DNA from: a virus
DNA length: 64,000 nt
Direction: 5' to 3' (one strand)
Virus genome (UHGV): UHGV-0332176
A program made the translations under genes and the position numbers. This document shows positions 1 to 64,000 of the stretch, piece by piece (within the stretch, counting starts at the first letter, position 1; each line of letters starts with the position of its first letter). The notes under the pieces were generated by a model. The model was not told the DNA's origin. It saw only the letters and a program-made list of their open reading frames with translations, and did no database searches.

Positions 1-12
1 TAAATACAAACA

Positions 13-38
13 AACCCTCAAATTTTGAGGGTTTTTTA
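13..38. terminator. Rho-independent terminator hairpin (CCCTCAAAATTTTGAGGG) with T-runs on both strands, downstream of the minus gene ending at 52
   Basis: Perfect inverted repeat aaaccctcaaaattttgagggtttttt read directly from the sequence. Confidence 0.6.
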
Positions 39-51
39 TAAATACAACTGA

Positions 52-2841
52 TTACTTATCATTACTTACTATTATAATTTCCCCTTCTTTTGGAGATGTA
101 TTTAATACAACAAAATTCATTTCTATTGGTTTAGATTCCGAAATGGTAGATTCATCAGATGAATATGAAACATTTTCTTGAATAATTTTAAAATCATCTT
201 TTGTTAATAAAATTGGTCTGTCACTATAAATTACACTATCGGTATTATATTCTTTATCAATATAAAAATTTGTAATTCTATAACGAGAAGAATTTACTTC
301 TTGAATATTTTCAAAATATAATTTTTCATCATTAATAAAGATATAACCTAATGAATTTGGTTTTGAATTTTTAACTTCAATATTATTACCTGAATAAATT
401 GAATTTTTTGGAGTATATGCTGGCAAACCTAAAATCTCAAGATTATCTTCAGTATTTGTTGGTGATGTTAAATTACTAATTGTTACATCAACATTCTTTA
501 ATGGAACAATAACTAATTTATTATCATATATATATGCTTTAACAATATTTTTTGTAACCGCTAAATTATTAATTGTATCAATAGCATCTTGCAAAGTACC
601 TCTTTCTGGATGGTCTTTCATATATCCTGGTGAATTTTTATCTGAACCCCAAACAATATTATTTTTATTAATTCTTAATCCATTTGAACCATCTTTTAAT
701 ATTGGTGTTTCAGATAAAGAATATGATTTTGTTCCTTGAACAAAAGTTCCAACAATTTCTTGTAAAGGAGTTCCAGTATTATTATTTAAAACAATACTTT
801 TTCCTTGATTTGCAATAAACACAATATTTGAACCATCTTGAATAATATTCAATTCTGAAATATTTAAAGTTGCTTGTTTTAAATAATTAATAAATTCAGT
901 TATTCCTGAAATCTGTTTCGTAAATGGAACAGCATATGTTTTATTTCCAATAATAATATTCAAAGTTTGATTTGAATGGACAGTTAAATTATTAACAGGA
1001 ATTGTTAATAAAACATTACCTGGTTTAAATATATTATCACTTGAAATATCAAAATATGTACTATTAAATTTAATAGGAGTTAATAAAGAAATTAATGGTT
1101 TAATCATTACATTTACTTTATCATTGTCTGATAAAGTATCAGGAATAATAAATTTATTTTCCGTTGTTTTTGTAACATATGATATAATTGAAGTTACTTT
1201 TGAAGAATAATTATTTTTTGATGAATCTCTAAAATCAATTGCATAATCTCCAGCATTATGTTTTTCAGCTAAATAACTTCCTTCTGCACCACGTCTAATA
1301 CTTTTTAAAATATTATTAACTTCATCAACTTCATAAAATTCAATAATTTCAGAATTTAATAATATTTTTCCAGGAGTAATATCTTTATTTTTTTCAATAA
1401 TAGGTAATTTAAGTTTTTTTATATCATCAACAAATATTTGAGAATCACCAATTACTAAATCTTTAGTTAATTGTGTCATATTTGTCTTTGAAAATCCCAT
1501 TTTATATTGATAATGTTTATAATCACACCCATATATACTTGTTGGAATTTCATTATCATCAACATTATAAATCATTAAATATGGCAAAGGAGCTGATACA
1601 CATAATTCAGATGGGCGTTCAACTTCATATGAAGGTCTTAAAAATCCACTACCGTCTACATTTACTACATTATTTGATTGACCATATTTGTCTTCCCAAG
1701 TATAAATTTTATCATAAATGTAATAATAATCAATTGTAGTAACAACAATATGACCATTTTCAACTATTCTATTATCATAATAACGATTATTTTCTTTATC
1801 AAAAGGAATATATACTTTTCCATCAACCAATTCCCAGTTAGTTAAAGGCACAGATATTGTTGATTGCTCGCTAATATCACGAGTTCCATTTGGATATTCA
1901 ATATTAACCGTTATTTTATTACTATTAAATCCACTTTCAGGTATATTAAAATATTCTGTTCCATATTCTTCAAATGCTTTTAAACCAGTATCAGTTGATA
2001 ATTCACTAAATGGATGTCCAATAAAAATCCAAGATTTTTTTTGACCATCTTTATCTTCCGTTATAACTAATTTTTCTAAATTTCTAATTGTATAAAATAA
2101 AGTTAATAAATTATTTTCTAAAGAATAATCTGTAATTATTTCTTCTTTATTATTAAAATATGAAGTAATAGTTAAAAAATTATGTTGTAATAAATCATCA
2201 TTTTCTAATTTAAATGTTTGTAATCCAACATTAACAAATTCTTTAATATATGGATAATCTAAATTCTCCTTATAATTAACTAAACAATAATCATTTGTTA
2301 TTGTTGGTGCATCATATAAAGTTGAATCATATAAAAATGCGTCATATCCTGATTTGTCAACATTAAATGTTGAGCCATTAATCATAATACCTTTAAAATG
2401 ACAATTTAAATAATCTTTAATATCATCTAAATTTTTAGTTTTATACGCATATAATCTATTTGCCATATGTGTATCCATATATTCAATATCAGATAATAAA
2501 CCTTGTGGGTCAACAGATGATGTAACTGCATCAAAACGAATATACATTGTAATATTATTTTTTTCTTGTTCTTTTGCACCCGATACATTTACATCATCAC
2601 GTTGTGATGAATACTTTTCAATAAATTGTTCAAATTCAACGTGATAAGGCTTAATTTGATAGATATAATCAATAACATCTTGAATAACAGAATCTTGTTT
2701 ATATTTTTTATTATTAACAGTTGAATTAATACCAGTATAATTAACCAAACTGGTTTTTAATGCCCAATCAACATTTTTTTGTTCAGAAAAAATATAATGT
2801 AAAAGCCCAAAAAAGATTTTATTTTTATCCAATAATGACAT
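52..2841 (-). CDS. Large virion structural protein (baseplate/tail-fibre-like), 929 aa
   Basis: Long ORF in a late-gene neighbourhood. A TATAAATA late-promoter motif lies upstream and a terminator downstream. No catalytic motifs; composition is typical of fibre/baseplate proteins. Confidence 0.3.
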   Translation of the reverse strand: MSLLDKNKIFFGLLHYIFSEQKNVDWALKTSLVNYTGINSTVNNKKYKQDSVIQDVIDYIYQIKPYHVEFEQFIEKYSSQRDDVNVSGAKEQEKNNITMYIRFDAVTSSVDPQGLLSDIEYMDTHMANRLYAYKTKNLDDIKDYLNCHFKGIMINGSTFNVDKSGYDAFLYDSTLYDAPTITNDYCLVNYKENLDYPYIKEFVNVGLQTFKLENDDLLQHNFLTITSYFNNKEEIITDYSLENNLLTLFYTIRNLEKLVITEDKDGQKKSWIFIGHPFSELSTDTGLKAFEEYGTEYFNIPESGFNSNKITVNIEYPNGTRDISEQSTISVPLTNWELVDGKVYIPFDKENNRYYDNRIVENGHIVVTTIDYYYIYDKIYTWEDKYGQSNNVVNVDGSGFLRPSYEVERPSELCVSAPLPYLMIYNVDDNEIPTSIYGCDYKHYQYKMGFSKTNMTQLTKDLVIGDSQIFVDDIKKLKLPIIEKNKDITPGKILLNSEIIEFYEVDEVNNILKSIRRGAEGSYLAEKHNAGDYAIDFRDSSKNNYSSKVTSIISYVTKTTENKFIIPDTLSDNDKVNVMIKPLISLLTPIKFNSTYFDISSDNIFKPGNVLLTIPVNNLTVHSNQTLNIIIGNKTYAVPFTKQISGITEFINYLKQATLNISELNIIQDGSNIVFIANQGKSIVLNNNTGTPLQEIVGTFVQGTKSYSLSETPILKDGSNGLRINKNNIVWGSDKNSPGYMKDHPERGTLQDAIDTINNLAVTKNIVKAYIYDNKLVIVPLKNVDVTISNLTSPTNTEDNLEILGLPAYTPKNSIYSGNNIEVKNSKPNSLGYIFINDEKLYFENIQEVNSSRYRITNFYIDKEYNTDSVIYSDRPILLTKDDFKIIQENVSYSSDESTISESKPIEMNFVVLNTSPKEGEIIIVSNDK

Positions 2842-2867
2842 ATTATTAATCCTTAAAATTATACAAA

Positions 2868-2875
2868 TATTTATA
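2868..2875 (-). promoter_or_regulatory. Candidate T4-type late promoter (TATAAATA on the minus strand), 26 nt upstream of the ATG at 2841
   Basis: Exact TATTTATA on the plus strand just upstream of a structural gene. A gp55-like sigma factor is encoded in the window. Confidence 0.4.
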
Positions 2876-3839
2876 TCTTATTCAACCATTCTTCAACTTG
2901 TTCTATATTAAAGAATTCTAACCAATTAAGATTATTCTTTTTTGCAATATCTCGTTTTAATACATCTCTATTAGTCCAATCATTAATAGCTTTAACATAT
3001 TGAGGTGTATTTTTTGATTCCCATAATTTCAATTTTTCTTTTTGTTTATCAATTCCAATATAGGGTTCTTTTCCGTGTGTCCAAAATCCTTGATATTCTA
3101 TATATGTATCTATTACAGGAATATAAAAATCGCAGGCAAATGGATAATCATTAGATTTATACTGTCTTTTAACTTCTCCATATTTTTCACAAAGTAATTT
3201 ATAAATTTTATCTTCAATTTTTGAACTATTAAATGTTTTATTAATTCGTTTTGTTTTCATTTGTTTATCAATAGTTTTATTAGTATGTGTTTTCTCAATA
3301 ACATCTTTTCTTTGTAAAGGACACTCAACACCATATTTTTCTAAGCAGGTTTGTTTAAATCTTTTTTTAAATTCTAAAGTTTTTGTATAACTTTCAACAC
3401 CATATTTTTCTAAACAGGTTTGTTTAGTTTTTATTATTCTTTCTTTAGCATTCAATTTATTCTTTTTGCCTATTTTTTCTTTTATTTCTTTACAATATGA
3501 TGGATTTTCTACACCATATTTTTCTAAATTTGTTTTTTTCATTTTTTCTTTCATTTTTTCATTCTGCCCACAATATTCTACACCATATCGTTCTAAATTA
3601 GTTTTAACTCTCTGAATTTTTGCTTGTTCAATTTTGTCTTTTTTTGATTTTTCAATACCATATTTCTTTAATAAAGTACAAATTTTATTTTCTCTTTTAT
3701 ATCCAAATAAATTAGCAATTTTTAATGCTGATAAGCATTGTTCAATATATAAATGATATAATTCTTCTTTTGTAATCTCTATTTTTTTCATCTTTATATA
3801 ATTCCTAATAAATATGTTTATAATAATGATATTTATCAT
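2871..3839 (-). CDS. Tandem-repeat protein (5x ~23-32 aa repeats with core K(T/Q)CLEKYGVE). N-terminal HTH-like segment and C-terminal D..D..E.QG nuclease-like segment. Possible free-standing homing-endonuclease-like or DNA-binding gene
   Basis: Repeats are visible in the protein and as ~70-nt DNA repeats (acaccatatttttctaa...) between 3320 and 3680. Small gene wedged between structural genes. Confidence 0.3.
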   Translation of the reverse strand: MINIIIINIFIRNYIKMKKIEITKEELYHLYIEQCLSALKIANLFGYKRENKICTLLKKYGIEKSKKDKIEQAKIQRVKTNLERYGVEYCGQNEKMKEKMKKTNLEKYGVENPSYCKEIKEKIGKKNKLNAKERIIKTKQTCLEKYGVESYTKTLEFKKRFKQTCLEKYGVECPLQRKDVIEKTHTNKTIDKQMKTKRINKTFNSSKIEDKIYKLLCEKYGEVKRQYKSNDYPFACDFYIPVIDTYIEYQGFWTHGKEPYIGIDKQKEKLKLWESKNTPQYVKAINDWTNRDVLKRDIAKKNNLNWLEFFNIEQVEEWLNKI

Positions 3840-3874
3840 TAAAATAACAAAAAAATGAGTTATAGGGGGTTTAT

Positions 3875-4402
3875 TTGAGTTACAGTGGTTTTATCAGCGA
3901 CCCAGAATATACACGCAGAAGTCAAAATGAAAATGTAACAGGTAACTGGACATTTGAACATAATATTACCTGCAAAGAAGTTATTCGTGGTACAGCTATT
4001 GCCACATATTATGGTGACTTAGCTGAATATTATTTTCATTCACCAATGGAACAAATTCCTCTTGGAACAATTGTTAAGTTTGGTGGAGAAAAAGAAATTA
4101 CTAAAACAAAACCTAATGATAGACATTTTTTTGGAATTGTTTCTTCTAAACCAGGTATTGAATTAAATAAAAAATATGATGATAACAGTATTCCCGTTGC
4201 CTTATGTGGAAAAGTTCCTTGTCGTGTATCAGGAAAAATTAATAAATTTGATAAATTAACAACTTCTAAATATAATGGCGTTGCAAAAAGAAAAACATTT
4301 TTAGATATGTTATTATTTAAACCAACTATCGGTATTGCATTAGAAAATAAATCTGAAAAAACAGAAAAATTAATTGAAATTTTTATGCACACTCATATAT
4401 AA
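3875..4402 (+). CDS. Hypothetical protein, 175 aa
   Basis: ORF with plausible start. Chosen over the overlapping antisense ORF 4036..4392. Confidence 0.35.
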   Translation: MSYSGFISDPEYTRRSQNENVTGNWTFEHNITCKEVIRGTAIATYYGDLAEYYFHSPMEQIPLGTIVKFGGEKEITKTKPNDRHFFGIVSSKPGIELNKKYDDNSIPVALCGKVPCRVSGKINKFDKLTTSKYNGVAKRKTFLDMLLFKPTIGIALENKSEKTEKLIEIFMHTHI

Positions 4403-4447
4403 TAATTCTTATAGTAAATAATTTTATATTATTATATAGGAGATATT

Positions 4448-5272
4448 ATGAGAACATTAGTTGTATATCCAACATTTTTATGCCCATTTTCTTGTGCATT
4501 TTGTCTTACTAAAACAAAAAACTCTTTAAATGAATTTTTAGATGTTTTTAAATTAAGAGATTTTTTAGAAAAAAATCATTTAAATTTTGATAAAATTAAA
4601 ATATCTGGTGGTGAACCAATGTTAATTAATCACGATTATTTTAATGAATTAGTAGATACAATAAAAGAATTTAATAAAAACATAATAATATCTTCTTATC
4701 CCGTTGAATTAAAAAATTATCGTGATGATATTGAATATGAATTTTCATATGACTTTTTAGCTCGTCCACGTGCATTAGAAGTATGGGAAAATCTTTTAAG
4801 ATTTCCAAAGAAATTTGATATTAAAATTTTAGTATCTCCACAAATTTTAAAAACATTTCATCCAAATACTATTTTAAATAAATTATCAATTCTCCCAAAT
4901 ATTAAATCTGTTGAATTTAAAGAATATTATAGAAATGAAATAACTATGTGGAATTTAAATAATACAGTATATGATAAATTTATAAAATTAGTATTATCTT
5001 CTCAATTAAATATTCCTTATATTAATTTAAATAAAGAAAAAATGAGATTTTTAAATAATAAATCATCTCGTGTTGATAATTCTTATTTTGATGAAGAATA
5101 TTGTTTATTACCAGATAACAAACTTTATATTCAACATTTTAATGAAGAAGATATTTCAACATTTCAAGAAATAAATGAAGAAGATATTGGAACTTTAAAA
5201 GTTAATTATCCAGAAGAATATAATTTTTATTCAACTGAATTAAAAAAATGGAGTTTAGAAAATGACATCTAA
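4448..5272 (+). CDS. Radical SAM enzyme (CPFSCAFC = CxxxCxxC, followed by a GGEP SAM-binding motif), 274 aa, no SPASM domain
   Basis: Canonical radical-SAM cluster motif near the N-terminus and ISGGEPML downstream. SD (aggag) upstream at 4438. Confidence 0.6.
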   Translation: MRTLVVYPTFLCPFSCAFCLTKTKNSLNEFLDVFKLRDFLEKNHLNFDKIKISGGEPMLINHDYFNELVDTIKEFNKNIIISSYPVELKNYRDDIEYEFSYDFLARPRALEVWENLLRFPKKFDIKILVSPQILKTFHPNTILNKLSILPNIKSVEFKEYYRNEITMWNLNNTVYDKFIKLVLSSQLNIPYINLNKEKMRFLNNKSSRVDNSYFDEEYCLLPDNKLYIQHFNEEDISTFQEINEEDIGTLKVNYPEEYNFYSTELKKWSLENDI

Positions 5273-5999
5273 TGCTAAATTAGTATCTGCTCCTTTAAAT
5301 ATTGAAGATATGGATAATGATTTAGAATCTAAAACAGTTTATATTTTTGATTATTCTAAATCAGAATTACAAGGATTAGATTTTTTAAATTATATAAAAA
5401 ATACTAATGTTATTGCCGATATATTCATACCTATTAATGTTCCAGAATATACAAAAATAACAATTTTAGAAGCATATATGAATTCGGTAACTTTTTATCA
5501 TATTGCTTCATTAAATTTAACCATTTTAAATTTAATTTATATTTTTAAAAATTCATCAAAAAGAACATTTTATTCTATTTTTACAGAAGAAGAATCATTA
5601 AGATTTATTGAATCACATAAAGATATATTAAATGAATGGATAAAAATATATGACTCTCTTTTTGCTTTTATGTTAATTTTATCAACAATGGATAAAAATG
5701 ATATATTAAATATTCATAAAATTCGCAGTCGTTATGATGATAGTAAAATGAATAAAATAAATAATATTTCTCCAAATGTTATGTCTTTATTACTTGATGA
5801 TGCTTTTTATTATTATTATCAAGATGGAATAGACCGTAATAATGTTTTCTATTATCCAAAATATTTTGAAGAAAATTTATATGATAATAAGCCATTACAA
5901 GCAATATTATTTAATGATGTTAATTTTATTATTAAAATATTATTTGATTTAGTTCATAGTGAACAATTTAATGATTTTGTAAAAAATACTTTAAAATAA
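5262..5999 (+). CDS. Hypothetical protein, 245 aa, start overlaps the radical-SAM gene (likely co-translated partner)
   Basis: ORF. ATGA-type overlap with the upstream gene. Confidence 0.35.
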   Translation: MTSNAKLVSAPLNIEDMDNDLESKTVYIFDYSKSELQGLDFLNYIKNTNVIADIFIPINVPEYTKITILEAYMNSVTFYHIASLNLTILNLIYIFKNSSKRTFYSIFTEEESLRFIESHKDILNEWIKIYDSLFAFMLILSTMDKNDILNIHKIRSRYDDSKMNKINNISPNVMSLLLDDAFYYYYQDGIDRNNVFYYPKYFEENLYDNKPLQAILFNDVNFIIKILFDLVHSEQFNDFVKNTLK

Positions 6000-7406
6000 A
6001 CTTAAAACAGAATCCATAGATATATTTGTTGAATTAGTAACCTTTCCAATAATTGAAGAAGGGTCATCCACAACTTTTAAAATATACTTTCCTTTATCTT
6101 CTGATTTATCATAATTTTCAATTGTTTTTTGAACTTGTAATACAAAATTAGTTTCATTTGCAAAACCTAATTTTCTTGCTGTATCAAGTAATTGTGATTT
6201 AAATTTATCCCATCTTTCTTCACTTGGAGCATCTAATATACCTTTAATAAATGCTACAGCATTTTCAACAGTAAATTGAACACCTTCTTTATAACGTTTA
6301 TTTAAAAATGTTGCCATATTTCCAGTAATATTTGAATTAATCATTGATTTCAAATATGCTTTGCTTTCTTCTGTTCCAAAAGTTGTCGTGTATGGTTCAA
6401 TATCTAATAAATCATTAGTTATACCTTCAAATTTAAACGAAACATTTACTTCATTTGGTGCCCAACTTCCAATTTTTCCTGTTCCAAAATCAATTGAGGT
6501 AATTTTTGGATTCATATAAGTATACACCATCATTTTATCCATATACATTTCAATAACAGAAATTTTATCAATGAAATTAAAATAACTATCTAAATTCCAT
6601 CCCCAATGAGTTGGGTCAGTATCAAATTGATGTAATAATATTTTTTTATCATAATCTGTATAATCTTTACATAAGAATGTATCATTAATAACTTTTAAAT
6701 ATGTAAAGAAAAATTGTTGTACAGGATTTTCTTTAACATCATAAAAAGAAATATTTAAATCTCCATATGATAATTTTTCATTTACCAAACGTGGACGATT
6801 ATATTCATTAAACTGTTTAACCTCAATATTAATCTTTGGTTTACTAATTGTTTTAACAAATTTAGATAATTCAAATGACAACTGTCTTAAAATAAATTTA
6901 TCTGGTAAATAATCAGCATTAGTTTCTGCATCAACATCTGCACTAATACCTAAAGCTCCACCAATAGCATCTGTTACCCCTTTTTTTAAATTTGAAAGAG
7001 AATTAGAAACCGATGAAATTGTACTTGAAATACTATCTGAAATAGTATCAAAAAAACTTTTATTAGTATCTTCAGAAACAGAATTTTGATATGATTCAGA
7101 TACATTTGTTGATGCCTGTTGGGCAGATAATCTAGTTAAATATTCAATTAATGATTTTTTTTGATTAATCAAAGTTTGTACTTCAGAATTCAATGAAAAA
7201 TAAACAAAAAACATTGTTTCTGGTTTAGGAAGATTTGGAATAGGAGCTTTTGTTTGATATTTTTTTTGACCTTCCAAATTTGTATATTCAGGGATAAAAT
7301 CTTGTCCATAAGCGGTACTTAAATAATCAACACCACTTAATGCTTTTACCGCATTTGAATTATAAAATTTATTAGTAACTCCGCTAATTAATGATTCTAT
7401 TCCCAT
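5991..7406 (-). CDS. Hypothetical protein (possible virion protein), 471 aa
   Basis: ORF preceded by a TATAAATA motif. Confidence 0.35.
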   Translation of the reverse strand: MGIESLISGVTNKFYNSNAVKALSGVDYLSTAYGQDFIPEYTNLEGQKKYQTKAPIPNLPKPETMFFVYFSLNSEVQTLINQKKSLIEYLTRLSAQQASTNVSESYQNSVSEDTNKSFFDTISDSISSTISSVSNSLSNLKKGVTDAIGGALGISADVDAETNADYLPDKFILRQLSFELSKFVKTISKPKINIEVKQFNEYNRPRLVNEKLSYGDLNISFYDVKENPVQQFFFTYLKVINDTFLCKDYTDYDKKILLHQFDTDPTHWGWNLDSYFNFIDKISVIEMYMDKMMVYTYMNPKITSIDFGTGKIGSWAPNEVNVSFKFEGITNDLLDIEPYTTTFGTEESKAYLKSMINSNITGNMATFLNKRYKEGVQFTVENAVAFIKGILDAPSEERWDKFKSQLLDTARKLGFANETNFVLQVQKTIENYDKSEDKGKYILKVVDDPSSIIGKVTNSTNISMDSVLSLF

Positions 7407-7427
7407 AAGTAAATCTCCATTTTCTAT

Positions 7428-7441
7428 TATAAATATTTATA
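7428..7441. promoter_or_regulatory. Overlapping divergent late-promoter motifs inside the palindrome TATAAATATTTATA (plus TATAAATA at 7428-7435, minus TATAAATA at 7434-7441)
   Basis: Exact motifs 29 nt and 28 nt upstream of the divergent genes starting at 7465 (+) and 7406 (-). Confidence 0.4.
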
Positions 7442-7464
7442 TATTTTATATTTAAGGATAATTT

Positions 7465-7953
7465 ATGGCAAATAGAAAAAAGTTAGATGATGAATTTAAT
7501 ATTTTATCACCTTCTGAAATTCAACAGGCAAATGATATTGCTTCAGCATTAAATATTATTAATAAAGAAAATATTGTTACAGAAACTGAACCCATAGAAC
7601 TTAAAAAATTTATTGTTCAATCTAATGAAAATATTAAAGATTTAACAAAATTATCATTAGAAGAAAAAACAGAAGTTGAATTAGATTTTATTGCTGACCA
7701 AGCTAATCAAGCATTTACAGATTTAATGGATGTTGCTTTAAATACCCAAGGAAAAGCGTGTGGAGATATTGCATCAGCAGCAAATAATTTTTTAACAATT
7801 AAATTAAATTCAAAATTAGCCAAAATAGATGCTAAAATGAAAAAATTAAATTATGAATTAAATAAGCAAAAATTTGAAGCATCTTTAAATAAATCCAATA
7901 AAGATGATGACGATGAAGAAGAAGATGATGGAATTCAAATTATAAATGTTTAA
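7465..7953 (+). CDS. Hypothetical protein with acidic C-terminal tail (DDDDEEEDDG), 162 aa
   Basis: ORF. AGGA-containing SD-like sequence upstream. Confidence 0.4.
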   Translation: MANRKKLDDEFNILSPSEIQQANDIASALNIINKENIVTETEPIELKKFIVQSNENIKDLTKLSLEEKTEVELDFIADQANQAFTDLMDVALNTQGKACGDIASAANNFLTIKLNSKLAKIDAKMKKLNYELNKQKFEASLNKSNKDDDDEEEDDGIQIINV

Positions 7954-7976
7954 AGGTGCCGAATTCGGCACCTTTC
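7953..7976. terminator. GC-rich bidirectional terminator hairpin (AAAGGTGCCGAATTCGGCACCTTT) between convergent genes
   Basis: Perfect palindrome in an AT-rich background. Confidence 0.6.
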
Positions 7977-7979
7977 AAT

Positions 7980-8990
7980 TTATTCATTCGTATATTCTTC
8001 TGTTGTTTCTTCAATATCATCTTCAATAATTTCATTACCATTATCATCATACAAAATATTTTTAAAATCTTCTTCTAATTGTTCATTAAATGTTGGATTA
8101 TATCCAATTTCTTGCATTAATTTTGATTTAATTCTACGTTGAGTTTTTTCAGAATTTAGTGTAGCAGTAAATTTATTTGATGCCACTTGTGTTAAATATG
8201 AAAAAACATTATTAGATTTTGATTCTTCAAACTTTAAAGCAACATCACATAAATGTACTAATGCTGACCCTTTCATATCATCTAAATATGTATATCCTGA
8301 CCAATTTCCTGATTTTGCAAATTGGTCAACCAACATAATTATCATATATACTAAACCATCACTTAATCTTCCTTGAGAAATATCAAAATGACCTGTTTCA
8401 ATAGTATCTCCTTTCCAATGAGAACGTAAAACTTCTTTTGCATCTTTCATAATATATTCAGAAAATGTTTCTGATAAATTTTTAATTTCTTGTGTTAAAC
8501 TTTCTATGTTTTCTTTACATAATTTATTATTTTCTTTATAAGGTTTTTGTTTTTCTTTTGTTTGTTGATTTAAACGAATATTTCTATTATTATCTTTAAT
8601 TATTTCTTTTAAATTTGAAATTTTTAAATTTAATTCATCAATTTTACTTAAATTATTACCAAATGCAATAAACACATTTTCATACGATTTTTTTGTAATT
8701 AAAAAATGTTTAAAAGGTGACATTTTTAATTCTTGTAAATTAACTTTACCATTTTTACAATAAGGTAATACGTGTTCATTTGTCATTACACGAATAATAA
8801 TATATTCATTATTTGGATTTTTCTTAAAAAAATCATTAACAACATTAGGAGTAATTAAATTATAATCATCACAAATAATATCATAATGTCCATATTCAGG
8901 TTTTTCATAACAACAATAAGTCAATTTAGATTTATGAACTTCTTCTAATAAATTTGAGTTCTTTAAAAAATATCTTTTTTCATTTTGCAT
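7980..8990 (-). CDS. gp55-like late-transcription sigma factor with a ~190-aa N-terminal extension, 336 aa
   Basis: The C-terminal half (GLVYMIIMLVDQFAKSGNWSGYT...FSYLTQVASNKF...) aligns by eye with the T4 gp55 core ([21 protein letters not shown]...AYITQACFNAF). Confidence 0.55.
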   Translation of the reverse strand: MQNEKRYFLKNSNLLEEVHKSKLTYCCYEKPEYGHYDIICDDYNLITPNVVNDFFKKNPNNEYIIIRVMTNEHVLPYCKNGKVNLQELKMSPFKHFLITKKSYENVFIAFGNNLSKIDELNLKISNLKEIIKDNNRNIRLNQQTKEKQKPYKENNKLCKENIESLTQEIKNLSETFSEYIMKDAKEVLRSHWKGDTIETGHFDISQGRLSDGLVYMIIMLVDQFAKSGNWSGYTYLDDMKGSALVHLCDVALKFEESKSNNVFSYLTQVASNKFTATLNSEKTQRRIKSKLMQEIGYNPTFNEQLEEDFKNILYDDNGNEIIEDDIEETTEEYTNE

Positions 8991-9061
8991 AATAATCCTT
9001 TATCAATAATTAAAATATTATTGACATTATAACATAAATTAACATTTTAGCAAATATTTAT

Positions 9062-9337
9062 TTAGAAAAGTAATGAATACACAATACCAGAAGTTTGTTT
9101 ATAATGACCATTAATATCTTTCCATTTATATCCATCACATAATTGTAAGCATTGATGGTCTTCATTAAAACGGATAGCACCTTTATAATTTTCATTTGGT
9201 TCAATTTCTTGGGAATTTCCTAACTCATCCAAATAAGTACCATCACCAACCTTTAATGCTCCTTTATCGGTAATTTGTATAAGAGTATCATCGTCCGTAA
9301 TAATCGTACTATCTTTATGATTAATATTAATTGCCAT
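9062..9337 (-). CDS. Hypothetical small protein (possible baseplate/virion component), 91 aa
   Basis: ORF abutting the upstream gene. Confidence 0.3.
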   Translation of the reverse strand: MAININHKDSTIITDDDTLIQITDKGALKVGDGTYLDELGNSQEIEPNENYKGAIRFNEDHQCLQLCDGYKWKDINGHYKQTSGIVYSLLF

Positions 9338-9338
9338 T

Positions 9339-10214
9339 TTATACCTTTACAATTTCAATATCTAATTCCCATTCAACCCAATCCATATCTGGTGTAACTA
9401 GTGGATTATTTGTACCAACACCAGAAACTGTAATCATCAATCTATTATCAAAAATTGTTGGTTCAATTTCCCAATTTAAAGCCTGTCCAGAAGTTTTACC
9501 AATTAATTCAAAATTAGGTTGTCCTACAATAATAACTTCATTTGCACCATTTGATAACTTATGAGATTCAACTAATAATCTAACTATCCAAGAAGCAGTT
9601 TCTGGATTTCTAATACCAAATTCAGGATTAGACATTTTATCCATTTTTTCTTTAGCTACAGCTTTAATTGTTACCAAATTTGCTGATTCTTCTTGAATGT
9701 CAATTTGAATATTAGCACTTGTTATATCACCAGTTGATTGTAAAATTGTTGAAATATTTTCTTTATTATAATAATTTTGTGGTCCAATTAATACCCAACC
9801 ACCATTATCTCCAACTGTATCATCATAAACATAGAATTTTTTTTCTTCTTTATTATAGTAAATATCTCCTGCTTGATGAGAACCAGTATCGGTAAAATTA
9901 ATAGATAGAATTTTTTTCCATCGTTCATCTTCAATATCAGATGTTTCATTAACACACATATACATACCGTTATAATCACTATCAAGTCTAAAACATAACA
10001 TACCGACAACTGGGTCAGTCGGAAATTTTTCATTTGCAAAATTTTCAACTAAATGAAAAAAATTGTTAGATTGGTCTTCACCATAATCAGCTGATAATTT
10101 ACCAATCAATGATAGATAAGCTGAATTTTTATCTAAAACATTAATAATTTTACTATCAGGAATAAGACCTTGTGAATATTGTGAACCATTTGTTCGTGTA
10201 ATTTGATATGTCAT
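9339..10214 (-). CDS. Hypothetical virion protein (baseplate-associated by context), 291 aa
   Basis: ORF immediately downstream of the gp6-like gene. Confidence 0.3.
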   Translation of the reverse strand: MTYQITRTNGSQYSQGLIPDSKIINVLDKNSAYLSLIGKLSADYGEDQSNNFFHLVENFANEKFPTDPVVGMLCFRLDSDYNGMYMCVNETSDIEDERWKKILSINFTDTGSHQAGDIYYNKEEKKFYVYDDTVGDNGGWVLIGPQNYYNKENISTILQSTGDITSANIQIDIQEESANLVTIKAVAKEKMDKMSNPEFGIRNPETASWIVRLLVESHKLSNGANEVIIVGQPNFELIGKTSGQALNWEIEPTIFDNRLMITVSGVGTNNPLVTPDMDWVEWELDIEIVKV

Positions 10215-10249
10215 ATGCTAATCCTATTAATCTTTATAATTATTTACCA

Positions 10250-13200
10250 CTACTCACCAATTCTAATATTGTGTTCAGTAATTTTTGTAATAATTTGAAC
10301 ATCATCAATTGAAGCAGATGATAATAAAATTTCATCTTCTTCACATTCAATTTCAAATAAATTACCAAATTTATCATCTGAATATGTTGGAACAATTACA
10401 ACAGTACCAATATTTTGCTGTAATTTTTGATGAACATAAGTTGATAATTGTGTAAAGAAAAATTTTTCTCCTGCTTCCATTGTTGCAAAAAATTCATCAA
10501 CTGCTTGAATAACTTGTTGTTTAATTTCATTATCACTCATAGTAGTTGTTTCATTTTTAATAACTCTAAAATTAGCTTTAAATTCATTATCAGATTCATT
10601 ACCAAATAAAACTTTATAACTTATTGGATGCCATACCATTGTATCAGATACCATACAATAATTTTCTAATTCAGCAAATAATGATTTTAATTCATAAGCA
10701 GATGGTAATTTAGGAAATGTACCTTTTTTACCATTTTTTAACCATTCTTGAACAGATTCATAATACGTATTAGTTAATACATACATATCCATAATATTTG
10801 TTGGACAAGGGTCAATTACATAAGATGAAGATGCATAATGTTTCCATAAAAACAATAAATTATCAATACCAGTTCTAATATAATAACTATCATTACTATA
10901 ACGTTCCATAGTTTTATACATAGAATTCCAATATACTAATTGAGAACCTATTTCAACATCTTTAATTAATGTTGTATTACCTTCTATATCTGTTGTCCAT
11001 TCAACTTCGTGTCCATCATAAACAACATCTACATCATATTTTTCACCTTTATTGAAAGTAAAAGGATTTGATGGTGTCCATTCATATATTACACCATTAG
11101 ATAATTTTACTTTTTTGCTAACAGTTACAGATACTGGTAAAACAGTTCCTGCTGGAAAAATTGTTCCACCTGTTTGACAATAATATAAACTTGATTCTGT
11201 TGTATGACCCCATAAGCTATCAATTTCTTGAACAGAACTATCAAAAGAACCATATTCATCATTTGTTTTTAAAAAGAATAAATTCTTTTCACCAATTGAT
11301 GTAATTTCACTAAATTGACGTGGATTATCAGAAGTAGAATCTTTATCAGAATCATAACTTGAAACTTTAAATTGATATGGGTCAGTATAACCATCAGGAT
11401 ATTTAATTGTTTCAATTGGCTTCCAATAATAATCTTCAGATAAATTTTTATTATTGTTTGAATTCGTTTTTAAAACTTTAATATAATCACTTGTTATAAA
11501 TGATGCATTATCATCACTTTTATCATTTGTATTAAAAAAGAAAGCAACTTTTTTATCAGAACCAAAAATATAATCTAAATAGCGAACAGTATAATTCCAA
11601 GATTGAGATGAATCATATTTAACTTTCATTATCCAGTTTTTATATAACCCACTATCAGTATAAGGATTTTCATAATCAAAATCCAATGAATCATCGGCTA
11701 ATGTATCATAATCTAAAACATTCCAACGTTGATTAATATAATCATAAGATAAACCGAAAGAAACTTTATCTTCAATTTTATTTGAAATTTCATAACGAGC
11801 TTGAGCATTTAATGAAATAGTAAAGTTTTTATAACCACCTTTAGCATACCATTTATAATTTGGGTCTAAAACTTCATTAATTGTAACTGAATATTCTTCT
11901 TCACTTTCATCACTTGTTGTTATATTAGTGATTTTTGCCCATATTTCACCATCATAACCATCTGCTTGGAATTTTATCATATATCCAACTTGCATTTGTT
12001 TTAAAATTTCTGATTTAGGAACAACAACGCCTGTTGTTAATGTTTCTTCACCAACATCAACCATAAATCTACCAACTGAACTATTTAATCCAGTTGTATA
12101 AGTTTCATTCCAAAATAATTCTTTTGAAGAATATGAATAAGAATTTTCAGGATAATATGAATAAAAGAAATTATTTAAACTATTTGAAGATAATAATGTT
12201 TCTATTGTATTAATAATTTGAGTTGTATTTGTTGTATCTTCAATAGCTGTTTCAGTCATATATAACACATCTTGTTTATATACATAACCATCTTCGGCTA
12301 AAATATTTAAATCTTGATATGTTCCTGTTGGGTCATTAAAATTAATATAACGGGAATTTCCAGAATAAGTTCTATTAATTGCTTTTAAAACTCTAACTTG
12401 TTGTCCAATAGATTTTGGAAAATAATTATAGTCTTGAGCTGTAACCATTCTATTTTGTGTTGAATATACTTGTGGTGCTCTTTCACGAATATATTCCATA
12501 GATTCTTGTGTAACTGATTGTCTAATATGTGATGCATCTGTAACACTAAACACTAATGTTAAATAGTAAATGTTATCATCAGATGTATTATTTGACTTAT
12601 ATGGAATTTTAATTGTTATATCTTGAATATCTGTTGGTTTTAAATATAAATTATCATTACCATTTGATACACGATACCATAATTTAAACATACCAACTGG
12701 TATTGTTCCAAATTTACCATCTGAAAATCTTAATGTAATTCTATCATTTTCTCGTGTTTCAACTTTAAAAATATTGCGAATTGTTGTATCAGTATTATTA
12801 TAAACAAGATATTCATTATTTGCTATTTTTGTCCAAACATCTTTAACTAAACCAGTAGAAATATCTAATTCTTCAAACCAAACATCATATTCATTAATAT
12901 TATCTTTATTAACATCAATTGAATAGTTTTCAACTTTTTGAGAAATGATTTGATTTTCATACTGTAAAGTACCTTGTTTCCAATAAACAAAGAAACCTGT
13001 ATTTGTTGAACCATTTCCTGTACCATCATTACGATATAATAAATGAAATGCTTGTTCAGGAATTGGATTTCTTTCTTCAATTTGAGATAATTCACTATTA
13101 ATGTCTGGATTAACAACTTCAAATTGTTGTGTTGTAGCATTTACTTGTGAAGTAAATGGGAAAACAGTATTAGAAATTGTTGTAGTATTCATTTGATACA

Positions 13201-13741
13201 ATTGAGTAGTAATATTATCAACAGTTTCTCGTTTTAATGGTTTTCCATATGGATTATTTGACACAAATGATGCATTCATAACAGTTAAAAATTGTTCTAA
13301 CCAATCTGGATTTGAAGCATCATTCCAAAGAATAGGTGTATCTTTTAAAATATTACCAGATGTATCAGTAATATTTTGAGATGTTGTAATAGATTTAATT
13401 TTAGCAATACCTGTTGCACAAATATTTCTTTTTGGAGAATAAGACAACATTTTTGTAAAATCTAATAAAGATTGTCTTCTTTCTGTTGTTGAAGGGAAAA
13501 CATCGTGAGCATTTAAATCAACACGATAATGGATTGTTTCTCCAAGATATGATAACCCATTTGAAAACATTCCAACTTCTGAAGATTCAGCCCAATCATT
13601 ATAATTTTCTGGATTTTGACTTGCAATATATCTTCTAATAACATTTTTTAATGAATCAAAATCACCTGCAACAAAATTAACAACTGATTGATATTTTTCA
13701 TAAACATCAGTCCAAGATTGTGCATAATTTGTAATTGCCAT
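10250..13741 (-). CDS. Baseplate wedge protein, gp6-like, enlarged to 1163 aa
   Basis: The N-terminal ~120 aa follow the T4 gp6 N-terminal pattern (F.G.F..IK.N.I....QN...Y......S....L......N...E.F....R.S.....GY.P). Late promoter upstream. Confidence 0.45.
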   Translation of the reverse strand: MAITNYAQSWTDVYEKYQSVVNFVAGDFDSLKNVIRRYIASQNPENYNDWAESSEVGMFSNGLSYLGETIHYRVDLNAHDVFPSTTERRQSLLDFTKMLSYSPKRNICATGIAKIKSITTSQNITDTSGNILKDTPILWNDASNPDWLEQFLTVMNASFVSNNPYGKPLKRETVDNITTQLYQMNTTTISNTVFPFTSQVNATTQQFEVVNPDINSELSQIEERNPIPEQAFHLLYRNDGTGNGSTNTGFFVYWKQGTLQYENQIISQKVENYSIDVNKDNINEYDVWFEELDISTGLVKDVWTKIANNEYLVYNNTDTTIRNIFKVETRENDRITLRFSDGKFGTIPVGMFKLWYRVSNGNDNLYLKPTDIQDITIKIPYKSNNTSDDNIYYLTLVFSVTDASHIRQSVTQESMEYIRERAPQVYSTQNRMVTAQDYNYFPKSIGQQVRVLKAINRTYSGNSRYINFNDPTGTYQDLNILAEDGYVYKQDVLYMTETAIEDTTNTTQIINTIETLLSSNSLNNFFYSYYPENSYSYSSKELFWNETYTTGLNSSVGRFMVDVGEETLTTGVVVPKSEILKQMQVGYMIKFQADGYDGEIWAKITNITTSDESEEEYSVTINEVLDPNYKWYAKGGYKNFTISLNAQARYEISNKIEDKVSFGLSYDYINQRWNVLDYDTLADDSLDFDYENPYTDSGLYKNWIMKVKYDSSQSWNYTVRYLDYIFGSDKKVAFFFNTNDKSDDNASFITSDYIKVLKTNSNNNKNLSEDYYWKPIETIKYPDGYTDPYQFKVSSYDSDKDSTSDNPRQFSEITSIGEKNLFFLKTNDEYGSFDSSVQEIDSLWGHTTESSLYYCQTGGTIFPAGTVLPVSVTVSKKVKLSNGVIYEWTPSNPFTFNKGEKYDVDVVYDGHEVEWTTDIEGNTTLIKDVEIGSQLVYWNSMYKTMERYSNDSYYIRTGIDNLLFLWKHYASSSYVIDPCPTNIMDMYVLTNTYYESVQEWLKNGKKGTFPKLPSAYELKSLFAELENYCMVSDTMVWHPISYKVLFGNESDNEFKANFRVIKNETTTMSDNEIKQQVIQAVDEFFATMEAGEKFFFTQLSTYVHQKLQQNIGTVVIVPTYSDDKFGNLFEIECEEDEILLSSASIDDVQIITKITEHNIRIGE

Positions 13742-13771
13742 TATTGTAATCCTTTAATATTCTAATAATAA

Positions 13772-13779
13772 TATTTATA
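13772..13779 (-). promoter_or_regulatory. Candidate late promoter (TATAAATA, minus strand), 30 nt upstream of the gp6-like ATG
   Basis: Exact motif. Confidence 0.4.
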
Positions 13780-13786
13780 TAAAAAT

Positions 13787-13812
13787 AAACTCCCATCTTA
13801 TTAAGGGAGTTT
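13787..13812 (-). terminator. Terminator hairpin (AAACTCCC...GGGAGTTT) downstream of the acidic-protein gene
   Basis: Inverted repeat followed by a T-rich tract on the minus strand. Confidence 0.45.
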
Positions 13813-13837
13813 ATTAAATTTTTCTTCTTATATAGAT

Positions 13838-15646
13838 TTATTTTCCTTTTTTAGCATCTAACAACATTTTACTTGCTGTTGTATATCCGACACCTTCAAG
13901 AATTAATTTTTCAATATAACGTCTATCTAATTTTAACCAATCAGCAGAATCATATTTTTTATACATTGATTTTGCAGTTTCATAAATAGATTTAATTTTT
14001 TTCTTATTAATTGTTGATTCAAATGTCATTGTTAATGGATTTTCTTTCATACCTTCAGAAGCATCTTTACCAAAAGTTGTTGTATCAACTTCGTGATAAT
14101 CAGGTTCATTTCCTTGTTCATCTGTATCATCATTAGCAAATAATGATTCATCAGTAACAGGTTCACCAACATTAGTGTTAACAGCAACTTCATCATCAGC
14201 TTCATTAATTTGAACACCTGCATTTCTTAAAATTGCATTAATATGTTCATCTAATTCATCATCCCAAAGATTTTGAGCATCCCATCTTTTAGCTACATCT
14301 TTATCATCAGAATTTGGTAAAACTTCATTTGCAGCCATTTCAGCAGCTTCCCATTCATTTTCACCATCTTTTATTAATTCTTGCCATTTTTCAAAAATTT
14401 CATTTTTATATTCTTCTAATAAATCACTATCAAATTCAGATTGTAATTCTGCGTTATCATAAAAATAATCTGACATAAATTCATCAACATTACCATATGA
14501 GCCATTAGCTAATGCAACATCATCTTGATATTCATCATATTGCCAATCTTCAATATCATCACCATCAGCTTCACCAACGATTTCTTCTGCATATTCATCT
14601 TGTTCTGCATCATCAACCATATCGTGAGCAAAATCTAATTGAGGTGTTTCTTCTAATGTTCCATCTTCATCAATAAAATCTTCACCAGGAACATTTTCTT
14701 CTGCTTCATTTAATTTTTTATCAAAATTTAAATCTTCAACACCTGCAATATCAAATGTTTCACGCATTAACATTTCTAATTCTTCATCTAATTCATCATC
14801 AAAATTATTTTTTTCATTAGCAACAACTGTTGAATCTTTTTGAGAAGGGTCTAAAACAACATCTTCATCAACTTCATCATACATACCATCGTCCATCATT
14901 GAATCCATTGGCATATCTTCAATTGAAGAATCCATATTATCATTCATTTCAGGTTGTTCATTTTCTTCTGAATTTAATTCAGGTGAATCTACAATTGCAG
15001 TATCAGCTGGTAATTCTTCATCAAATTCAATATCATCACCAGAATCATCAAAAATAGATGAAGGCATACCAATTGACATTGGTTCTTCACCCATATTAGG
15101 TTCATCTATTATTGAATCAGATGATGACATATCATCATTCATATTCATTCCCATAGGATTTGCTGTTAATGGGTCAGAAATTGTTGAATTATTTTCAGCT
15201 TGACTTGCTAATGATAGCATTTGAGATAAAGCATCAGCATCTTCTGTTTCTAAACCATTAATAGAAATATTATATTGTGCTTCATTAAGTTTATTCATTT
15301 TATTCTCCGTAATTACTGGTGTTATTTCACTTTCTGATGCTGATAGTTGTGTATTATCATCAGCATTTCTTAAAATAATATCACTTTTATTATTAATATT
15401 TATTACTTCATAATGTTTTTCAAGTGAATCTCCGTCTAATGTTACTATATCTCCAACTCTTATTTTGTCAAGTGATTCAGTATCATCTTTAACCGTTTTA
15501 TCAGCTTTTTTATAAAATTCATTATAGATAATATTTGGATTAATATTATATTGTTGACATACTACCGAAATTGCTTGTGTAACAGAAGAACCATTATTAA
15601 TTAATTCTTTAATTTTATTAAATATTTGTGTTTTATTAGACATCAA
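13838..15646 (-). CDS. Highly acidic (D/E-rich) hypothetical protein, 602 aa
   Basis: ORF with long low-complexity Asp/Glu/Met-rich tracts. Confidence 0.4.
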   Translation of the reverse strand: MMSNKTQIFNKIKELINNGSSVTQAISVVCQQYNINPNIIYNEFYKKADKTVKDDTESLDKIRVGDIVTLDGDSLEKHYEVININNKSDIILRNADDNTQLSASESEITPVITENKMNKLNEAQYNISINGLETEDADALSQMLSLASQAENNSTISDPLTANPMGMNMNDDMSSSDSIIDEPNMGEEPMSIGMPSSIFDDSGDDIEFDEELPADTAIVDSPELNSEENEQPEMNDNMDSSIEDMPMDSMMDDGMYDEVDEDVVLDPSQKDSTVVANEKNNFDDELDEELEMLMRETFDIAGVEDLNFDKKLNEAEENVPGEDFIDEDGTLEETPQLDFAHDMVDDAEQDEYAEEIVGEADGDDIEDWQYDEYQDDVALANGSYGNVDEFMSDYFYDNAELQSEFDSDLLEEYKNEIFEKWQELIKDGENEWEAAEMAANEVLPNSDDKDVAKRWDAQNLWDDELDEHINAILRNAGVQINEADDEVAVNTNVGEPVTDESLFANDDTDEQGNEPDYHEVDTTTFGKDASEGMKENPLTMTFESTINKKKIKSIYETAKSMYKKYDSADWLKLDRRYIEKLILEGVGYTTASKMLLDAKKGK

Positions 15647-15693
15647 AAATTCCTTTAAATAATAACTAAAAATATTTATTCAATATATTTAAG

Positions 15694-15701
15694 TTATAAA
15701 T
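15694..15701 (+). promoter_or_regulatory. Candidate late promoter (TATAAATA), 34 nt upstream of the ATG at 15736
   Basis: Exact motif. Confidence 0.35.
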
Positions 15702-15735
15702 ATAAACATAGGATATTCAATAAAAAGGTATAAAA

Positions 15736-17097
15736 ATGACAGTTGATGTTAATTATTGGTATAATGCTCAAGTAAGAACTATTGTTCTTCATACTCAACG
15801 TTTATTTTCAAATTTTTATATTTCAACTGGTAAAGATGAAAATGGAAAAGATAAACTTAAAAGAGTTCCTGTTATTTTTATGACAAGTGATAAATCTGTT
15901 GCATCAATAATTAATAAAAATACTGATACTATTATTGAAACTGCTCCTAAAATGGTTTTAACAATTTCAGATATTCGTTTAAATAATGATTTAATTAGTG
16001 GTTCCCCTTATTATGAATATGAAACAGAAATAACAGAAAAAAAATTTAATGATGAAAGTGGAAATTATGAATATGAACCAGGAAATTCCTATCACATTAA
16101 ACGTTTAAATCCTGTCCCTTTAGGTTTTGTTTTTAAATTATATGTGTTAACAACTAAATTAGAACAAAAATTTCAATTATTAGAACAAATTAGAGCATTA
16201 TTTTCTCCAACTCTTGAATTACAAACTTCTGAAAATCCATTAGATTGGACACGTTTAACAGCTATTACATTAACTAATTTAAATTGGTCATCAAAAGGCA
16301 TCAGTAATTTAGACTCAACAACATTAGATGCAATGGATATGACTTTTGAAGTTGATACCAACTTAGATTTACCTTCATTAGTTTCAAGAAATCGTATGAT
16401 AGAAACTATAATTATGGATATTGGACAGGCTGATACTCGTGAAAATATGTGGGGTTGGACAATGGAAGATATTATTAGAACTTATTATACTCCATCAGAT
16501 TCAACTATCATTGTTTCAAATAATAATAACATACAATTAGTACCAAATAATAAAATTAAGACGTGGTATGATTTATTTAAAATGTATGGAATAAAATATA
16601 ATAAATCTAAACATAATATATATCTTCATTGTATGATAAATTACAATATTGATGATAAAAAAGAAATCATTGGTAATATAATTGTTGATGATAATGATTC
16701 AACAAAAGCTATTTGGACAATTAATGAAGATATGCTTCCATCTACTAATTTAGAACCCGTATCTGCTATTATTGACCCACACGATACAAAGCCAAAAAAT
16801 ATTGAAGGTGAACGTTATTTATTAGCAGATGAAATTGGTAATAATACTCAACTTTGGGGTAAATTATTAAATAAAAATGGTGAAGAAATATCTTCAATAC
16901 CTGAAAATTGTATAATTGAATATCAAAATGGATTTTGGAAATTATCTTTAAATCCAATGGAAGAACCCGCAGTATATTATTTAAGAGATAATTCCGATGC
17001 GAAATATTTATATACTTGGAATGAAGATTATAATGTATGGGTTGATGTTATTAATAAAAAATATAGACCAGGATTTTGGAGAATATCTCAAATATAA
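15736..17097 (+). CDS. Hypothetical protein (probable virion/baseplate protein), 453 aa
   Basis: ORF with late-promoter motif. Confidence 0.35.
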   Translation: MTVDVNYWYNAQVRTIVLHTQRLFSNFYISTGKDENGKDKLKRVPVIFMTSDKSVASIINKNTDTIIETAPKMVLTISDIRLNNDLISGSPYYEYETEITEKKFNDESGNYEYEPGNSYHIKRLNPVPLGFVFKLYVLTTKLEQKFQLLEQIRALFSPTLELQTSENPLDWTRLTAITLTNLNWSSKGISNLDSTTLDAMDMTFEVDTNLDLPSLVSRNRMIETIIMDIGQADTRENMWGWTMEDIIRTYYTPSDSTIIVSNNNNIQLVPNNKIKTWYDLFKMYGIKYNKSKHNIYLHCMINYNIDDKKEIIGNIIVDDNDSTKAIWTINEDMLPSTNLEPVSAIIDPHDTKPKNIEGERYLLADEIGNNTQLWGKLLNKNGEEISSIPENCIIEYQNGFWKLSLNPMEEPAVYYLRDNSDAKYLYTWNEDYNVWVDVINKKYRPGFWRISQI

Positions 17098-17133
17098 TAA
17101 ATATTTTTATAATTATAAAATAAGGAATTTAGA

Positions 17134-17679
17134 ATGGCAATGGATTTAAAATCAATTTTAGAAACTATGAAGAAAACATATTCTTTCAGAGTTAAAATTG
17201 CTGCTGATATTACAGATGAAAATTTAAAAAATGTTGATACTATTTTAAATGTTAAAGGTATGACTAAAAGAACAAAACCTGAAGCATTACCCTTAGCATC
17301 AACACCTTATGATTTTCCAAGATTACAAGGATTTTTTGGAACAATTTATAAATTTGAAATGGATTTTGAATATCCAATTACTCCATCTCAAATTGTTAAT
17401 GAATTATCAACACAATTAGGTTTAGATAGAGCTTATATTGTTGTTAGAAATATTGATGCTCCTGTTGAACAGTATGAATCAACATATTTAGAATATAAAG
17501 ATGAAGATTATATTTCACAATTAGTACAAGATGAAATTGATAATAAAATCAATCCTAATGATTATTATGGTGATGAATATAATAAAGATTTAGTTAAAGC
17601 GTTACAATCAAAAGAAGCCAAAAAACATCAACAAGGTTTTACTGAATTAGATAAAAAGAAATATAAAGGTGCAGAATAA
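17134..17679 (+). CDS. Hypothetical protein, 181 aa
   Basis: ORF with SD (aaggaa) upstream. Confidence 0.4.
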   Translation: MAMDLKSILETMKKTYSFRVKIAADITDENLKNVDTILNVKGMTKRTKPEALPLASTPYDFPRLQGFFGTIYKFEMDFEYPITPSQIVNELSTQLGLDRAYIVVRNIDAPVEQYESTYLEYKDEDYISQLVQDEIDNKINPNDYYGDEYNKDLVKALQSKEAKKHQQGFTELDKKKYKGAE

Positions 17680-17680
17680 T

Positions 17681-17709
17681 AAAAAAGAGAGGATTATCCT
17701 CTCTTTTTT
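17681..17709. terminator. Bidirectional terminator hairpin (AAAAAGAGAGGATTATCCTCTCTTTTTT)
   Basis: Palindrome flanked by A/T runs between convergent genes. An almost identical sequence recurs at 42879-42908. Confidence 0.6.
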
Positions 17710-18466
17710 AAACTGTTGAACCAACAACAATTCCAACTTTAGAAGTCACATCATTTCTTCCACAAAATACAATTTTATCAGGAAATACTTTAATTTTATA
17801 TTCTTCATTAATAGACATAGCTTTAAACATATTAATAAAATATTCAACTGAAAAATACATATTATCTTTAAACTCAATATTTTCAACAATATCTGAAATT
17901 TGAATTAATCCATTATCAATTGTTTGATTTTCATTTCCAAATAATGCAAAAATTCCTTCGTTTGTACTTTTTAATCTAAAAGTTTTTTCACCAAGTAAAG
18001 AACTCATTTTACTAATATTTTTAACTACTTCATCAGTTATATAATTATCTCCTTCTCCCGAAAATTCTTTTAAATTTAATTTCTTTTTAGAATAATTATT
18101 TAATAAATCTTGTTGACTTGAAATCATATTATAACTTTGTAAATAATGATTAACTTTTAATCTTCCTGCGGAAAATGTTGCTAAATGAGGATAATTATAA
18201 TCATTATATACTAATTTTACTTTTAATTTATCTTCATTATCTCCTGAAAATGTTCCTAAAATAGAATTCATAATACTCCAATCTCGTATTGCAAATTCTT
18301 TATCTTCATAACCATCTTCATTAGATTCCGCATACGCAAATACTTTGTCATCAAATGTTCTGCAAGATATACAACAATGTTTTGTTGCAGATGGATATAC
18401 AACAACTGGTTTAAATTCAAATTTATTAAATAATTTATTTACATCTAAAAAAACTTTTTCTAACAT
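17708..18466 (-). CDS. Putative sliding clamp (gp45-like), 252 aa
   Basis: Immediately downstream of the DNA polymerase on the same strand. The C-terminal segment FSVEYFINMFKAM...KIKVF..KIVFCG resembles T4 gp45 FNFIINMANMKM..NYKLLLWAKG. Confidence 0.35.
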   Translation of the reverse strand: MLEKVFLDVNKLFNKFEFKPVVVYPSATKHCCISCRTFDDKVFAYAESNEDGYEDKEFAIRDWSIMNSILGTFSGDNEDKLKVKLVYNDYNYPHLATFSAGRLKVNHYLQSYNMISSQQDLLNNYSKKKLNLKEFSGEGDNYITDEVVKNISKMSSLLGEKTFRLKSTNEGIFALFGNENQTIDNGLIQISDIVENIEFKDNMYFSVEYFINMFKAMSINEEYKIKVFPDKIVFCGRNDVTSKVGIVVGSTV

Positions 18467-18497
18467 ATTTCTTCCTTTTTTATAATATATAAAATTT

Positions 18498-21425
18498 TTA
18501 AACTAAAGTCAAAAATCCACCTAAATCATCATCAATCGTCTGCATTGCAGATTTCATTGATAAATTCCAATTCAATGAGCCAAAAATTGAATCCATTGTT
18601 GTATCAACAATTGTATCTGACATATCTGCTTCATCAAAAGGAAGTTTAGAAAACCATTCAGGAACATCATTTAAATCACGTGGATATGCAATTGATGTCA
18701 TACCGAATGGATTATTTTTCTTTAATTTACAAACAACAATTTTATTACCGTCTAATATTCTTGTTGTTGAAGTATCACCATTAATTTCAAGCATACGATT
18801 ATAATTAATAGATGCCATAACGTGTCCAGGAACTCTTGCTTTTGGATTTAATTTATATTCTTCTGTATATTTTGTTAATCCATTTACAGCTTTTGGTGTC
18901 CCTTTTTCCCAAGGTTTAAGTGTATTCCATTCATTATTATAAAATGTTTTAATAATATCAACCAATTCGTCTCTATTACCATCAGATAATAAAGATTCCA
19001 TCATATTTTTTAATAATTTTCTAACAATCATTGGAGTATCTGAACGTTGAATTTGTAAACCTTTAATTTTTAATTTTCCTGCCTTTCCGTGAACATCATA
19101 TCTTTCACCTTCATTATCAAAAACCATTAATGCATATCTTTTTTTGGAAACGTAAAGACCACGAGTAGCAACAATTTCTCGTGCTGCTTTAATAATCTTA
19201 GAATTTTCATCTGTTACGTGAAAAATATTTTTCACGTGGTCAGCATAAGAACTATCAACTAATTGAGAAATTTCATCAACATATTTAATAACATTTTCTT
19301 TATTATATACAAAATCTGGATGTTTTTCTTTAAATTCAGGTCTTGATAATGCAAAATATGTTGAATCGGTATCTCCATATACAACAATTCCACCTGTATG
19401 TTTATATGTACCAACAGCTATTTCATTTAATTTACTTGCCATATGTTGAACAATTTTACGACCAGATGCTGTGGTAGATGCACCCAAACGAAAATCATAA
19501 AAAGTTGAACCAGAATTTAATAATGCTCCATAACTTGAATTCAAATTAATTTTACGTAGATATTGTTCCAAATCCCAATAATCTTCTTTTTCTTTATAAT
19601 ATTCTTTATTGACTGGTTCAATAATATTATCAGTTAACATTAATCCATATTCAAACATATATTTTCTAATTCCAGAAATATCTTTATTATCAACAAGTTT
19701 TTTTAATTCTTTAATATCATATTCTTTAAAATTAGAACTTGCTTGAATACCTTTTAATTCATTAACAATATCATCAGATATTGCTAAACCATCTTTCAAA
19801 TTACGATACATTTTAGATTTAGCTTTCATTGACTTTCTATCAGCATACCATTCAGATAGAATTTTAGCAACTAAACCTTGCTTATCAGTTCTAAATAATG
19901 TTCCAAATGCAGAAATACATAAATTACTATTTTCAGAAAAAACTAAATTATAAATTTCTTTAGCTGACATTTCAGCACATTCACCAGTTTCTAATTGTAA
20001 CTCTAAAATATCATCAGTTTGATTCATAATTTTTTGATATTCTAAAGTTCCAAACATTTCATCACCACCCCACGCTTCACCCCAAGCTGGAATTCTTTCA
20101 CCTTTTTTAAACCATAAATTATCTTCTTCAATTTTTTTCCAAAGATATGGCATAGTATATGTTAATTTAACTTGTGCAACAATAGTTTCAGGACTCATAT
20201 TTAAACATCTAATCGTAGATGGATAAAGTGAATTCAAATCTGTATCTGAAATCCATTCGTGCATACCAACAACAGGGTCTTGAACAAATGCCCCAGGAGG
20301 TCTAATTCCTCTCCATTCATCCCCTTTTCCTTCAATTCTATCAGGAACATAATAGCCAGAATCGTGGGCATTATTAATAACTGCTTGGTCAAACCAAGCA
20401 ACTGTTCCCATCGTTGCTTCTAATGTAACAGGAATAGAATGAGCTTGACGATTATGAATGTTAATATAATTTAATTTTTTATCAATACGAGCTAACAAAT
20501 TCGTATCTTGTCTATTATATTCTAAAAATAATTTAAAATTATCAAAATATAAACGAGTTAAAGTTCCCTCATACTTTACTTTTCTATCCCCTAATTCTTC
20601 ATAAGAAATATTATCTAATGAATAAGATTCGTGTTCATTAGGAGTATGTTTTTTATACAATCCTAAATAATCTACAGACCATTTTCCAACAAATGAATAA
20701 TTTTTAACAACACGACCATATGTTTCAACTTCTTTACATAATGGTGGCTGATTCCATAAACAATATTCTTTAATTTTTTCTGAACCCCATATCTTTATTG
20801 TTCTTCCAATAATATATGGTATATCAAAAAAATCTGAATTCCAACCAGAAATAACATCTGCGTCATCAAACAATTTAATCATACAATCAATTAACTGCTT
20901 TTCATCATTACATAAAAAAGTATCTTCTAAGCTATTACATATATCTTTAGCTTCTTCCCAAGATAAATTATCAGGTTTAATTGTTAATGTAATTGTTTTA
21001 TCTAACCAATCTAAATAAATTGACACAGCATTAATAGCACAAGGAGTTTCAGATACTAATGTATTAATATCACCTGCTACTGCTGGGTCATAGTCAACTT
21101 CAATATCAAAAAATGCTTTATGTAATTTTGGTTCTTGACAATTTTTATAATTTTGATATAATACTTTATGAACTAAATTAAAATTCATTTCATATGTTCT
21201 AACACCCGATTCTTGACATTGTTTTCTATGAGAACTAAAATCACTATACTTATGTAAAGTAATTTTTTTTAATCTTTGACCATCAATTCCCATATCATAT
21301 CCATTATCATCGGGAACTAAATATTCATAAATTAATGGATATGTTGTTGTCACTCTATTTCCATTTATTCTTTCAGAAACATAAAGTAAATTGTTTTGTC
21401 TATCTAAATAAGTACCCACATACAT
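18498..21425 (-). CDS. Family B DNA polymerase (T4 gp43-like), 975 aa
   Basis: Pol motif A DTDLNSLYPS and motif C YGDTDS are present, plus N-terminal exonuclease-domain-like sequence. Confidence 0.9.
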   Translation of the reverse strand: MYVGTYLDRQNNLLYVSERINGNRVTTTYPLIYEYLVPDDNGYDMGIDGQRLKKITLHKYSDFSSHRKQCQESGVRTYEMNFNLVHKVLYQNYKNCQEPKLHKAFFDIEVDYDPAVAGDINTLVSETPCAINAVSIYLDWLDKTITLTIKPDNLSWEEAKDICNSLEDTFLCNDEKQLIDCMIKLFDDADVISGWNSDFFDIPYIIGRTIKIWGSEKIKEYCLWNQPPLCKEVETYGRVVKNYSFVGKWSVDYLGLYKKHTPNEHESYSLDNISYEELGDRKVKYEGTLTRLYFDNFKLFLEYNRQDTNLLARIDKKLNYINIHNRQAHSIPVTLEATMGTVAWFDQAVINNAHDSGYYVPDRIEGKGDEWRGIRPPGAFVQDPVVGMHEWISDTDLNSLYPSTIRCLNMSPETIVAQVKLTYTMPYLWKKIEEDNLWFKKGERIPAWGEAWGGDEMFGTLEYQKIMNQTDDILELQLETGECAEMSAKEIYNLVFSENSNLCISAFGTLFRTDKQGLVAKILSEWYADRKSMKAKSKMYRNLKDGLAISDDIVNELKGIQASSNFKEYDIKELKKLVDNKDISGIRKYMFEYGLMLTDNIIEPVNKEYYKEKEDYWDLEQYLRKINLNSSYGALLNSGSTFYDFRLGASTTASGRKIVQHMASKLNEIAVGTYKHTGGIVVYGDTDSTYFALSRPEFKEKHPDFVYNKENVIKYVDEISQLVDSSYADHVKNIFHVTDENSKIIKAAREIVATRGLYVSKKRYALMVFDNEGERYDVHGKAGKLKIKGLQIQRSDTPMIVRKLLKNMMESLLSDGNRDELVDIIKTFYNNEWNTLKPWEKGTPKAVNGLTKYTEEYKLNPKARVPGHVMASINYNRMLEINGDTSTTRILDGNKIVVCKLKKNNPFGMTSIAYPRDLNDVPEWFSKLPFDEADMSDTIVDTTMDSIFGSLNWNLSMKSAMQTIDDDLGGFLTLV

Positions 21426-21471
21426 ATAAAAATCCTCTATAAAATAACTTAGATATTATAACATATAAATT

Positions 21472-21702
21472 TTAATTTTGCGAATTAAAATCTCCACCAT
21501 CAATTGTTAAATCAGTTAAATTTAAAGAAGAACTTGGTGTTTCATTAAAATGTTTATTCGTTAATTCTGCCATTATTTCAAAAATAATATATCCTAAATC
21601 ATCTATTTCTTGTAATGTAAATTTAACTTCTTTCGCTCTTTGACGTTTAGCTTCAAGAAGTTTTTTATTAAAATTTTTCAATACAAATTCACGACTTATC
21701 AT
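21472..21702 (-). CDS. Small hypothetical protein, 76 aa
   Basis: ORF in a cluster of small genes between pol and rtcB. Confidence 0.3.
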   Translation of the reverse strand: MISREFVLKNFNKKLLEAKRQRAKEVKFTLQEIDDLGYIIFEIMAELTNKHFNETPSSSLNLTDLTIDGGDFNSQN

Positions 21703-21932
21703 TTTTCTCCTTTATATGTAAATAAATCATTAAAAATAATTTTAGATTTTCCTAAAAATACGCAATTTTCTAAAATATATTTAGTTTCCAAATATCTTGT
21801 TTGATTATTTGCATATAATACATCAAAGGGTTTATAAACCTCATAATCAGTATCAGTTATGGTTTTATAAATAAAGAAACGCATTTCCTTTTTATTATCA
21901 AACCATATTTCTCCAACTTTAGGTTTTTTCAT
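21699..21932 (-). CDS. Small hypothetical protein, 77 aa
   Basis: ORF with 4-nt overlap with the neighbouring gene. Confidence 0.3.
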   Translation of the reverse strand: MKKPKVGEIWFDNKKEMRFFIYKTITDTDYEVYKPFDVLYANNQTRYLETKYILENCVFLGKSKIIFNDLFTYKGEK

Positions 21933-21941
21933 AATATCACC

Positions 21942-22364
21942 TTACCTTTCAATGATTTTATCACAACTCATATCCCAATCGCTTACACTTTCATTATTAA
22001 ATATCATTTCTTTAATAAATTCTAATGCTTTCTTTTTATATTTTTTTGAAAGACAATTACCATTATAAAAAATATTATATGTTTTAAAATCAACAAAATA
22101 TACTCCTGTATGCGAAATCATTTCTTCCTTAAAAACAATTGTAAAAATTGTTTTATCACGGACATCTTTAATATTTCTTTTAAATTCTATTTTTACAAGT
22201 CTTGGAGTATTAAAACATTGAAAATGATATTGTGTTGTTCCAACTTTATTGTAATAATCACAATTTTTTATAATTTCCATTTTTAAATGATTAAATTCAT
22301 CTAATTCTTCTAAATATTTTTTATATGAATTTTTCATAAATTTTTTTATAAACCAAAGAAACAT
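21942..22364 (-). CDS. Hypothetical protein, 140 aa
   Basis: ORF. Confidence 0.35.
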   Translation of the reverse strand: MFLWFIKKFMKNSYKKYLEELDEFNHLKMEIIKNCDYYNKVGTTQYHFQCFNTPRLVKIEFKRNIKDVRDKTIFTIVFKEEMISHTGVYFVDFKTYNIFYNGNCLSKKYKKKALEFIKEMIFNNESVSDWDMSCDKIIER

Positions 22365-22402
22365 ATTTTTCTCCTTTATACAAGGTTAATACAATGAAAG
22401 TA

Positions 22403-23614
22403 TTAACCTTGTGCCTTAAAGTTATATATTGGAATAATTCGGTCAACAATATCAACAGTTTCACCAATAGCATCAATAATAACATTCATATCCTTATATG
22501 CCATAGGAGATTCATCTAATGTTGATTCTGAAACACAAGAAGACCAAACATCCTTCATCTTATCCTGAAATTCTTCAACAGATAAAACAGATTTTGCCTT
22601 ACCTCGTGATAAAACCCGTCCTGCACCGTGTGGTGCTGACTGATTCCATTCTTCATTGCCCTTACCAATTCCAACAATTGAACCATCCTTCATATTCAAA
22701 GGAATAATTACTCGCTCGCCCTTCTTTGCAGAAATTGCACCCTTACGAATAATCATTTCCCGATTACCAAGAAATTCAATATAATTATGATGAGTAAAAA
22801 TTGAATCAACAACATTCCAACCCATATGTGAACAAATTTCGTGAACAATAACTTGGTGATTTACAGTTGCAAATTCTTCTGCTACCTTCATATGTTCAAC
22901 ATATAAATCTAAATCTTCACCATCTAAATATCGTAATTCTGGTGGTAATTTATCAGAATCAATATGATTCTTAATCCAATCTTGACGTTCCTTTGGTGGA
23001 ATTTGTGATAATGCAAAAACTCTCTTTGCATCAATTCTATCCTGATAAACCTTTATTGCCTTATCTTGATGAAAATCACAAATCTTCTTACCAAAATTTC
23101 TTGAACCACAATGAACAGAAAGCCATAAATAACCATCCTTGTCCTTATTTAATTCTAAGAAATGATTACCACCACCCAAAGTTCCAATTGACTTTAAATG
23201 ACGATTATACCCATTTTCATCGCCAATTTCCTGACAAACCTTTTCAATCTTTGCCTTTAAATTATCTGAAACTAACTTTGATACAGTTGAACGAATAGAC
23301 ATTCCAGATGGAACATACTTACGAATAACATTATCAAGCTGTTCAAAATCAACTTCCTTAACATCTAACTTATAAGTTGAAATAGAACAAGAAATATCAA
23401 CTCCAACAAGATTTGGAATAATTCTATCTTTAATAGAAGCAGTAAATCCCACTACACAGCCCTTACCTGCGTGACAATCAGGCATAATACGAATTTGTGA
23501 ATCCTTAAATATTTCTTGGGAGCAAAGAGTTACTAACTGACCCACACATTCTTCTTCAATTTGGTCAGTCATAACAATAGCTGAATTATACTTTCCCTTA
23601 ACTTCTAACTTCAT
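22403..23614 (-). CDS. rtcB: RtcB-family RNA ligase (3'-phosphate/5'-OH RNA ligase), 403 aa
   Basis: Signature motifs MPDCHAGKG, GGGNHF and HGAGR. Confidence 0.85.
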   Translation of the reverse strand: MKLEVKGKYNSAIVMTDQIEEECVGQLVTLCSQEIFKDSQIRIMPDCHAGKGCVVGFTASIKDRIIPNLVGVDISCSISTYKLDVKEVDFEQLDNVIRKYVPSGMSIRSTVSKLVSDNLKAKIEKVCQEIGDENGYNRHLKSIGTLGGGNHFLELNKDKDGYLWLSVHCGSRNFGKKICDFHQDKAIKVYQDRIDAKRVFALSQIPPKERQDWIKNHIDSDKLPPELRYLDGEDLDLYVEHMKVAEEFATVNHQVIVHEICSHMGWNVVDSIFTHHNYIEFLGNREMIIRKGAISAKKGERVIIPLNMKDGSIVGIGKGNEEWNQSAPHGAGRVLSRGKAKSVLSVEEFQDKMKDVWSSCVSESTLDESPMAYKDMNVIIDAIGETVDIVDRIIPIYNFKAQG

Positions 23615-23681
23615 CTTTTTTCTCCAAAAAATTTCTATTATATTTTTTATAACATATTTTTTAATATTGTCAATAGATAAT

Positions 23682-24062
23682 TTAATTATCTCTTACTTTT
23701 TCAAGTTTAATTTCTCCATCATTTGTAGTATAAAACATATTTTTTATACCAACATACTTAATTAATTTTTGACACATATCACACGGTTTAGCCATAGCTA
23801 ATTGACCATTTTTATTTGTTCTATACACAAAAATAGAACATCCTTTTAATTTATTCCAATCCAAATTTAACATAGCTGCTTGTTCAGCGTGCAAACTTTC
23901 TTCCCATTTTTTATGTTTCATTGATATAGAAGAACTTCTAATTCCATTATGTCCTGAACCATAAATTCTCTTTCCTTTAAAAACGACAGCACCAATTTGA
24001 GGATTATAATTAGACTTTTTAGCTTCATTCATTGCACATTTAATAACATTATTATAAAGCAT
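23682..24062 (-). CDS. CMP/dCMP-type zinc deaminase (probable dCMP deaminase), 126 aa
   Basis: HAE...PCxxC zinc-binding motifs (SLHAEQAA ... PCDMCQ). Confidence 0.6.
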   Translation of the reverse strand: MLYNNVIKCAMNEAKKSNYNPQIGAVVFKGKRIYGSGHNGIRSSSISMKHKKWEESLHAEQAAMLNLDWNKLKGCSIFVYRTNKNGQLAMAKPCDMCQKLIKYVGIKNMFYTTNDGEIKLEKVRDN

Positions 24063-24143
24063 TTATTTTCTTTCATAAAAAATTAAACCTAACATTATTT
24101 GTTAGGTTTAATATATTATATAAAATTAAATTGTCAAGAAAAA

Positions 24144-25490
24144 TTATTTATAAATTGGATGATGTAAGCAAAGGTTTTCAACTCCTTCTTTAATAATTAA
24201 TAAAGCAACTTCTTTTAAAGATAATTCTTTACCAAGATTTTCTTCAAAAATCTCTTTATGCCAATCAATTCCTTCATAATCATATTCATCTATTAAAATA
24301 TCAATCATATGGCAAATTTGATGAGCTATCCACGCAGCATTATCTTCTGTCATTCCTCTTGTTGTTATTGCTGCTGTTCCTAAACGAATACCAGAAGTTT
24401 CTGATTTAGGTCGTGGGTCGTCTTTAATAGCATTTTTATTCACAACAATTCCAACTTCAGATAAAGCATCTTCTAATTGTTTTCCTGAAATATTATATTT
24501 TCTTAAATCAAGTAATAACAAATGATTATCTGAACCGTCAGCAATCATCGGTACTTTTCTTTCTTTAAATATCTTCTCCATTGCTTTAATATTTTTAAGA
24601 ATTTGTTCTTGATATTGCTTAAATTCTGGTTTTAATGCTTCTTCAAAACAAATTGCTTTACCAGCAATAACGTGTTCCAAAGGACCACCTTGAATACCAG
24701 GAAATACTGCTTTATCAATTTTTTTACCAAGTTCTATATCATTAGATAAAATAATTCCACCACGAGTACCCCTTAATGTTTTATGTGTTGTTGAAGTAAC
24801 AACATCTGCATAAGGTAATGGAGATGGATGTAATCCAGTTGCTACTAATCCAGCAATATGAGCCATATCAACCATTAAATAACAAGATTTATTAGGTGCA
24901 TCAGGATTATTTGAACCACCACAATCATAATAAATTGACTGATTATAATCATCAACAATACTTCTAATCAATTCAAAATCAATAATTTTAGAATAAGCAG
25001 AAGCACCAACTACAAGAACCTTTGGGTTATATTTATATAACTTATCTTTAAGTTCAGTATAATTTATTGTTCCATCAGCATACAAACCATAAGATACAGC
25101 ATTATATAATTTACCTGATGCTGAAACTTTTGAACCGTGAGTTAAATGACCCCCAGCATTTAAATCCATACCTAAAATAGTATCACCTGGTTTACATAAC
25201 GCTAAATAAACGGCTTGATTTGCTTGACTACCGCTATGAGGTTGAACATTTGCCCAATTACATTTAAACAATTCTTTACATTTATCAATAGCATATTGTT
25301 CAATTTCATCAATATAACGACAACCACCATAATAACGATGTTCAGGATAACCTTCAGCATATTTATTAGTTAAAATTGAACCAACTGCTTTCATAATATC
25401 TTTTGATACATAGTTTTCAGAAGCAATTAAACATATTTCACCTTCTTGTCTCTTTCTTTCTTTTTCAATTAAATCAAATATTTTACTCAT
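24144..25490 (-). CDS. glyA: Serine hydroxymethyltransferase, 448 aa
   Basis: PLP-lysine motif [14 protein letters not shown] and N-terminal [23 protein letters not shown]. Confidence 0.85.
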
Positions 25491-25701
25491 TTTATATCTA
25501 ATATCCTTTTATTTAATAAATTAACTAAATTGTTTAATCAACTCTTTAAGTTTTGTATTAGTCATTCTTCTCGTATCAATTGGTAAAGTAATTGAAAAAT
25601 CACAAGTATCAATTGTTAAATCTACTCCTGCTTGAGCTTCACCATTTTCATCAATAAAAACTATATCTTTCATTTCTAATAAATTACTCATTTATAACCC
25701 T

Positions 25702-25950
25702 TTATTTACAATAATTTTTATGGTTAACTCTATAACAATCAGTTTTTCCTTTATAAGGTCTTCTTTCTAACGTTACTTCTTTATATGTTTTGGGTTCATA
25801 AACCGTTCTATATGTTGTATTACGATAAATTACTTCAACTGGTTGAGATACTGTATATGCTTCTTCCCTACCATAATAACAATTATCACAAGTTGTTGAA
25901 CAAGCCGACAATAATAATACCAAACTAAATAATGCTAATAATTTTTTCAT
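25702..25950 (-). CDS. Small lipoprotein (signal peptide plus lipobox LLSAC), 82 aa
   Basis: MKKLLALFSLVLLLSAC followed by four further Cys. Confidence 0.5.
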   Translation of the reverse strand: MKKLLALFSLVLLLSACSTTCDNCYYGREEAYTVSQPVEVIYRNTTYRTVYEPKTYKEVTLERRPYKGKTDCYRVNHKNYCK

Positions 25951-25951
25951 A

Positions 25952-26215
25952 TTATTCTCCTTTAACTTCTAATTTAGTTTCTTTTTTAGGCATTACTCTT
26001 TCTAATAAAGAAAACAAAAAAGATGTTCCTCTTTCCATAACATCAACTTTTGTTGAATGTTTTCTAAATCCTTTTGTATAATGATTCCAACCTAAACCTT
26101 CTACAAAATTATAACATCTACCACTATCTTTCTTTTTTTGTACAATTTTTTTATGATTTAATTTTTCTGAATATACTTTTAATCTACCCATATTTTTCTC
26201 CTTTGTTAAACACAA
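25952..26215 (-). CDS. Small basic hypothetical protein, 87 aa
   Basis: ORF. Confidence 0.3.
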   Translation of the reverse strand: MCLTKEKNMGRLKVYSEKLNHKKIVQKKKDSGRCYNFVEGLGWNHYTKGFRKHSTKVDVMERGTSFLFSLLERVMPKKETKLEVKGE

Positions 26216-26247
26216 TACTAAATGATTTTATATACACTTGTCAAATA

Positions 26248-28341
26248 TTAAAAACCAATACGATTTGCAATTGGAGTTTTATTAACTTGTTCCAAATCAA
26301 GCATTTTAATCAACTCATCTTTATTATTTAAACAATCCATAATTTCCGCTTTTTCTTTAACAACTACAAAATCACCAGGTGCTAATGTATTACTATTTAA
26401 ATGAACATTTTTAATTCCAAAAAAATATTCAAATGCTTTAGTTACCTGTTCAGATGTCATATAATCATATTTTACTTTAAATGTAAATCTTCTTAAAGAC
26501 GCTTTATCTAATGAATCCATTAAATTAGTAGTACAAATAAATGGATATGGATGTTTTTCCATTTGAGTCAACATTTCATTAACTTGTGTCACTTCCCAGT
26601 TTCTAACTGCATTATTTCTATTTTGTAAGAAACTATCAGCTTCATCAAAAATAAGCATTGCTTTATTATCTACTGCTTCTTTAAATGCATTAGCAATATT
26701 TTGTTCAGTTTGTCCAACATACATACCTAATAAATCAGAACATTTTTTCTTAATAATAGGAATACCCATTTTTTCTGCCAACCATTCAGCATATGCGGAT
26801 TTACCAGTTCCCGAAATGCCATTTAAACATAATGAAAAATTCATTTTCTTTAAAGATAAAATCCTATCAGCTAATTTCTTTAAATCAACATCAGTATTCA
26901 ATAAATCAAGATTGAAATTATTCTTCATAACATTAACCAATTCTTCTTTTTTCTCTGTAAAACCACAATTCATTGTTTGAATTTGATTCTCAATAAAATG
27001 AGTAATAAGCACATTCTTTTCAACATCAGTTAAATAACCGTCTTCTAATGTGGCAACATTTTGAATTGCTTTGGTTAAAAACGCAGGAGAAATATCAAAT
27101 TTCTCAACCAACCATTCAATCATCTTTGGTTTCAAAGAGACACCATAATTTTTCAACTGCCGTTTCCACATCTTTTTCATTACATCTTTATTTGGTTTTT
27201 CAAAATACATTGCATAATCAAATCTTCTCAAAAACGCTTTATCAATACCAAATGTATCATTCATAATGAAAATATGTTTCTTTTCAGTATCATCTAATAC
27301 TTTGTTAATCAAATCTTTCTTAACATTTTCTCTAAAAATATCATCTGCTTCATCAATCAACAAGCATTGTTTATTTGTCAAGAAATAATCCGCACTCTTA
27401 ATATCATTTAAACGGTTTTTATCCTCATCAGTTTCATCATTATAAAGACAATGTAAATCCAATTTTAATTTTTTACATAAGGTTTTGACAAATTCAGTCT
27501 TACCTGTTCCAGGTGCTCCATAAATCAACAAATTGAAAGATTTCTTACGGTTCAATAAATTATAAACCATATCTCTATCATTTCTAAAATCAAAATCACT
27601 CCATTTATAATTAACTGTTTCAATTTTTTCACCAGTTAATTCTTTAAGCATTTCTTCTTTTGTATTTAAATTACACATTAAACAATTTGCAAGAATTGGA
27701 TTTAAACCGTGTGATGGATAACACGAATTTTTTAATTTATACATCTCATTGTCCATCCAACAAATGACATTCTTTTCAATTAAGCATCTAAACACACTCA
27801 CCATCTCAATGGTTGTCATATTAACAATATTATGTCTTAATTGAGCAAAATATTCCAAAAAATTGAGCATATGATATTCTAAACAAATATATTTTACATA
27901 TGAAAAGATTGAAAAAATAACAATCAGTTTCAATACTTTTTGTGTGTTTTCATCTGTAATATTATACATATCATATAAATTGTTTATAAATTTATATTCA
28001 CTATTATTACTACAATCTATTGTTTTCATCTCGTTTAATTTTTTAGTAACAATATGTTTATAGCAATTTACATATTTTCCTATTTTAGATGGTCGTATAT
28101 CCTTTATGCAATCATTAACATTCTGTTTTGTTGTATAATTATTTTCTGCTTGGCTATACGAATAATTATTTAAAAATTTACTTCTTTTAGGATGTTTTTT
28201 ATCATATTCAGTAAATTCCATAAAACTATTGTAACAAATACGGTTGGCTTTTTCATAATCTGTTAATAGGTCATTATTTAAAAATGTGTTAATATTTTCA
28301 AGAATACATTTATCAACATATGGAGATACAAAATAAGTCAT
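26248..28341 (-). CDS. Tandem AAA+ ATPase (two classical AAA modules) with a ~270-aa N-terminal domain, 697 aa
   Basis: Two Walker A motifs (GAPGTGKTE, GISGTGKSA), two Walker B motifs (LLIDEADD, LIFDEADS) and two SRH/arginine-finger segments (AFLRRFD, ASLRRFT). Confidence 0.7.
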   Translation of the reverse strand: MTYFVSPYVDKCILENINTFLNNDLLTDYEKANRICYNSFMEFTEYDKKHPKRSKFLNNYSYSQAENNYTTKQNVNDCIKDIRPSKIGKYVNCYKHIVTKKLNEMKTIDCSNNSEYKFINNLYDMYNITDENTQKVLKLIVIFSIFSYVKYICLEYHMLNFLEYFAQLRHNIVNMTTIEMVSVFRCLIEKNVICWMDNEMYKLKNSCYPSHGLNPILANCLMCNLNTKEEMLKELTGEKIETVNYKWSDFDFRNDRDMVYNLLNRKKSFNLLIYGAPGTGKTEFVKTLCKKLKLDLHCLYNDETDEDKNRLNDIKSADYFLTNKQCLLIDEADDIFRENVKKDLINKVLDDTEKKHIFIMNDTFGIDKAFLRRFDYAMYFEKPNKDVMKKMWKRQLKNYGVSLKPKMIEWLVEKFDISPAFLTKAIQNVATLEDGYLTDVEKNVLITHFIENQIQTMNCGFTEKKEELVNVMKNNFNLDLLNTDVDLKKLADRILSLKKMNFSLCLNGISGTGKSAYAEWLAEKMGIPIIKKKCSDLLGMYVGQTEQNIANAFKEAVDNKAMLIFDEADSFLQNRNNAVRNWEVTQVNEMLTQMEKHPYPFICTTNLMDSLDKASLRRFTFKVKYDYMTSEQVTKAFEYFFGIKNVHLNSNTLAPGDFVVVKEKAEIMDCLNNKDELIKMLDLEQVNKTPIANRIGF

Positions 28342-28344
28342 TGC

Positions 28345-28932
28345 TTAATCCTCTCTTTTTTCAATGATTTTATCAATTAAACCAAATTTTAATGCTTCAT
28401 CAGGTGTCATAAAATTATCTCTATCCATTGCCTTTTCAATAACAGATAATTTTTGTCCTGTATTATCAGCATAAATTTTATTTAAACGTTTTCTTAAATC
28501 AAGAATTAACTTTGCTCTGATTTCAATATCAGTTGCTTGCCCTTGAGCACCGCCTGATGGTTGATGAATCATAATTTGAGAATTTGGAAGTGAAAAACGC
28601 TTCCCTTTTGTTCCACCTGCAAGTAAAAATGAACCCATTGAACACGCTTGACCCATACAAATAGTACAAATATCAGGTTTAATATATTGCATTGTATCAT
28701 ATATTGCCATTCCAGATGTTACAACACCACCTGGTGAATTAATATACATATAAATATCTTTATTTGGGTCTTCAGCTTCTAAAAACAATAACTGTGAGCA
28801 AATTAAAGAAGACATTTCATCACAAACTTCTCCTGAAACAAATACAATTCTTTCTTTTAATAATCGTGAAAAAATATCGTATGAACGCTCTCCCTTAGAA
28901 GTTTGTTCAATTACCATAGGTATTAAATTCAT
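28345..28932 (-). CDS. clpP: ClpP-family serine protease proteolytic subunit, 195 aa
   Basis: Catalytic Ser in [14 protein letters not shown], His in [18 protein letters not shown], and typical N-terminal [12 protein letters not shown]. Confidence 0.85.
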
Positions 28933-29025
28933 TTTTTATTTTCCTCTTTTAATTATTAATATCAATATAATAATATCAAAAAAATAATAGTCAAGAGTTT
29001 AATAAAAAATTCAGTAAAAATATTT

Positions 29026-29247
29026 TTACTGAATTATATCTTTTAAAATCATTTGTAATCTTTTATATTGGCTTTCATATAAAAACATTGACCCATCTTC
29101 TTGCCAATATTCTTTAATCCATTTTTTAAGTTTTTTAATTAAATCTTTATCTGATTGATTAACTAATTTTCTAACATTAATTTTAGATATTTCATCTAAA
29201 AATTGTTGAGGATTATCATAATATTCATTAACTTTCATTCTTTCCAT
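29026..29247 (-). CDS. Small hypothetical protein, 73 aa
   Basis: ORF. Confidence 0.3.
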   Translation of the reverse strand: MERMKVNEYYDNPQQFLDEISKINVRKLVNQSDKDLIKKLKKWIKEYWQEDGSMFLYESQYKRLQMILKDIIQ

Positions 29248-29301
29248 AATTATATCCTTTTTTATGAAAAAATAAAATAAACAAATTAAAAAGTCAATAT
29301 T

Positions 29302-38843: not shown

Positions 38844-40415
38844 CTATACAGGTGCATTTAATTTTTGAACGACTTCTTTTGCAAATGTTTTTAATAGTTT
38901 CAATACATAAGTATCTTCACCATTTTTCTTTTCCTTAATTTCTTCTCTTTCTTCCTCTGTTAAAGGTCTAAAAGGATTATCATTTTTAGACAAAGAAGCA
39001 TCAATTTGAAGTTGTCTATTTAACATATTAAATCCTGTTAAATTTGTAATAGCTTTATGACCACCTGACATTGTTTTAATAACATCAATTAAAGATACTC
39101 GTTGATTATTCATAAATCTAATCATTCTCATTGATTGTTCAGCACGAGCAGGATTCATATTTTCACACCAATATTTTGACATTCTTAAACTCATTGAACG
39201 ACTTATTTTATTTTCAGGGTCAACATCAAATTCTGTTCTACAATTTTTAAAAATACTTTCAAAATCTAAAATATTAAAACCAATACAATATTTTTCTTTA
39301 ACATCTTCAATATTTCTTTCAAATTCTGATTTTAATGCCAATAATGAAACTGATTTATTATTCAGCCATTGAGTTTTTGAAAATTGATTTAAAAACATAT
39401 CGTGTAAAACAATTTTTCCTAAATCAACATTATCATTAACAGTAAGATTCCACGGATTACGAGATACTTGCATCATACCAATTTCATCCCAAATCATAAT
39501 AAAATATTTTGCTTGTGGAAAAATTCTAAAAGCTGTATAACGTTCATATGAACCAATTCTTTTCATATAACCACCACCAACTTGTACAATACAATCACCA
39601 ATTAAAATTGATTGCCCATTTTTCAATGTATTAATGTCTTCACAATTTAAACTTACTTTACTTTTATTTTTTTGGTCTTCAAAATATTTTTCAACATTTT
39701 CATTAATTTCAGTTGGTAATTTATATATTCTATAATCTTCACTATGATTATCAATAGTCCATTTTAATAACTGATTATAAATTGATTCTAATGATGGTTT
39801 ACAATTCATAACTAAATTAGTTAACCACGCATTTCTATTTTTATATGTAAGTAATAATTTATTACAAGCTAATGCCATTTCTAAATGACGCTTAAAATTA
39901 TCTTTATTTTTATCACATTTAAAAACTGCATTACCAACTTCTTTTGGATTAATATTATATTCAACAAAACTTGCTGAATCAATCATATCAATTGCTTTCT
40001 CATCATCACTTGAAAAAATACCATTTCCAATAATTGAAGAAATTGTTGATGCATTAGATTTAGAATGTCTAAAATGAACAGATGCATCATTATAAACTAT
40101 CTGACTTTGATGATGGTCGGTATGTATTTGAATAAATGGTTTTCCGTGTGAAAAATCAACCATTACTCCCATATTTCCTTCTTCAGGAGCAGAAATATTA
40201 TATTCATCACTTCCATAATTTAATTTATGGGCAGCAACAACTTTAATTCCATAACTATTAAGATATTCTTTCATAGCTAATGCACTTGTTACACCATCTA
40301 AATCAATATGAAAATAAATTTCTGCTTGCTTATATTTTTTAGCTAATTTTTTAATATTTCTAATACCAGACATTTTACTTCTTTCATTAAAATTAATATT
40401 ATCATTAAAATACAA
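38844..40415 (-). CDS. DHH/DHHA1-family phosphoesterase (NrnA/RecJ-like nuclease or nucleotide phosphodiesterase), 523 aa
   Basis: DHH motif I HIDLDGVTSA, motif III IHTDHHQ, and a C-terminal DHHA1-like SGGH motif. Confidence 0.6.
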   Translation of the reverse strand: MYFNDNINFNERSKMSGIRNIKKLAKKYKQAEIYFHIDLDGVTSALAMKEYLNSYGIKVVAAHKLNYGSDEYNISAPEEGNMGVMVDFSHGKPFIQIHTDHHQSQIVYNDASVHFRHSKSNASTISSIIGNGIFSSDDEKAIDMIDSASFVEYNINPKEVGNAVFKCDKNKDNFKRHLEMALACNKLLLTYKNRNAWLTNLVMNCKPSLESIYNQLLKWTIDNHSEDYRIYKLPTEINENVEKYFEDQKNKSKVSLNCEDINTLKNGQSILIGDCIVQVGGGYMKRIGSYERYTAFRIFPQAKYFIMIWDEIGMMQVSRNPWNLTVNDNVDLGKIVLHDMFLNQFSKTQWLNNKSVSLLALKSEFERNIEDVKEKYCIGFNILDFESIFKNCRTEFDVDPENKISRSMSLRMSKYWCENMNPARAEQSMRMIRFMNNQRVSLIDVIKTMSGGHKAITNLTGFNMLNRQLQIDASLSKNDNPFRPLTEEEREEIKEKKNGEDTYVLKLLKTFAKEVVQKLNAPV

Positions 40416-40476
40416 TATCTTTTAAATTTGTCAAGTATTTTATTTATAAATATTTAATATAATTAAAGGGGCATTA

Positions 40477-41838
40477 ATGAATATTTTATTAGAGCAATTA
40501 TTAATGAGTGAATTTACATTTGGTTTTGAATTAGAAGCCTATGTTGACCCATATAAAATTCCATTAAAAAATAATGAAAAATGGGAAAATATTAAACATT
40601 TTCCAACAAATAAAGTAATAACTTATATTGATAAACCATCCCTATTTAAAAATTTAGAATATTTTTTTAAAAATAATTTTTTTGGAATTAATAGTAATTT
40701 AACAGTTGAAGAAGATAATTCATTAAAATATAATGGATTTGAAATGCAATCTCCTGTTTTTAATTTAACTCCATTAAATATTTCACAATGTATAAAATTT
40801 TTATCTTCATTAAATAAAAATGAATATAAAATTTATACTGATAATAGTTGTGGTTTTCATACTCATTTTGCTTTTCCCGAAATAACTCCTGAAGATATAT
40901 ATTGGATTGAATGTCATTTGGCATTAGATAATCAAATGAAAGAAATTTTATCTTCAATTACAACAGAAGATAATGTAACTATTAATTTTATCACCGAAAA
41001 ATATTCTTCAGATGAATATTTAGATGATTTAAAAAATGCTATATTAAATGATAATTTTGAAGAAATTGCATATATTATGTCAGAAGAAAAAATGAGATTG
41101 TTAAGAAATCATCCTCAAGGAACTATTGAATGGAGAGGTCCAAGAAATTTTCTAAATAAACAAAATGTTAATGACATTAAAACATTTTTTATGAAAATAT
41201 ATACTTTTGCAAAATGGATTTCTGAAATATTAGATAAAAAAGAAATTAATGGCTATGATAAACAAACATTTTTAAATTTAATTAATGAATTTCATCCTCA
41301 ATACAAAAAAACATTTAAAAAATCATCAAAAATTGAAAAAATTATTGATAAAATCATTAATAAACCATCTTCTTTATTATATGCAAATTTTTCTTTACAC
41401 GATACTATTGATATTATTGATAAACTTTTTAAAAAATTAGGAGCAGAAAAATTTAATTCATTTATTATGAATTTTGCAACACGTGAAATTCCATCAAAAG
41501 TTTTAACAGGAATTTTAATGGTTGACCCAACTTTTTTTCGTTATTCTATTCAACATCAATCATTGCCAATTAAAGAATTAAATATAATAAATCCATTTTA
41601 TATTGCAGATATTTTTGAACAAAATAAAAAATATATTTCATTAAACGACATAAAAGATATTATTGAAAATGGAGAATTAACATATTTAACGATTTTTCCA
41701 ATTCTTTCAGAAATTTCAAAAAAACTCCATAAAAATATTTTTACTAAAAAAATATTATCAGCAATTTCACTAAAATATAATGTACCATATAATGAAGTTG
41801 TTCAAGATGCACAAGAATTTATTATTGAATTTCATTAA
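40477..41838 (+). CDS. Hypothetical protein, possibly GS-like amidoligase (FGFELE ... GFHTH motifs), 453 aa
   Basis: N-terminal FGFELEAY and CGFHTHFAF resemble the phage-associated amidoligase signature. The assignment is weak. Confidence 0.25.
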   Translation: MNILLEQLLMSEFTFGFELEAYVDPYKIPLKNNEKWENIKHFPTNKVITYIDKPSLFKNLEYFFKNNFFGINSNLTVEEDNSLKYNGFEMQSPVFNLTPLNISQCIKFLSSLNKNEYKIYTDNSCGFHTHFAFPEITPEDIYWIECHLALDNQMKEILSSITTEDNVTINFITEKYSSDEYLDDLKNAILNDNFEEIAYIMSEEKMRLLRNHPQGTIEWRGPRNFLNKQNVNDIKTFFMKIYTFAKWISEILDKKEINGYDKQTFLNLINEFHPQYKKTFKKSSKIEKIIDKIINKPSSLLYANFSLHDTIDIIDKLFKKLGAEKFNSFIMNFATREIPSKVLTGILMVDPTFFRYSIQHQSLPIKELNIINPFYIADIFEQNKKYISLNDIKDIIENGELTYLTIFPILSEISKKLHKNIFTKKILSAISLKYNVPYNEVVQDAQEFIIEFH

Positions 41839-41839
41839 T

Positions 41840-41868
41840 AAAAAGAGGGATAAAAATCCCTCTTTTTT
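41840..41868. terminator. Bidirectional terminator hairpin (AAAAGAGGGATAAAAATCCCTCTTTTTT)
   Basis: Palindrome with flanking T-runs between convergent genes. Confidence 0.6.
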
Positions 41869-42442
41869 AAACTATTTGAATTCTTAATAAGTAATCAAAT
41901 ACCAATGTAATATTTGAAGTTTTAGATATTGGATAATGGCAAATATGAGTTATTAAATCACCTTTGCTTGTTCTCAATCCCACTTCAGAAAATGTATATT
42001 CCGAAATAATTTGTGAATCATTATTTAAAACATTTTGTTCAGTTGGCTCACCTTTTTCTAATGTACAATGAACTAAAATATCCGAAAATACATTACCAGT
42101 AACGTGAGATACTGTCATATAATTACGAGTTTTCTCTAAATTATCAGTTATAGAATGTTGGTCAACAACTTTATAATATGTTTCATTATATAAAGAAGCT
42201 GTACGACCAATTGTTTGTGGTGTACTATATAAAAATTCATTTGATGCATTTACACGAACACCACCATTACCAAATACTAATTGAGTAATATAACCACCAT
42301 TATTTGATAATGAATTAGCTAATGCAATTGAAAAATTTTCAGGGTGAATATCATTATGAACATCTAATAAAACTTTTCCTGTTTCTTCTTCGTGAATTCT
42401 TAAATGACCTTTAATTTTTGGTTGACCATAATCTTTAAACAT
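41867..42442 (-). CDS. Hypothetical protein, 191 aa
   Basis: ORF. Confidence 0.4.
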   Translation of the reverse strand: MFKDYGQPKIKGHLRIHEEETGKVLLDVHNDIHPENFSIALANSLSNNGGYITQLVFGNGGVRVNASNEFLYSTPQTIGRTASLYNETYYKVVDQHSITDNLEKTRNYMTVSHVTGNVFSDILVHCTLEKGEPTEQNVLNNDSQIISEYTFSEVGLRTSKGDLITHICHYPISKTSNITLVFDYLLRIQIV

Positions 42443-42500
42443 AAATTATCCTTTATTACATATACAAATATTTATTATTAAAAGATTATAAAAAATAATT

Positions 42501-42525
42501 TGTGGATATTTATTAAATATCCACA
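42501..42525 (+). promoter_or_regulatory. Conserved 5' hairpin (11-bp stem, loop ATT) followed by AAAGGGG SD, preceding paralog B
   Basis: TGTGGATATTTATTAAATATCCACA. Same loop and downstream AAAGGGG as at 35514, with compensatory stem substitutions. Confidence 0.5.
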
Positions 42526-42538
42526 AAGGGGATAAATG

Positions 42539-42880
42539 ATGGCTGATATAAGTAAAATAGATATGGAAAGAATCAATGGATTAATTGATAAATTAAATTC
42601 AATGAAATATGTTATTGAAACTTTATCAGAAGAAAATAATTGGTATAGAATTTGGTCAGATGGTTGGATTGAACAAGGTGGTTATATGCCAGCAGGAATT
42701 TCTGATACAATAACATTTATAAAACCGTTTACAAATACTGAATATTTTTCTGTTTTTACACCATATAAAAATATGGGGTCACACATTGTATATATAAAAT
42801 CCAAATATAATGATAGAATTTCAATATATAATGGAGATAGTAAAGAAAATCCAATTTCTTGGTATGCTTGTGGATATTAA
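42539..42880 (+). CDS. Small protein, paralog B (MADISKIDMERINGL...WYACGY), 113 aa from the second ATG
   Basis: The ORF track starts at 42536 (MMAD). The ATG at 42539 gives the same N-terminus as paralog A and better SD spacing (AAAGGGG, 7 nt). Confidence 0.6.
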   Translation: MADISKIDMERINGLIDKLNSMKYVIETLSEENNWYRIWSDGWIEQGGYMPAGISDTITFIKPFTNTEYFSVFTPYKNMGSHIVYIKSKYNDRISIYNGDSKENPISWYACGY

Positions 42881-42908
42881 AAAAGAGAGGATTAATCCTC
42901 TCTTTTTT
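42879..42908. terminator. Bidirectional terminator hairpin (AAAAAGAGAGGATTAATCCTCTCTTTTTT), near-identical to the one at 17681
   Basis: Palindrome with T-runs. Confidence 0.6.
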
Positions 42909-45045
42909 AACCGTGTAATGAATCATCAATAAATGTTCTACGTTGAAATTCCCAATTTCTTCTTGTTGGATTCCACGAATCAACGGGAACAAAGAAACCA
43001 ACAACACGAGTAAAATATTGCATATGTTCATTATGACCACATTTTGAACAACTTGCAACTTTATGGTCATAAACAGCACCGCATTTTGGACATTTTGAAT
43101 ATACTGAATTTAATACAAAATGTTCACAACCACATTTAATAGCATATAAAATAATTTTTCTATTTTGTGCAGATGTTGTTTTAGAACCCAATTGAGCGTG
43201 AACAATACCGCCACCTGTTAATAATTGATTATATTTGCCATCAGCTTCTAATTTTTCCCAAATAGTTGCATCTTCCCATAATGGAACAAATTGATTAGCA
43301 TATAATGGAGCATCAATAATATTTTCATTGAAAATTAAGTTATCAACAGTTGCTAATCTAACAGCATAAGATTCACCAGGAATTTGTTCAATATTAGAAA
43401 ATAAACCTAATTCTTTTGCATATTCAGCAGAATGTTTATTTAAATATACTAAATAATCATTCATAACATCTTGACCTTCAGTAATTTCATCTGCAAATTT
43501 AGTTTCAAGAATTTTCTTTGCTTCAACAACACCCAAAATACCAAATGTTGAAAATAATCTATCCATACGAATCCAGCCACGAGTAATAAATGGTTCAAGA
43601 CCTTTTTCTTCCATTTTACCAATTAATACTTTATGAGCTTTTAAAACTTTTGCTGCTCCACGAATTCTTTTATCAAGAATATGATAAAAATCCTCTAATG
43701 AATTTGCTTCATAAGCAATACGAGCAAAATTAATAGTTACAACACGGTGAGAACCCATTGAAACAGTTGAACCACCAAATGAATTTACAGAAGAACCCAT
43801 ATCAAGTAATTCAGCATCATTAATTAAACGACAACAAGATGCAACTTTTGTCCCCTTTGAAGTAAAAATATTAAATCTTGTAATATCTCGTTGACATACA
43901 AAATCAAAGAATTTTTCATCTAAAACATTACCTTCATCATCTTTTGATATATTCATAGTTGTAACAGGAAAACGATAAGGAATACCATTATTTAATGGGT
44001 CACCTTTTTCGTGAAATTTAGCATATATTTCTTGTAATTCACTAATATAATTAATGACAAATTCTTTCCATTCATCAGCAGACATCTTATCTTCTAAACC
44101 ATTATCAATAGCAATATCTTTTTTATTTGCAAAATACCATCCATAATTATCTTGACCTATTAAACCAGCTAATTTAACTCTATCAAATAAAGAAATATTA
44201 GTGAATGGAGATTCTACACCATTTCTTGATAAATGGTTTACTGAATGAACAAATGTTTGAAAACAATTTTCAATATATTTTCTCATTTTTGGGTCATTTT
44301 TAACAACTTCAAATGGAACACGTTGTTTATAAATTAAAATATGAGCAATATCAAGGAAAAATGTTCCAACAGCAATAGCACCTGCTAAATGTGAAGACAT
44401 TTGATGAACTGTTTCATCTAATGCTGAAATATAAGAATCAACTCTATGAACTGGTGCAGATGGTAATTGACCAAATTTACGACCTTCAAGAACTAATTTA
44501 GAAGCATCTAATGCCCAGCAGTAAGGAATTAAAATATTTGTAGAATCTGATAAACCTAATGAAAAATCATATAAATCACCTGATAATACTTTTGCTTCAG
44601 CTTGACCATATAAATCTTTCATAACACCATAAAGCATATGATAACCAATTAATTTACGGTTAGAAGCTGTAATTTCATTATTTACACCAGCAATTGTTTT
44701 TTCATTTTTATTAGAATTATCGTCAATAGATACATCATTAACACGAGAATCTAAAATTTTAGCAAAATTTGCCAAGGTATCAAAATTAGTTGCATCTAAT
44801 CCGTGAATTTTTAAAATTTTTGAAGTTAATTCTTTTAATTCACCATTTGAAAAACCATATTTCTTTTTCAATGCTGATGCTAATGTTTTTTTAATATTTT
44901 TAATAGTTCTTGTAGTTTCAGCATTAATTAAAATATCATCAGAAACTTTATCTAATTCTTTCTTAAAATCTTCATCTTCATAATAAGAATCAACAATTGT
45001 TGGACTCTTAACATTTAATATTTTTTTAACTGCCAATTCAGACAT
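42907..45045 (-). CDS. nrdD: Anaerobic ribonucleoside-triphosphate reductase (class III), 712 aa
   Basis: C-terminal Zn-ribbon CGCEHFVLNSVYSKCPKCG and glycyl-radical segment RVVGFF. Overall NrdD-like. Adjacent nrdG. Confidence 0.8.
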   Translation of the reverse strand: MSELAVKKILNVKSPTIVDSYYEDEDFKKELDKVSDDILINAETTRTIKNIKKTLASALKKKYGFSNGELKELTSKILKIHGLDATNFDTLANFAKILDSRVNDVSIDDNSNKNEKTIAGVNNEITASNRKLIGYHMLYGVMKDLYGQAEAKVLSGDLYDFSLGLSDSTNILIPYCWALDASKLVLEGRKFGQLPSAPVHRVDSYISALDETVHQMSSHLAGAIAVGTFFLDIAHILIYKQRVPFEVVKNDPKMRKYIENCFQTFVHSVNHLSRNGVESPFTNISLFDRVKLAGLIGQDNYGWYFANKKDIAIDNGLEDKMSADEWKEFVINYISELQEIYAKFHEKGDPLNNGIPYRFPVTTMNISKDDEGNVLDEKFFDFVCQRDITRFNIFTSKGTKVASCCRLINDAELLDMGSSVNSFGGSTVSMGSHRVVTINFARIAYEANSLEDFYHILDKRIRGAAKVLKAHKVLIGKMEEKGLEPFITRGWIRMDRLFSTFGILGVVEAKKILETKFADEITEGQDVMNDYLVYLNKHSAEYAKELGLFSNIEQIPGESYAVRLATVDNLIFNENIIDAPLYANQFVPLWEDATIWEKLEADGKYNQLLTGGGIVHAQLGSKTTSAQNRKIILYAIKCGCEHFVLNSVYSKCPKCGAVYDHKVASCSKCGHNEHMQYFTRVVGFFVPVDSWNPTRRNWEFQRRTFIDDSLHG

Positions 45046-45079
45046 TTAATTCTCCTTAATCTTATCTCATAAAAATATA

Positions 45080-45592
45080 TTATTTAAAATAGTATAAACC
45101 ATTTTCACTCAAACAACAATAATTTGAGTCAAAAAGTTTTTGATTAGTTGAAGCAAATTTCATATAATCATCAGTTTTTTCAGAAATTTGTGAAATTTTT
45201 TCATCATATAAACCACATTTTAAAAATGTAAATCCTGTAATATTTAATAATTTTACATATTCAACATCGTGTCCTGTATAAACACAAACTTCAAATGGTG
45301 ATTTTTCCAAAAATTCTTTTGTAAATTGATAATTAAAGCACGATAAAGGGTCGCCACCAGATAGTACAACTTTATTTGTATGATGTCTTTTTGATAAAAT
45401 TAATAATTCATTAATTAATTCATCAACTGTATATTCTTTTGTTTCTTCCTTAAAATCTGGATTTTTAAAACCTGGATTTTGACATTTCGGGCATCCGTTA
45501 TCACAACCCATCATTACAACAACTAAACTACAATTTTCTGTATCAGGATAATCAAGCCAAGTTGAAGTAATTGGTTGTAAAATTCGTGTCAT
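45080..45592 (-). CDS. nrdG: Anaerobic ribonucleotide reductase activating protein (radical SAM), 170 aa
   Basis: CDNGCPKC cluster (CxxxCxxC variant), LSGGDPL SAM motif, size and position beside nrdD. Confidence 0.75.
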   Translation of the reverse strand: MTRILQPITSTWLDYPDTENCSLVVVMMGCDNGCPKCQNPGFKNPDFKEETKEYTVDELINELLILSKRHHTNKVVLSGGDPLSCFNYQFTKEFLEKSPFEVCVYTGHDVEYVKLLNITGFTFLKCGLYDEKISQISEKTDDYMKFASTNQKLFDSNYCCLSENGLYYFK

Positions 45593-45710
45593 TTTTATTC
45601 TCCCTATCGTGAAATGTAATTATATTTATTATTGTTATGTATTTTTCTATTTACATTATTTTTACAAAAAATATAGTAAAATCAATGAGTTATTGTTTTG
45701 TCAATTTTTG

Positions 45711-46121
45711 TTATATAAAATTTTTTATACTGTCAATTAAAACTTGCGAAGTTATAACTTCCTTCAATCTTGGGTGTAATGGTTTGGGTGGATAGTCAAT
45801 ATCAACCCACGCATAACCATCATTTTCGTGATTTAATTTTGGTATAAATTCATTATCTGTTAATAATAAAAATGAATGATATTGAAATTTTTTATCCATT
45901 GATGTAAAACAATTAAAAGCAACCCATTTATTGATTTTTGGTAAAAAACCAATTTCTTCTTCAATTTCTCTTTCTAAACCTTCTAATAATAATTCATCGT
46001 GATGAACTTTACCACCAACTAACCCCCAACGAGAAGGATAAGAACTTATTGAACTTCTTAATAAAAACAAATATCTATTTGTATTAACAGATTTAATTAA
46101 TGCTCCTGCCGATTTTATCAT
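45711..46121 (-). CDS. Nudix hydrolase, 136 aa
   Basis: Nudix box GGKVHHDELLLEGLEREIEEEIG. Confidence 0.8.
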   Translation of the reverse strand: MIKSAGALIKSVNTNRYLFLLRSSISSYPSRWGLVGGKVHHDELLLEGLEREIEEEIGFLPKINKWVAFNCFTSMDKKFQYHSFLLLTDNEFIPKLNHENDGYAWVDIDYPPKPLHPRLKEVITSQVLIDSIKNFI

Positions 46122-46207
46122 TTTGACCTCATATTTTTCTTAATATTAACTCAAAATTAAATAGATTTTCAATAATAAATATCTATATTATATAAAGGTT
46201 AAAAAAT

Positions 46208-46981
46208 ATGATTACAGATAATACAAAAGCACGAGAAAAATTAGCTAACGATGTTTTAATTCGTCTTGGTGATACGATGATTGATGTTGAATTATCTCCT
46301 CAACAAATTCAAAAATGTATTGATTTAGCATTTGCTAAACTTAAACAACAAGGAGATGCGTTTGTTGAAGAATCATTAGTATTATTAACATTAAAGAAAA
46401 ATCAAAAAGAATATATTTTACCAGATGAAATTATTGAAATACAACAAATTTATCGTAGAAATTATGGAAGAACATATGGTTCAACTGGTGGTCAAAATAT
46501 AGACCCATTTCAAATGGCGTGGACAAATGTTTATATGGCTGGTGCAATTAATGGTGTAAGAACTGGTGGTTTAGTAACTTATGAATTACATAATGATTAT
46601 TTAAAAACAGCTGGTAAAATGTTTGGTATGTATATGAATTATACATTCAATGAAAATACTCATAAATTAATTTTAGCTGAAAATCCACGTGCCGATGATG
46701 AAGTTATTTTATTACATTCATATGTTGATAAGCCAGAATATGAATTAATTCAAGATAGATATGCAGGTTTATGGATAGAAAATTGGACATTAGCTGAAGC
46801 TAAAGAAATTCTTGGAACAATTCGTAATCGTTTTGGTAATTTACCAGGTCCAAATGGTACTGTTGTTCAAGATGGAGCTGAATTAAAACAAGAAGCTAAA
46901 ACAATGAAAGAAGAATTAACTAAAGATTTAATGAATTTTGTACCAGGTGGTGATATTCCACTTATGCCATTTTTAGGTTAG
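46208..46981 (+). CDS. Hypothetical protein, possibly neck/head-completion type virion protein, 257 aa
   Basis: ORF with SD upstream. No catalytic motifs. Confidence 0.3.
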   Translation: MITDNTKAREKLANDVLIRLGDTMIDVELSPQQIQKCIDLAFAKLKQQGDAFVEESLVLLTLKKNQKEYILPDEIIEIQQIYRRNYGRTYGSTGGQNIDPFQMAWTNVYMAGAINGVRTGGLVTYELHNDYLKTAGKMFGMYMNYTFNENTHKLILAENPRADDEVILLHSYVDKPEYELIQDRYAGLWIENWTLAEAKEILGTIRNRFGNLPGPNGTVVQDGAELKQEAKTMKEELTKDLMNFVPGGDIPLMPFLG

Positions 46982-46989
46982 GATTAAAA

Positions 46990-48693
46990 ATGAAATATAA
47001 TCATATATTAAATAAAACAATTAACAAATATAACAATGTATTATTTAAAAATGCTATCCTTTTTGAAGGAATTGAAGATTTAAAACGATATTTTCCAAAA
47101 TTAAATGATGAAACATTACATAAATTAGTTGCATTAGACCCAACATATAAAGGCGGAGACCAATTAGGAAAATATGGAAAATGGATTATTAAACTTTTTT
47201 ATAATACACTTAAAAATGATGAAAATAAAAAACAATATCAAGAATTATTAAAACAATATCCAGATGGAATTAATCCTAAAACAGGTCAAAAATTTCAAGA
47301 ACCCGTTAAATTACCATCTATTCAAAAAGAAGATTTATATAAATTAACCAATTCATTAAAACAATATGATATTTACAAAAAAGAAATTGGTAAACCTCTT
47401 GATGCTTTCAAAACATTGCCTGAATTAGATTCTGTATTATCTAATATCAAAAATCAAGGCATACCAACAAATGATTTAGCTTTAAAAAGATATAATATTT
47501 TTAAAAAAGGTGAAAGTAAAGGTTTAAAGAAAATTTATGAAGACAATAAATGGATAATTGGTATACCGACTACAAAAGAATCATCTTGTTTATTTGGAGA
47601 TGATACTTCTTGGTGTACAACTTCTCAAGGACAATATTATGACCATTATACTAAACAAGGTCCTTTATACATTAATTTAAATAAGGAAGATGGTAAATTA
47701 TATCAATTTCATTTTGAAACAGATTCATTTATGAACGAACACGATAATTCAATAGATATGGAAAATTTTTCAGAAGAAAATCCTCAACTTGTTGAATTTT
47801 ATAAAACATATTTAAATAAAAAGAATCAAGAAGAAACTCCAGAAGTTAAAACTAAACAAATAATTGAAGATAAAACAAAATTAAAAAATTATTTTGAAGA
47901 TGTTGAAATAACAAATGTTGATGACAATTATGTATATGGTAAAATGCGTGTAACAGATATTCCAAATAACGGAAATTCATACCTAGAATATTATGTATAT
48001 CAAGAACCAAGTTATAGAAATGATGATGCACTTTCTTTAGAAACTATTTCAAATATATTAGAAGATGGTGGTATTGATAATTGGTATGATGAAACAAATA
48101 TTAATGATTTAGAATATAATATCAGAGATATAAACTTTGATGAAAAAATGAAATCCTATAATATTAATTGGGATACAATTAAAGATATATACATAAATGA
48201 ATATACTGATGATTTACCAGAAAATATAACCAATAAAATATATGAATTATTTAATGATGTGGAACTTAATCCAGTTGATATATATCGTGACGCAACAAAA
48301 ATTGGAACTGATGATGAATATTATAAACTTGTAACTAATGGATTAATTGATAATTTACCATTAGATAATGAACAACCTTTTGACGGTCAAAATTTAAATA
48401 TTAAATTTCCAATAAAAGATATTACTGATTCTTTTAAAATTAGAGAAGAAGAATTTAATGAAGAAAAAAATGATTATCCTTGGTATAAACAATATAGTTT
48501 TGAATCAGATTATTATGGCGACCAATTAAATTATTGGTTATATAAATGGCGACAAATACATTACAATGAACCAGAATTTACTATTACAGAACCTCATTAT
48601 GGTGTAATGGGTTTTGACGATGAATTTTGGAAAAATGGTATGAAACATTTTATGGAAGAATTAATTACAATTTTAAATTCAAATAAAAAATAA
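46990..48693 (+). CDS. Hypothetical protein, 567 aa
   Basis: ORF. Confidence 0.4.
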   Translation: MKYNHILNKTINKYNNVLFKNAILFEGIEDLKRYFPKLNDETLHKLVALDPTYKGGDQLGKYGKWIIKLFYNTLKNDENKKQYQELLKQYPDGINPKTGQKFQEPVKLPSIQKEDLYKLTNSLKQYDIYKKEIGKPLDAFKTLPELDSVLSNIKNQGIPTNDLALKRYNIFKKGESKGLKKIYEDNKWIIGIPTTKESSCLFGDDTSWCTTSQGQYYDHYTKQGPLYINLNKEDGKLYQFHFETDSFMNEHDNSIDMENFSEENPQLVEFYKTYLNKKNQEETPEVKTKQIIEDKTKLKNYFEDVEITNVDDNYVYGKMRVTDIPNNGNSYLEYYVYQEPSYRNDDALSLETISNILEDGGIDNWYDETNINDLEYNIRDINFDEKMKSYNINWDTIKDIYINEYTDDLPENITNKIYELFNDVELNPVDIYRDATKIGTDDEYYKLVTNGLIDNLPLDNEQPFDGQNLNIKFPIKDITDSFKIREEEFNEEKNDYPWYKQYSFESDYYGDQLNYWLYKWRQIHYNEPEFTITEPHYGVMGFDDEFWKNGMKHFMEELITILNSNKK

Positions 48694-48760
48694 ATATTGT
48701 CATAATCATTCAATTTAATATATGATTGAAATAAAATTTTTATGTGGGAATTTATAATTT

Positions 48761-50662
48761 ATGAAAAATGTATATTTAAATGATAAATATTTTGTGAGCC
48801 TTGATGATTTTAATAAGGATTTGATTGCCCACAAGTCAAATTTTTTTAAAGATTGTCAAGGCTTTTCTTTTATGTCTTTTTTAAAAACTATCTCATACAA
48901 TTTAGATTTCAATTCTAAAAATTATCGTTGGGGAAAACGTTATTTTAATCAAGAAAATAAAGATTTTTGTTGGGTTACTTCCAATGAACAAAAAAAAATA
49001 ATTAAATCTTTATGGGATAAAAATTCTCACAATTATATTCAACAAGAAGTTAATGCAATATTCACATCAGAAATTGTTAATAGTCATTTTATGTCTTGTT
49101 TCAAACCTCAACGAAAAATTAATTTCTATTATAAATTGTCATCATCTGAACAAAAAGAACTTCATAATCATATAGCTTCATTAAAAAATATGTATATGGT
49201 TAATGATAAGACTTATGGTTCTTCACAACAAATTGGTACAGATATTCTTCTAATTGATATTGATAATTATGAAGAAAGACACGCATTAGAAACCTTATCT
49301 TTATTTTTAGATTTTTTAAATATAAAAGTCAAGGATTTAATTTTTATTGAACAAAATGCATTTACAGGCGGTATTCATACAGCATTAAGATTACCACATA
49401 AAATTACTAATATAGAATTTTATCCATTATTAATGAAAGAACTTCAAAAAAATGATATTCGCATTGAATGTAATTTTATTAATACAATTTTAAGATTTCC
49501 ATTATCATTTGAATATGTTGCAATTCAAAAAAATGAAAATATTTTAAATTATGATGAATTCATTCCTGAAACATTATGGGAAAAAACATTTTCAGATTAT
49601 TTAAATAATCTAAATGATAACATTTGTAATTCAGATTATTTAAATAATTTAATAATTTCAACTCATCAACATCAAAAATCATTTGATATATGGGAAAATT
49701 ATTGGAATACTAAAAAAACATTATTTAAAAAGAAATCTAATGCCACTTTTACTAAACAAAATATATATAAATTAGAAAATGGTAAAAGATATGAATCAAT
49801 GTCTAAAATAATTCCATATTGTAAAATGCAGGGAATGGATTTAGATACCATTGTTGATACAATTTTTGAAAATAATGTTAACTCAAAAGATTTAGCTAAA
49901 TGGTCAAAAGATAAATTAAAAAATAATATTAAAAAATTTTATGAAAAATGTCCTGAACAATCTTTTTCAATCATTAAGTCATATAATAATTCATTTATAT
50001 CTAATCTTGCTAAATTACCACAAGTAACTCAAGACTTTTTAAATAATGAAACTTTTAACAAATGGTTTACAAATCGTTTTGTTAAATATTATATGGAAGA
50101 ACGAAATAAACATAATAATTCTTTTAATTCATTTTCAAATGAAAAATTAGAAATTTTAAATAAACAAATACCTTATTTTCTAAAAGAAATAATTGGTAAA
50201 ATGTTTTATGAAATTAATTCAAATAAAGAATATATTAATAAGAGTTTTAATTCAGTTTTAGGTTTTCAAATATCTGATACTTATTTAAAAGCATTACAAG
50301 AGCAATCTATTAAAGAACTTAACTTATCAGGAAGTTTAGCTAAAACATCTCTACAATATCTTAAAAAAGCTCTTATTAAAGCATTATCATTAGAAGAAAT
50401 TAAATATAAAAATAGAACAAGAAATTGGATGTTAGGTTCTTGTAAAGCATTTAAAATTAAAACTATCAATGATTTATATCAATTATTAAATCATTTATTT
50501 AGAGCTTGTTTTAATAATATATATAATAAAGAATTTTTATCCACTAATTATGAATTAAATAATTTACTTATTTTATTTATATCACTCGTTGAAAACTATG
50601 ACATTGTGCAGTATGATGAGGTAAATTATATTTTAGATGCTATTCCAAAAATGCAAACTTGA
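48761..50662 (+). CDS. Hypothetical protein, 633 aa
   Basis: ORF. Confidence 0.4.
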   Translation: MKNVYLNDKYFVSLDDFNKDLIAHKSNFFKDCQGFSFMSFLKTISYNLDFNSKNYRWGKRYFNQENKDFCWVTSNEQKKIIKSLWDKNSHNYIQQEVNAIFTSEIVNSHFMSCFKPQRKINFYYKLSSSEQKELHNHIASLKNMYMVNDKTYGSSQQIGTDILLIDIDNYEERHALETLSLFLDFLNIKVKDLIFIEQNAFTGGIHTALRLPHKITNIEFYPLLMKELQKNDIRIECNFINTILRFPLSFEYVAIQKNENILNYDEFIPETLWEKTFSDYLNNLNDNICNSDYLNNLIISTHQHQKSFDIWENYWNTKKTLFKKKSNATFTKQNIYKLENGKRYESMSKIIPYCKMQGMDLDTIVDTIFENNVNSKDLAKWSKDKLKNNIKKFYEKCPEQSFSIIKSYNNSFISNLAKLPQVTQDFLNNETFNKWFTNRFVKYYMEERNKHNNSFNSFSNEKLEILNKQIPYFLKEIIGKMFYEINSNKEYINKSFNSVLGFQISDTYLKALQEQSIKELNLSGSLAKTSLQYLKKALIKALSLEEIKYKNRTRNWMLGSCKAFKIKTINDLYQLLNHLFRACFNNIYNKEFLSTNYELNNLLILFISLVENYDIVQYDEVNYILDAIPKMQT

Positions 50663-50770
50663 AAGATAATTAATTTTTTATAAAAAAAGCATTTACATTT
50701 AGAAAAATAATTATAAACTATAATATAAAATAATATTATAGATATTTAATTTTGTGTAAGGAGTGAAATT

Positions 50771-51061
50771 ATGCTTAGTGCATTGCTGACTGTTTTATCT
50801 TTTTTTGTAATTTATTTGCTTATAGGAGTAATTGTTTTTGGATTTTTGTATGTTTATAGTGATACTGGTTCAGAATGGGATATTACTAATATAGATTGTG
50901 ATGAACAAATTTTGGTTTGGATATTATGGGTAGTATTTCTTATTATTTTTTTGTTTCAAAGAATTGGTAAACAATATATTAGATTATTAAAAAACATACG
51001 TAATGATGTATTAAAAAATAATAAAAATACATTGACAAATAAAAATAATGATATAAAATAA
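50771..51061 (+). CDS. Small two-TM membrane protein, paralog 1 (YLLIGVIVFGFLYVYSD), 96 aa
   Basis: AAGGAG SD. Two hydrophobic helices. Shared motif with the next gene. Confidence 0.5.
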   Translation: MLSALLTVLSFFVIYLLIGVIVFGFLYVYSDTGSEWDITNIDCDEQILVWILWVVFLIIFLFQRIGKQYIRLLKNIRNDVLKNNKNTLTNKNNDIK

Positions 51062-51087
51062 TAGTAAATTAATCGCAATACTCGGTA

Positions 51088-51375
51088 TTGTTAAGTTTAA
51101 CATTTATTAAAAAGGAAAAGAAAATGATTACTGGTTCAACTGTTTTTAGTTATTTTTTGGTTTATCTGTTGATTGGTTTTGTTTTTTTGGGTATTTTGTA
51201 TGTTTATGGAGATAAGTTTGGGATGGATGAACTTTTCCATCAAGATTTAGAAAGAAATTTTTTTCTTTTTTGTATTTTATGGATATGTATATTTTTTGGT
51301 GTTAGTTATTATTTAATTAATAATTTTTTACTTTTTATATTAAAAAAATTGCGTGCATTAAGATTTAAAAATTGA
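51088..51375 (+). CDS. Small two-TM membrane protein, paralog 2 (YLLIGFVFLGILYVYGD), 95 aa
   Basis: Tandem duplicate of the preceding gene. Confidence 0.5.
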   Translation: MLSLTFIKKEKKMITGSTVFSYFLVYLLIGFVFLGILYVYGDKFGMDELFHQDLERNFFLFCILWICIFFGVSYYLINNFLLFILKKLRALRFKN

Positions 51376-51396
51376 AAAACCAAATAAGTTTATGTT

Positions 51397-51428
51397 AAAC
51401 TCCTTATAAGATTTTTTATAAGGAGTTT
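51397..51428 (+). terminator. Terminator hairpin AAACTCCTTATAAG-loop-TTATAAGGAGTTT whose 3' arm contains the AAGGAG SD of the gene starting at 51431
   Basis: Inverted repeat plus T5, ending 2 nt before the ATG. Confidence 0.55.
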
Positions 51429-51430
51429 TT

Positions 51431-51913
51431 ATGTCATTAAATAAAGAAATTTTAACAACTATTTTAAAAGAAAATGTTTGTGATGTTACATTTACTAAAA
51501 AAGATGGAACTGAAAGAGTAATGAAATCAACATTAATGGAAGAATATGTAAAGCCATTAATTTCAAATGAAACAACAGAAAAGAAAGAGCGTAAAGAAAA
51601 TCCAAATCAAGTTTGTGTAGTTGATTTAGAAAAAAATGCTTGGAGAAGTTTTAATGCAGATACTGTTAAAGGGATTCGTTTGACAGAAATTGTTAAAGAA
51701 AATATTAAACCTGTTGAAACAGTTAAAGATGAGGTTGTTAAGCCATTAAGTGATGAAATTAAAAGTGATATGGAATTTATTACTGAAAAATTAGATGCTG
51801 TTGGTTTAAAAATGAAAGATTTAAAAAGTGATATTTATATGTATTCAAACGGACATAATAAAACATATGATAGGGATGGAAATTTAGTATCTTTTGAGGA
51901 AGGTAATGTTTAG
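51431..51913 (+). CDS. Hypothetical phage protein (DUF2693/SH3-like signature suspected: VTFTKKDGTERVM ... WRSF), 160 aa
   Basis: Motif recollection only. Confidence 0.35.
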   Translation: MSLNKEILTTILKENVCDVTFTKKDGTERVMKSTLMEEYVKPLISNETTEKKERKENPNQVCVVDLEKNAWRSFNADTVKGIRLTEIVKENIKPVETVKDEVVKPLSDEIKSDMEFITEKLDAVGLKMKDLKSDIYMYSNGHNKTYDRDGNLVSFEEGNV

Positions 51914-52106
51914 AATAAAACTTAATAAAAAAGATGCTGATAAAATTCAGGAATCTTTAAAATGTATTGATGATGAATATTTTTTAGAAGTTAATAAAAA
52001 GAATGTTATTGTGAACGATATGTATCATTTAAATGATAACATTAATATTATAATTAAAGGGTATGATGGTATTCACGATTATTATTATGGGAAAATCAAA
52101 GAATGA
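51894..52106 (+). CDS. Small hypothetical protein, 70 aa
   Basis: ORF overlapping the upstream gene end. Confidence 0.3.
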   Translation: MRKVMFRIKLNKKDADKIQESLKCIDDEYFLEVNKKNVIVNDMYHLNDNINIIIKGYDGIHDYYYGKIKE

Positions 52107-52408
52107 AATTAAAAGATATGAAATTATCACAAATTCGTAAGTTATCTGAATGTTATTGGGTTCAGCATCCAATGCAGTTATATGGAACAAAAGAAACAAA
52201 TAATGCAAAGTATAATAATGCTGCTATATTTCAATTAAATAATGAAAATATATTATATGGAATGAAACATTTTATGTTATATGATGAAGACCATATATTT
52301 ACGACAATAGATGAAGCAATTAATTATTGTAAAGAATATGGTTGGAATTATAGCATTACAAAAAATTATAATTATAAAGGGGATATTGATAATGGTAAAA
52401 ATAATTGA
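52103..52408 (+). CDS. Hypothetical protein, 101 aa
   Basis: ORF with ATGA overlap with the previous gene. Confidence 0.35.
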   Translation: MKLKDMKLSQIRKLSECYWVQHPMQLYGTKETNNAKYNNAAIFQLNNENILYGMKHFMLYDEDHIFTTIDEAINYCKEYGWNYSITKNYNYKGDIDNGKNN

Positions 52409-53108
52409 ACCACACGTTGAAGTTATTTCAGAAATTGATGGTGATAAAATTTTAAAGCAAATTGAAAGATGTGCAAGAAATTGTTATAAATCGGAAGGTA
52501 ATATTTCAGAAGATACAACATCTGCGGTGAAAATGATTAGTAAATTGATTGAATTAAATCATACGGCTATGATTGAATTTGCTGATATTATAGTTAATTT
52601 AATTTGCGATATTGGTGTTTATAAGGATTTAACAAGACATAGACATTGTAGCTTTGCTATTGAGAGCACTAGATATTGTAATTATTCTAAAGGGAAATTC
52701 GGTAATGAAATTTCGGTAATAAAACCTTGTAATATGGATGAAAATTCAGGAATTTATCATACTTGGCTTAAATCTATGACAGATATGGAAAAAGCATATA
52801 TGCAAATGGCAGAATTAGGAGCATTACCAGACCAATTAAGAATGGTTTTACCACATAGTTGTGCTGCATCAGTTATGATGAAAGCAAATATTAGAGAATG
52901 GCGACATATTTTTCAGCTTCGTTGTGCAAAACAAGCTCATCCATCTGTTCGTCAAATTATGTTATTAACTTTAAATGAATTTCATAATAAAATTCCTGTA
53001 TTATTTGATGATTTATTTTCGGAATATAAACAAGATATTATAGATACATATTCTAAATTAGAAACTAATTCTGAAACAGGTATTTTATATTCAAATTCAA
53101 ATTTATAA
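52392..53108 (+). CDS. thyX: Flavin-dependent thymidylate synthase ThyX, 238 aa from MVKIIEPH
   Basis: ThyX signature RHRHCSFAIESTR (RHRx7-8S). The ORF track starts at 52311, but the ATG at 52392 has an AAGGGG SD 9 nt upstream and avoids a long overlap with the preceding ORF. Confidence 0.8.
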   Translation: MVKIIEPHVEVISEIDGDKILKQIERCARNCYKSEGNISEDTTSAVKMISKLIELNHTAMIEFADIIVNLICDIGVYKDLTRHRHCSFAIESTRYCNYSKGKFGNEISVIKPCNMDENSGIYHTWLKSMTDMEKAYMQMAELGALPDQLRMVLPHSCAASVMMKANIREWRHIFQLRCAKQAHPSVRQIMLLTLNEFHNKIPVLFDDLFSEYKQDIIDTYSKLETNSETGILYSNSNL

Positions 53109-53128
53109 AACTTCTTGACAAATTATGA

Positions 53129-53163
53129 AACCTGTGTTATAAATATTCACAGGTTATTTTTTT
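53129..53163 (+). terminator. Terminator hairpin (AACCTGTG-TTATAAATATT-CACAGGTT plus T8) after thyX. The loop carries TATAAATA and the region also contains TTGACA-17-TATAAA
   Basis: Inverted repeat plus T-run. Promoter-like hexamers read directly. Confidence 0.5.
53138..53145 (+). promoter_or_regulatory. Candidate late promoter TATAAATA, 29 nt upstream of the first radical-SAM gene (also the -10 of a sigma70-like TTGACA-17-TATAAA)
   Basis: Exact motifs. Confidence 0.35.
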
Positions 53164-53173
53164 AGGATAAATT

Positions 53174-54517
53174 ATGAAATTTAATGAATATTTTAAGTTA
53201 AAAGATATAACAATTAATGTTACAAATTCTTGTAATTTAAATTGTGCTTATTGTTTTGAGCATAATAAAAATGGTTTAAAAATGTCAACTAATATGGTTG
53301 AGAAAATTATTGATAAAAGTTATGAAAATTATGTTTTAAATAATGAAACAAAATTTCCTTTTGTTGTTAATTTTTTTGGTGGAGAACCATTTTTAGCATT
53401 TGATGTAATGGAACACGCAATGAAATATGCCAATAATAAAAAATATAATATTTCATTTGGTGTAACAACAAATTTAACGATGCTTACAGACCATATGATT
53501 GATATTATTGAAGAATATGAATTGGGATTATTAGTGTCAGTTGATGGTATTAAAAAAATACACGATAGAAATCGTTGTAATTCTTATGACATTGTTATAT
53601 CTAATCTTAAAAAATTAATAGATAGAGGTTTAAAACATCTTATTGAAATTAGAATGACTGTTATGCCTGCTGATTTAAAAGATTTATTAAGTGGTATTCA
53701 AGAATTATATAATTTAGGAATTGATAATATTGCTCCTGTTCCTGTTACCGATACAAAATGGGAAGATTATGATTATATGAATTTAAGAGATGAAATGATT
53801 AAAATTTGGGAATGGGCATTTTTAATTTATAATGATGAAAACAATAAAAGAAATCTATCTATTAAATGTATAGATGATTATTTAGAAATGGTGTTATGCC
53901 CTGATATTTTATTACCTGAACAACGTAAAGTTTGTACAGCAGGAACATTTTCATCTTGTTCTTTTGGAGTTGATGGTGATATACTTCCTTGTCATCAACG
54001 TCATACAATTTCTGACCATTATGATGAATTAGTTATGGGTAATATTAATGATGATGAAATTAAAGAAATTAATTTTAATAATCAAACAATTGCTAACGAA
54101 AATAAAAATTGTGATGTATGTAATGCAAGAGCAATTTGTAAAGGGGGATGTCCATCTGAAAATTTAACATTGAATAAAGATGGAAATATTATGAATGATG
54201 TTCAATGTAATGTTTTAGAATATATGGTTGATGTTGCACAGCAATATCAATGGTGGCTTTTAAATGATATGTTACCTAATATTCGTTCTCGTAAATTAAA
54301 TATTTTAAGTCAAAATTTAAAATTATTAGGAATGTTATTAGATATTATTAAAAATGAAAGAAGTATTCAAGATAATGAAATTCAATTATTAAAATTTTAT
54401 GAAAAGTTATCTGATATTGAAGGAATACTTTTGCCTAATTTTAGAGATGCAATAAATTTTATAATTTATGGTATGGTAAATATTATTGATGAACAAATTA
54501 AAAATGAAGGTAAATGA
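53174..54517 (+). CDS. Radical SAM / SPASM-domain enzyme 1 (anSME-like peptide-modifying type), 447 aa
   Basis: CNLNCAYC, FFGGEP and VSVDG...HDRNR motifs. C-terminal SPASM cysteines (CTAGTF..C.....PCHQ...; CDVCNARAICKGGC). Confidence 0.8.
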   Translation: MKFNEYFKLKDITINVTNSCNLNCAYCFEHNKNGLKMSTNMVEKIIDKSYENYVLNNETKFPFVVNFFGGEPFLAFDVMEHAMKYANNKKYNISFGVTTNLTMLTDHMIDIIEEYELGLLVSVDGIKKIHDRNRCNSYDIVISNLKKLIDRGLKHLIEIRMTVMPADLKDLLSGIQELYNLGIDNIAPVPVTDTKWEDYDYMNLRDEMIKIWEWAFLIYNDENNKRNLSIKCIDDYLEMVLCPDILLPEQRKVCTAGTFSSCSFGVDGDILPCHQRHTISDHYDELVMGNINDDEIKEINFNNQTIANENKNCDVCNARAICKGGCPSENLTLNKDGNIMNDVQCNVLEYMVDVAQQYQWWLLNDMLPNIRSRKLNILSQNLKLLGMLLDIIKNERSIQDNEIQLLKFYEKLSDIEGILLPNFRDAINFIIYGMVNIIDEQIKNEGK

Positions 54518-55335
54518 TGGCTGATAGTAATATTGTTAATCGTCAAATATATCAAGATATTAGAGATACTTTTAAACAACGAGCAATGAATTGGAACGGT
54601 GTTTGGAAAGTTTGGAATAATCAATCTCCTGATTGGGGCGGACGTTGGGTTGGTGGTTGGAAAGGACCAGCAATTAAGATGCACGATACTATTCCTGAAT
54701 CAGAAAGGGATAGAATTCAAAAAGAATATACTGGTTTATCAGGTGAAGTTAATCAAGTTATTGTTGAAGAATCATCTAAAATTCATACATTAGGTAATGA
54801 AAATAATATTCGTAGAGCGGTTATTAGTTTAAATAATGTGACAGATGCAAATATCGGTGTTTATTTAGGAAGTCAAAAATTACCAAAAATTGAGATTAAC
54901 ACAATTGGAACAGCTGGAAATTTTAATCCTGATGTAAATATTGCTAATACATCTGATGATTATACTGTAAACAAATATAATACTTCATATGTTAGAGATA
55001 TACCAGCTAATAAAGTTGTTAATACAACAACAGGTCAAGAAATACCATTAAATTCTGTTATTACAAAAGATATTAATCAAAAAACTCAAATGGCAGGAAC
55101 ATCTGACCCAACTCAATCATCGCAAGCTGAAGGTATTGTTAAAAAATCAGATTATGAATTGATTAGAACAGTTTTAGAAAGAATCAAAGATTGTTTAATT
55201 CAAAAAAATTCTTGGTTTACTTATAATGGTATTTGTAGTCGTAGTTGTCAAATAAATTGCCAAAATAGATGTCAAGTTTCTTGTCAGGCTTGTAATACTA
55301 AACAATGTCACGACCAAAATTGTGGTACTTCATAG
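54514..55335 (+). CDS. Putative substrate/precursor protein: Trp-rich N-terminal region and C-terminal Cys-rich tail CSRSCQINCQNRCQVSCQACNTKQCHDQNCGTS, 273 aa
   Basis: Eight Cys in the final 31 residues with CxxxC periodicity. Gene embedded between SPASM enzymes. Start ATGA overlaps the upstream gene. Confidence 0.5.
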   Translation: MMADSNIVNRQIYQDIRDTFKQRAMNWNGVWKVWNNQSPDWGGRWVGGWKGPAIKMHDTIPESERDRIQKEYTGLSGEVNQVIVEESSKIHTLGNENNIRRAVISLNNVTDANIGVYLGSQKLPKIEINTIGTAGNFNPDVNIANTSDDYTVNKYNTSYVRDIPANKVVNTTTGQEIPLNSVITKDINQKTQMAGTSDPTQSSQAEGIVKKSDYELIRTVLERIKDCLIQKNSWFTYNGICSRSCQINCQNRCQVSCQACNTKQCHDQNCGTS

Positions 55336-55347
55336 GATAAAAATTAA

Positions 55348-56550
55348 ATGGAAATGTATGAAAAAATCAAGAAATTGACTGTAAAGACTTTTTCTGGTTG
55401 TAATCTTAATTGTCAATATTGTCATCAATTAAATGATGATAAACATAAACCATTATCATTTACAAAATATGATGAATTATCACAATTTTTATTAACTATT
55501 CCGTTAGATGATAAAGTTATTGTTTCAATTGTTGGGGGAGAAGTATCTTTAAGACCAGATTTAATAGAAAATTTATATAAAAAATCTTTATTAAAAGTAT
55601 CAAGACAAAAAGATGTTCAATTTGAATGTGGAACAGTTACTAATGGAACAAATATTGATTATATTTTAGATTTATGTGATAGAGATATATTTAAGCCAAA
55701 ACATTGTGCATTTTCTTGGGATGGTTTGTATTCTGCTTCCTTATCTCGTAAATGTAATGGGTTATTTAATGATGAATTTTTTCAAAATGTTGTTAAAAAA
55801 ATTGGTAAGAGTAAACATAGAGATGATTTTACGATTGTTCACGCTATAACTCCAGAAACATTAGATTACTTATATGATAGTTTTAAATTTTGTATAGATA
55901 ATGGAGCAATTAATTTTGGTTATTATTTAATTCACGAAGGAAATTATAGTGATATAAACCTTCAAGAAAAATTTAAAAATCAAATTTATAAAATATATAA
56001 TTTGTATGTTGAAGAAGCAAATAAAGGAAATTATATTAATTTATTTAATTGGTTAAATATTACTTTAAGAAGACGTATTAATGAAGCCTTTTTTACGTGT
56101 GCCAAATTAGGTATAAATTATTATATTGACCCTGATGGTGATATATATCCGTGCATATATTTTGGTGACCATAGAGCATATAAATTTGGTAATATAAAAA
56201 CAGGAATTGATAAAAATATTCAAGATAAATTTATTGAAGATTATTATCATTATCCGCAATGTGAATTTAAAACTTGTAAATGTTACCAATGTAATGAATG
56301 TCCTGCATCTAATTATGTTCATAATGGAAATATGAATATGCGATTTAAAAATGGATGTGCATTATATCAAATTGAAAATCAAATTTATGATGAATTATCT
56401 AAAAAAATTATAAGACAAGATATTTATACATCTGAAGATAGAAATAGACATATATTTGATTTAAATAAATTTGTTGATTGCGAATTAGATATAACACAAA
56501 ATAGTTATCAATCTCCAAATTTAGAATTTGTTAGAAAATGGAGAAAATAA
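55348..56550 (+). CDS. Radical SAM / SPASM-domain enzyme 2, 400 aa
   Basis: CNLNCQYC and IVGGEVSL motifs. C-terminal IDPDGDIYPC ... CEFKTCKCYQCNEC. Confidence 0.8.
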   Translation: MEMYEKIKKLTVKTFSGCNLNCQYCHQLNDDKHKPLSFTKYDELSQFLLTIPLDDKVIVSIVGGEVSLRPDLIENLYKKSLLKVSRQKDVQFECGTVTNGTNIDYILDLCDRDIFKPKHCAFSWDGLYSASLSRKCNGLFNDEFFQNVVKKIGKSKHRDDFTIVHAITPETLDYLYDSFKFCIDNGAINFGYYLIHEGNYSDINLQEKFKNQIYKIYNLYVEEANKGNYINLFNWLNITLRRRINEAFFTCAKLGINYYIDPDGDIYPCIYFGDHRAYKFGNIKTGIDKNIQDKFIEDYYHYPQCEFKTCKCYQCNECPASNYVHNGNMNMRFKNGCALYQIENQIYDELSKKIIRQDIYTSEDRNRHIFDLNKFVDCELDITQNSYQSPNLEFVRKWRK

Positions 56551-57710
56551 TGGGAAATATTAAATTACCACCAATAATTACGCACGCTTATATTATGGTT
56601 ACTGAACAATGTAATTTACGTTGTCAATATTGTTATATTAAAAATAGGGATATTAAAAACGAATTTCCGTTTGAATGGATGGAAAAAGTTAAAAAAATGT
56701 TTACTTGTTACAATAAACCAAGAATAATATTTTTTGGTGGAGAACCATTATTAAAAGTTGAGTTAATTAAACAAATTGTTAATGAATATAAAAATGATTT
56801 TCAATTTCAAGTTGTAACAAATGGAACGATTAATTTTCATAAATTTATGGATGAAGTTTATGAACCAAATAAAACAAATTTTGATGTACAAATATCGTGG
56901 GATGGTAATGTTGATACTCGGAAAACGTATAATGGAAATATAACTAATTTAACTGTTTATGATAATATTATATCAGAATTAAATAAAGGAAGAATTTTAG
57001 TTGGAAGATGTGTTTTAAATGAAGAATCAGTAAAAAATTTTTATAATACATACCAAACATTTAAAAAATTAAATAAAGAATATAAATTTGGTGCAGATTT
57101 TACGATTGCTCATCAGCCATTATTTCAAGAAACATTTTTTAGTGATTTAATAAATGAGCTTCAAAAAATATATCAAGATATACAAATAGATTTAAAAAAT
57201 AATCAACATTTATATATTCCCAATCTTTTATTAAAAACAATTACAAATATTTTAGAAAATGAACCTGTTATTTCTTGTGATGTTGGGTCATATGTTGTTT
57301 TAAAACCAAATGGTGATGTTTATCCGTGTACAATTTTATCACAACAAGATGAAAGATTTAAATTAGGTAATATTAATGAAACTGTTGATACAGAATTAAT
57401 TAATGATTTACGATATAAATCATCTTGTAAAAAAGAATGTCCATTTAAAGCCATTTGTGATGGTGGTTGCAGATATGAAAGAATTATTAATTATCCACAA
57501 ACTTGGTGTACTGATATATGTTCACATACTTGTAAAATTTATGAGGGAATTTATAATGAAACAATAAATTTTTTAAATATGTTATCAAAAGAAGAAACAA
57601 CGAAGTTATATGAAATATTAACACAATATAATATTTGGAGTATAAATTACCGAAATAATAATCATAATAGAATAGATAATCAAGATAGATTAACAAATAT
57701 AAAGATATAA
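56538..57710 (+). CDS. Radical SAM / SPASM-domain enzyme 3, 390 aa
   Basis: CNLRCQYC and FFGGEPLL motifs. C-terminal LKPNGDVYPC ... CKKECPFKAICDGGC. Confidence 0.8.
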   Translation: MEKIMGNIKLPPIITHAYIMVTEQCNLRCQYCYIKNRDIKNEFPFEWMEKVKKMFTCYNKPRIIFFGGEPLLKVELIKQIVNEYKNDFQFQVVTNGTINFHKFMDEVYEPNKTNFDVQISWDGNVDTRKTYNGNITNLTVYDNIISELNKGRILVGRCVLNEESVKNFYNTYQTFKKLNKEYKFGADFTIAHQPLFQETFFSDLINELQKIYQDIQIDLKNNQHLYIPNLLLKTITNILENEPVISCDVGSYVVLKPNGDVYPCTILSQQDERFKLGNINETVDTELINDLRYKSSCKKECPFKAICDGGCRYERIINYPQTWCTDICSHTCKIYEGIYNETINFLNMLSKEETTKLYEILTQYNIWSINYRNNNHNRIDNQDRLTNIKI

Positions 57711-57736
57711 ATATTTGTATTATAAAGGAAGTAAAA

Positions 57737-58882
57737 ATGTTATTATTTATGCCTGAAAGAATTTATGAATATTTTAAAAATGATGAAATTTTAAATGAAA
57801 AACTTGAAAAAGTTAGATTATTATTATTAAATCCAGAACATCATTATGATTTAAAAGATTTATTAAAAATGAATAATGAAATGTTTACAGATGTTCATCA
57901 ATATTTGCTTGAAAAAGTGCCAGAAGATTTGAAAGAAGAAATGAAAATTTGTTCTGACAATCATAAAGGTGGGTCAGACAAATATATGATTAATTTTGAT
58001 AATTATGATGATGAAACAAAAATATTTTTATTGTATATTTACAATAATGGGGATATGAGTCCAAATGATGCATTATATGATAGATATAATAAAATTGAAC
58101 AAATTTATGAAAAAAATGAAATGCAAAATTTTTCGCCATTTATTCATACAATTTATTATTTTGTTAAATTATTTTTGCATTGGGTTAATAATGAAAATAT
58201 AAAATATGTTAATGAAAATGGATTTTTCCCTTATGAAAATATTAAAAAATTTTTAAGTTTTGAAGAAGATTTATATAATAAAATATTACTAAAATGTAAT
58301 ACTGAACAATTTTTTCATATTTTATTTCATAAACGTATACAAATGATGTTTATGTTTATGCTTTTTATTGGTCAATTTAGTGATAATTTTGATAAAGTCG
58401 TTGATGATATAGTTAGACGTGTTTATAATAATAGATTTAAATATGATAATTTTAATTATTTAAAAATTGCTATTAATCATATTTTTTTTCAAACATATTT
58501 TGATAAAGGGAATTTTATTAAAGCTAAAAAATATTTAATGTATAATATTTCAATTATTAATTATGGATTTTCACATAAATTTGAAATGGTAAAAGCATTA
58601 AATCATTTTAATAAAATTTTTAATAGAGAATTTTGTAATTATTTGTTTTTCTTATATACAATGATACGAGTTTATATTCCAAAATTACAAAAAGAATTTA
58701 ATATTTTAAATTGTCCTGATGCAACAGAATTTGAAAAACGATTATTATTTGGAAAATTTAATGATGATGAAAAAAATTTAGGTATAGATACAAATCCAAA
58801 TGAATGGTTATCTTTTAAATGGTGTCAGAATAATAAAGTATCATTTGATTATTTTAATCAAATAGTTGACAAGATAAATTAA
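57737..58882 (+). CDS. Hypothetical protein, last gene of the radical-SAM operon, 381 aa
   Basis: ORF with SD (aaggaag) upstream, followed by a terminator. Confidence 0.4.
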   Translation: MLLFMPERIYEYFKNDEILNEKLEKVRLLLLNPEHHYDLKDLLKMNNEMFTDVHQYLLEKVPEDLKEEMKICSDNHKGGSDKYMINFDNYDDETKIFLLYIYNNGDMSPNDALYDRYNKIEQIYEKNEMQNFSPFIHTIYYFVKLFLHWVNNENIKYVNENGFFPYENIKKFLSFEEDLYNKILLKCNTEQFFHILFHKRIQMMFMFMLFIGQFSDNFDKVVDDIVRRVYNNRFKYDNFNYLKIAINHIFFQTYFDKGNFIKAKKYLMYNISIINYGFSHKFEMVKALNHFNKIFNREFCNYLFFLYTMIRVYIPKLQKEFNILNCPDATEFEKRLLFGKFNDDEKNLGIDTNPNEWLSFKWCQNNKVSFDYFNQIVDKIN

Positions 58883-58890
58883 ATATGCTA

Positions 58891-58923
58891 AAATCTCCAT
58901 AATTATAATTATGGAGATTTTTT
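58891..58923 (+). terminator. Terminator hairpin AAATCTCCATAATTATAATTATGGAGATTT plus T6. The 3' arm contains the GGAG SD of the ligase gene
   Basis: Inverted repeat ending 1 nt before the ATG at 58924. Confidence 0.6.
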
Positions 58924-60858
58924 ATGAAGACTTTAATTGATATTTTAAGAATTTGTTCAGATTATTATACAAATACAGGTGATTATTATATTTTTGATGA
59001 TGACGATAAATTGGTCTTACAAGAATATGGTATTGAAGCTGATATTTCAACAGATGATGTATATGACAGTTTATATGATATTGGAAAAAAATTTTATCCT
59101 AATGATATTTTCTTTTTATCTGTTGGTTCAGAAGTTAGAGGTGATAAAGTTAAATTGCCTATACCTTTAGGTTCAATGACAGAATGTAAAGAAGATGAGT
59201 TATTAAAATGGATTTCTCCAAATGAAGAATATATGGTGTCTGCAAAATTAGATGGTTGTTCTTGCTTGTGTTGCTATGAAAATGGGCAATTAAAAATTGC
59301 TTATTCTCGTGGGGATGGGGAAAATGGACAAGATATTACTCGTATTGTTAATACTTTTGAAAATTCAATTCTTTCTTTAAGAATTCCTGATAATGTTATG
59401 ATACGTGGAGAAGTTATTGTTTCTAAAAATAATATTCCTTTGATGATTGATGAATTATTTAAAGAAACTCATTATCGTTATAAAAATGGACGGAATACAG
59501 TTGCTGGTCAATTGAATTCTAAAACTTGTGCAAAAGCATTTTCTAAATATGCTCATTTTGTAGCTTATAAAATTATGGATTTTAATGGTTCTGAAGAAGA
59601 AATGTTTCAAAAACTTGAAAATTATGGTTTAGAAACGGCTCAACATTCATTAGTTAATGGTAAATTTGTAACTGAAGAAAGTGCTAAATTAGGTGTACAA
59701 TCTGTTAGAGACGATTATGAATATGAGTGTGATGGAATTATTTTTACTGTAAATAAAAAATCTGAAAATTATAATGGTTATGAAACAAGTACATATAATC
59801 CTAAAGAATCCAGAAAATTTAAAGTTGGTGCAGTTGTTAATTCTGCTGAAACTGAAGTTGAATATGTTGAATGGAATGTTTCTAAAAATGCAATTTTAAA
59901 TCCAAGAGTTAAAATTAAACCTGTAGATATTAATGGAGTGACTATTGATTGGGTAACAGGTCATAATTATAAACTTATTGTTAATAATAAAATTGGTCAA
60001 GGAGCAAAAGTTGTTATTACAAGACGTGGTGATGTTATACCATATATTGAAAAAGTAATTTCTCCGTGTTTACAAGATAAAATTGGTATACCAACTATTG
60101 ACCGCTCATTTTGGGATGTTGATGAAAATGGAGTTTTTGCATTTTATTATGAAGGTTCAGATGAAAAATTAGATAATATTGTTGCTTTACAACGTTTAGT
60201 TTATTTTTGTAATAAATTAGGTGTTAAATATGCAGGGGAAGGTAATTTAACAAGAATTATGACATTTACTGAATTAAATACAATGACACCATTTAATCTT
60301 ATATCTTTACCTGTTTCTGTTTTTACTCAAACAATTGGAATTAATGGAGTAAAATTATATTCTTCATTACACGATTGTTTAAAACAAGCAACTATTCAAC
60401 AATTAATGGATGCTACTGGGGCTTTTGGAGATGGTATAGGTGAATTAAAACTTAATAAAATTGTTGATGTTTATGGTGAATTGGTATTTGAAAAAGAAAA
60501 AATTTTACAAGTTGAAGGATGGTCTGATATTTCTGCTGACCAATATTGTTCACGTTATGCAATCTTTTTAAATTATGTAGATAAGTTTAGAAAAGCAAAT
60601 GTTGATTTAAAGTATTCGGCAGTTGTTAGAGAAACAGATGATTTACATAATATTGTAGTTTGCTTTACAGGAATTAGAGATAAAGAAATGGAGAGAAATA
60701 TTATGTCCAGAGGTGGAAAAGTTGTTTCATCTGTAACAAAAATTTGTAATTTATTAATTACTAAAGAAGAAAATAGTACATCATCAAAGGCACAAAAAGC
60801 CAGAGAGAAAGGAATTGAAGTTATATCATATGAAGAAGCTGTAAAAAGATTTAAATAA
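58924..60858 (+). CDS. ligA: NAD+-dependent DNA ligase (LigA family), 644 aa
   Basis: Adenylation motif KLDG followed by YENGQLKIAYSRGDGENGQDIT (compare LigA KLDGLA...[22 protein letters not shown]) and a C-terminal BRCT-like segment (VVCFTGIRDKEME...GGKVVSSVTK). Confidence 0.8.
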   Translation: MKTLIDILRICSDYYTNTGDYYIFDDDDKLVLQEYGIEADISTDDVYDSLYDIGKKFYPNDIFFLSVGSEVRGDKVKLPIPLGSMTECKEDELLKWISPNEEYMVSAKLDGCSCLCCYENGQLKIAYSRGDGENGQDITRIVNTFENSILSLRIPDNVMIRGEVIVSKNNIPLMIDELFKETHYRYKNGRNTVAGQLNSKTCAKAFSKYAHFVAYKIMDFNGSEEEMFQKLENYGLETAQHSLVNGKFVTEESAKLGVQSVRDDYEYECDGIIFTVNKKSENYNGYETSTYNPKESRKFKVGAVVNSAETEVEYVEWNVSKNAILNPRVKIKPVDINGVTIDWVTGHNYKLIVNNKIGQGAKVVITRRGDVIPYIEKVISPCLQDKIGIPTIDRSFWDVDENGVFAFYYEGSDEKLDNIVALQRLVYFCNKLGVKYAGEGNLTRIMTFTELNTMTPFNLISLPVSVFTQTIGINGVKLYSSLHDCLKQATIQQLMDATGAFGDGIGELKLNKIVDVYGELVFEKEKILQVEGWSDISADQYCSRYAIFLNYVDKFRKANVDLKYSAVVRETDDLHNIVVCFTGIRDKEMERNIMSRGGKVVSSVTKICNLLITKEENSTSSKAQKAREKGIEVISYEEAVKRFK

Positions 60859-60890
60859 TCTCTTGACAAATAAATTTTATATGTTAAATT

Positions 60891-60920
60891 AAACTCATCA
60901 ATTGATTTTTTGATGAGTTT
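60891..60920 (+). terminator. Terminator hairpin (AAACTCATCAA-TTGATTTT-TTGATGAGTTT) after ligA
   Basis: Inverted repeat followed by a T-rich tract. Confidence 0.5.
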
Positions 60921-60938
60921 AATTTTTGGAGAAAGAAA

Positions 60939-61418
60939 ATGAGTCAAGCATTTGAAAATTTGATTACGAAAATTGATAATCGTTATTCTTCTTTTGTTGA
61001 ATTTGAAGAATTTGATTATAATGAAAAATTGGTTGAAGAAGTTTATTTTATGTTATATTGGTTAGATAATCACGGTATTGATTTGTCTAAATATGAATCC
61101 AATAATCTTGAAGATAGTGATGGACGTTTTCTTGGTATTGAATATTCAACAGAAATGGATGATGGAAATTGGTTGTATATTGAAGTATTGTTTGATGAAG
61201 AAAATCCTAAGTTGGATGAACCTATTTTACGTTTGTTTTATATGAATAATGATGAAGATTATGATTATTCAATACTTGAACTTGAATGTGATAAAAGTAA
61301 TCGCTTGAAAATAGCAGAATATCTTCAAAAAATTGAAAAATTGATGAATGTAAAAGATAAAGATGGTGTAATTGCCTATATGAAAGAGCTTGGTGCGAAA
61401 TGTCCAGAAGAAGATTAA
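60939..61418 (+). CDS. Acidic hypothetical protein, 159 aa
   Basis: ORF with SD (ggagaaag) upstream. Confidence 0.4.
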   Translation: MSQAFENLITKIDNRYSSFVEFEEFDYNEKLVEEVYFMLYWLDNHGIDLSKYESNNLEDSDGRFLGIEYSTEMDDGNWLYIEVLFDEENPKLDEPILRLFYMNNDEDYDYSILELECDKSNRLKIAEYLQKIEKLMNVKDKDGVIAYMKELGAKCPEED

Positions 61419-61990
61419 AAGCTAAAATTTCATTTTTTGATATTGATGAAACAATTTTTCATACCCACGCTTTAATTAATGTTGTTAAAGATGGTGAAAT
61501 TGTTAAAAAGTTAACAAATAAAGAATTTAATACTTATAAATTACAAGATGGTGAAGAATTTGATTTTTCGGAATTTAGAGATTCATTAGTATTTTATAAT
61601 ACTTCTAAACCTATTAATAATGTTATTAAATTGGTTAAACGATATATTGATAATATTAAAGGAAATGATAGAGTTATCTTTTTAACGGCTCGTGAAGATT
61701 TTAAAGATAAAGAAAAATTTCTTGATACATTTAGAAAATATGGAATTAATATTGACCATCCTAATGTTTATGTAGAAAGAAGTGGTAATTTAAAATTTAT
61801 TGAAAAAGTTCATCAGCGAAAAAATTTTATTGTTAGAAAATATCTTAAAACAAAATTATATTCTGATGTTAAAATGTATGATGATAGTCATAATAATTTA
61901 TATAATTTTATGATGTTACAAAAATCATTTCCTGATTGTAATTTTAATGCTGTGCAAGTTATTGGTAATGGAAAATTAAAAAAGATTTAA
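61400..61990 (+). CDS. HAD-superfamily phosphatase (possible nucleotidase or polynucleotide 3'-phosphatase), 196 aa
   Basis: HAD motif I FFDIDETIF (DxDxT). Confidence 0.5.
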   Translation: MSRRRLKAKISFFDIDETIFHTHALINVVKDGEIVKKLTNKEFNTYKLQDGEEFDFSEFRDSLVFYNTSKPINNVIKLVKRYIDNIKGNDRVIFLTAREDFKDKEKFLDTFRKYGINIDHPNVYVERSGNLKFIEKVHQRKNFIVRKYLKTKLYSDVKMYDDSHNNLYNFMMLQKSFPDCNFNAVQVIGNGKLKKI

Positions 61991-62003
61991 CATTATATTC
62001 GTA

Positions 62004-62086
62004 AAATGTTTGCATTTTTAATACTATATTTGGTAAATGTTTGCATTTTTATGCTTTTTTAGAATTAAAAATGTCAAATGTTTGCA
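62004..62086. repeat. Three direct repeats of AAATGTTTGCA(TTTTTA) (62004, 62035, 62076) in a 217-nt gene-free region
   Basis: Read directly. Spacing 31 and 41 nt. Confidence 0.6.
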
Positions 62087-62145
62087 GGTAATAATACTTT
62101 TTAATTTATTTTAATTAAATATTCTTTAATTTTTTATTTTGTTCT

Positions 62146-62170
62146 GGTGCTATTTTTAAAAAATAGCACC
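62146..62170. promoter_or_regulatory. Perfect 11-bp-stem palindrome GGTGCTATTTTTAAAAAATAGCACC (terminator or operator-like) upstream of the gene at 62217
   Basis: Read directly. Confidence 0.45.
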
Positions 62171-62216
62171 ATAAATATTTTTAGAACAAAAAATAAGTTT
62201 ATTCAAGGAGAAAAAA

Positions 62217-62870
62217 ATGAGTGGTGTTATTGACCCAAATACAGGTAAACCTTTAAGACATTATGCACAAGATTTAGTTACAAGAGCAAGATATATTATT
62301 ATTTCATTACAAAATGATACAGACCCTGATACTTGTTCCGTTGTTGATATTGATGCATTAGATGCCGATACAAGAGCAGAATTGGTTAATTTAGTGAATA
62401 GTGATGAATGTCAACATCAGCCAGAAATTTGGAAAGTTTTAGATAAAAAATATTTTATGAATTATCCAAAACAAACAATGTTAAAAGTTTTAAGAGGTTT
62501 AAAACAAATTCGTATTGTTAAATCTGCTCAAGTTGCAATTCAATGTCCAGATGATGTTGTAAGAACACCAAAAGATATTATTGAAGGTTTAAATGTTTAT
62601 TATGCAACAAAATCAAATCAAAATAGATTTGGAATGAATCCTTATGCTGATTCTTCTTTACCTTCTTTTGTTACAGCTAAACAAGAAGCTCCTGTTTCTT
62701 CAGCAGTTGTAGAAACTCCTGTTCCTACCCCTGTTGTTGATGCAGTAGAAGTTAAAGAAATTAAAGAAATTAAAGAAGAAATGAGTCAAATGAAAGAAAC
62801 AGTTAATACTTTAACAAATTCTATTGCTGATTTAGTAAAAGCATTATCTGAATCTAAAAAAGGAAAATAA
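62217..62870 (+). CDS. Hypothetical protein with PVPTPV linker and C-terminal coiled-coil, 217 aa
   Basis: ORF with SD (aaggag) upstream. Confidence 0.4.
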   Translation: MSGVIDPNTGKPLRHYAQDLVTRARYIIISLQNDTDPDTCSVVDIDALDADTRAELVNLVNSDECQHQPEIWKVLDKKYFMNYPKQTMLKVLRGLKQIRIVKSAQVAIQCPDDVVRTPKDIIEGLNVYYATKSNQNRFGMNPYADSSLPSFVTAKQEAPVSSAVVETPVPTPVVDAVEVKEIKEIKEEMSQMKETVNTLTNSIADLVKALSESKKGK

Positions 62871-63160
62871 TGATTTCAGATACGTGTTGGAAGAATATAT
62901 TAAGTGATGTTTTCTCTATTTTTCTGCCGTCTTCTGAATTTGTAAGTGAAATTGAAGTTTGTTGGAAAGATGACATAAAAAAAGTTTTTACAAGTTCTGG
63001 CGAATTATTAGCTTATTTGTACGTTTTTCAAGATAAGGTTGATTATGACATATATGATATTAAAGAATTTCATTGTCATTTGAAAAATGAAAAAGAATTT
63101 AAAAAAGATGTAGAATATTTAATTCAACAAATTTCAGATAAAATAAAAAAGGGAGAATAA
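62870..63160 (+). CDS. Hypothetical protein, 96 aa
   Basis: ORF with ATGA overlap with the previous gene. Confidence 0.35.
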   Translation: MISDTCWKNILSDVFSIFLPSSEFVSEIEVCWKDDIKKVFTSSGELLAYLYVFQDKVDYDIYDIKEFHCHLKNEKEFKKDVEYLIQQISDKIKKGE

Positions 63161-63178
63161 ATTCTCCCTTTATTTTTT
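63146..63178. terminator. Bidirectional terminator hairpin (AAAAAAGGGAGAATAAATTCTCCCTTTATTTTTT) between convergent genes
   Basis: Palindrome with T-runs on both strands. Confidence 0.6.
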
Positions 63179-63665
63179 ATTCTTCAACATCCTCAACAAA
63201 TAAAATAGCCGATGCAGTAATATTCATATTAATACCATTTGTATTTCCAACAATTCCTGCTGGACAAAACATACAAAGATATTGTGATGGAGTTAATGTA
63301 ATATTTTTTTCAATATAAAAAGAAGAACCAGGAACGATTCTAATATCGTGAGCAATATAAGTTTGAATATTACTATTTGAACCATCTTTAATATATAAAT
63401 CTATTGATTTAAAATTTTTAGGTTCATATCGTGGATAAGTATGAGTATTTTCATCATATTCTTCAATTCTTGGGTCAAAAACATTACAAATATATAATGA
63501 ATGGACTTGAACTGTTGAACCTTCTTCTCTTAAAACTTCACCCATACTACTTGAACCAGATAAAACATTAGTAGTATTTTGACCTGCTAAAGCAGATGGA
63601 ATAATAATTTTTTCAGTACCAACTTGTTTTGAAACAGATAAAAAATTTTTAAATATTTCAGCCAT
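63177..63665 (-). CDS. Hypothetical protein (possible virion protein), 162 aa
   Basis: ORF. Confidence 0.35.
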   Translation of the reverse strand: MAEIFKNFLSVSKQVGTEKIIIPSALAGQNTTNVLSGSSSMGEVLREEGSTVQVHSLYICNVFDPRIEEYDENTHTYPRYEPKNFKSIDLYIKDGSNSNIQTYIAHDIRIVPGSSFYIEKNITLTPSQYLCMFCPAGIVGNTNGINMNITASAILFVEDVEE

Positions 63666-63756
63666 TAGAAATCCTTAATTTTTAATTATAATAATATTTA
63701 TTGAAAAGCAAATGAATGATGTAGTAGAATAAATAACAAAGTTTAATGAGGATATT

Positions 63757-64000
63757 ATGGTAAAATTATTAATAACTTATAAAGATTATATTCATTGTAC
63801 AGTTCACGGATTATTATCAGCTGACTTATCTGCTTGTGTTAAAGAATTTAAGGTTTTTATCCCTTCAGCACGATTTCAAGCATCTTATAAATTAGGTCGT
63901 TGGGATGGTTATAAACAATATTTTACGGTTACTGGTCAAACTTATGTAAATTTATTACCTCGTATTTTTGAAATTATTGATTTATCAAAATATGAAATTG
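63757..64000 (+). CDS. Hypothetical protein, 5' part only (runs off the window end)
   Basis: ATG at 63757 with TGAGGA SD. ORF remains open to the window end. Confidence 0.35.
   Translation, partial: MVKLLITYKDYIHCTVHGLLSADLSACVKEFKVFIPSARFQASYKLGRWDGYKQYFTVTGQTYVNLLPRIFEIIDLSKYEI

Follow-up and report, generated by a model that had tools for sequence, protein, structure and literature searches.

An apparently undescribed phage cassette that couples radical SAM/SPASM enzymes to a protein with a conserved eight-cysteine tail

Results

The locus lies in a 64,000-nucleotide stretch of viral DNA (the window) and comprises five plus-strand genes (53174-58882), all of which had been correctly placed by the original prediction. 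They encode three radical SAM/SPASM enzymes (rSAM1, rSAM2 and rSAM3), a 273-aa protein ending in an eight-Cys tail, and a TPR-like helical protein (ORF5). The GC content and composition of the cassette equal those of the rest of the window. Sequence and RNA folding reveal a hairpin with a T-run on either side, in agreement with the two terminators proposed at 53129-53163 and ∼58891-58923; a simple terminator scan missed both hairpins, which were detected by RNA folding. The terminator-like site 3′ of thyX (53129-53163, plus strand) consists of a hairpin at 53129-53155 (-10.4 kcal/mol, z -2.5) and a T-run to 53163, whereas the closing site (58890-58923, plus strand) has a more stable hairpin at 58890-58921 (-15.1 kcal/mol, z -5.0). 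The latter overlaps a sigma-70-like promoter for the ligase gene (58866-58894, TTGACA-17-TAAAAT; scan 11/12 with TG).

The promoter region of the cassette (53115-53145, plus strand) is composed of TTGACA (53115-53120), a 17-nt spacer and TATAAATA (53138-53145), the latter being the T4-type late-promoter consensus with the rSAM1 ATG (53174) 36 nt after the motif start. The motif sits in the loop of the thyX-side hairpin, such that the terminator-like site overlaps it, and the same arrangement is found in the equivalent hairpin of a related locus (L006). A second plus-strand copy at 57706-57713, located by motif search, has the ORF5 start codon 31 nt from its start. Of the 22 copies in the window, 12 precede a gene start by 26-54 nt in the proper orientation (0.66 expected), and the genes of known function preceded by a copy are structural or packaging genes. 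In this phage the copy at 53138, which had been proposed as a promoter, behaves like one of the late type; it is, however, not conserved in relatives, as the 90%-identical loci L001-L003 lack it and carry a sigma-70-like promoter in its place.

The window genome is that of a T4-superfamily giant phage, as had been supposed, and no cultured representative of the phage was found. An NrdG-like activase (45080-45592) and a small rSAM (4448-5272) are supported as radical-SAM genes and bring the number in the window to the predicted five. As both NrdD and NrdG are encoded, an anaerobic host is implied. The cassette resides between thyX and the ligase gene, a site kept in related phages.

All three enzymes score above the Pfam gathering score for PF04055 and PF13186, consistent with their prior assignment as rSAM/SPASM rather than QueE/NrdG-like proteins, and all contain GGE motifs, GX4C and 4-5-Cys clusters in the SPASM region. 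rSAM1 (53174-54517, plus strand, 447 aa, CNLNCAYC; PF04055 7.5e-17, PF13186 3.2e-5) has CX3CX2C at 20, GGEP, GX4C, CX2CX5CX3C at 313 and an additional C345, as well as a C-terminal helical extension of ∼90 aa. Its top NCBIfam models are PapB (192 bits), QhpD (134 bits) and the SCIFF maturase (123 bits). rSAM2 (55348-56550, plus strand, 400 aa, CNLNCQYC; PF04055 4.7e-10, PF13186 5.1e-5) exhibits an unusual auxiliary-cluster motif, C-x4-C-x-C-x2-C-x2-C, and weakly matches PapB (92 bits) and the CXXX-repeat maturases TIGR04115 and TIGR04119. rSAM3 (56538-57710, plus strand, 390 aa, CNLRCQYC; PF04055 3.9e-10, PF13186 2.2e-6) has the motif C-x3-C-x5-C-x3-C, matches PapB at 102 bits and attains 45 bits against the TIGR04085 SPASM model (cutoff 27). 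For each enzyme every NCBIfam equivalog score falls far under the curated cutoff (e.g. PapB, 192 vs 340). The best solved structure is in all cases CteB (8e-27, 1.7e-15 and 8e-13 for rSAM1, rSAM2 and rSAM3, respectively), with the rSAM1 alignment to 5WGG beginning at CteB residue 96. The resemblance to ranthipeptide, SCIFF and QhpD maturases that had been noted is thus borne out by the best curated matches. Profile searches detected no RRE in any cassette protein, including at the N-terminus of rSAM1, and no protease or exporter/transporter in the cassette.

Six catalytic-site-proximity residues were defined as in PMC10288494. In rSAM1 these read FFTSHQ, identical to CteB at 6/6 positions, and in 81 rSAM1 orthologues F, F, T and S are 98-100% conserved, with His at 80% and Gln or Asn at 79%. 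rSAM1 is therefore predicted to be a CteB-like thioether (ranthionine/sactionine) synthase. The rSAM2 profile is HVVSIY, with [F/H]T[I/V]S x [Y/F] conserved in 58 orthologues, and that of rSAM3 is YFVSTI, with invariant Y, F, S and T in 64 orthologues. rSAM2 and rSAM3 are paralogues of long standing, and the profile that each conserves differs from that of rSAM1.

The gene for the 273-aa protein (54514-55335, plus strand), the predicted substrate, begins in an ATGA overlap with the rSAM1 stop codon. The protein has no Pfam, NCBIfam or PHROG match. It displays the Trp-rich N-terminus and eight-Cys C-terminus described earlier: alignment of 14 homologues delineates an N-terminal helix with a W-x-N-(x)-P loop and a conserved HTLGNENNIRR motif, followed by a hypervariable middle, an amphipathic helix and the tail, CSRSCQINCQNRCQVSCQACNTKQCHDQNCGTS, of the pattern C-x3-CQ-x2-CQ-x2-CQ-x2-CQ-x-C-x4-CH-x-Q-x-CG. 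The Cys residues are regularly placed as claimed (spacing x3, x3, x3, x3, x2, x4, x4), although the next residue is Gln in only 4 cases out of 8 and S, N, H or G in the rest, rather than Gln or Asn throughout. The tail is invariant across 15 full-length homologues. AF2 models the helices with confidence but gives the tail a pLDDT <50, with a low-confidence helix over part of it; such a failure to fold is expected if the segment needs modification.

A profile search defined a conserved C-terminal module, residues 209-273 (55138-55332, plus strand), made up of a helix, WF-x-x-N-G-x-C and a Cys/Gln core (C241-C270; 55234-55323, plus strand). The module is common to 121 cluster representatives, nearly all of which carry it at the extreme C-terminus, and the exact spacing C3C3C3C3C2C4C4C occurs in 97 of 130 representatives. 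Gln follows Cys2-5 in 88-97%, His25 is 100% and Q27 95% conserved, and the eight Cys and the His are invariant in alignment A2 and in the 97 canonical tails. Triplets of the form aromatic-x-polar (W-F-D, H-[ND]-Q) border the Cys core, and in P0115 and P0121 the CQxx repeat has grown to ∼10-20 units. The bodies that bear the tail are very diverse (protein length 49-950 aa), and some are tail-fiber-like or carbohydrate-binding: among the inserts of homologues, some resemble tail or tail-fiber families of PHROG (2e-12, 5e-10, 8e-8 and 2e-5) and others match CBM_5_12 or a discoidin-like domain. The fiber-like matches are inserted domains of other family members, and the window protein has none. 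In some second tail copies the module is internal rather than terminal.

The module is a conserved C-terminal unit that is nearly exclusive to phages, with 121 protein clusters and 123 IMG/VR loci, whereas a set of 185,579 species genomes yielded it on only 3 MAG contigs. Module and gene order recur, far beyond chance, in the ∼90 loci examined. Synteny is strict: each of the 31 non-redundant cassettes has an rSAM1 orthologue immediately before its first tail gene, mostly with gaps of -19 to +29 nt, and in L078-L092 a second rSAM1-type gene often directly precedes a second tail gene. In the commonest lineage the cassette is placed after tail-fiber genes. rSAM2 and rSAM3 occur together with the TPR-like protein and are missing from three lineages, so that the minimal conserved unit is rSAM1 plus tail (L004, L005 and L017). 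With rSAM1 as the only enzyme, the tail of these lineages is either a full eight-Cys tail or shortened, which the proposed roles of rSAM2, rSAM3 and ORF5 do not account for. The notion of three maturases for one substrate is accordingly not demonstrated, the CteB profile also being confined to rSAM1.

ORF5 (57737-58882, plus strand, 381 aa), the fifth gene, was left uncharacterised in the original prediction and is a conserved cassette partner with an all-alpha TPR-like solenoid. The structures that it most resembles are those of peptide-binding RRNPP receptors, phage Rap and AimR among them, although the TPR similarity is generic and no DNA-binding domain is detectable. ORF5 is probably a non-catalytic adaptor that binds substrate or enzyme, a role we assign tentatively. 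No published description of the cassette was found in the literature, nor any in curated family libraries; it thus appears, as had been suspected, to be an undescribed conserved phage system.

Discussion

The 31/31 adjacency to rSAM1 makes the Cys-tail protein very probably the substrate of a cassette enzyme, as first proposed. On balance, we favour a RiPP-like maturation that operates at the protein level, with rSAM1 stapling the tail through thioethers, rSAM2 and rSAM3 adding other modifications, and the product serving as a virion fiber or decoration protein. rSAM1 would be made just before the 273-aa protein, with translation probably coupled, and as a CteB/QhpD-type enzyme may bind the C-terminal helix-plus-tail module. 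By means of a 5′-deoxyadenosyl radical and its auxiliary clusters, it would link tail Cys to carbons of neighbouring residues, in the side chain or the backbone; the near-invariant Gln, along with a Gln/Thr at position 23, stand out as acceptors. This would produce a ladder of small thioether rings, i.e. a redox-insensitive covalent staple formed in the anaerobic cytoplasm. With their other active-site linings, rSAM2 and rSAM3 probably put further modifications on the same protein, and ORF5 may act as a binding adaptor that substitutes for the absent RRE domains; these latter roles are put forward with low confidence.

Thioether chemistry is somewhat more likely than not, even though Gln has no established role as a ranthionine acceptor. 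A virion location is slightly favoured, and the modified protein would most likely be exposed as a fiber or decoration, with conserved termini that form a stalk, either anchored or oligomerising, and an exchangeable middle domain that binds surfaces. The fiber-like inserts, the cassette position after tail-fiber genes in the commonest lineage and the late-promoter motif at canonical distance point in this direction, whereas the neighbours in the window, thyX and ligase, belong to nucleotide metabolism rather than to structural genes. If correct, this suggests that phages covalently staple a protein of their own with antibiotic-type peptide-crosslinking chemistry.

The tail might instead be modified without thioethers, by anSME-like conversion of Cys to formylglycine, by cyclophane-type crosslinking through C-C or C-O bonds at W-F-D or H-N-Q, by epimerisation or by a new reaction. 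We regard this as rather unlikely, although SPASM enzymes span many reaction types, sequence similarity poorly predicts function in this clade (PMC10288494), all curated cutoffs are missed, the profiles of rSAM2 and rSAM3 are not CteB's, aromatic-x-polar triplets border the Cys core and some relatives weakly match cyclophane synthase models. The identity of rSAM1 to CteB at all six active-site positions speaks for thioethers, as does the invariance of Cys, the invariant substrate residue in all thioether RiPPs, and the window protein lacks the anSME motif C/S-x-P/A-x-R. An insertion of a known host system, for instance an anSME with its sulfatase or a ranthipeptide cluster of bacteria present as a moron, is effectively refuted: the weak anSME model match (87 bits vs a cutoff of 349) is outweighed by the lack of a sulfatase or known precursor family, the window-like GC content, the conserved thyX-ligase position and the near-absence of the module from bacterial genomes.

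The kinship of the enzymes to RiPP maturases raises the prospect of a classical RiPP, in which the large protein is a carrier or leader and a modified C-terminal peptide of ∼35 residues is cleaved off as a diffusible product, for example a bacteriocin-like agent aimed at competitors, an effector of superinfection exclusion or anti-defence, or an RRNPP-style signal sensed by ORF5. Like RiPP cores, the module is located at the C-terminus, the preceding helix could be a recognition sequence, and ORF5 is structurally closest to peptide-binding receptors; the generic nature of that similarity and the lack of a detectable DNA-binding domain weaken the last point. The cassette also has no protease, exporter or RRE, no conserved cleavage motif precedes the core, the module is internal in some second copies, and the 'leaders' would be hypervariable, up to 950 aa long and equipped with fiber-like and carbohydrate-binding domains, so that we consider a released peptide unlikely. 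The original description as a RiPP/ranthipeptide-like cassette therefore holds for enzyme kinship but not for a classical cluster, against which the sub-cutoff NCBIfam scores, the missing RRE, protease and transporter, a 'precursor' of 49-950 aa and acceptor candidates that are Gln/Thr rather than Asp/Glu all stand. Metals are frequently bound on the axis of phage fibers, and eight invariant Cys with one invariant His, in a tail for part of which AF2 predicts a low-confidence helix, could form a metal- or Fe-S-binding domain, for instance as an axial ladder in a trimeric fiber (cf. the iron sites that HxH motifs form in T4 fibers) or as an rSAM redox partner, with the enzymes acting elsewhere. 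This is a still less probable account: it explains neither the near-invariant Gln after Cys, nor the strict adjacency to a CteB-like enzyme, nor the matching of each extra tail gene by one rSAM1-type gene, CX3C repeats are not known as an Fe-S motif, and the cassette conserves no other candidate substrate.

Comparison with known systems

CteB, the SCIFF (thermocellin) maturase (PDB 5WGG/5WHY), resembles the cassette enzymes in its radical SAM core and SPASM domain with two auxiliary clusters, shares all six proximity residues with rSAM1 and acts on a substrate that is likewise Cys-rich at its C-terminus. It differs in being bacterial, in its N-terminal RRE (the cassette alignments begin at ∼CteB residue 95) and in forming Cys-to-Thr links in a ∼45-aa peptide, where the cassette is predicted to act on a protein; the SCIFF model, whose cutoff is 425, gives rSAM1 123 bits. 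PapB (freyrasin, NF047865) is the top NCBIfam model for rSAM1, rSAM2 and rSAM3 (192, 92 and 102 bits, all below 340). In its peptide precursor, a regular Cys repeat with acceptors at fixed spacing yields a ladder of small thioether rings, the topology proposed for (CQxx)n, although PapB strictly requires Cys-X3-Asp with a carboxylate whereas the cassette candidates are Gln/Thr at other spacings. QhpD (TIGR03906; second-best for rSAM1, 134 bits vs a cutoff of 453) is the only well-studied SPASM rSAM that installs several intra-protein thioethers to stabilise a structural subunit, joining Cys to Asp/Glu in QhpC (PMC8172795), which is retained with no peptide released. QhpC is, however, a small enzyme subunit with a CTQ cofactor, and a dedicated protease and a flavoprotein are encoded in the qhp operon, which has no viral context.

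The tail is itself a CXXX repeat (C-x3-C four times), and the models TIGR04115 (rSAM_Cxxx_rpt) and TIGR04119 (CXXX_matur) are second-best for rSAM2 and its orthologues (55 and 41 bits; cutoffs 350 and 150), yet no tail protein, expanded-repeat ones included, matched the NCBIfam precursor models; to our knowledge the bacterial CXXX-repeat systems are biochemically uncharacterised. In streptococcal NxxC-type RaS-RiPPs (NxxcB), short peptides under shp/rgg control, Cys is joined to the beta-carbon of an Asn three positions upstream, and the QxxC units of the cassette would be a Gln analogue, which we offer as a lead only. We know of no dedicated radical enzymes or thioethers in virion proteins. 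Virions are reinforced by the isopeptide chainmail of the HK97 capsid and by the metal-binding HxH motifs of T4 fibers; these are autocatalytic or metal-mediated, unlike the cassette, but would have in common with it the purpose of reinforcing extracellular virion proteins.

Organization of the cassette

The five co-directional ORFs called in the original prediction lie exactly where it placed them, flanked by thyX (PF02511) upstream and a gene for an NAD-dependent DNA ligase downstream. On the plus strand, the stop codon of rSAM1 (53174-54517) overlaps, as ATGA, the start codon of the gene for the 273-aa Cys-tail protein (54514-55335); rSAM2 (55348-56550), rSAM3 (56538-57710) and ORF5, which encodes 381 aa (57737-58882), come next. 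The terminators proposed at the two boundaries are present as hairpins with T-runs that were overlooked by a generic terminator scan and are far more stable than shuffled sequence (-10.4 kcal/mol, z -2.5; -15.1 kcal/mol, z -5.0). The thyX ORF as listed (265 aa from 52311; region 52103-53108) overlaps the preceding 101-aa ORF. Its relatives have 216-260 aa and begin near 'MVKIIEP', and the true start is therefore probably around 52392.

A C-terminal Cys module

The Cys-rich C-terminus attributed to the 273-aa protein comprises eight Cys in 30 residues. Among 14 full-length homologues (34-92% identity) every Cys, four Cys-Gln pairs, QCH, Q268 and CG are invariant, and the middle region is hypervariable with insertions. 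A profile search of 1.84 billion cluster representatives retrieved 121 proteins with the module, 49-950 aa in length, most of which have only the last ∼70 residues in common. The module is built of an amphipathic helix, a W-[FWY]-D-x-N-G-x motif and the Cys core, and ends 1-5 residues before the stop codon in nearly all 121 representatives. The exact spacing C-x3-C-x3-C-x3-C-x3-C-x2-C-x4-C-x4-C is observed in 97 of 130, with Gln after Cys 2-5 in 88-97%, an invariant His25, Gln27 in 95%, and Gln or Thr at position 23. The CQxx unit is expanded to ∼10-20 copies in two family members, and one subgroup carries a shortened three-Cys version.

Neither the tail protein nor its module has a match in Pfam, NCBIfam, PHROGs or the PDB, by sequence or by fold. 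The AF2 monomer model is confident for the N- and C-terminal helices and uninformative for the variable middle and the tail. Members of the family share one frame, in which an N-terminal helix leads into a loop of the W-x-N-(x)-P type (VWNNQSPDW in the window) and a variable insert separates this loop from the C-terminal helix and the Cys tail; no clear pattern links the W-x-N-P or Trp-rich loop to cassettes that have rSAM2 and rSAM3. Nor is the module C-terminal throughout: in some cassettes second and third tail genes (L043 9306-11642 and the second tail genes of L041 and L048, all fetched loci of relatives) encode a shortened, internal version (…CQVNCQSTCQLTCQHRQ…), followed by a ∼120-aa aromatic-rich extension ending in CxxC. 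An invariant motif of the N-terminal domain, (E)S..IHTLGNENNIRR, corresponds to residues 86-100 of the 54514-55335 product. The motif recurs inside a Gly-rich, fiber-like tail protein of 747 aa (L004 4050-6293) and near the C-terminus of P0106, a cluster representative without a Cys tail, and may be a separate attachment or assembly motif.

Distribution and gene order

A scan of IMG/VR gave 123 loci with the module, many of them on contigs of 130-290 kb. One genome each of 185,579 bacterial and archaeal species yielded three matches, all on MAG contigs, one of which is a 283-kb phage-like scaffold. By this distribution, the Cys tail reads as a conserved, portable, phage-specific module.

ORFs were called in all 92 fetched loci and classified by phmmer, jackhmmer and a tail HMM. 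The tail ORFs fall into 37 clusters at 90% identity, 36 of which have upstream DNA available. In 31 of these an rSAM1-type gene lies directly upstream of the tail gene, mostly with a gap of -19 to +29 nt. The remaining five are second or third tail genes in cassettes whose first tail gene follows rSAM1, so that the order rSAM1-then-tail holds in every cassette. Each cassette has 1-5 rSAM genes and 1-3 tail genes, and one lineage repeats the arrangement, its second tail gene directly following a second rSAM1-type gene. rSAM2 and rSAM3 each form one separate orthologue group. In three lineages (L004, L005 and L017) rSAM1 is the sole rSAM within 8-10 kb and the ORF5 family is absent. The gene set is unbroken even where mobile elements (TnpB, HNH and others) are inserted between cassette genes. 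Such insertions have happened repeatedly (L006 9140-13233, L009 9296-10961 and L017 8331-10314). They comprise an IS605-type TnpB, a pair of genes (∼290 aa and ∼270 aa) seen more than once, and two HNH endonucleases.

The radical SAM enzymes

All three enzymes belong to the rSAM/SPASM superfamily, as had been proposed, with PF04055 and PF13186 above the Pfam gathering thresholds in each. The CX3CX2C cluster motifs are CNLNCAYC at residue 20 (rSAM1), CNLNCQYC at 18 (rSAM2) and CNLRCQYC at 25 (rSAM3), and the SAM-binding motifs are GGEP, GGEV and GGEP, respectively. A GX4C motif and clusters of 4-5 Cys are found in the SPASM region of all three. The rSAM1 motif is canonical (C254, G268-x4-C273, C313x2Cx5Cx3C, C345) and predicts two auxiliary clusters, that of rSAM3 is CX3CX5CX3C, and that of rSAM2 is a variant, Cx4CxCx2Cx2C. 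The rSAM1 orthologue at L005 4395-5738, on an NCBI metagenome contig, has an insertion in the cluster motif (CNMKECCGDYCSYC versus CX3CX2C).

The enzymes are mutually just 22-25% identical, and each has its own orthologues at 1e-40 to 1e-177. PapB, a ranthipeptide maturase, is the top-scoring curated model for each of the three (192, 92 and 102 bits versus a cutoff of 340). Next for rSAM1 come QhpD (134 bits versus 453), the SCIFF maturase (123 versus 425) and other peptide-modifying SPASM enzymes. The equivalog cutoffs of the thioether synthases PapB, SCIFF and QhpD are missed by a wide margin, and rSAM1, judged by its model scores, is placed outside every curated equivalog family. The second-best models for rSAM2, far below cutoff, are 'CXXX-repeat' maturases, a suggestive link given that the tail is itself a CXXX repeat.

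Among solved structures, CteB, the SCIFF thioether synthase, matches all three enzymes best. Alignment starts only at ∼residue 95 of CteB, indicating that the N-terminal RRE of CteB is missing from the cassette enzymes; their radical SAM cores begin at residues 14-20, and no PF05402 or PqqD-like domain was detected in any of the five cassette proteins. The positions of CteB assigned to 'catalytic site proximity' are F112, F152, T186, S210, H363 and Q364 (PMC10288494). All six are identical in rSAM1 (F28, F68, T98, S122, H274 and Q275; FFTSHQ). In 81 unique rSAM1 orthologues the first four positions are 98-100% conserved, followed by His in 80% and Gln or Asn in 79%, the main profiles being FFTSHQ (50), FFTSPD (15) and FFTSHN (13). 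The conservation of these active-site residues makes rSAM1 a credible thioether synthase. No match to CteB is seen for rSAM2 (HVVSIY; [F/H]T[I/V]S x [Y/F] in its orthologues) or for rSAM3 (YFVSTI, of which Y, F, S and T do not vary among 64 orthologues); both are conserved enzymes whose chemistry probably differs from that of rSAM1. A division of the eight Cys among the three enzymes was rejected as the default, as cassettes with rSAM1 only bear the same tail and the rSAM2 and rSAM3 profiles differ.

ORF5 and a possible virion role of the tail protein

One or two copies of the ORF5 family accompany essentially all multi-rSAM cassettes. A role as protease or other enzyme was rejected in view of its TPR-like fold and the lack of invariant catalytic-type residues. 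From fold and co-occurrence, we infer that ORF5 binds rather than catalyses, serving as an adaptor for rSAM2 and rSAM3, which lack an RRE. A member of the RRNPP family would be expected to have, besides a TPR-type alpha-solenoid, a cognate peptide and either an effector or an HTH domain.

The variable inserts of relatives of the tail protein match PHROG 'tail protein' and 'tail fiber protein' families (2e-12, 5e-10, 8e-8 and 2e-5), and include a CBM_5_12 domain, a weak discoidin-like domain and, by eye, Gly-rich beta repeats. In the most frequent lineage the cassette lies directly 3′ of tail-fiber genes on the same strand (8e-17, 2e-8). The cassette neighbours in this genome are nucleotide-metabolism genes, and the window's own 273-aa protein has no structural-protein match in Pfam, NCBIfam, PHROG or the PDB. 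A virion fiber or decoration protein is the best-supported, if tentative, reading of the tail protein.

Late-promoter motif and expression

The promoter motif reported at 53138, TATAAATA, is present. Of its 22 copies in the window, 12 precede a gene start in the right orientation at a distance of 26-54 nt (11 starts in all; 0.66 copies expected), for example at 2868, 7428, 7434, 13772, 15695, 32199, 37018, 40441, 40445, 53138 and 57706. Where the function of the genes behind these copies is known, it is a structural or a packaging one (tail, baseplate, virion, terminase), and TATAAATA is a genuine promoter signal in the window. Its distances to the starts of rSAM1 (36 nt) and ORF5 (31 nt) both fit this pattern. 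Together with a gene for a gp55-like late sigma factor (7980-8990, -), the placement of the motif indicates that T4-type late transcription seems to be conserved in this distant giant phage. Of 69 distinct regions 5′ of rSAM1 in relatives, only 2 contain the motif, and relatives of 90% identity have instead a sigma-70-type promoter, TTGACA-17-TATTGT. We have therefore downgraded the view of the cassette as a late, structural operon driven from 53138; a late operon in this phage only is plausible. Elsewhere in the window, TATAAATA precedes each gene of a divergent pair (38844-40415, -; 40477-41838, +), which are late-expressed genes with faint, below-cutoff matches to DHH phosphoesterase and amidoligase_2.

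Genome and host

The GC content is ∼25% across the window, with no compositional break at the cassette. T4-type functions encoded in the window include a baseplate wedge protein (phrog_10646, 2e-287), a tail sheath and a tail tube, and the gp55-like sigma factor is accompanied by a terminase, RtcB and a family-B DNA polymerase. The nearest deposited relatives of this polymerase are those of the giant T4-superfamily phages Atu_ph07, RaK2, GAP32 and CBB (36-38% identity), and close relatives of the cassette are carried by viral contigs of 206-290 kb. Megablast of the cassette gave no close match in deposited phage genomes. Likewise, tblastn against deposited phages found no match to the 273-aa protein, to its N-terminal part or to a second tail module, in searches where the BLAST low-complexity filter may mask the tail. 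Matches to rSAM1 in deposited phages are distant (≤27% identity), and UniProt holds two uncharacterised 'Myoviridae sp.' relatives of ORF5. The terminase large-subunit ORF (35923-36999, -), at only 358 aa, matches just the middle of terminase profiles and may be split or intron-interrupted. A homing endonuclease gene is located at 2871-3839 (-).

The window contains an NrdD/NrdG pair and, in agreement with the original prediction, five radical SAM genes, namely those of the three cassette enzymes, NrdG and a small non-SPASM enzyme at 4448. The latter (4448-5272, +; CPFSCAFC, Fer4_12) forms a second radical SAM module with an overlapping gene (5262-5999, +) for a 245-aa partner of phrog_20767, a family without assigned function, and the pair adjoins the tail-tube gene (5991-7406, -). 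It recurs in L005 (272 aa and 243 aa) beside a 474-aa gene, pointing to a pair conserved next to tail genes. Judging by IMG/VR sample numbering and MAG titles, which name a Solobacterium and a rumen Bacilli bin, many contigs apparently come from anaerobic, host-associated (human-associated) sources. Just 3′ of the cassette in L020, and in the L025-L036 lineage, three consecutive genes (902, 532 and 449 aa; L020 10325-16068) resemble by eye YadA-type trimeric autotransporter adhesins, those of L020 having a signal peptide, a 'TITNVAAGR..STDAVNGSQL' motif, a coiled coil and a C-terminal anchor-like segment. This resemblance, if true, would imply a diderm host.

Proposed mechanism and alternatives

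We propose that rSAM1 would recognise the C-terminal helix and tail, perhaps, as it has no RRE, by means of its own ∼90-residue helical C-terminal extension. It would then make several Cys thioethers inside the tail, as do CteB, PapB and QhpD (PMC8172795). The Gln residues, nearly invariant as they are, and the Gln or Thr of position 23 are the candidate acceptors. Shortened tails (C-QRS-C-QIN-C-QTxVQKS) have lost the next Cys but keep the Gln that lies five positions beyond the last one, which hints at Cys(i)-to-Gln(i+5) rings. Such a ladder would form a compact knot resistant to reduction and proteases. Disulfides are no option in an anoxic cytoplasm, and the proposed knot could be formed there, in keeping with a genome that carries NrdD/NrdG and with many contigs being apparently of anaerobic, host-associated origin. 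In most lineages rSAM2, rSAM3 and ORF5 would add further modifications. Taken together, our tentative reading is that giant phages of anaerobic hosts may encode their own multi-enzyme radical SAM pathway, which would install thioether and probably further radical crosslinks in a portable Cys/Gln module of virion fiber or decoration proteins as an oxygen-independent substitute for disulfides, with a new Cys-Gln acceptor chemistry and an RRE-independent, TPR-assisted recognition.

A different, non-thioether chemistry on the same tail is rather unlikely; in its favour, function prediction is unreliable in this clade and every cutoff is missed. That the product is a released RiPP peptide or signal is quite unlikely, given that protease, exporter and cleavage motif are all lacking and that 'leaders' of 950 aa with a fiber-like build fit it poorly. 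A purely metal-binding tail would leave the conservation of Gln and the strict adjacency to the enzyme unexplained, and we consider it very unlikely. Host acquisition, whether of an anSME acting on a sulfatase, the counter-explanation named in the original prediction, or of a bacterial RiPP moron, can be regarded as effectively refuted. Neither a sulfatase domain nor a C/S-x-P/A-x-R motif is present, the enzymes score 87, 29 and 59 bits against TIGR03942 (cutoff 349), the GC content is that of the window, and the cassette is nearly absent from bacterial genomes.

Significance and comparison with known systems

To our knowledge, rSAM/SPASM enzymes have been found to form thioethers in small peptides of bacteria and in a single bacterial enzyme subunit, QhpC. 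If the proposed pathway is true, it would be the first radical SAM maturation of a viral structural protein: viruses would direct this chemistry at a portable module of proteins that they encode themselves and that are probably exposed on the virion. Virions would thereby gain a covalent reinforcement of a new kind, fit for anoxic habitats. It would further add three new clades of RRE-less SPASM enzymes and a compact, ∼35-residue substrate with a likely new acceptor (Gln), a natural 'staple tag' for proteins of very different size that is of interest for protein engineering. Such a system would come as a surprise to RiPP enzymologists as well as to phage structural biologists, and the family (121 clusters, >120 viral contigs) is defined well enough for direct testing. 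The enzyme superfamily and the probable reaction type are already known; what is new is the module on the substrate side, its setting in viruses and probably in structural proteins, the organization with several enzymes and a TPR protein, and the candidate Gln acceptor. Full-text searches of the literature yielded no published description of a phage rSAM/SPASM cassette of this kind, PMC12801897 and PMC11118758 being unrelated to it. Large surveys of RiPP radical SAM enzymes depend on RREs and on UniProt and would miss it, and the same blind spot affects any mining built on RREs, short precursors and the bacterial genomes in UniProt (PMC10288494).

The defining accessories of RiPP clusters (RRE, short precursor, protease and transporter) are all missing from the cassette. 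No peptidase or transporter domain is present in it or conserved across 31 cassettes, and the predicted substrates, at 49-950 aa with folded variable bodies, depart from the canonical precursor. With the CXXX-repeat systems TIGR04115/TIGR04119 only the CXXX periodicity is in common, as indicated by model scores of 83, 55 and 50 bits versus 350, and 41 versus 150; the tail proteins match no NCBIfam model. CteB is closest to rSAM1 in sequence and active site. In its manner of working, the cassette would be most like QhpD/QhpC, in forming several thioethers at the protein level, and PapB/freyrasin, in building a regular ladder of small rings.
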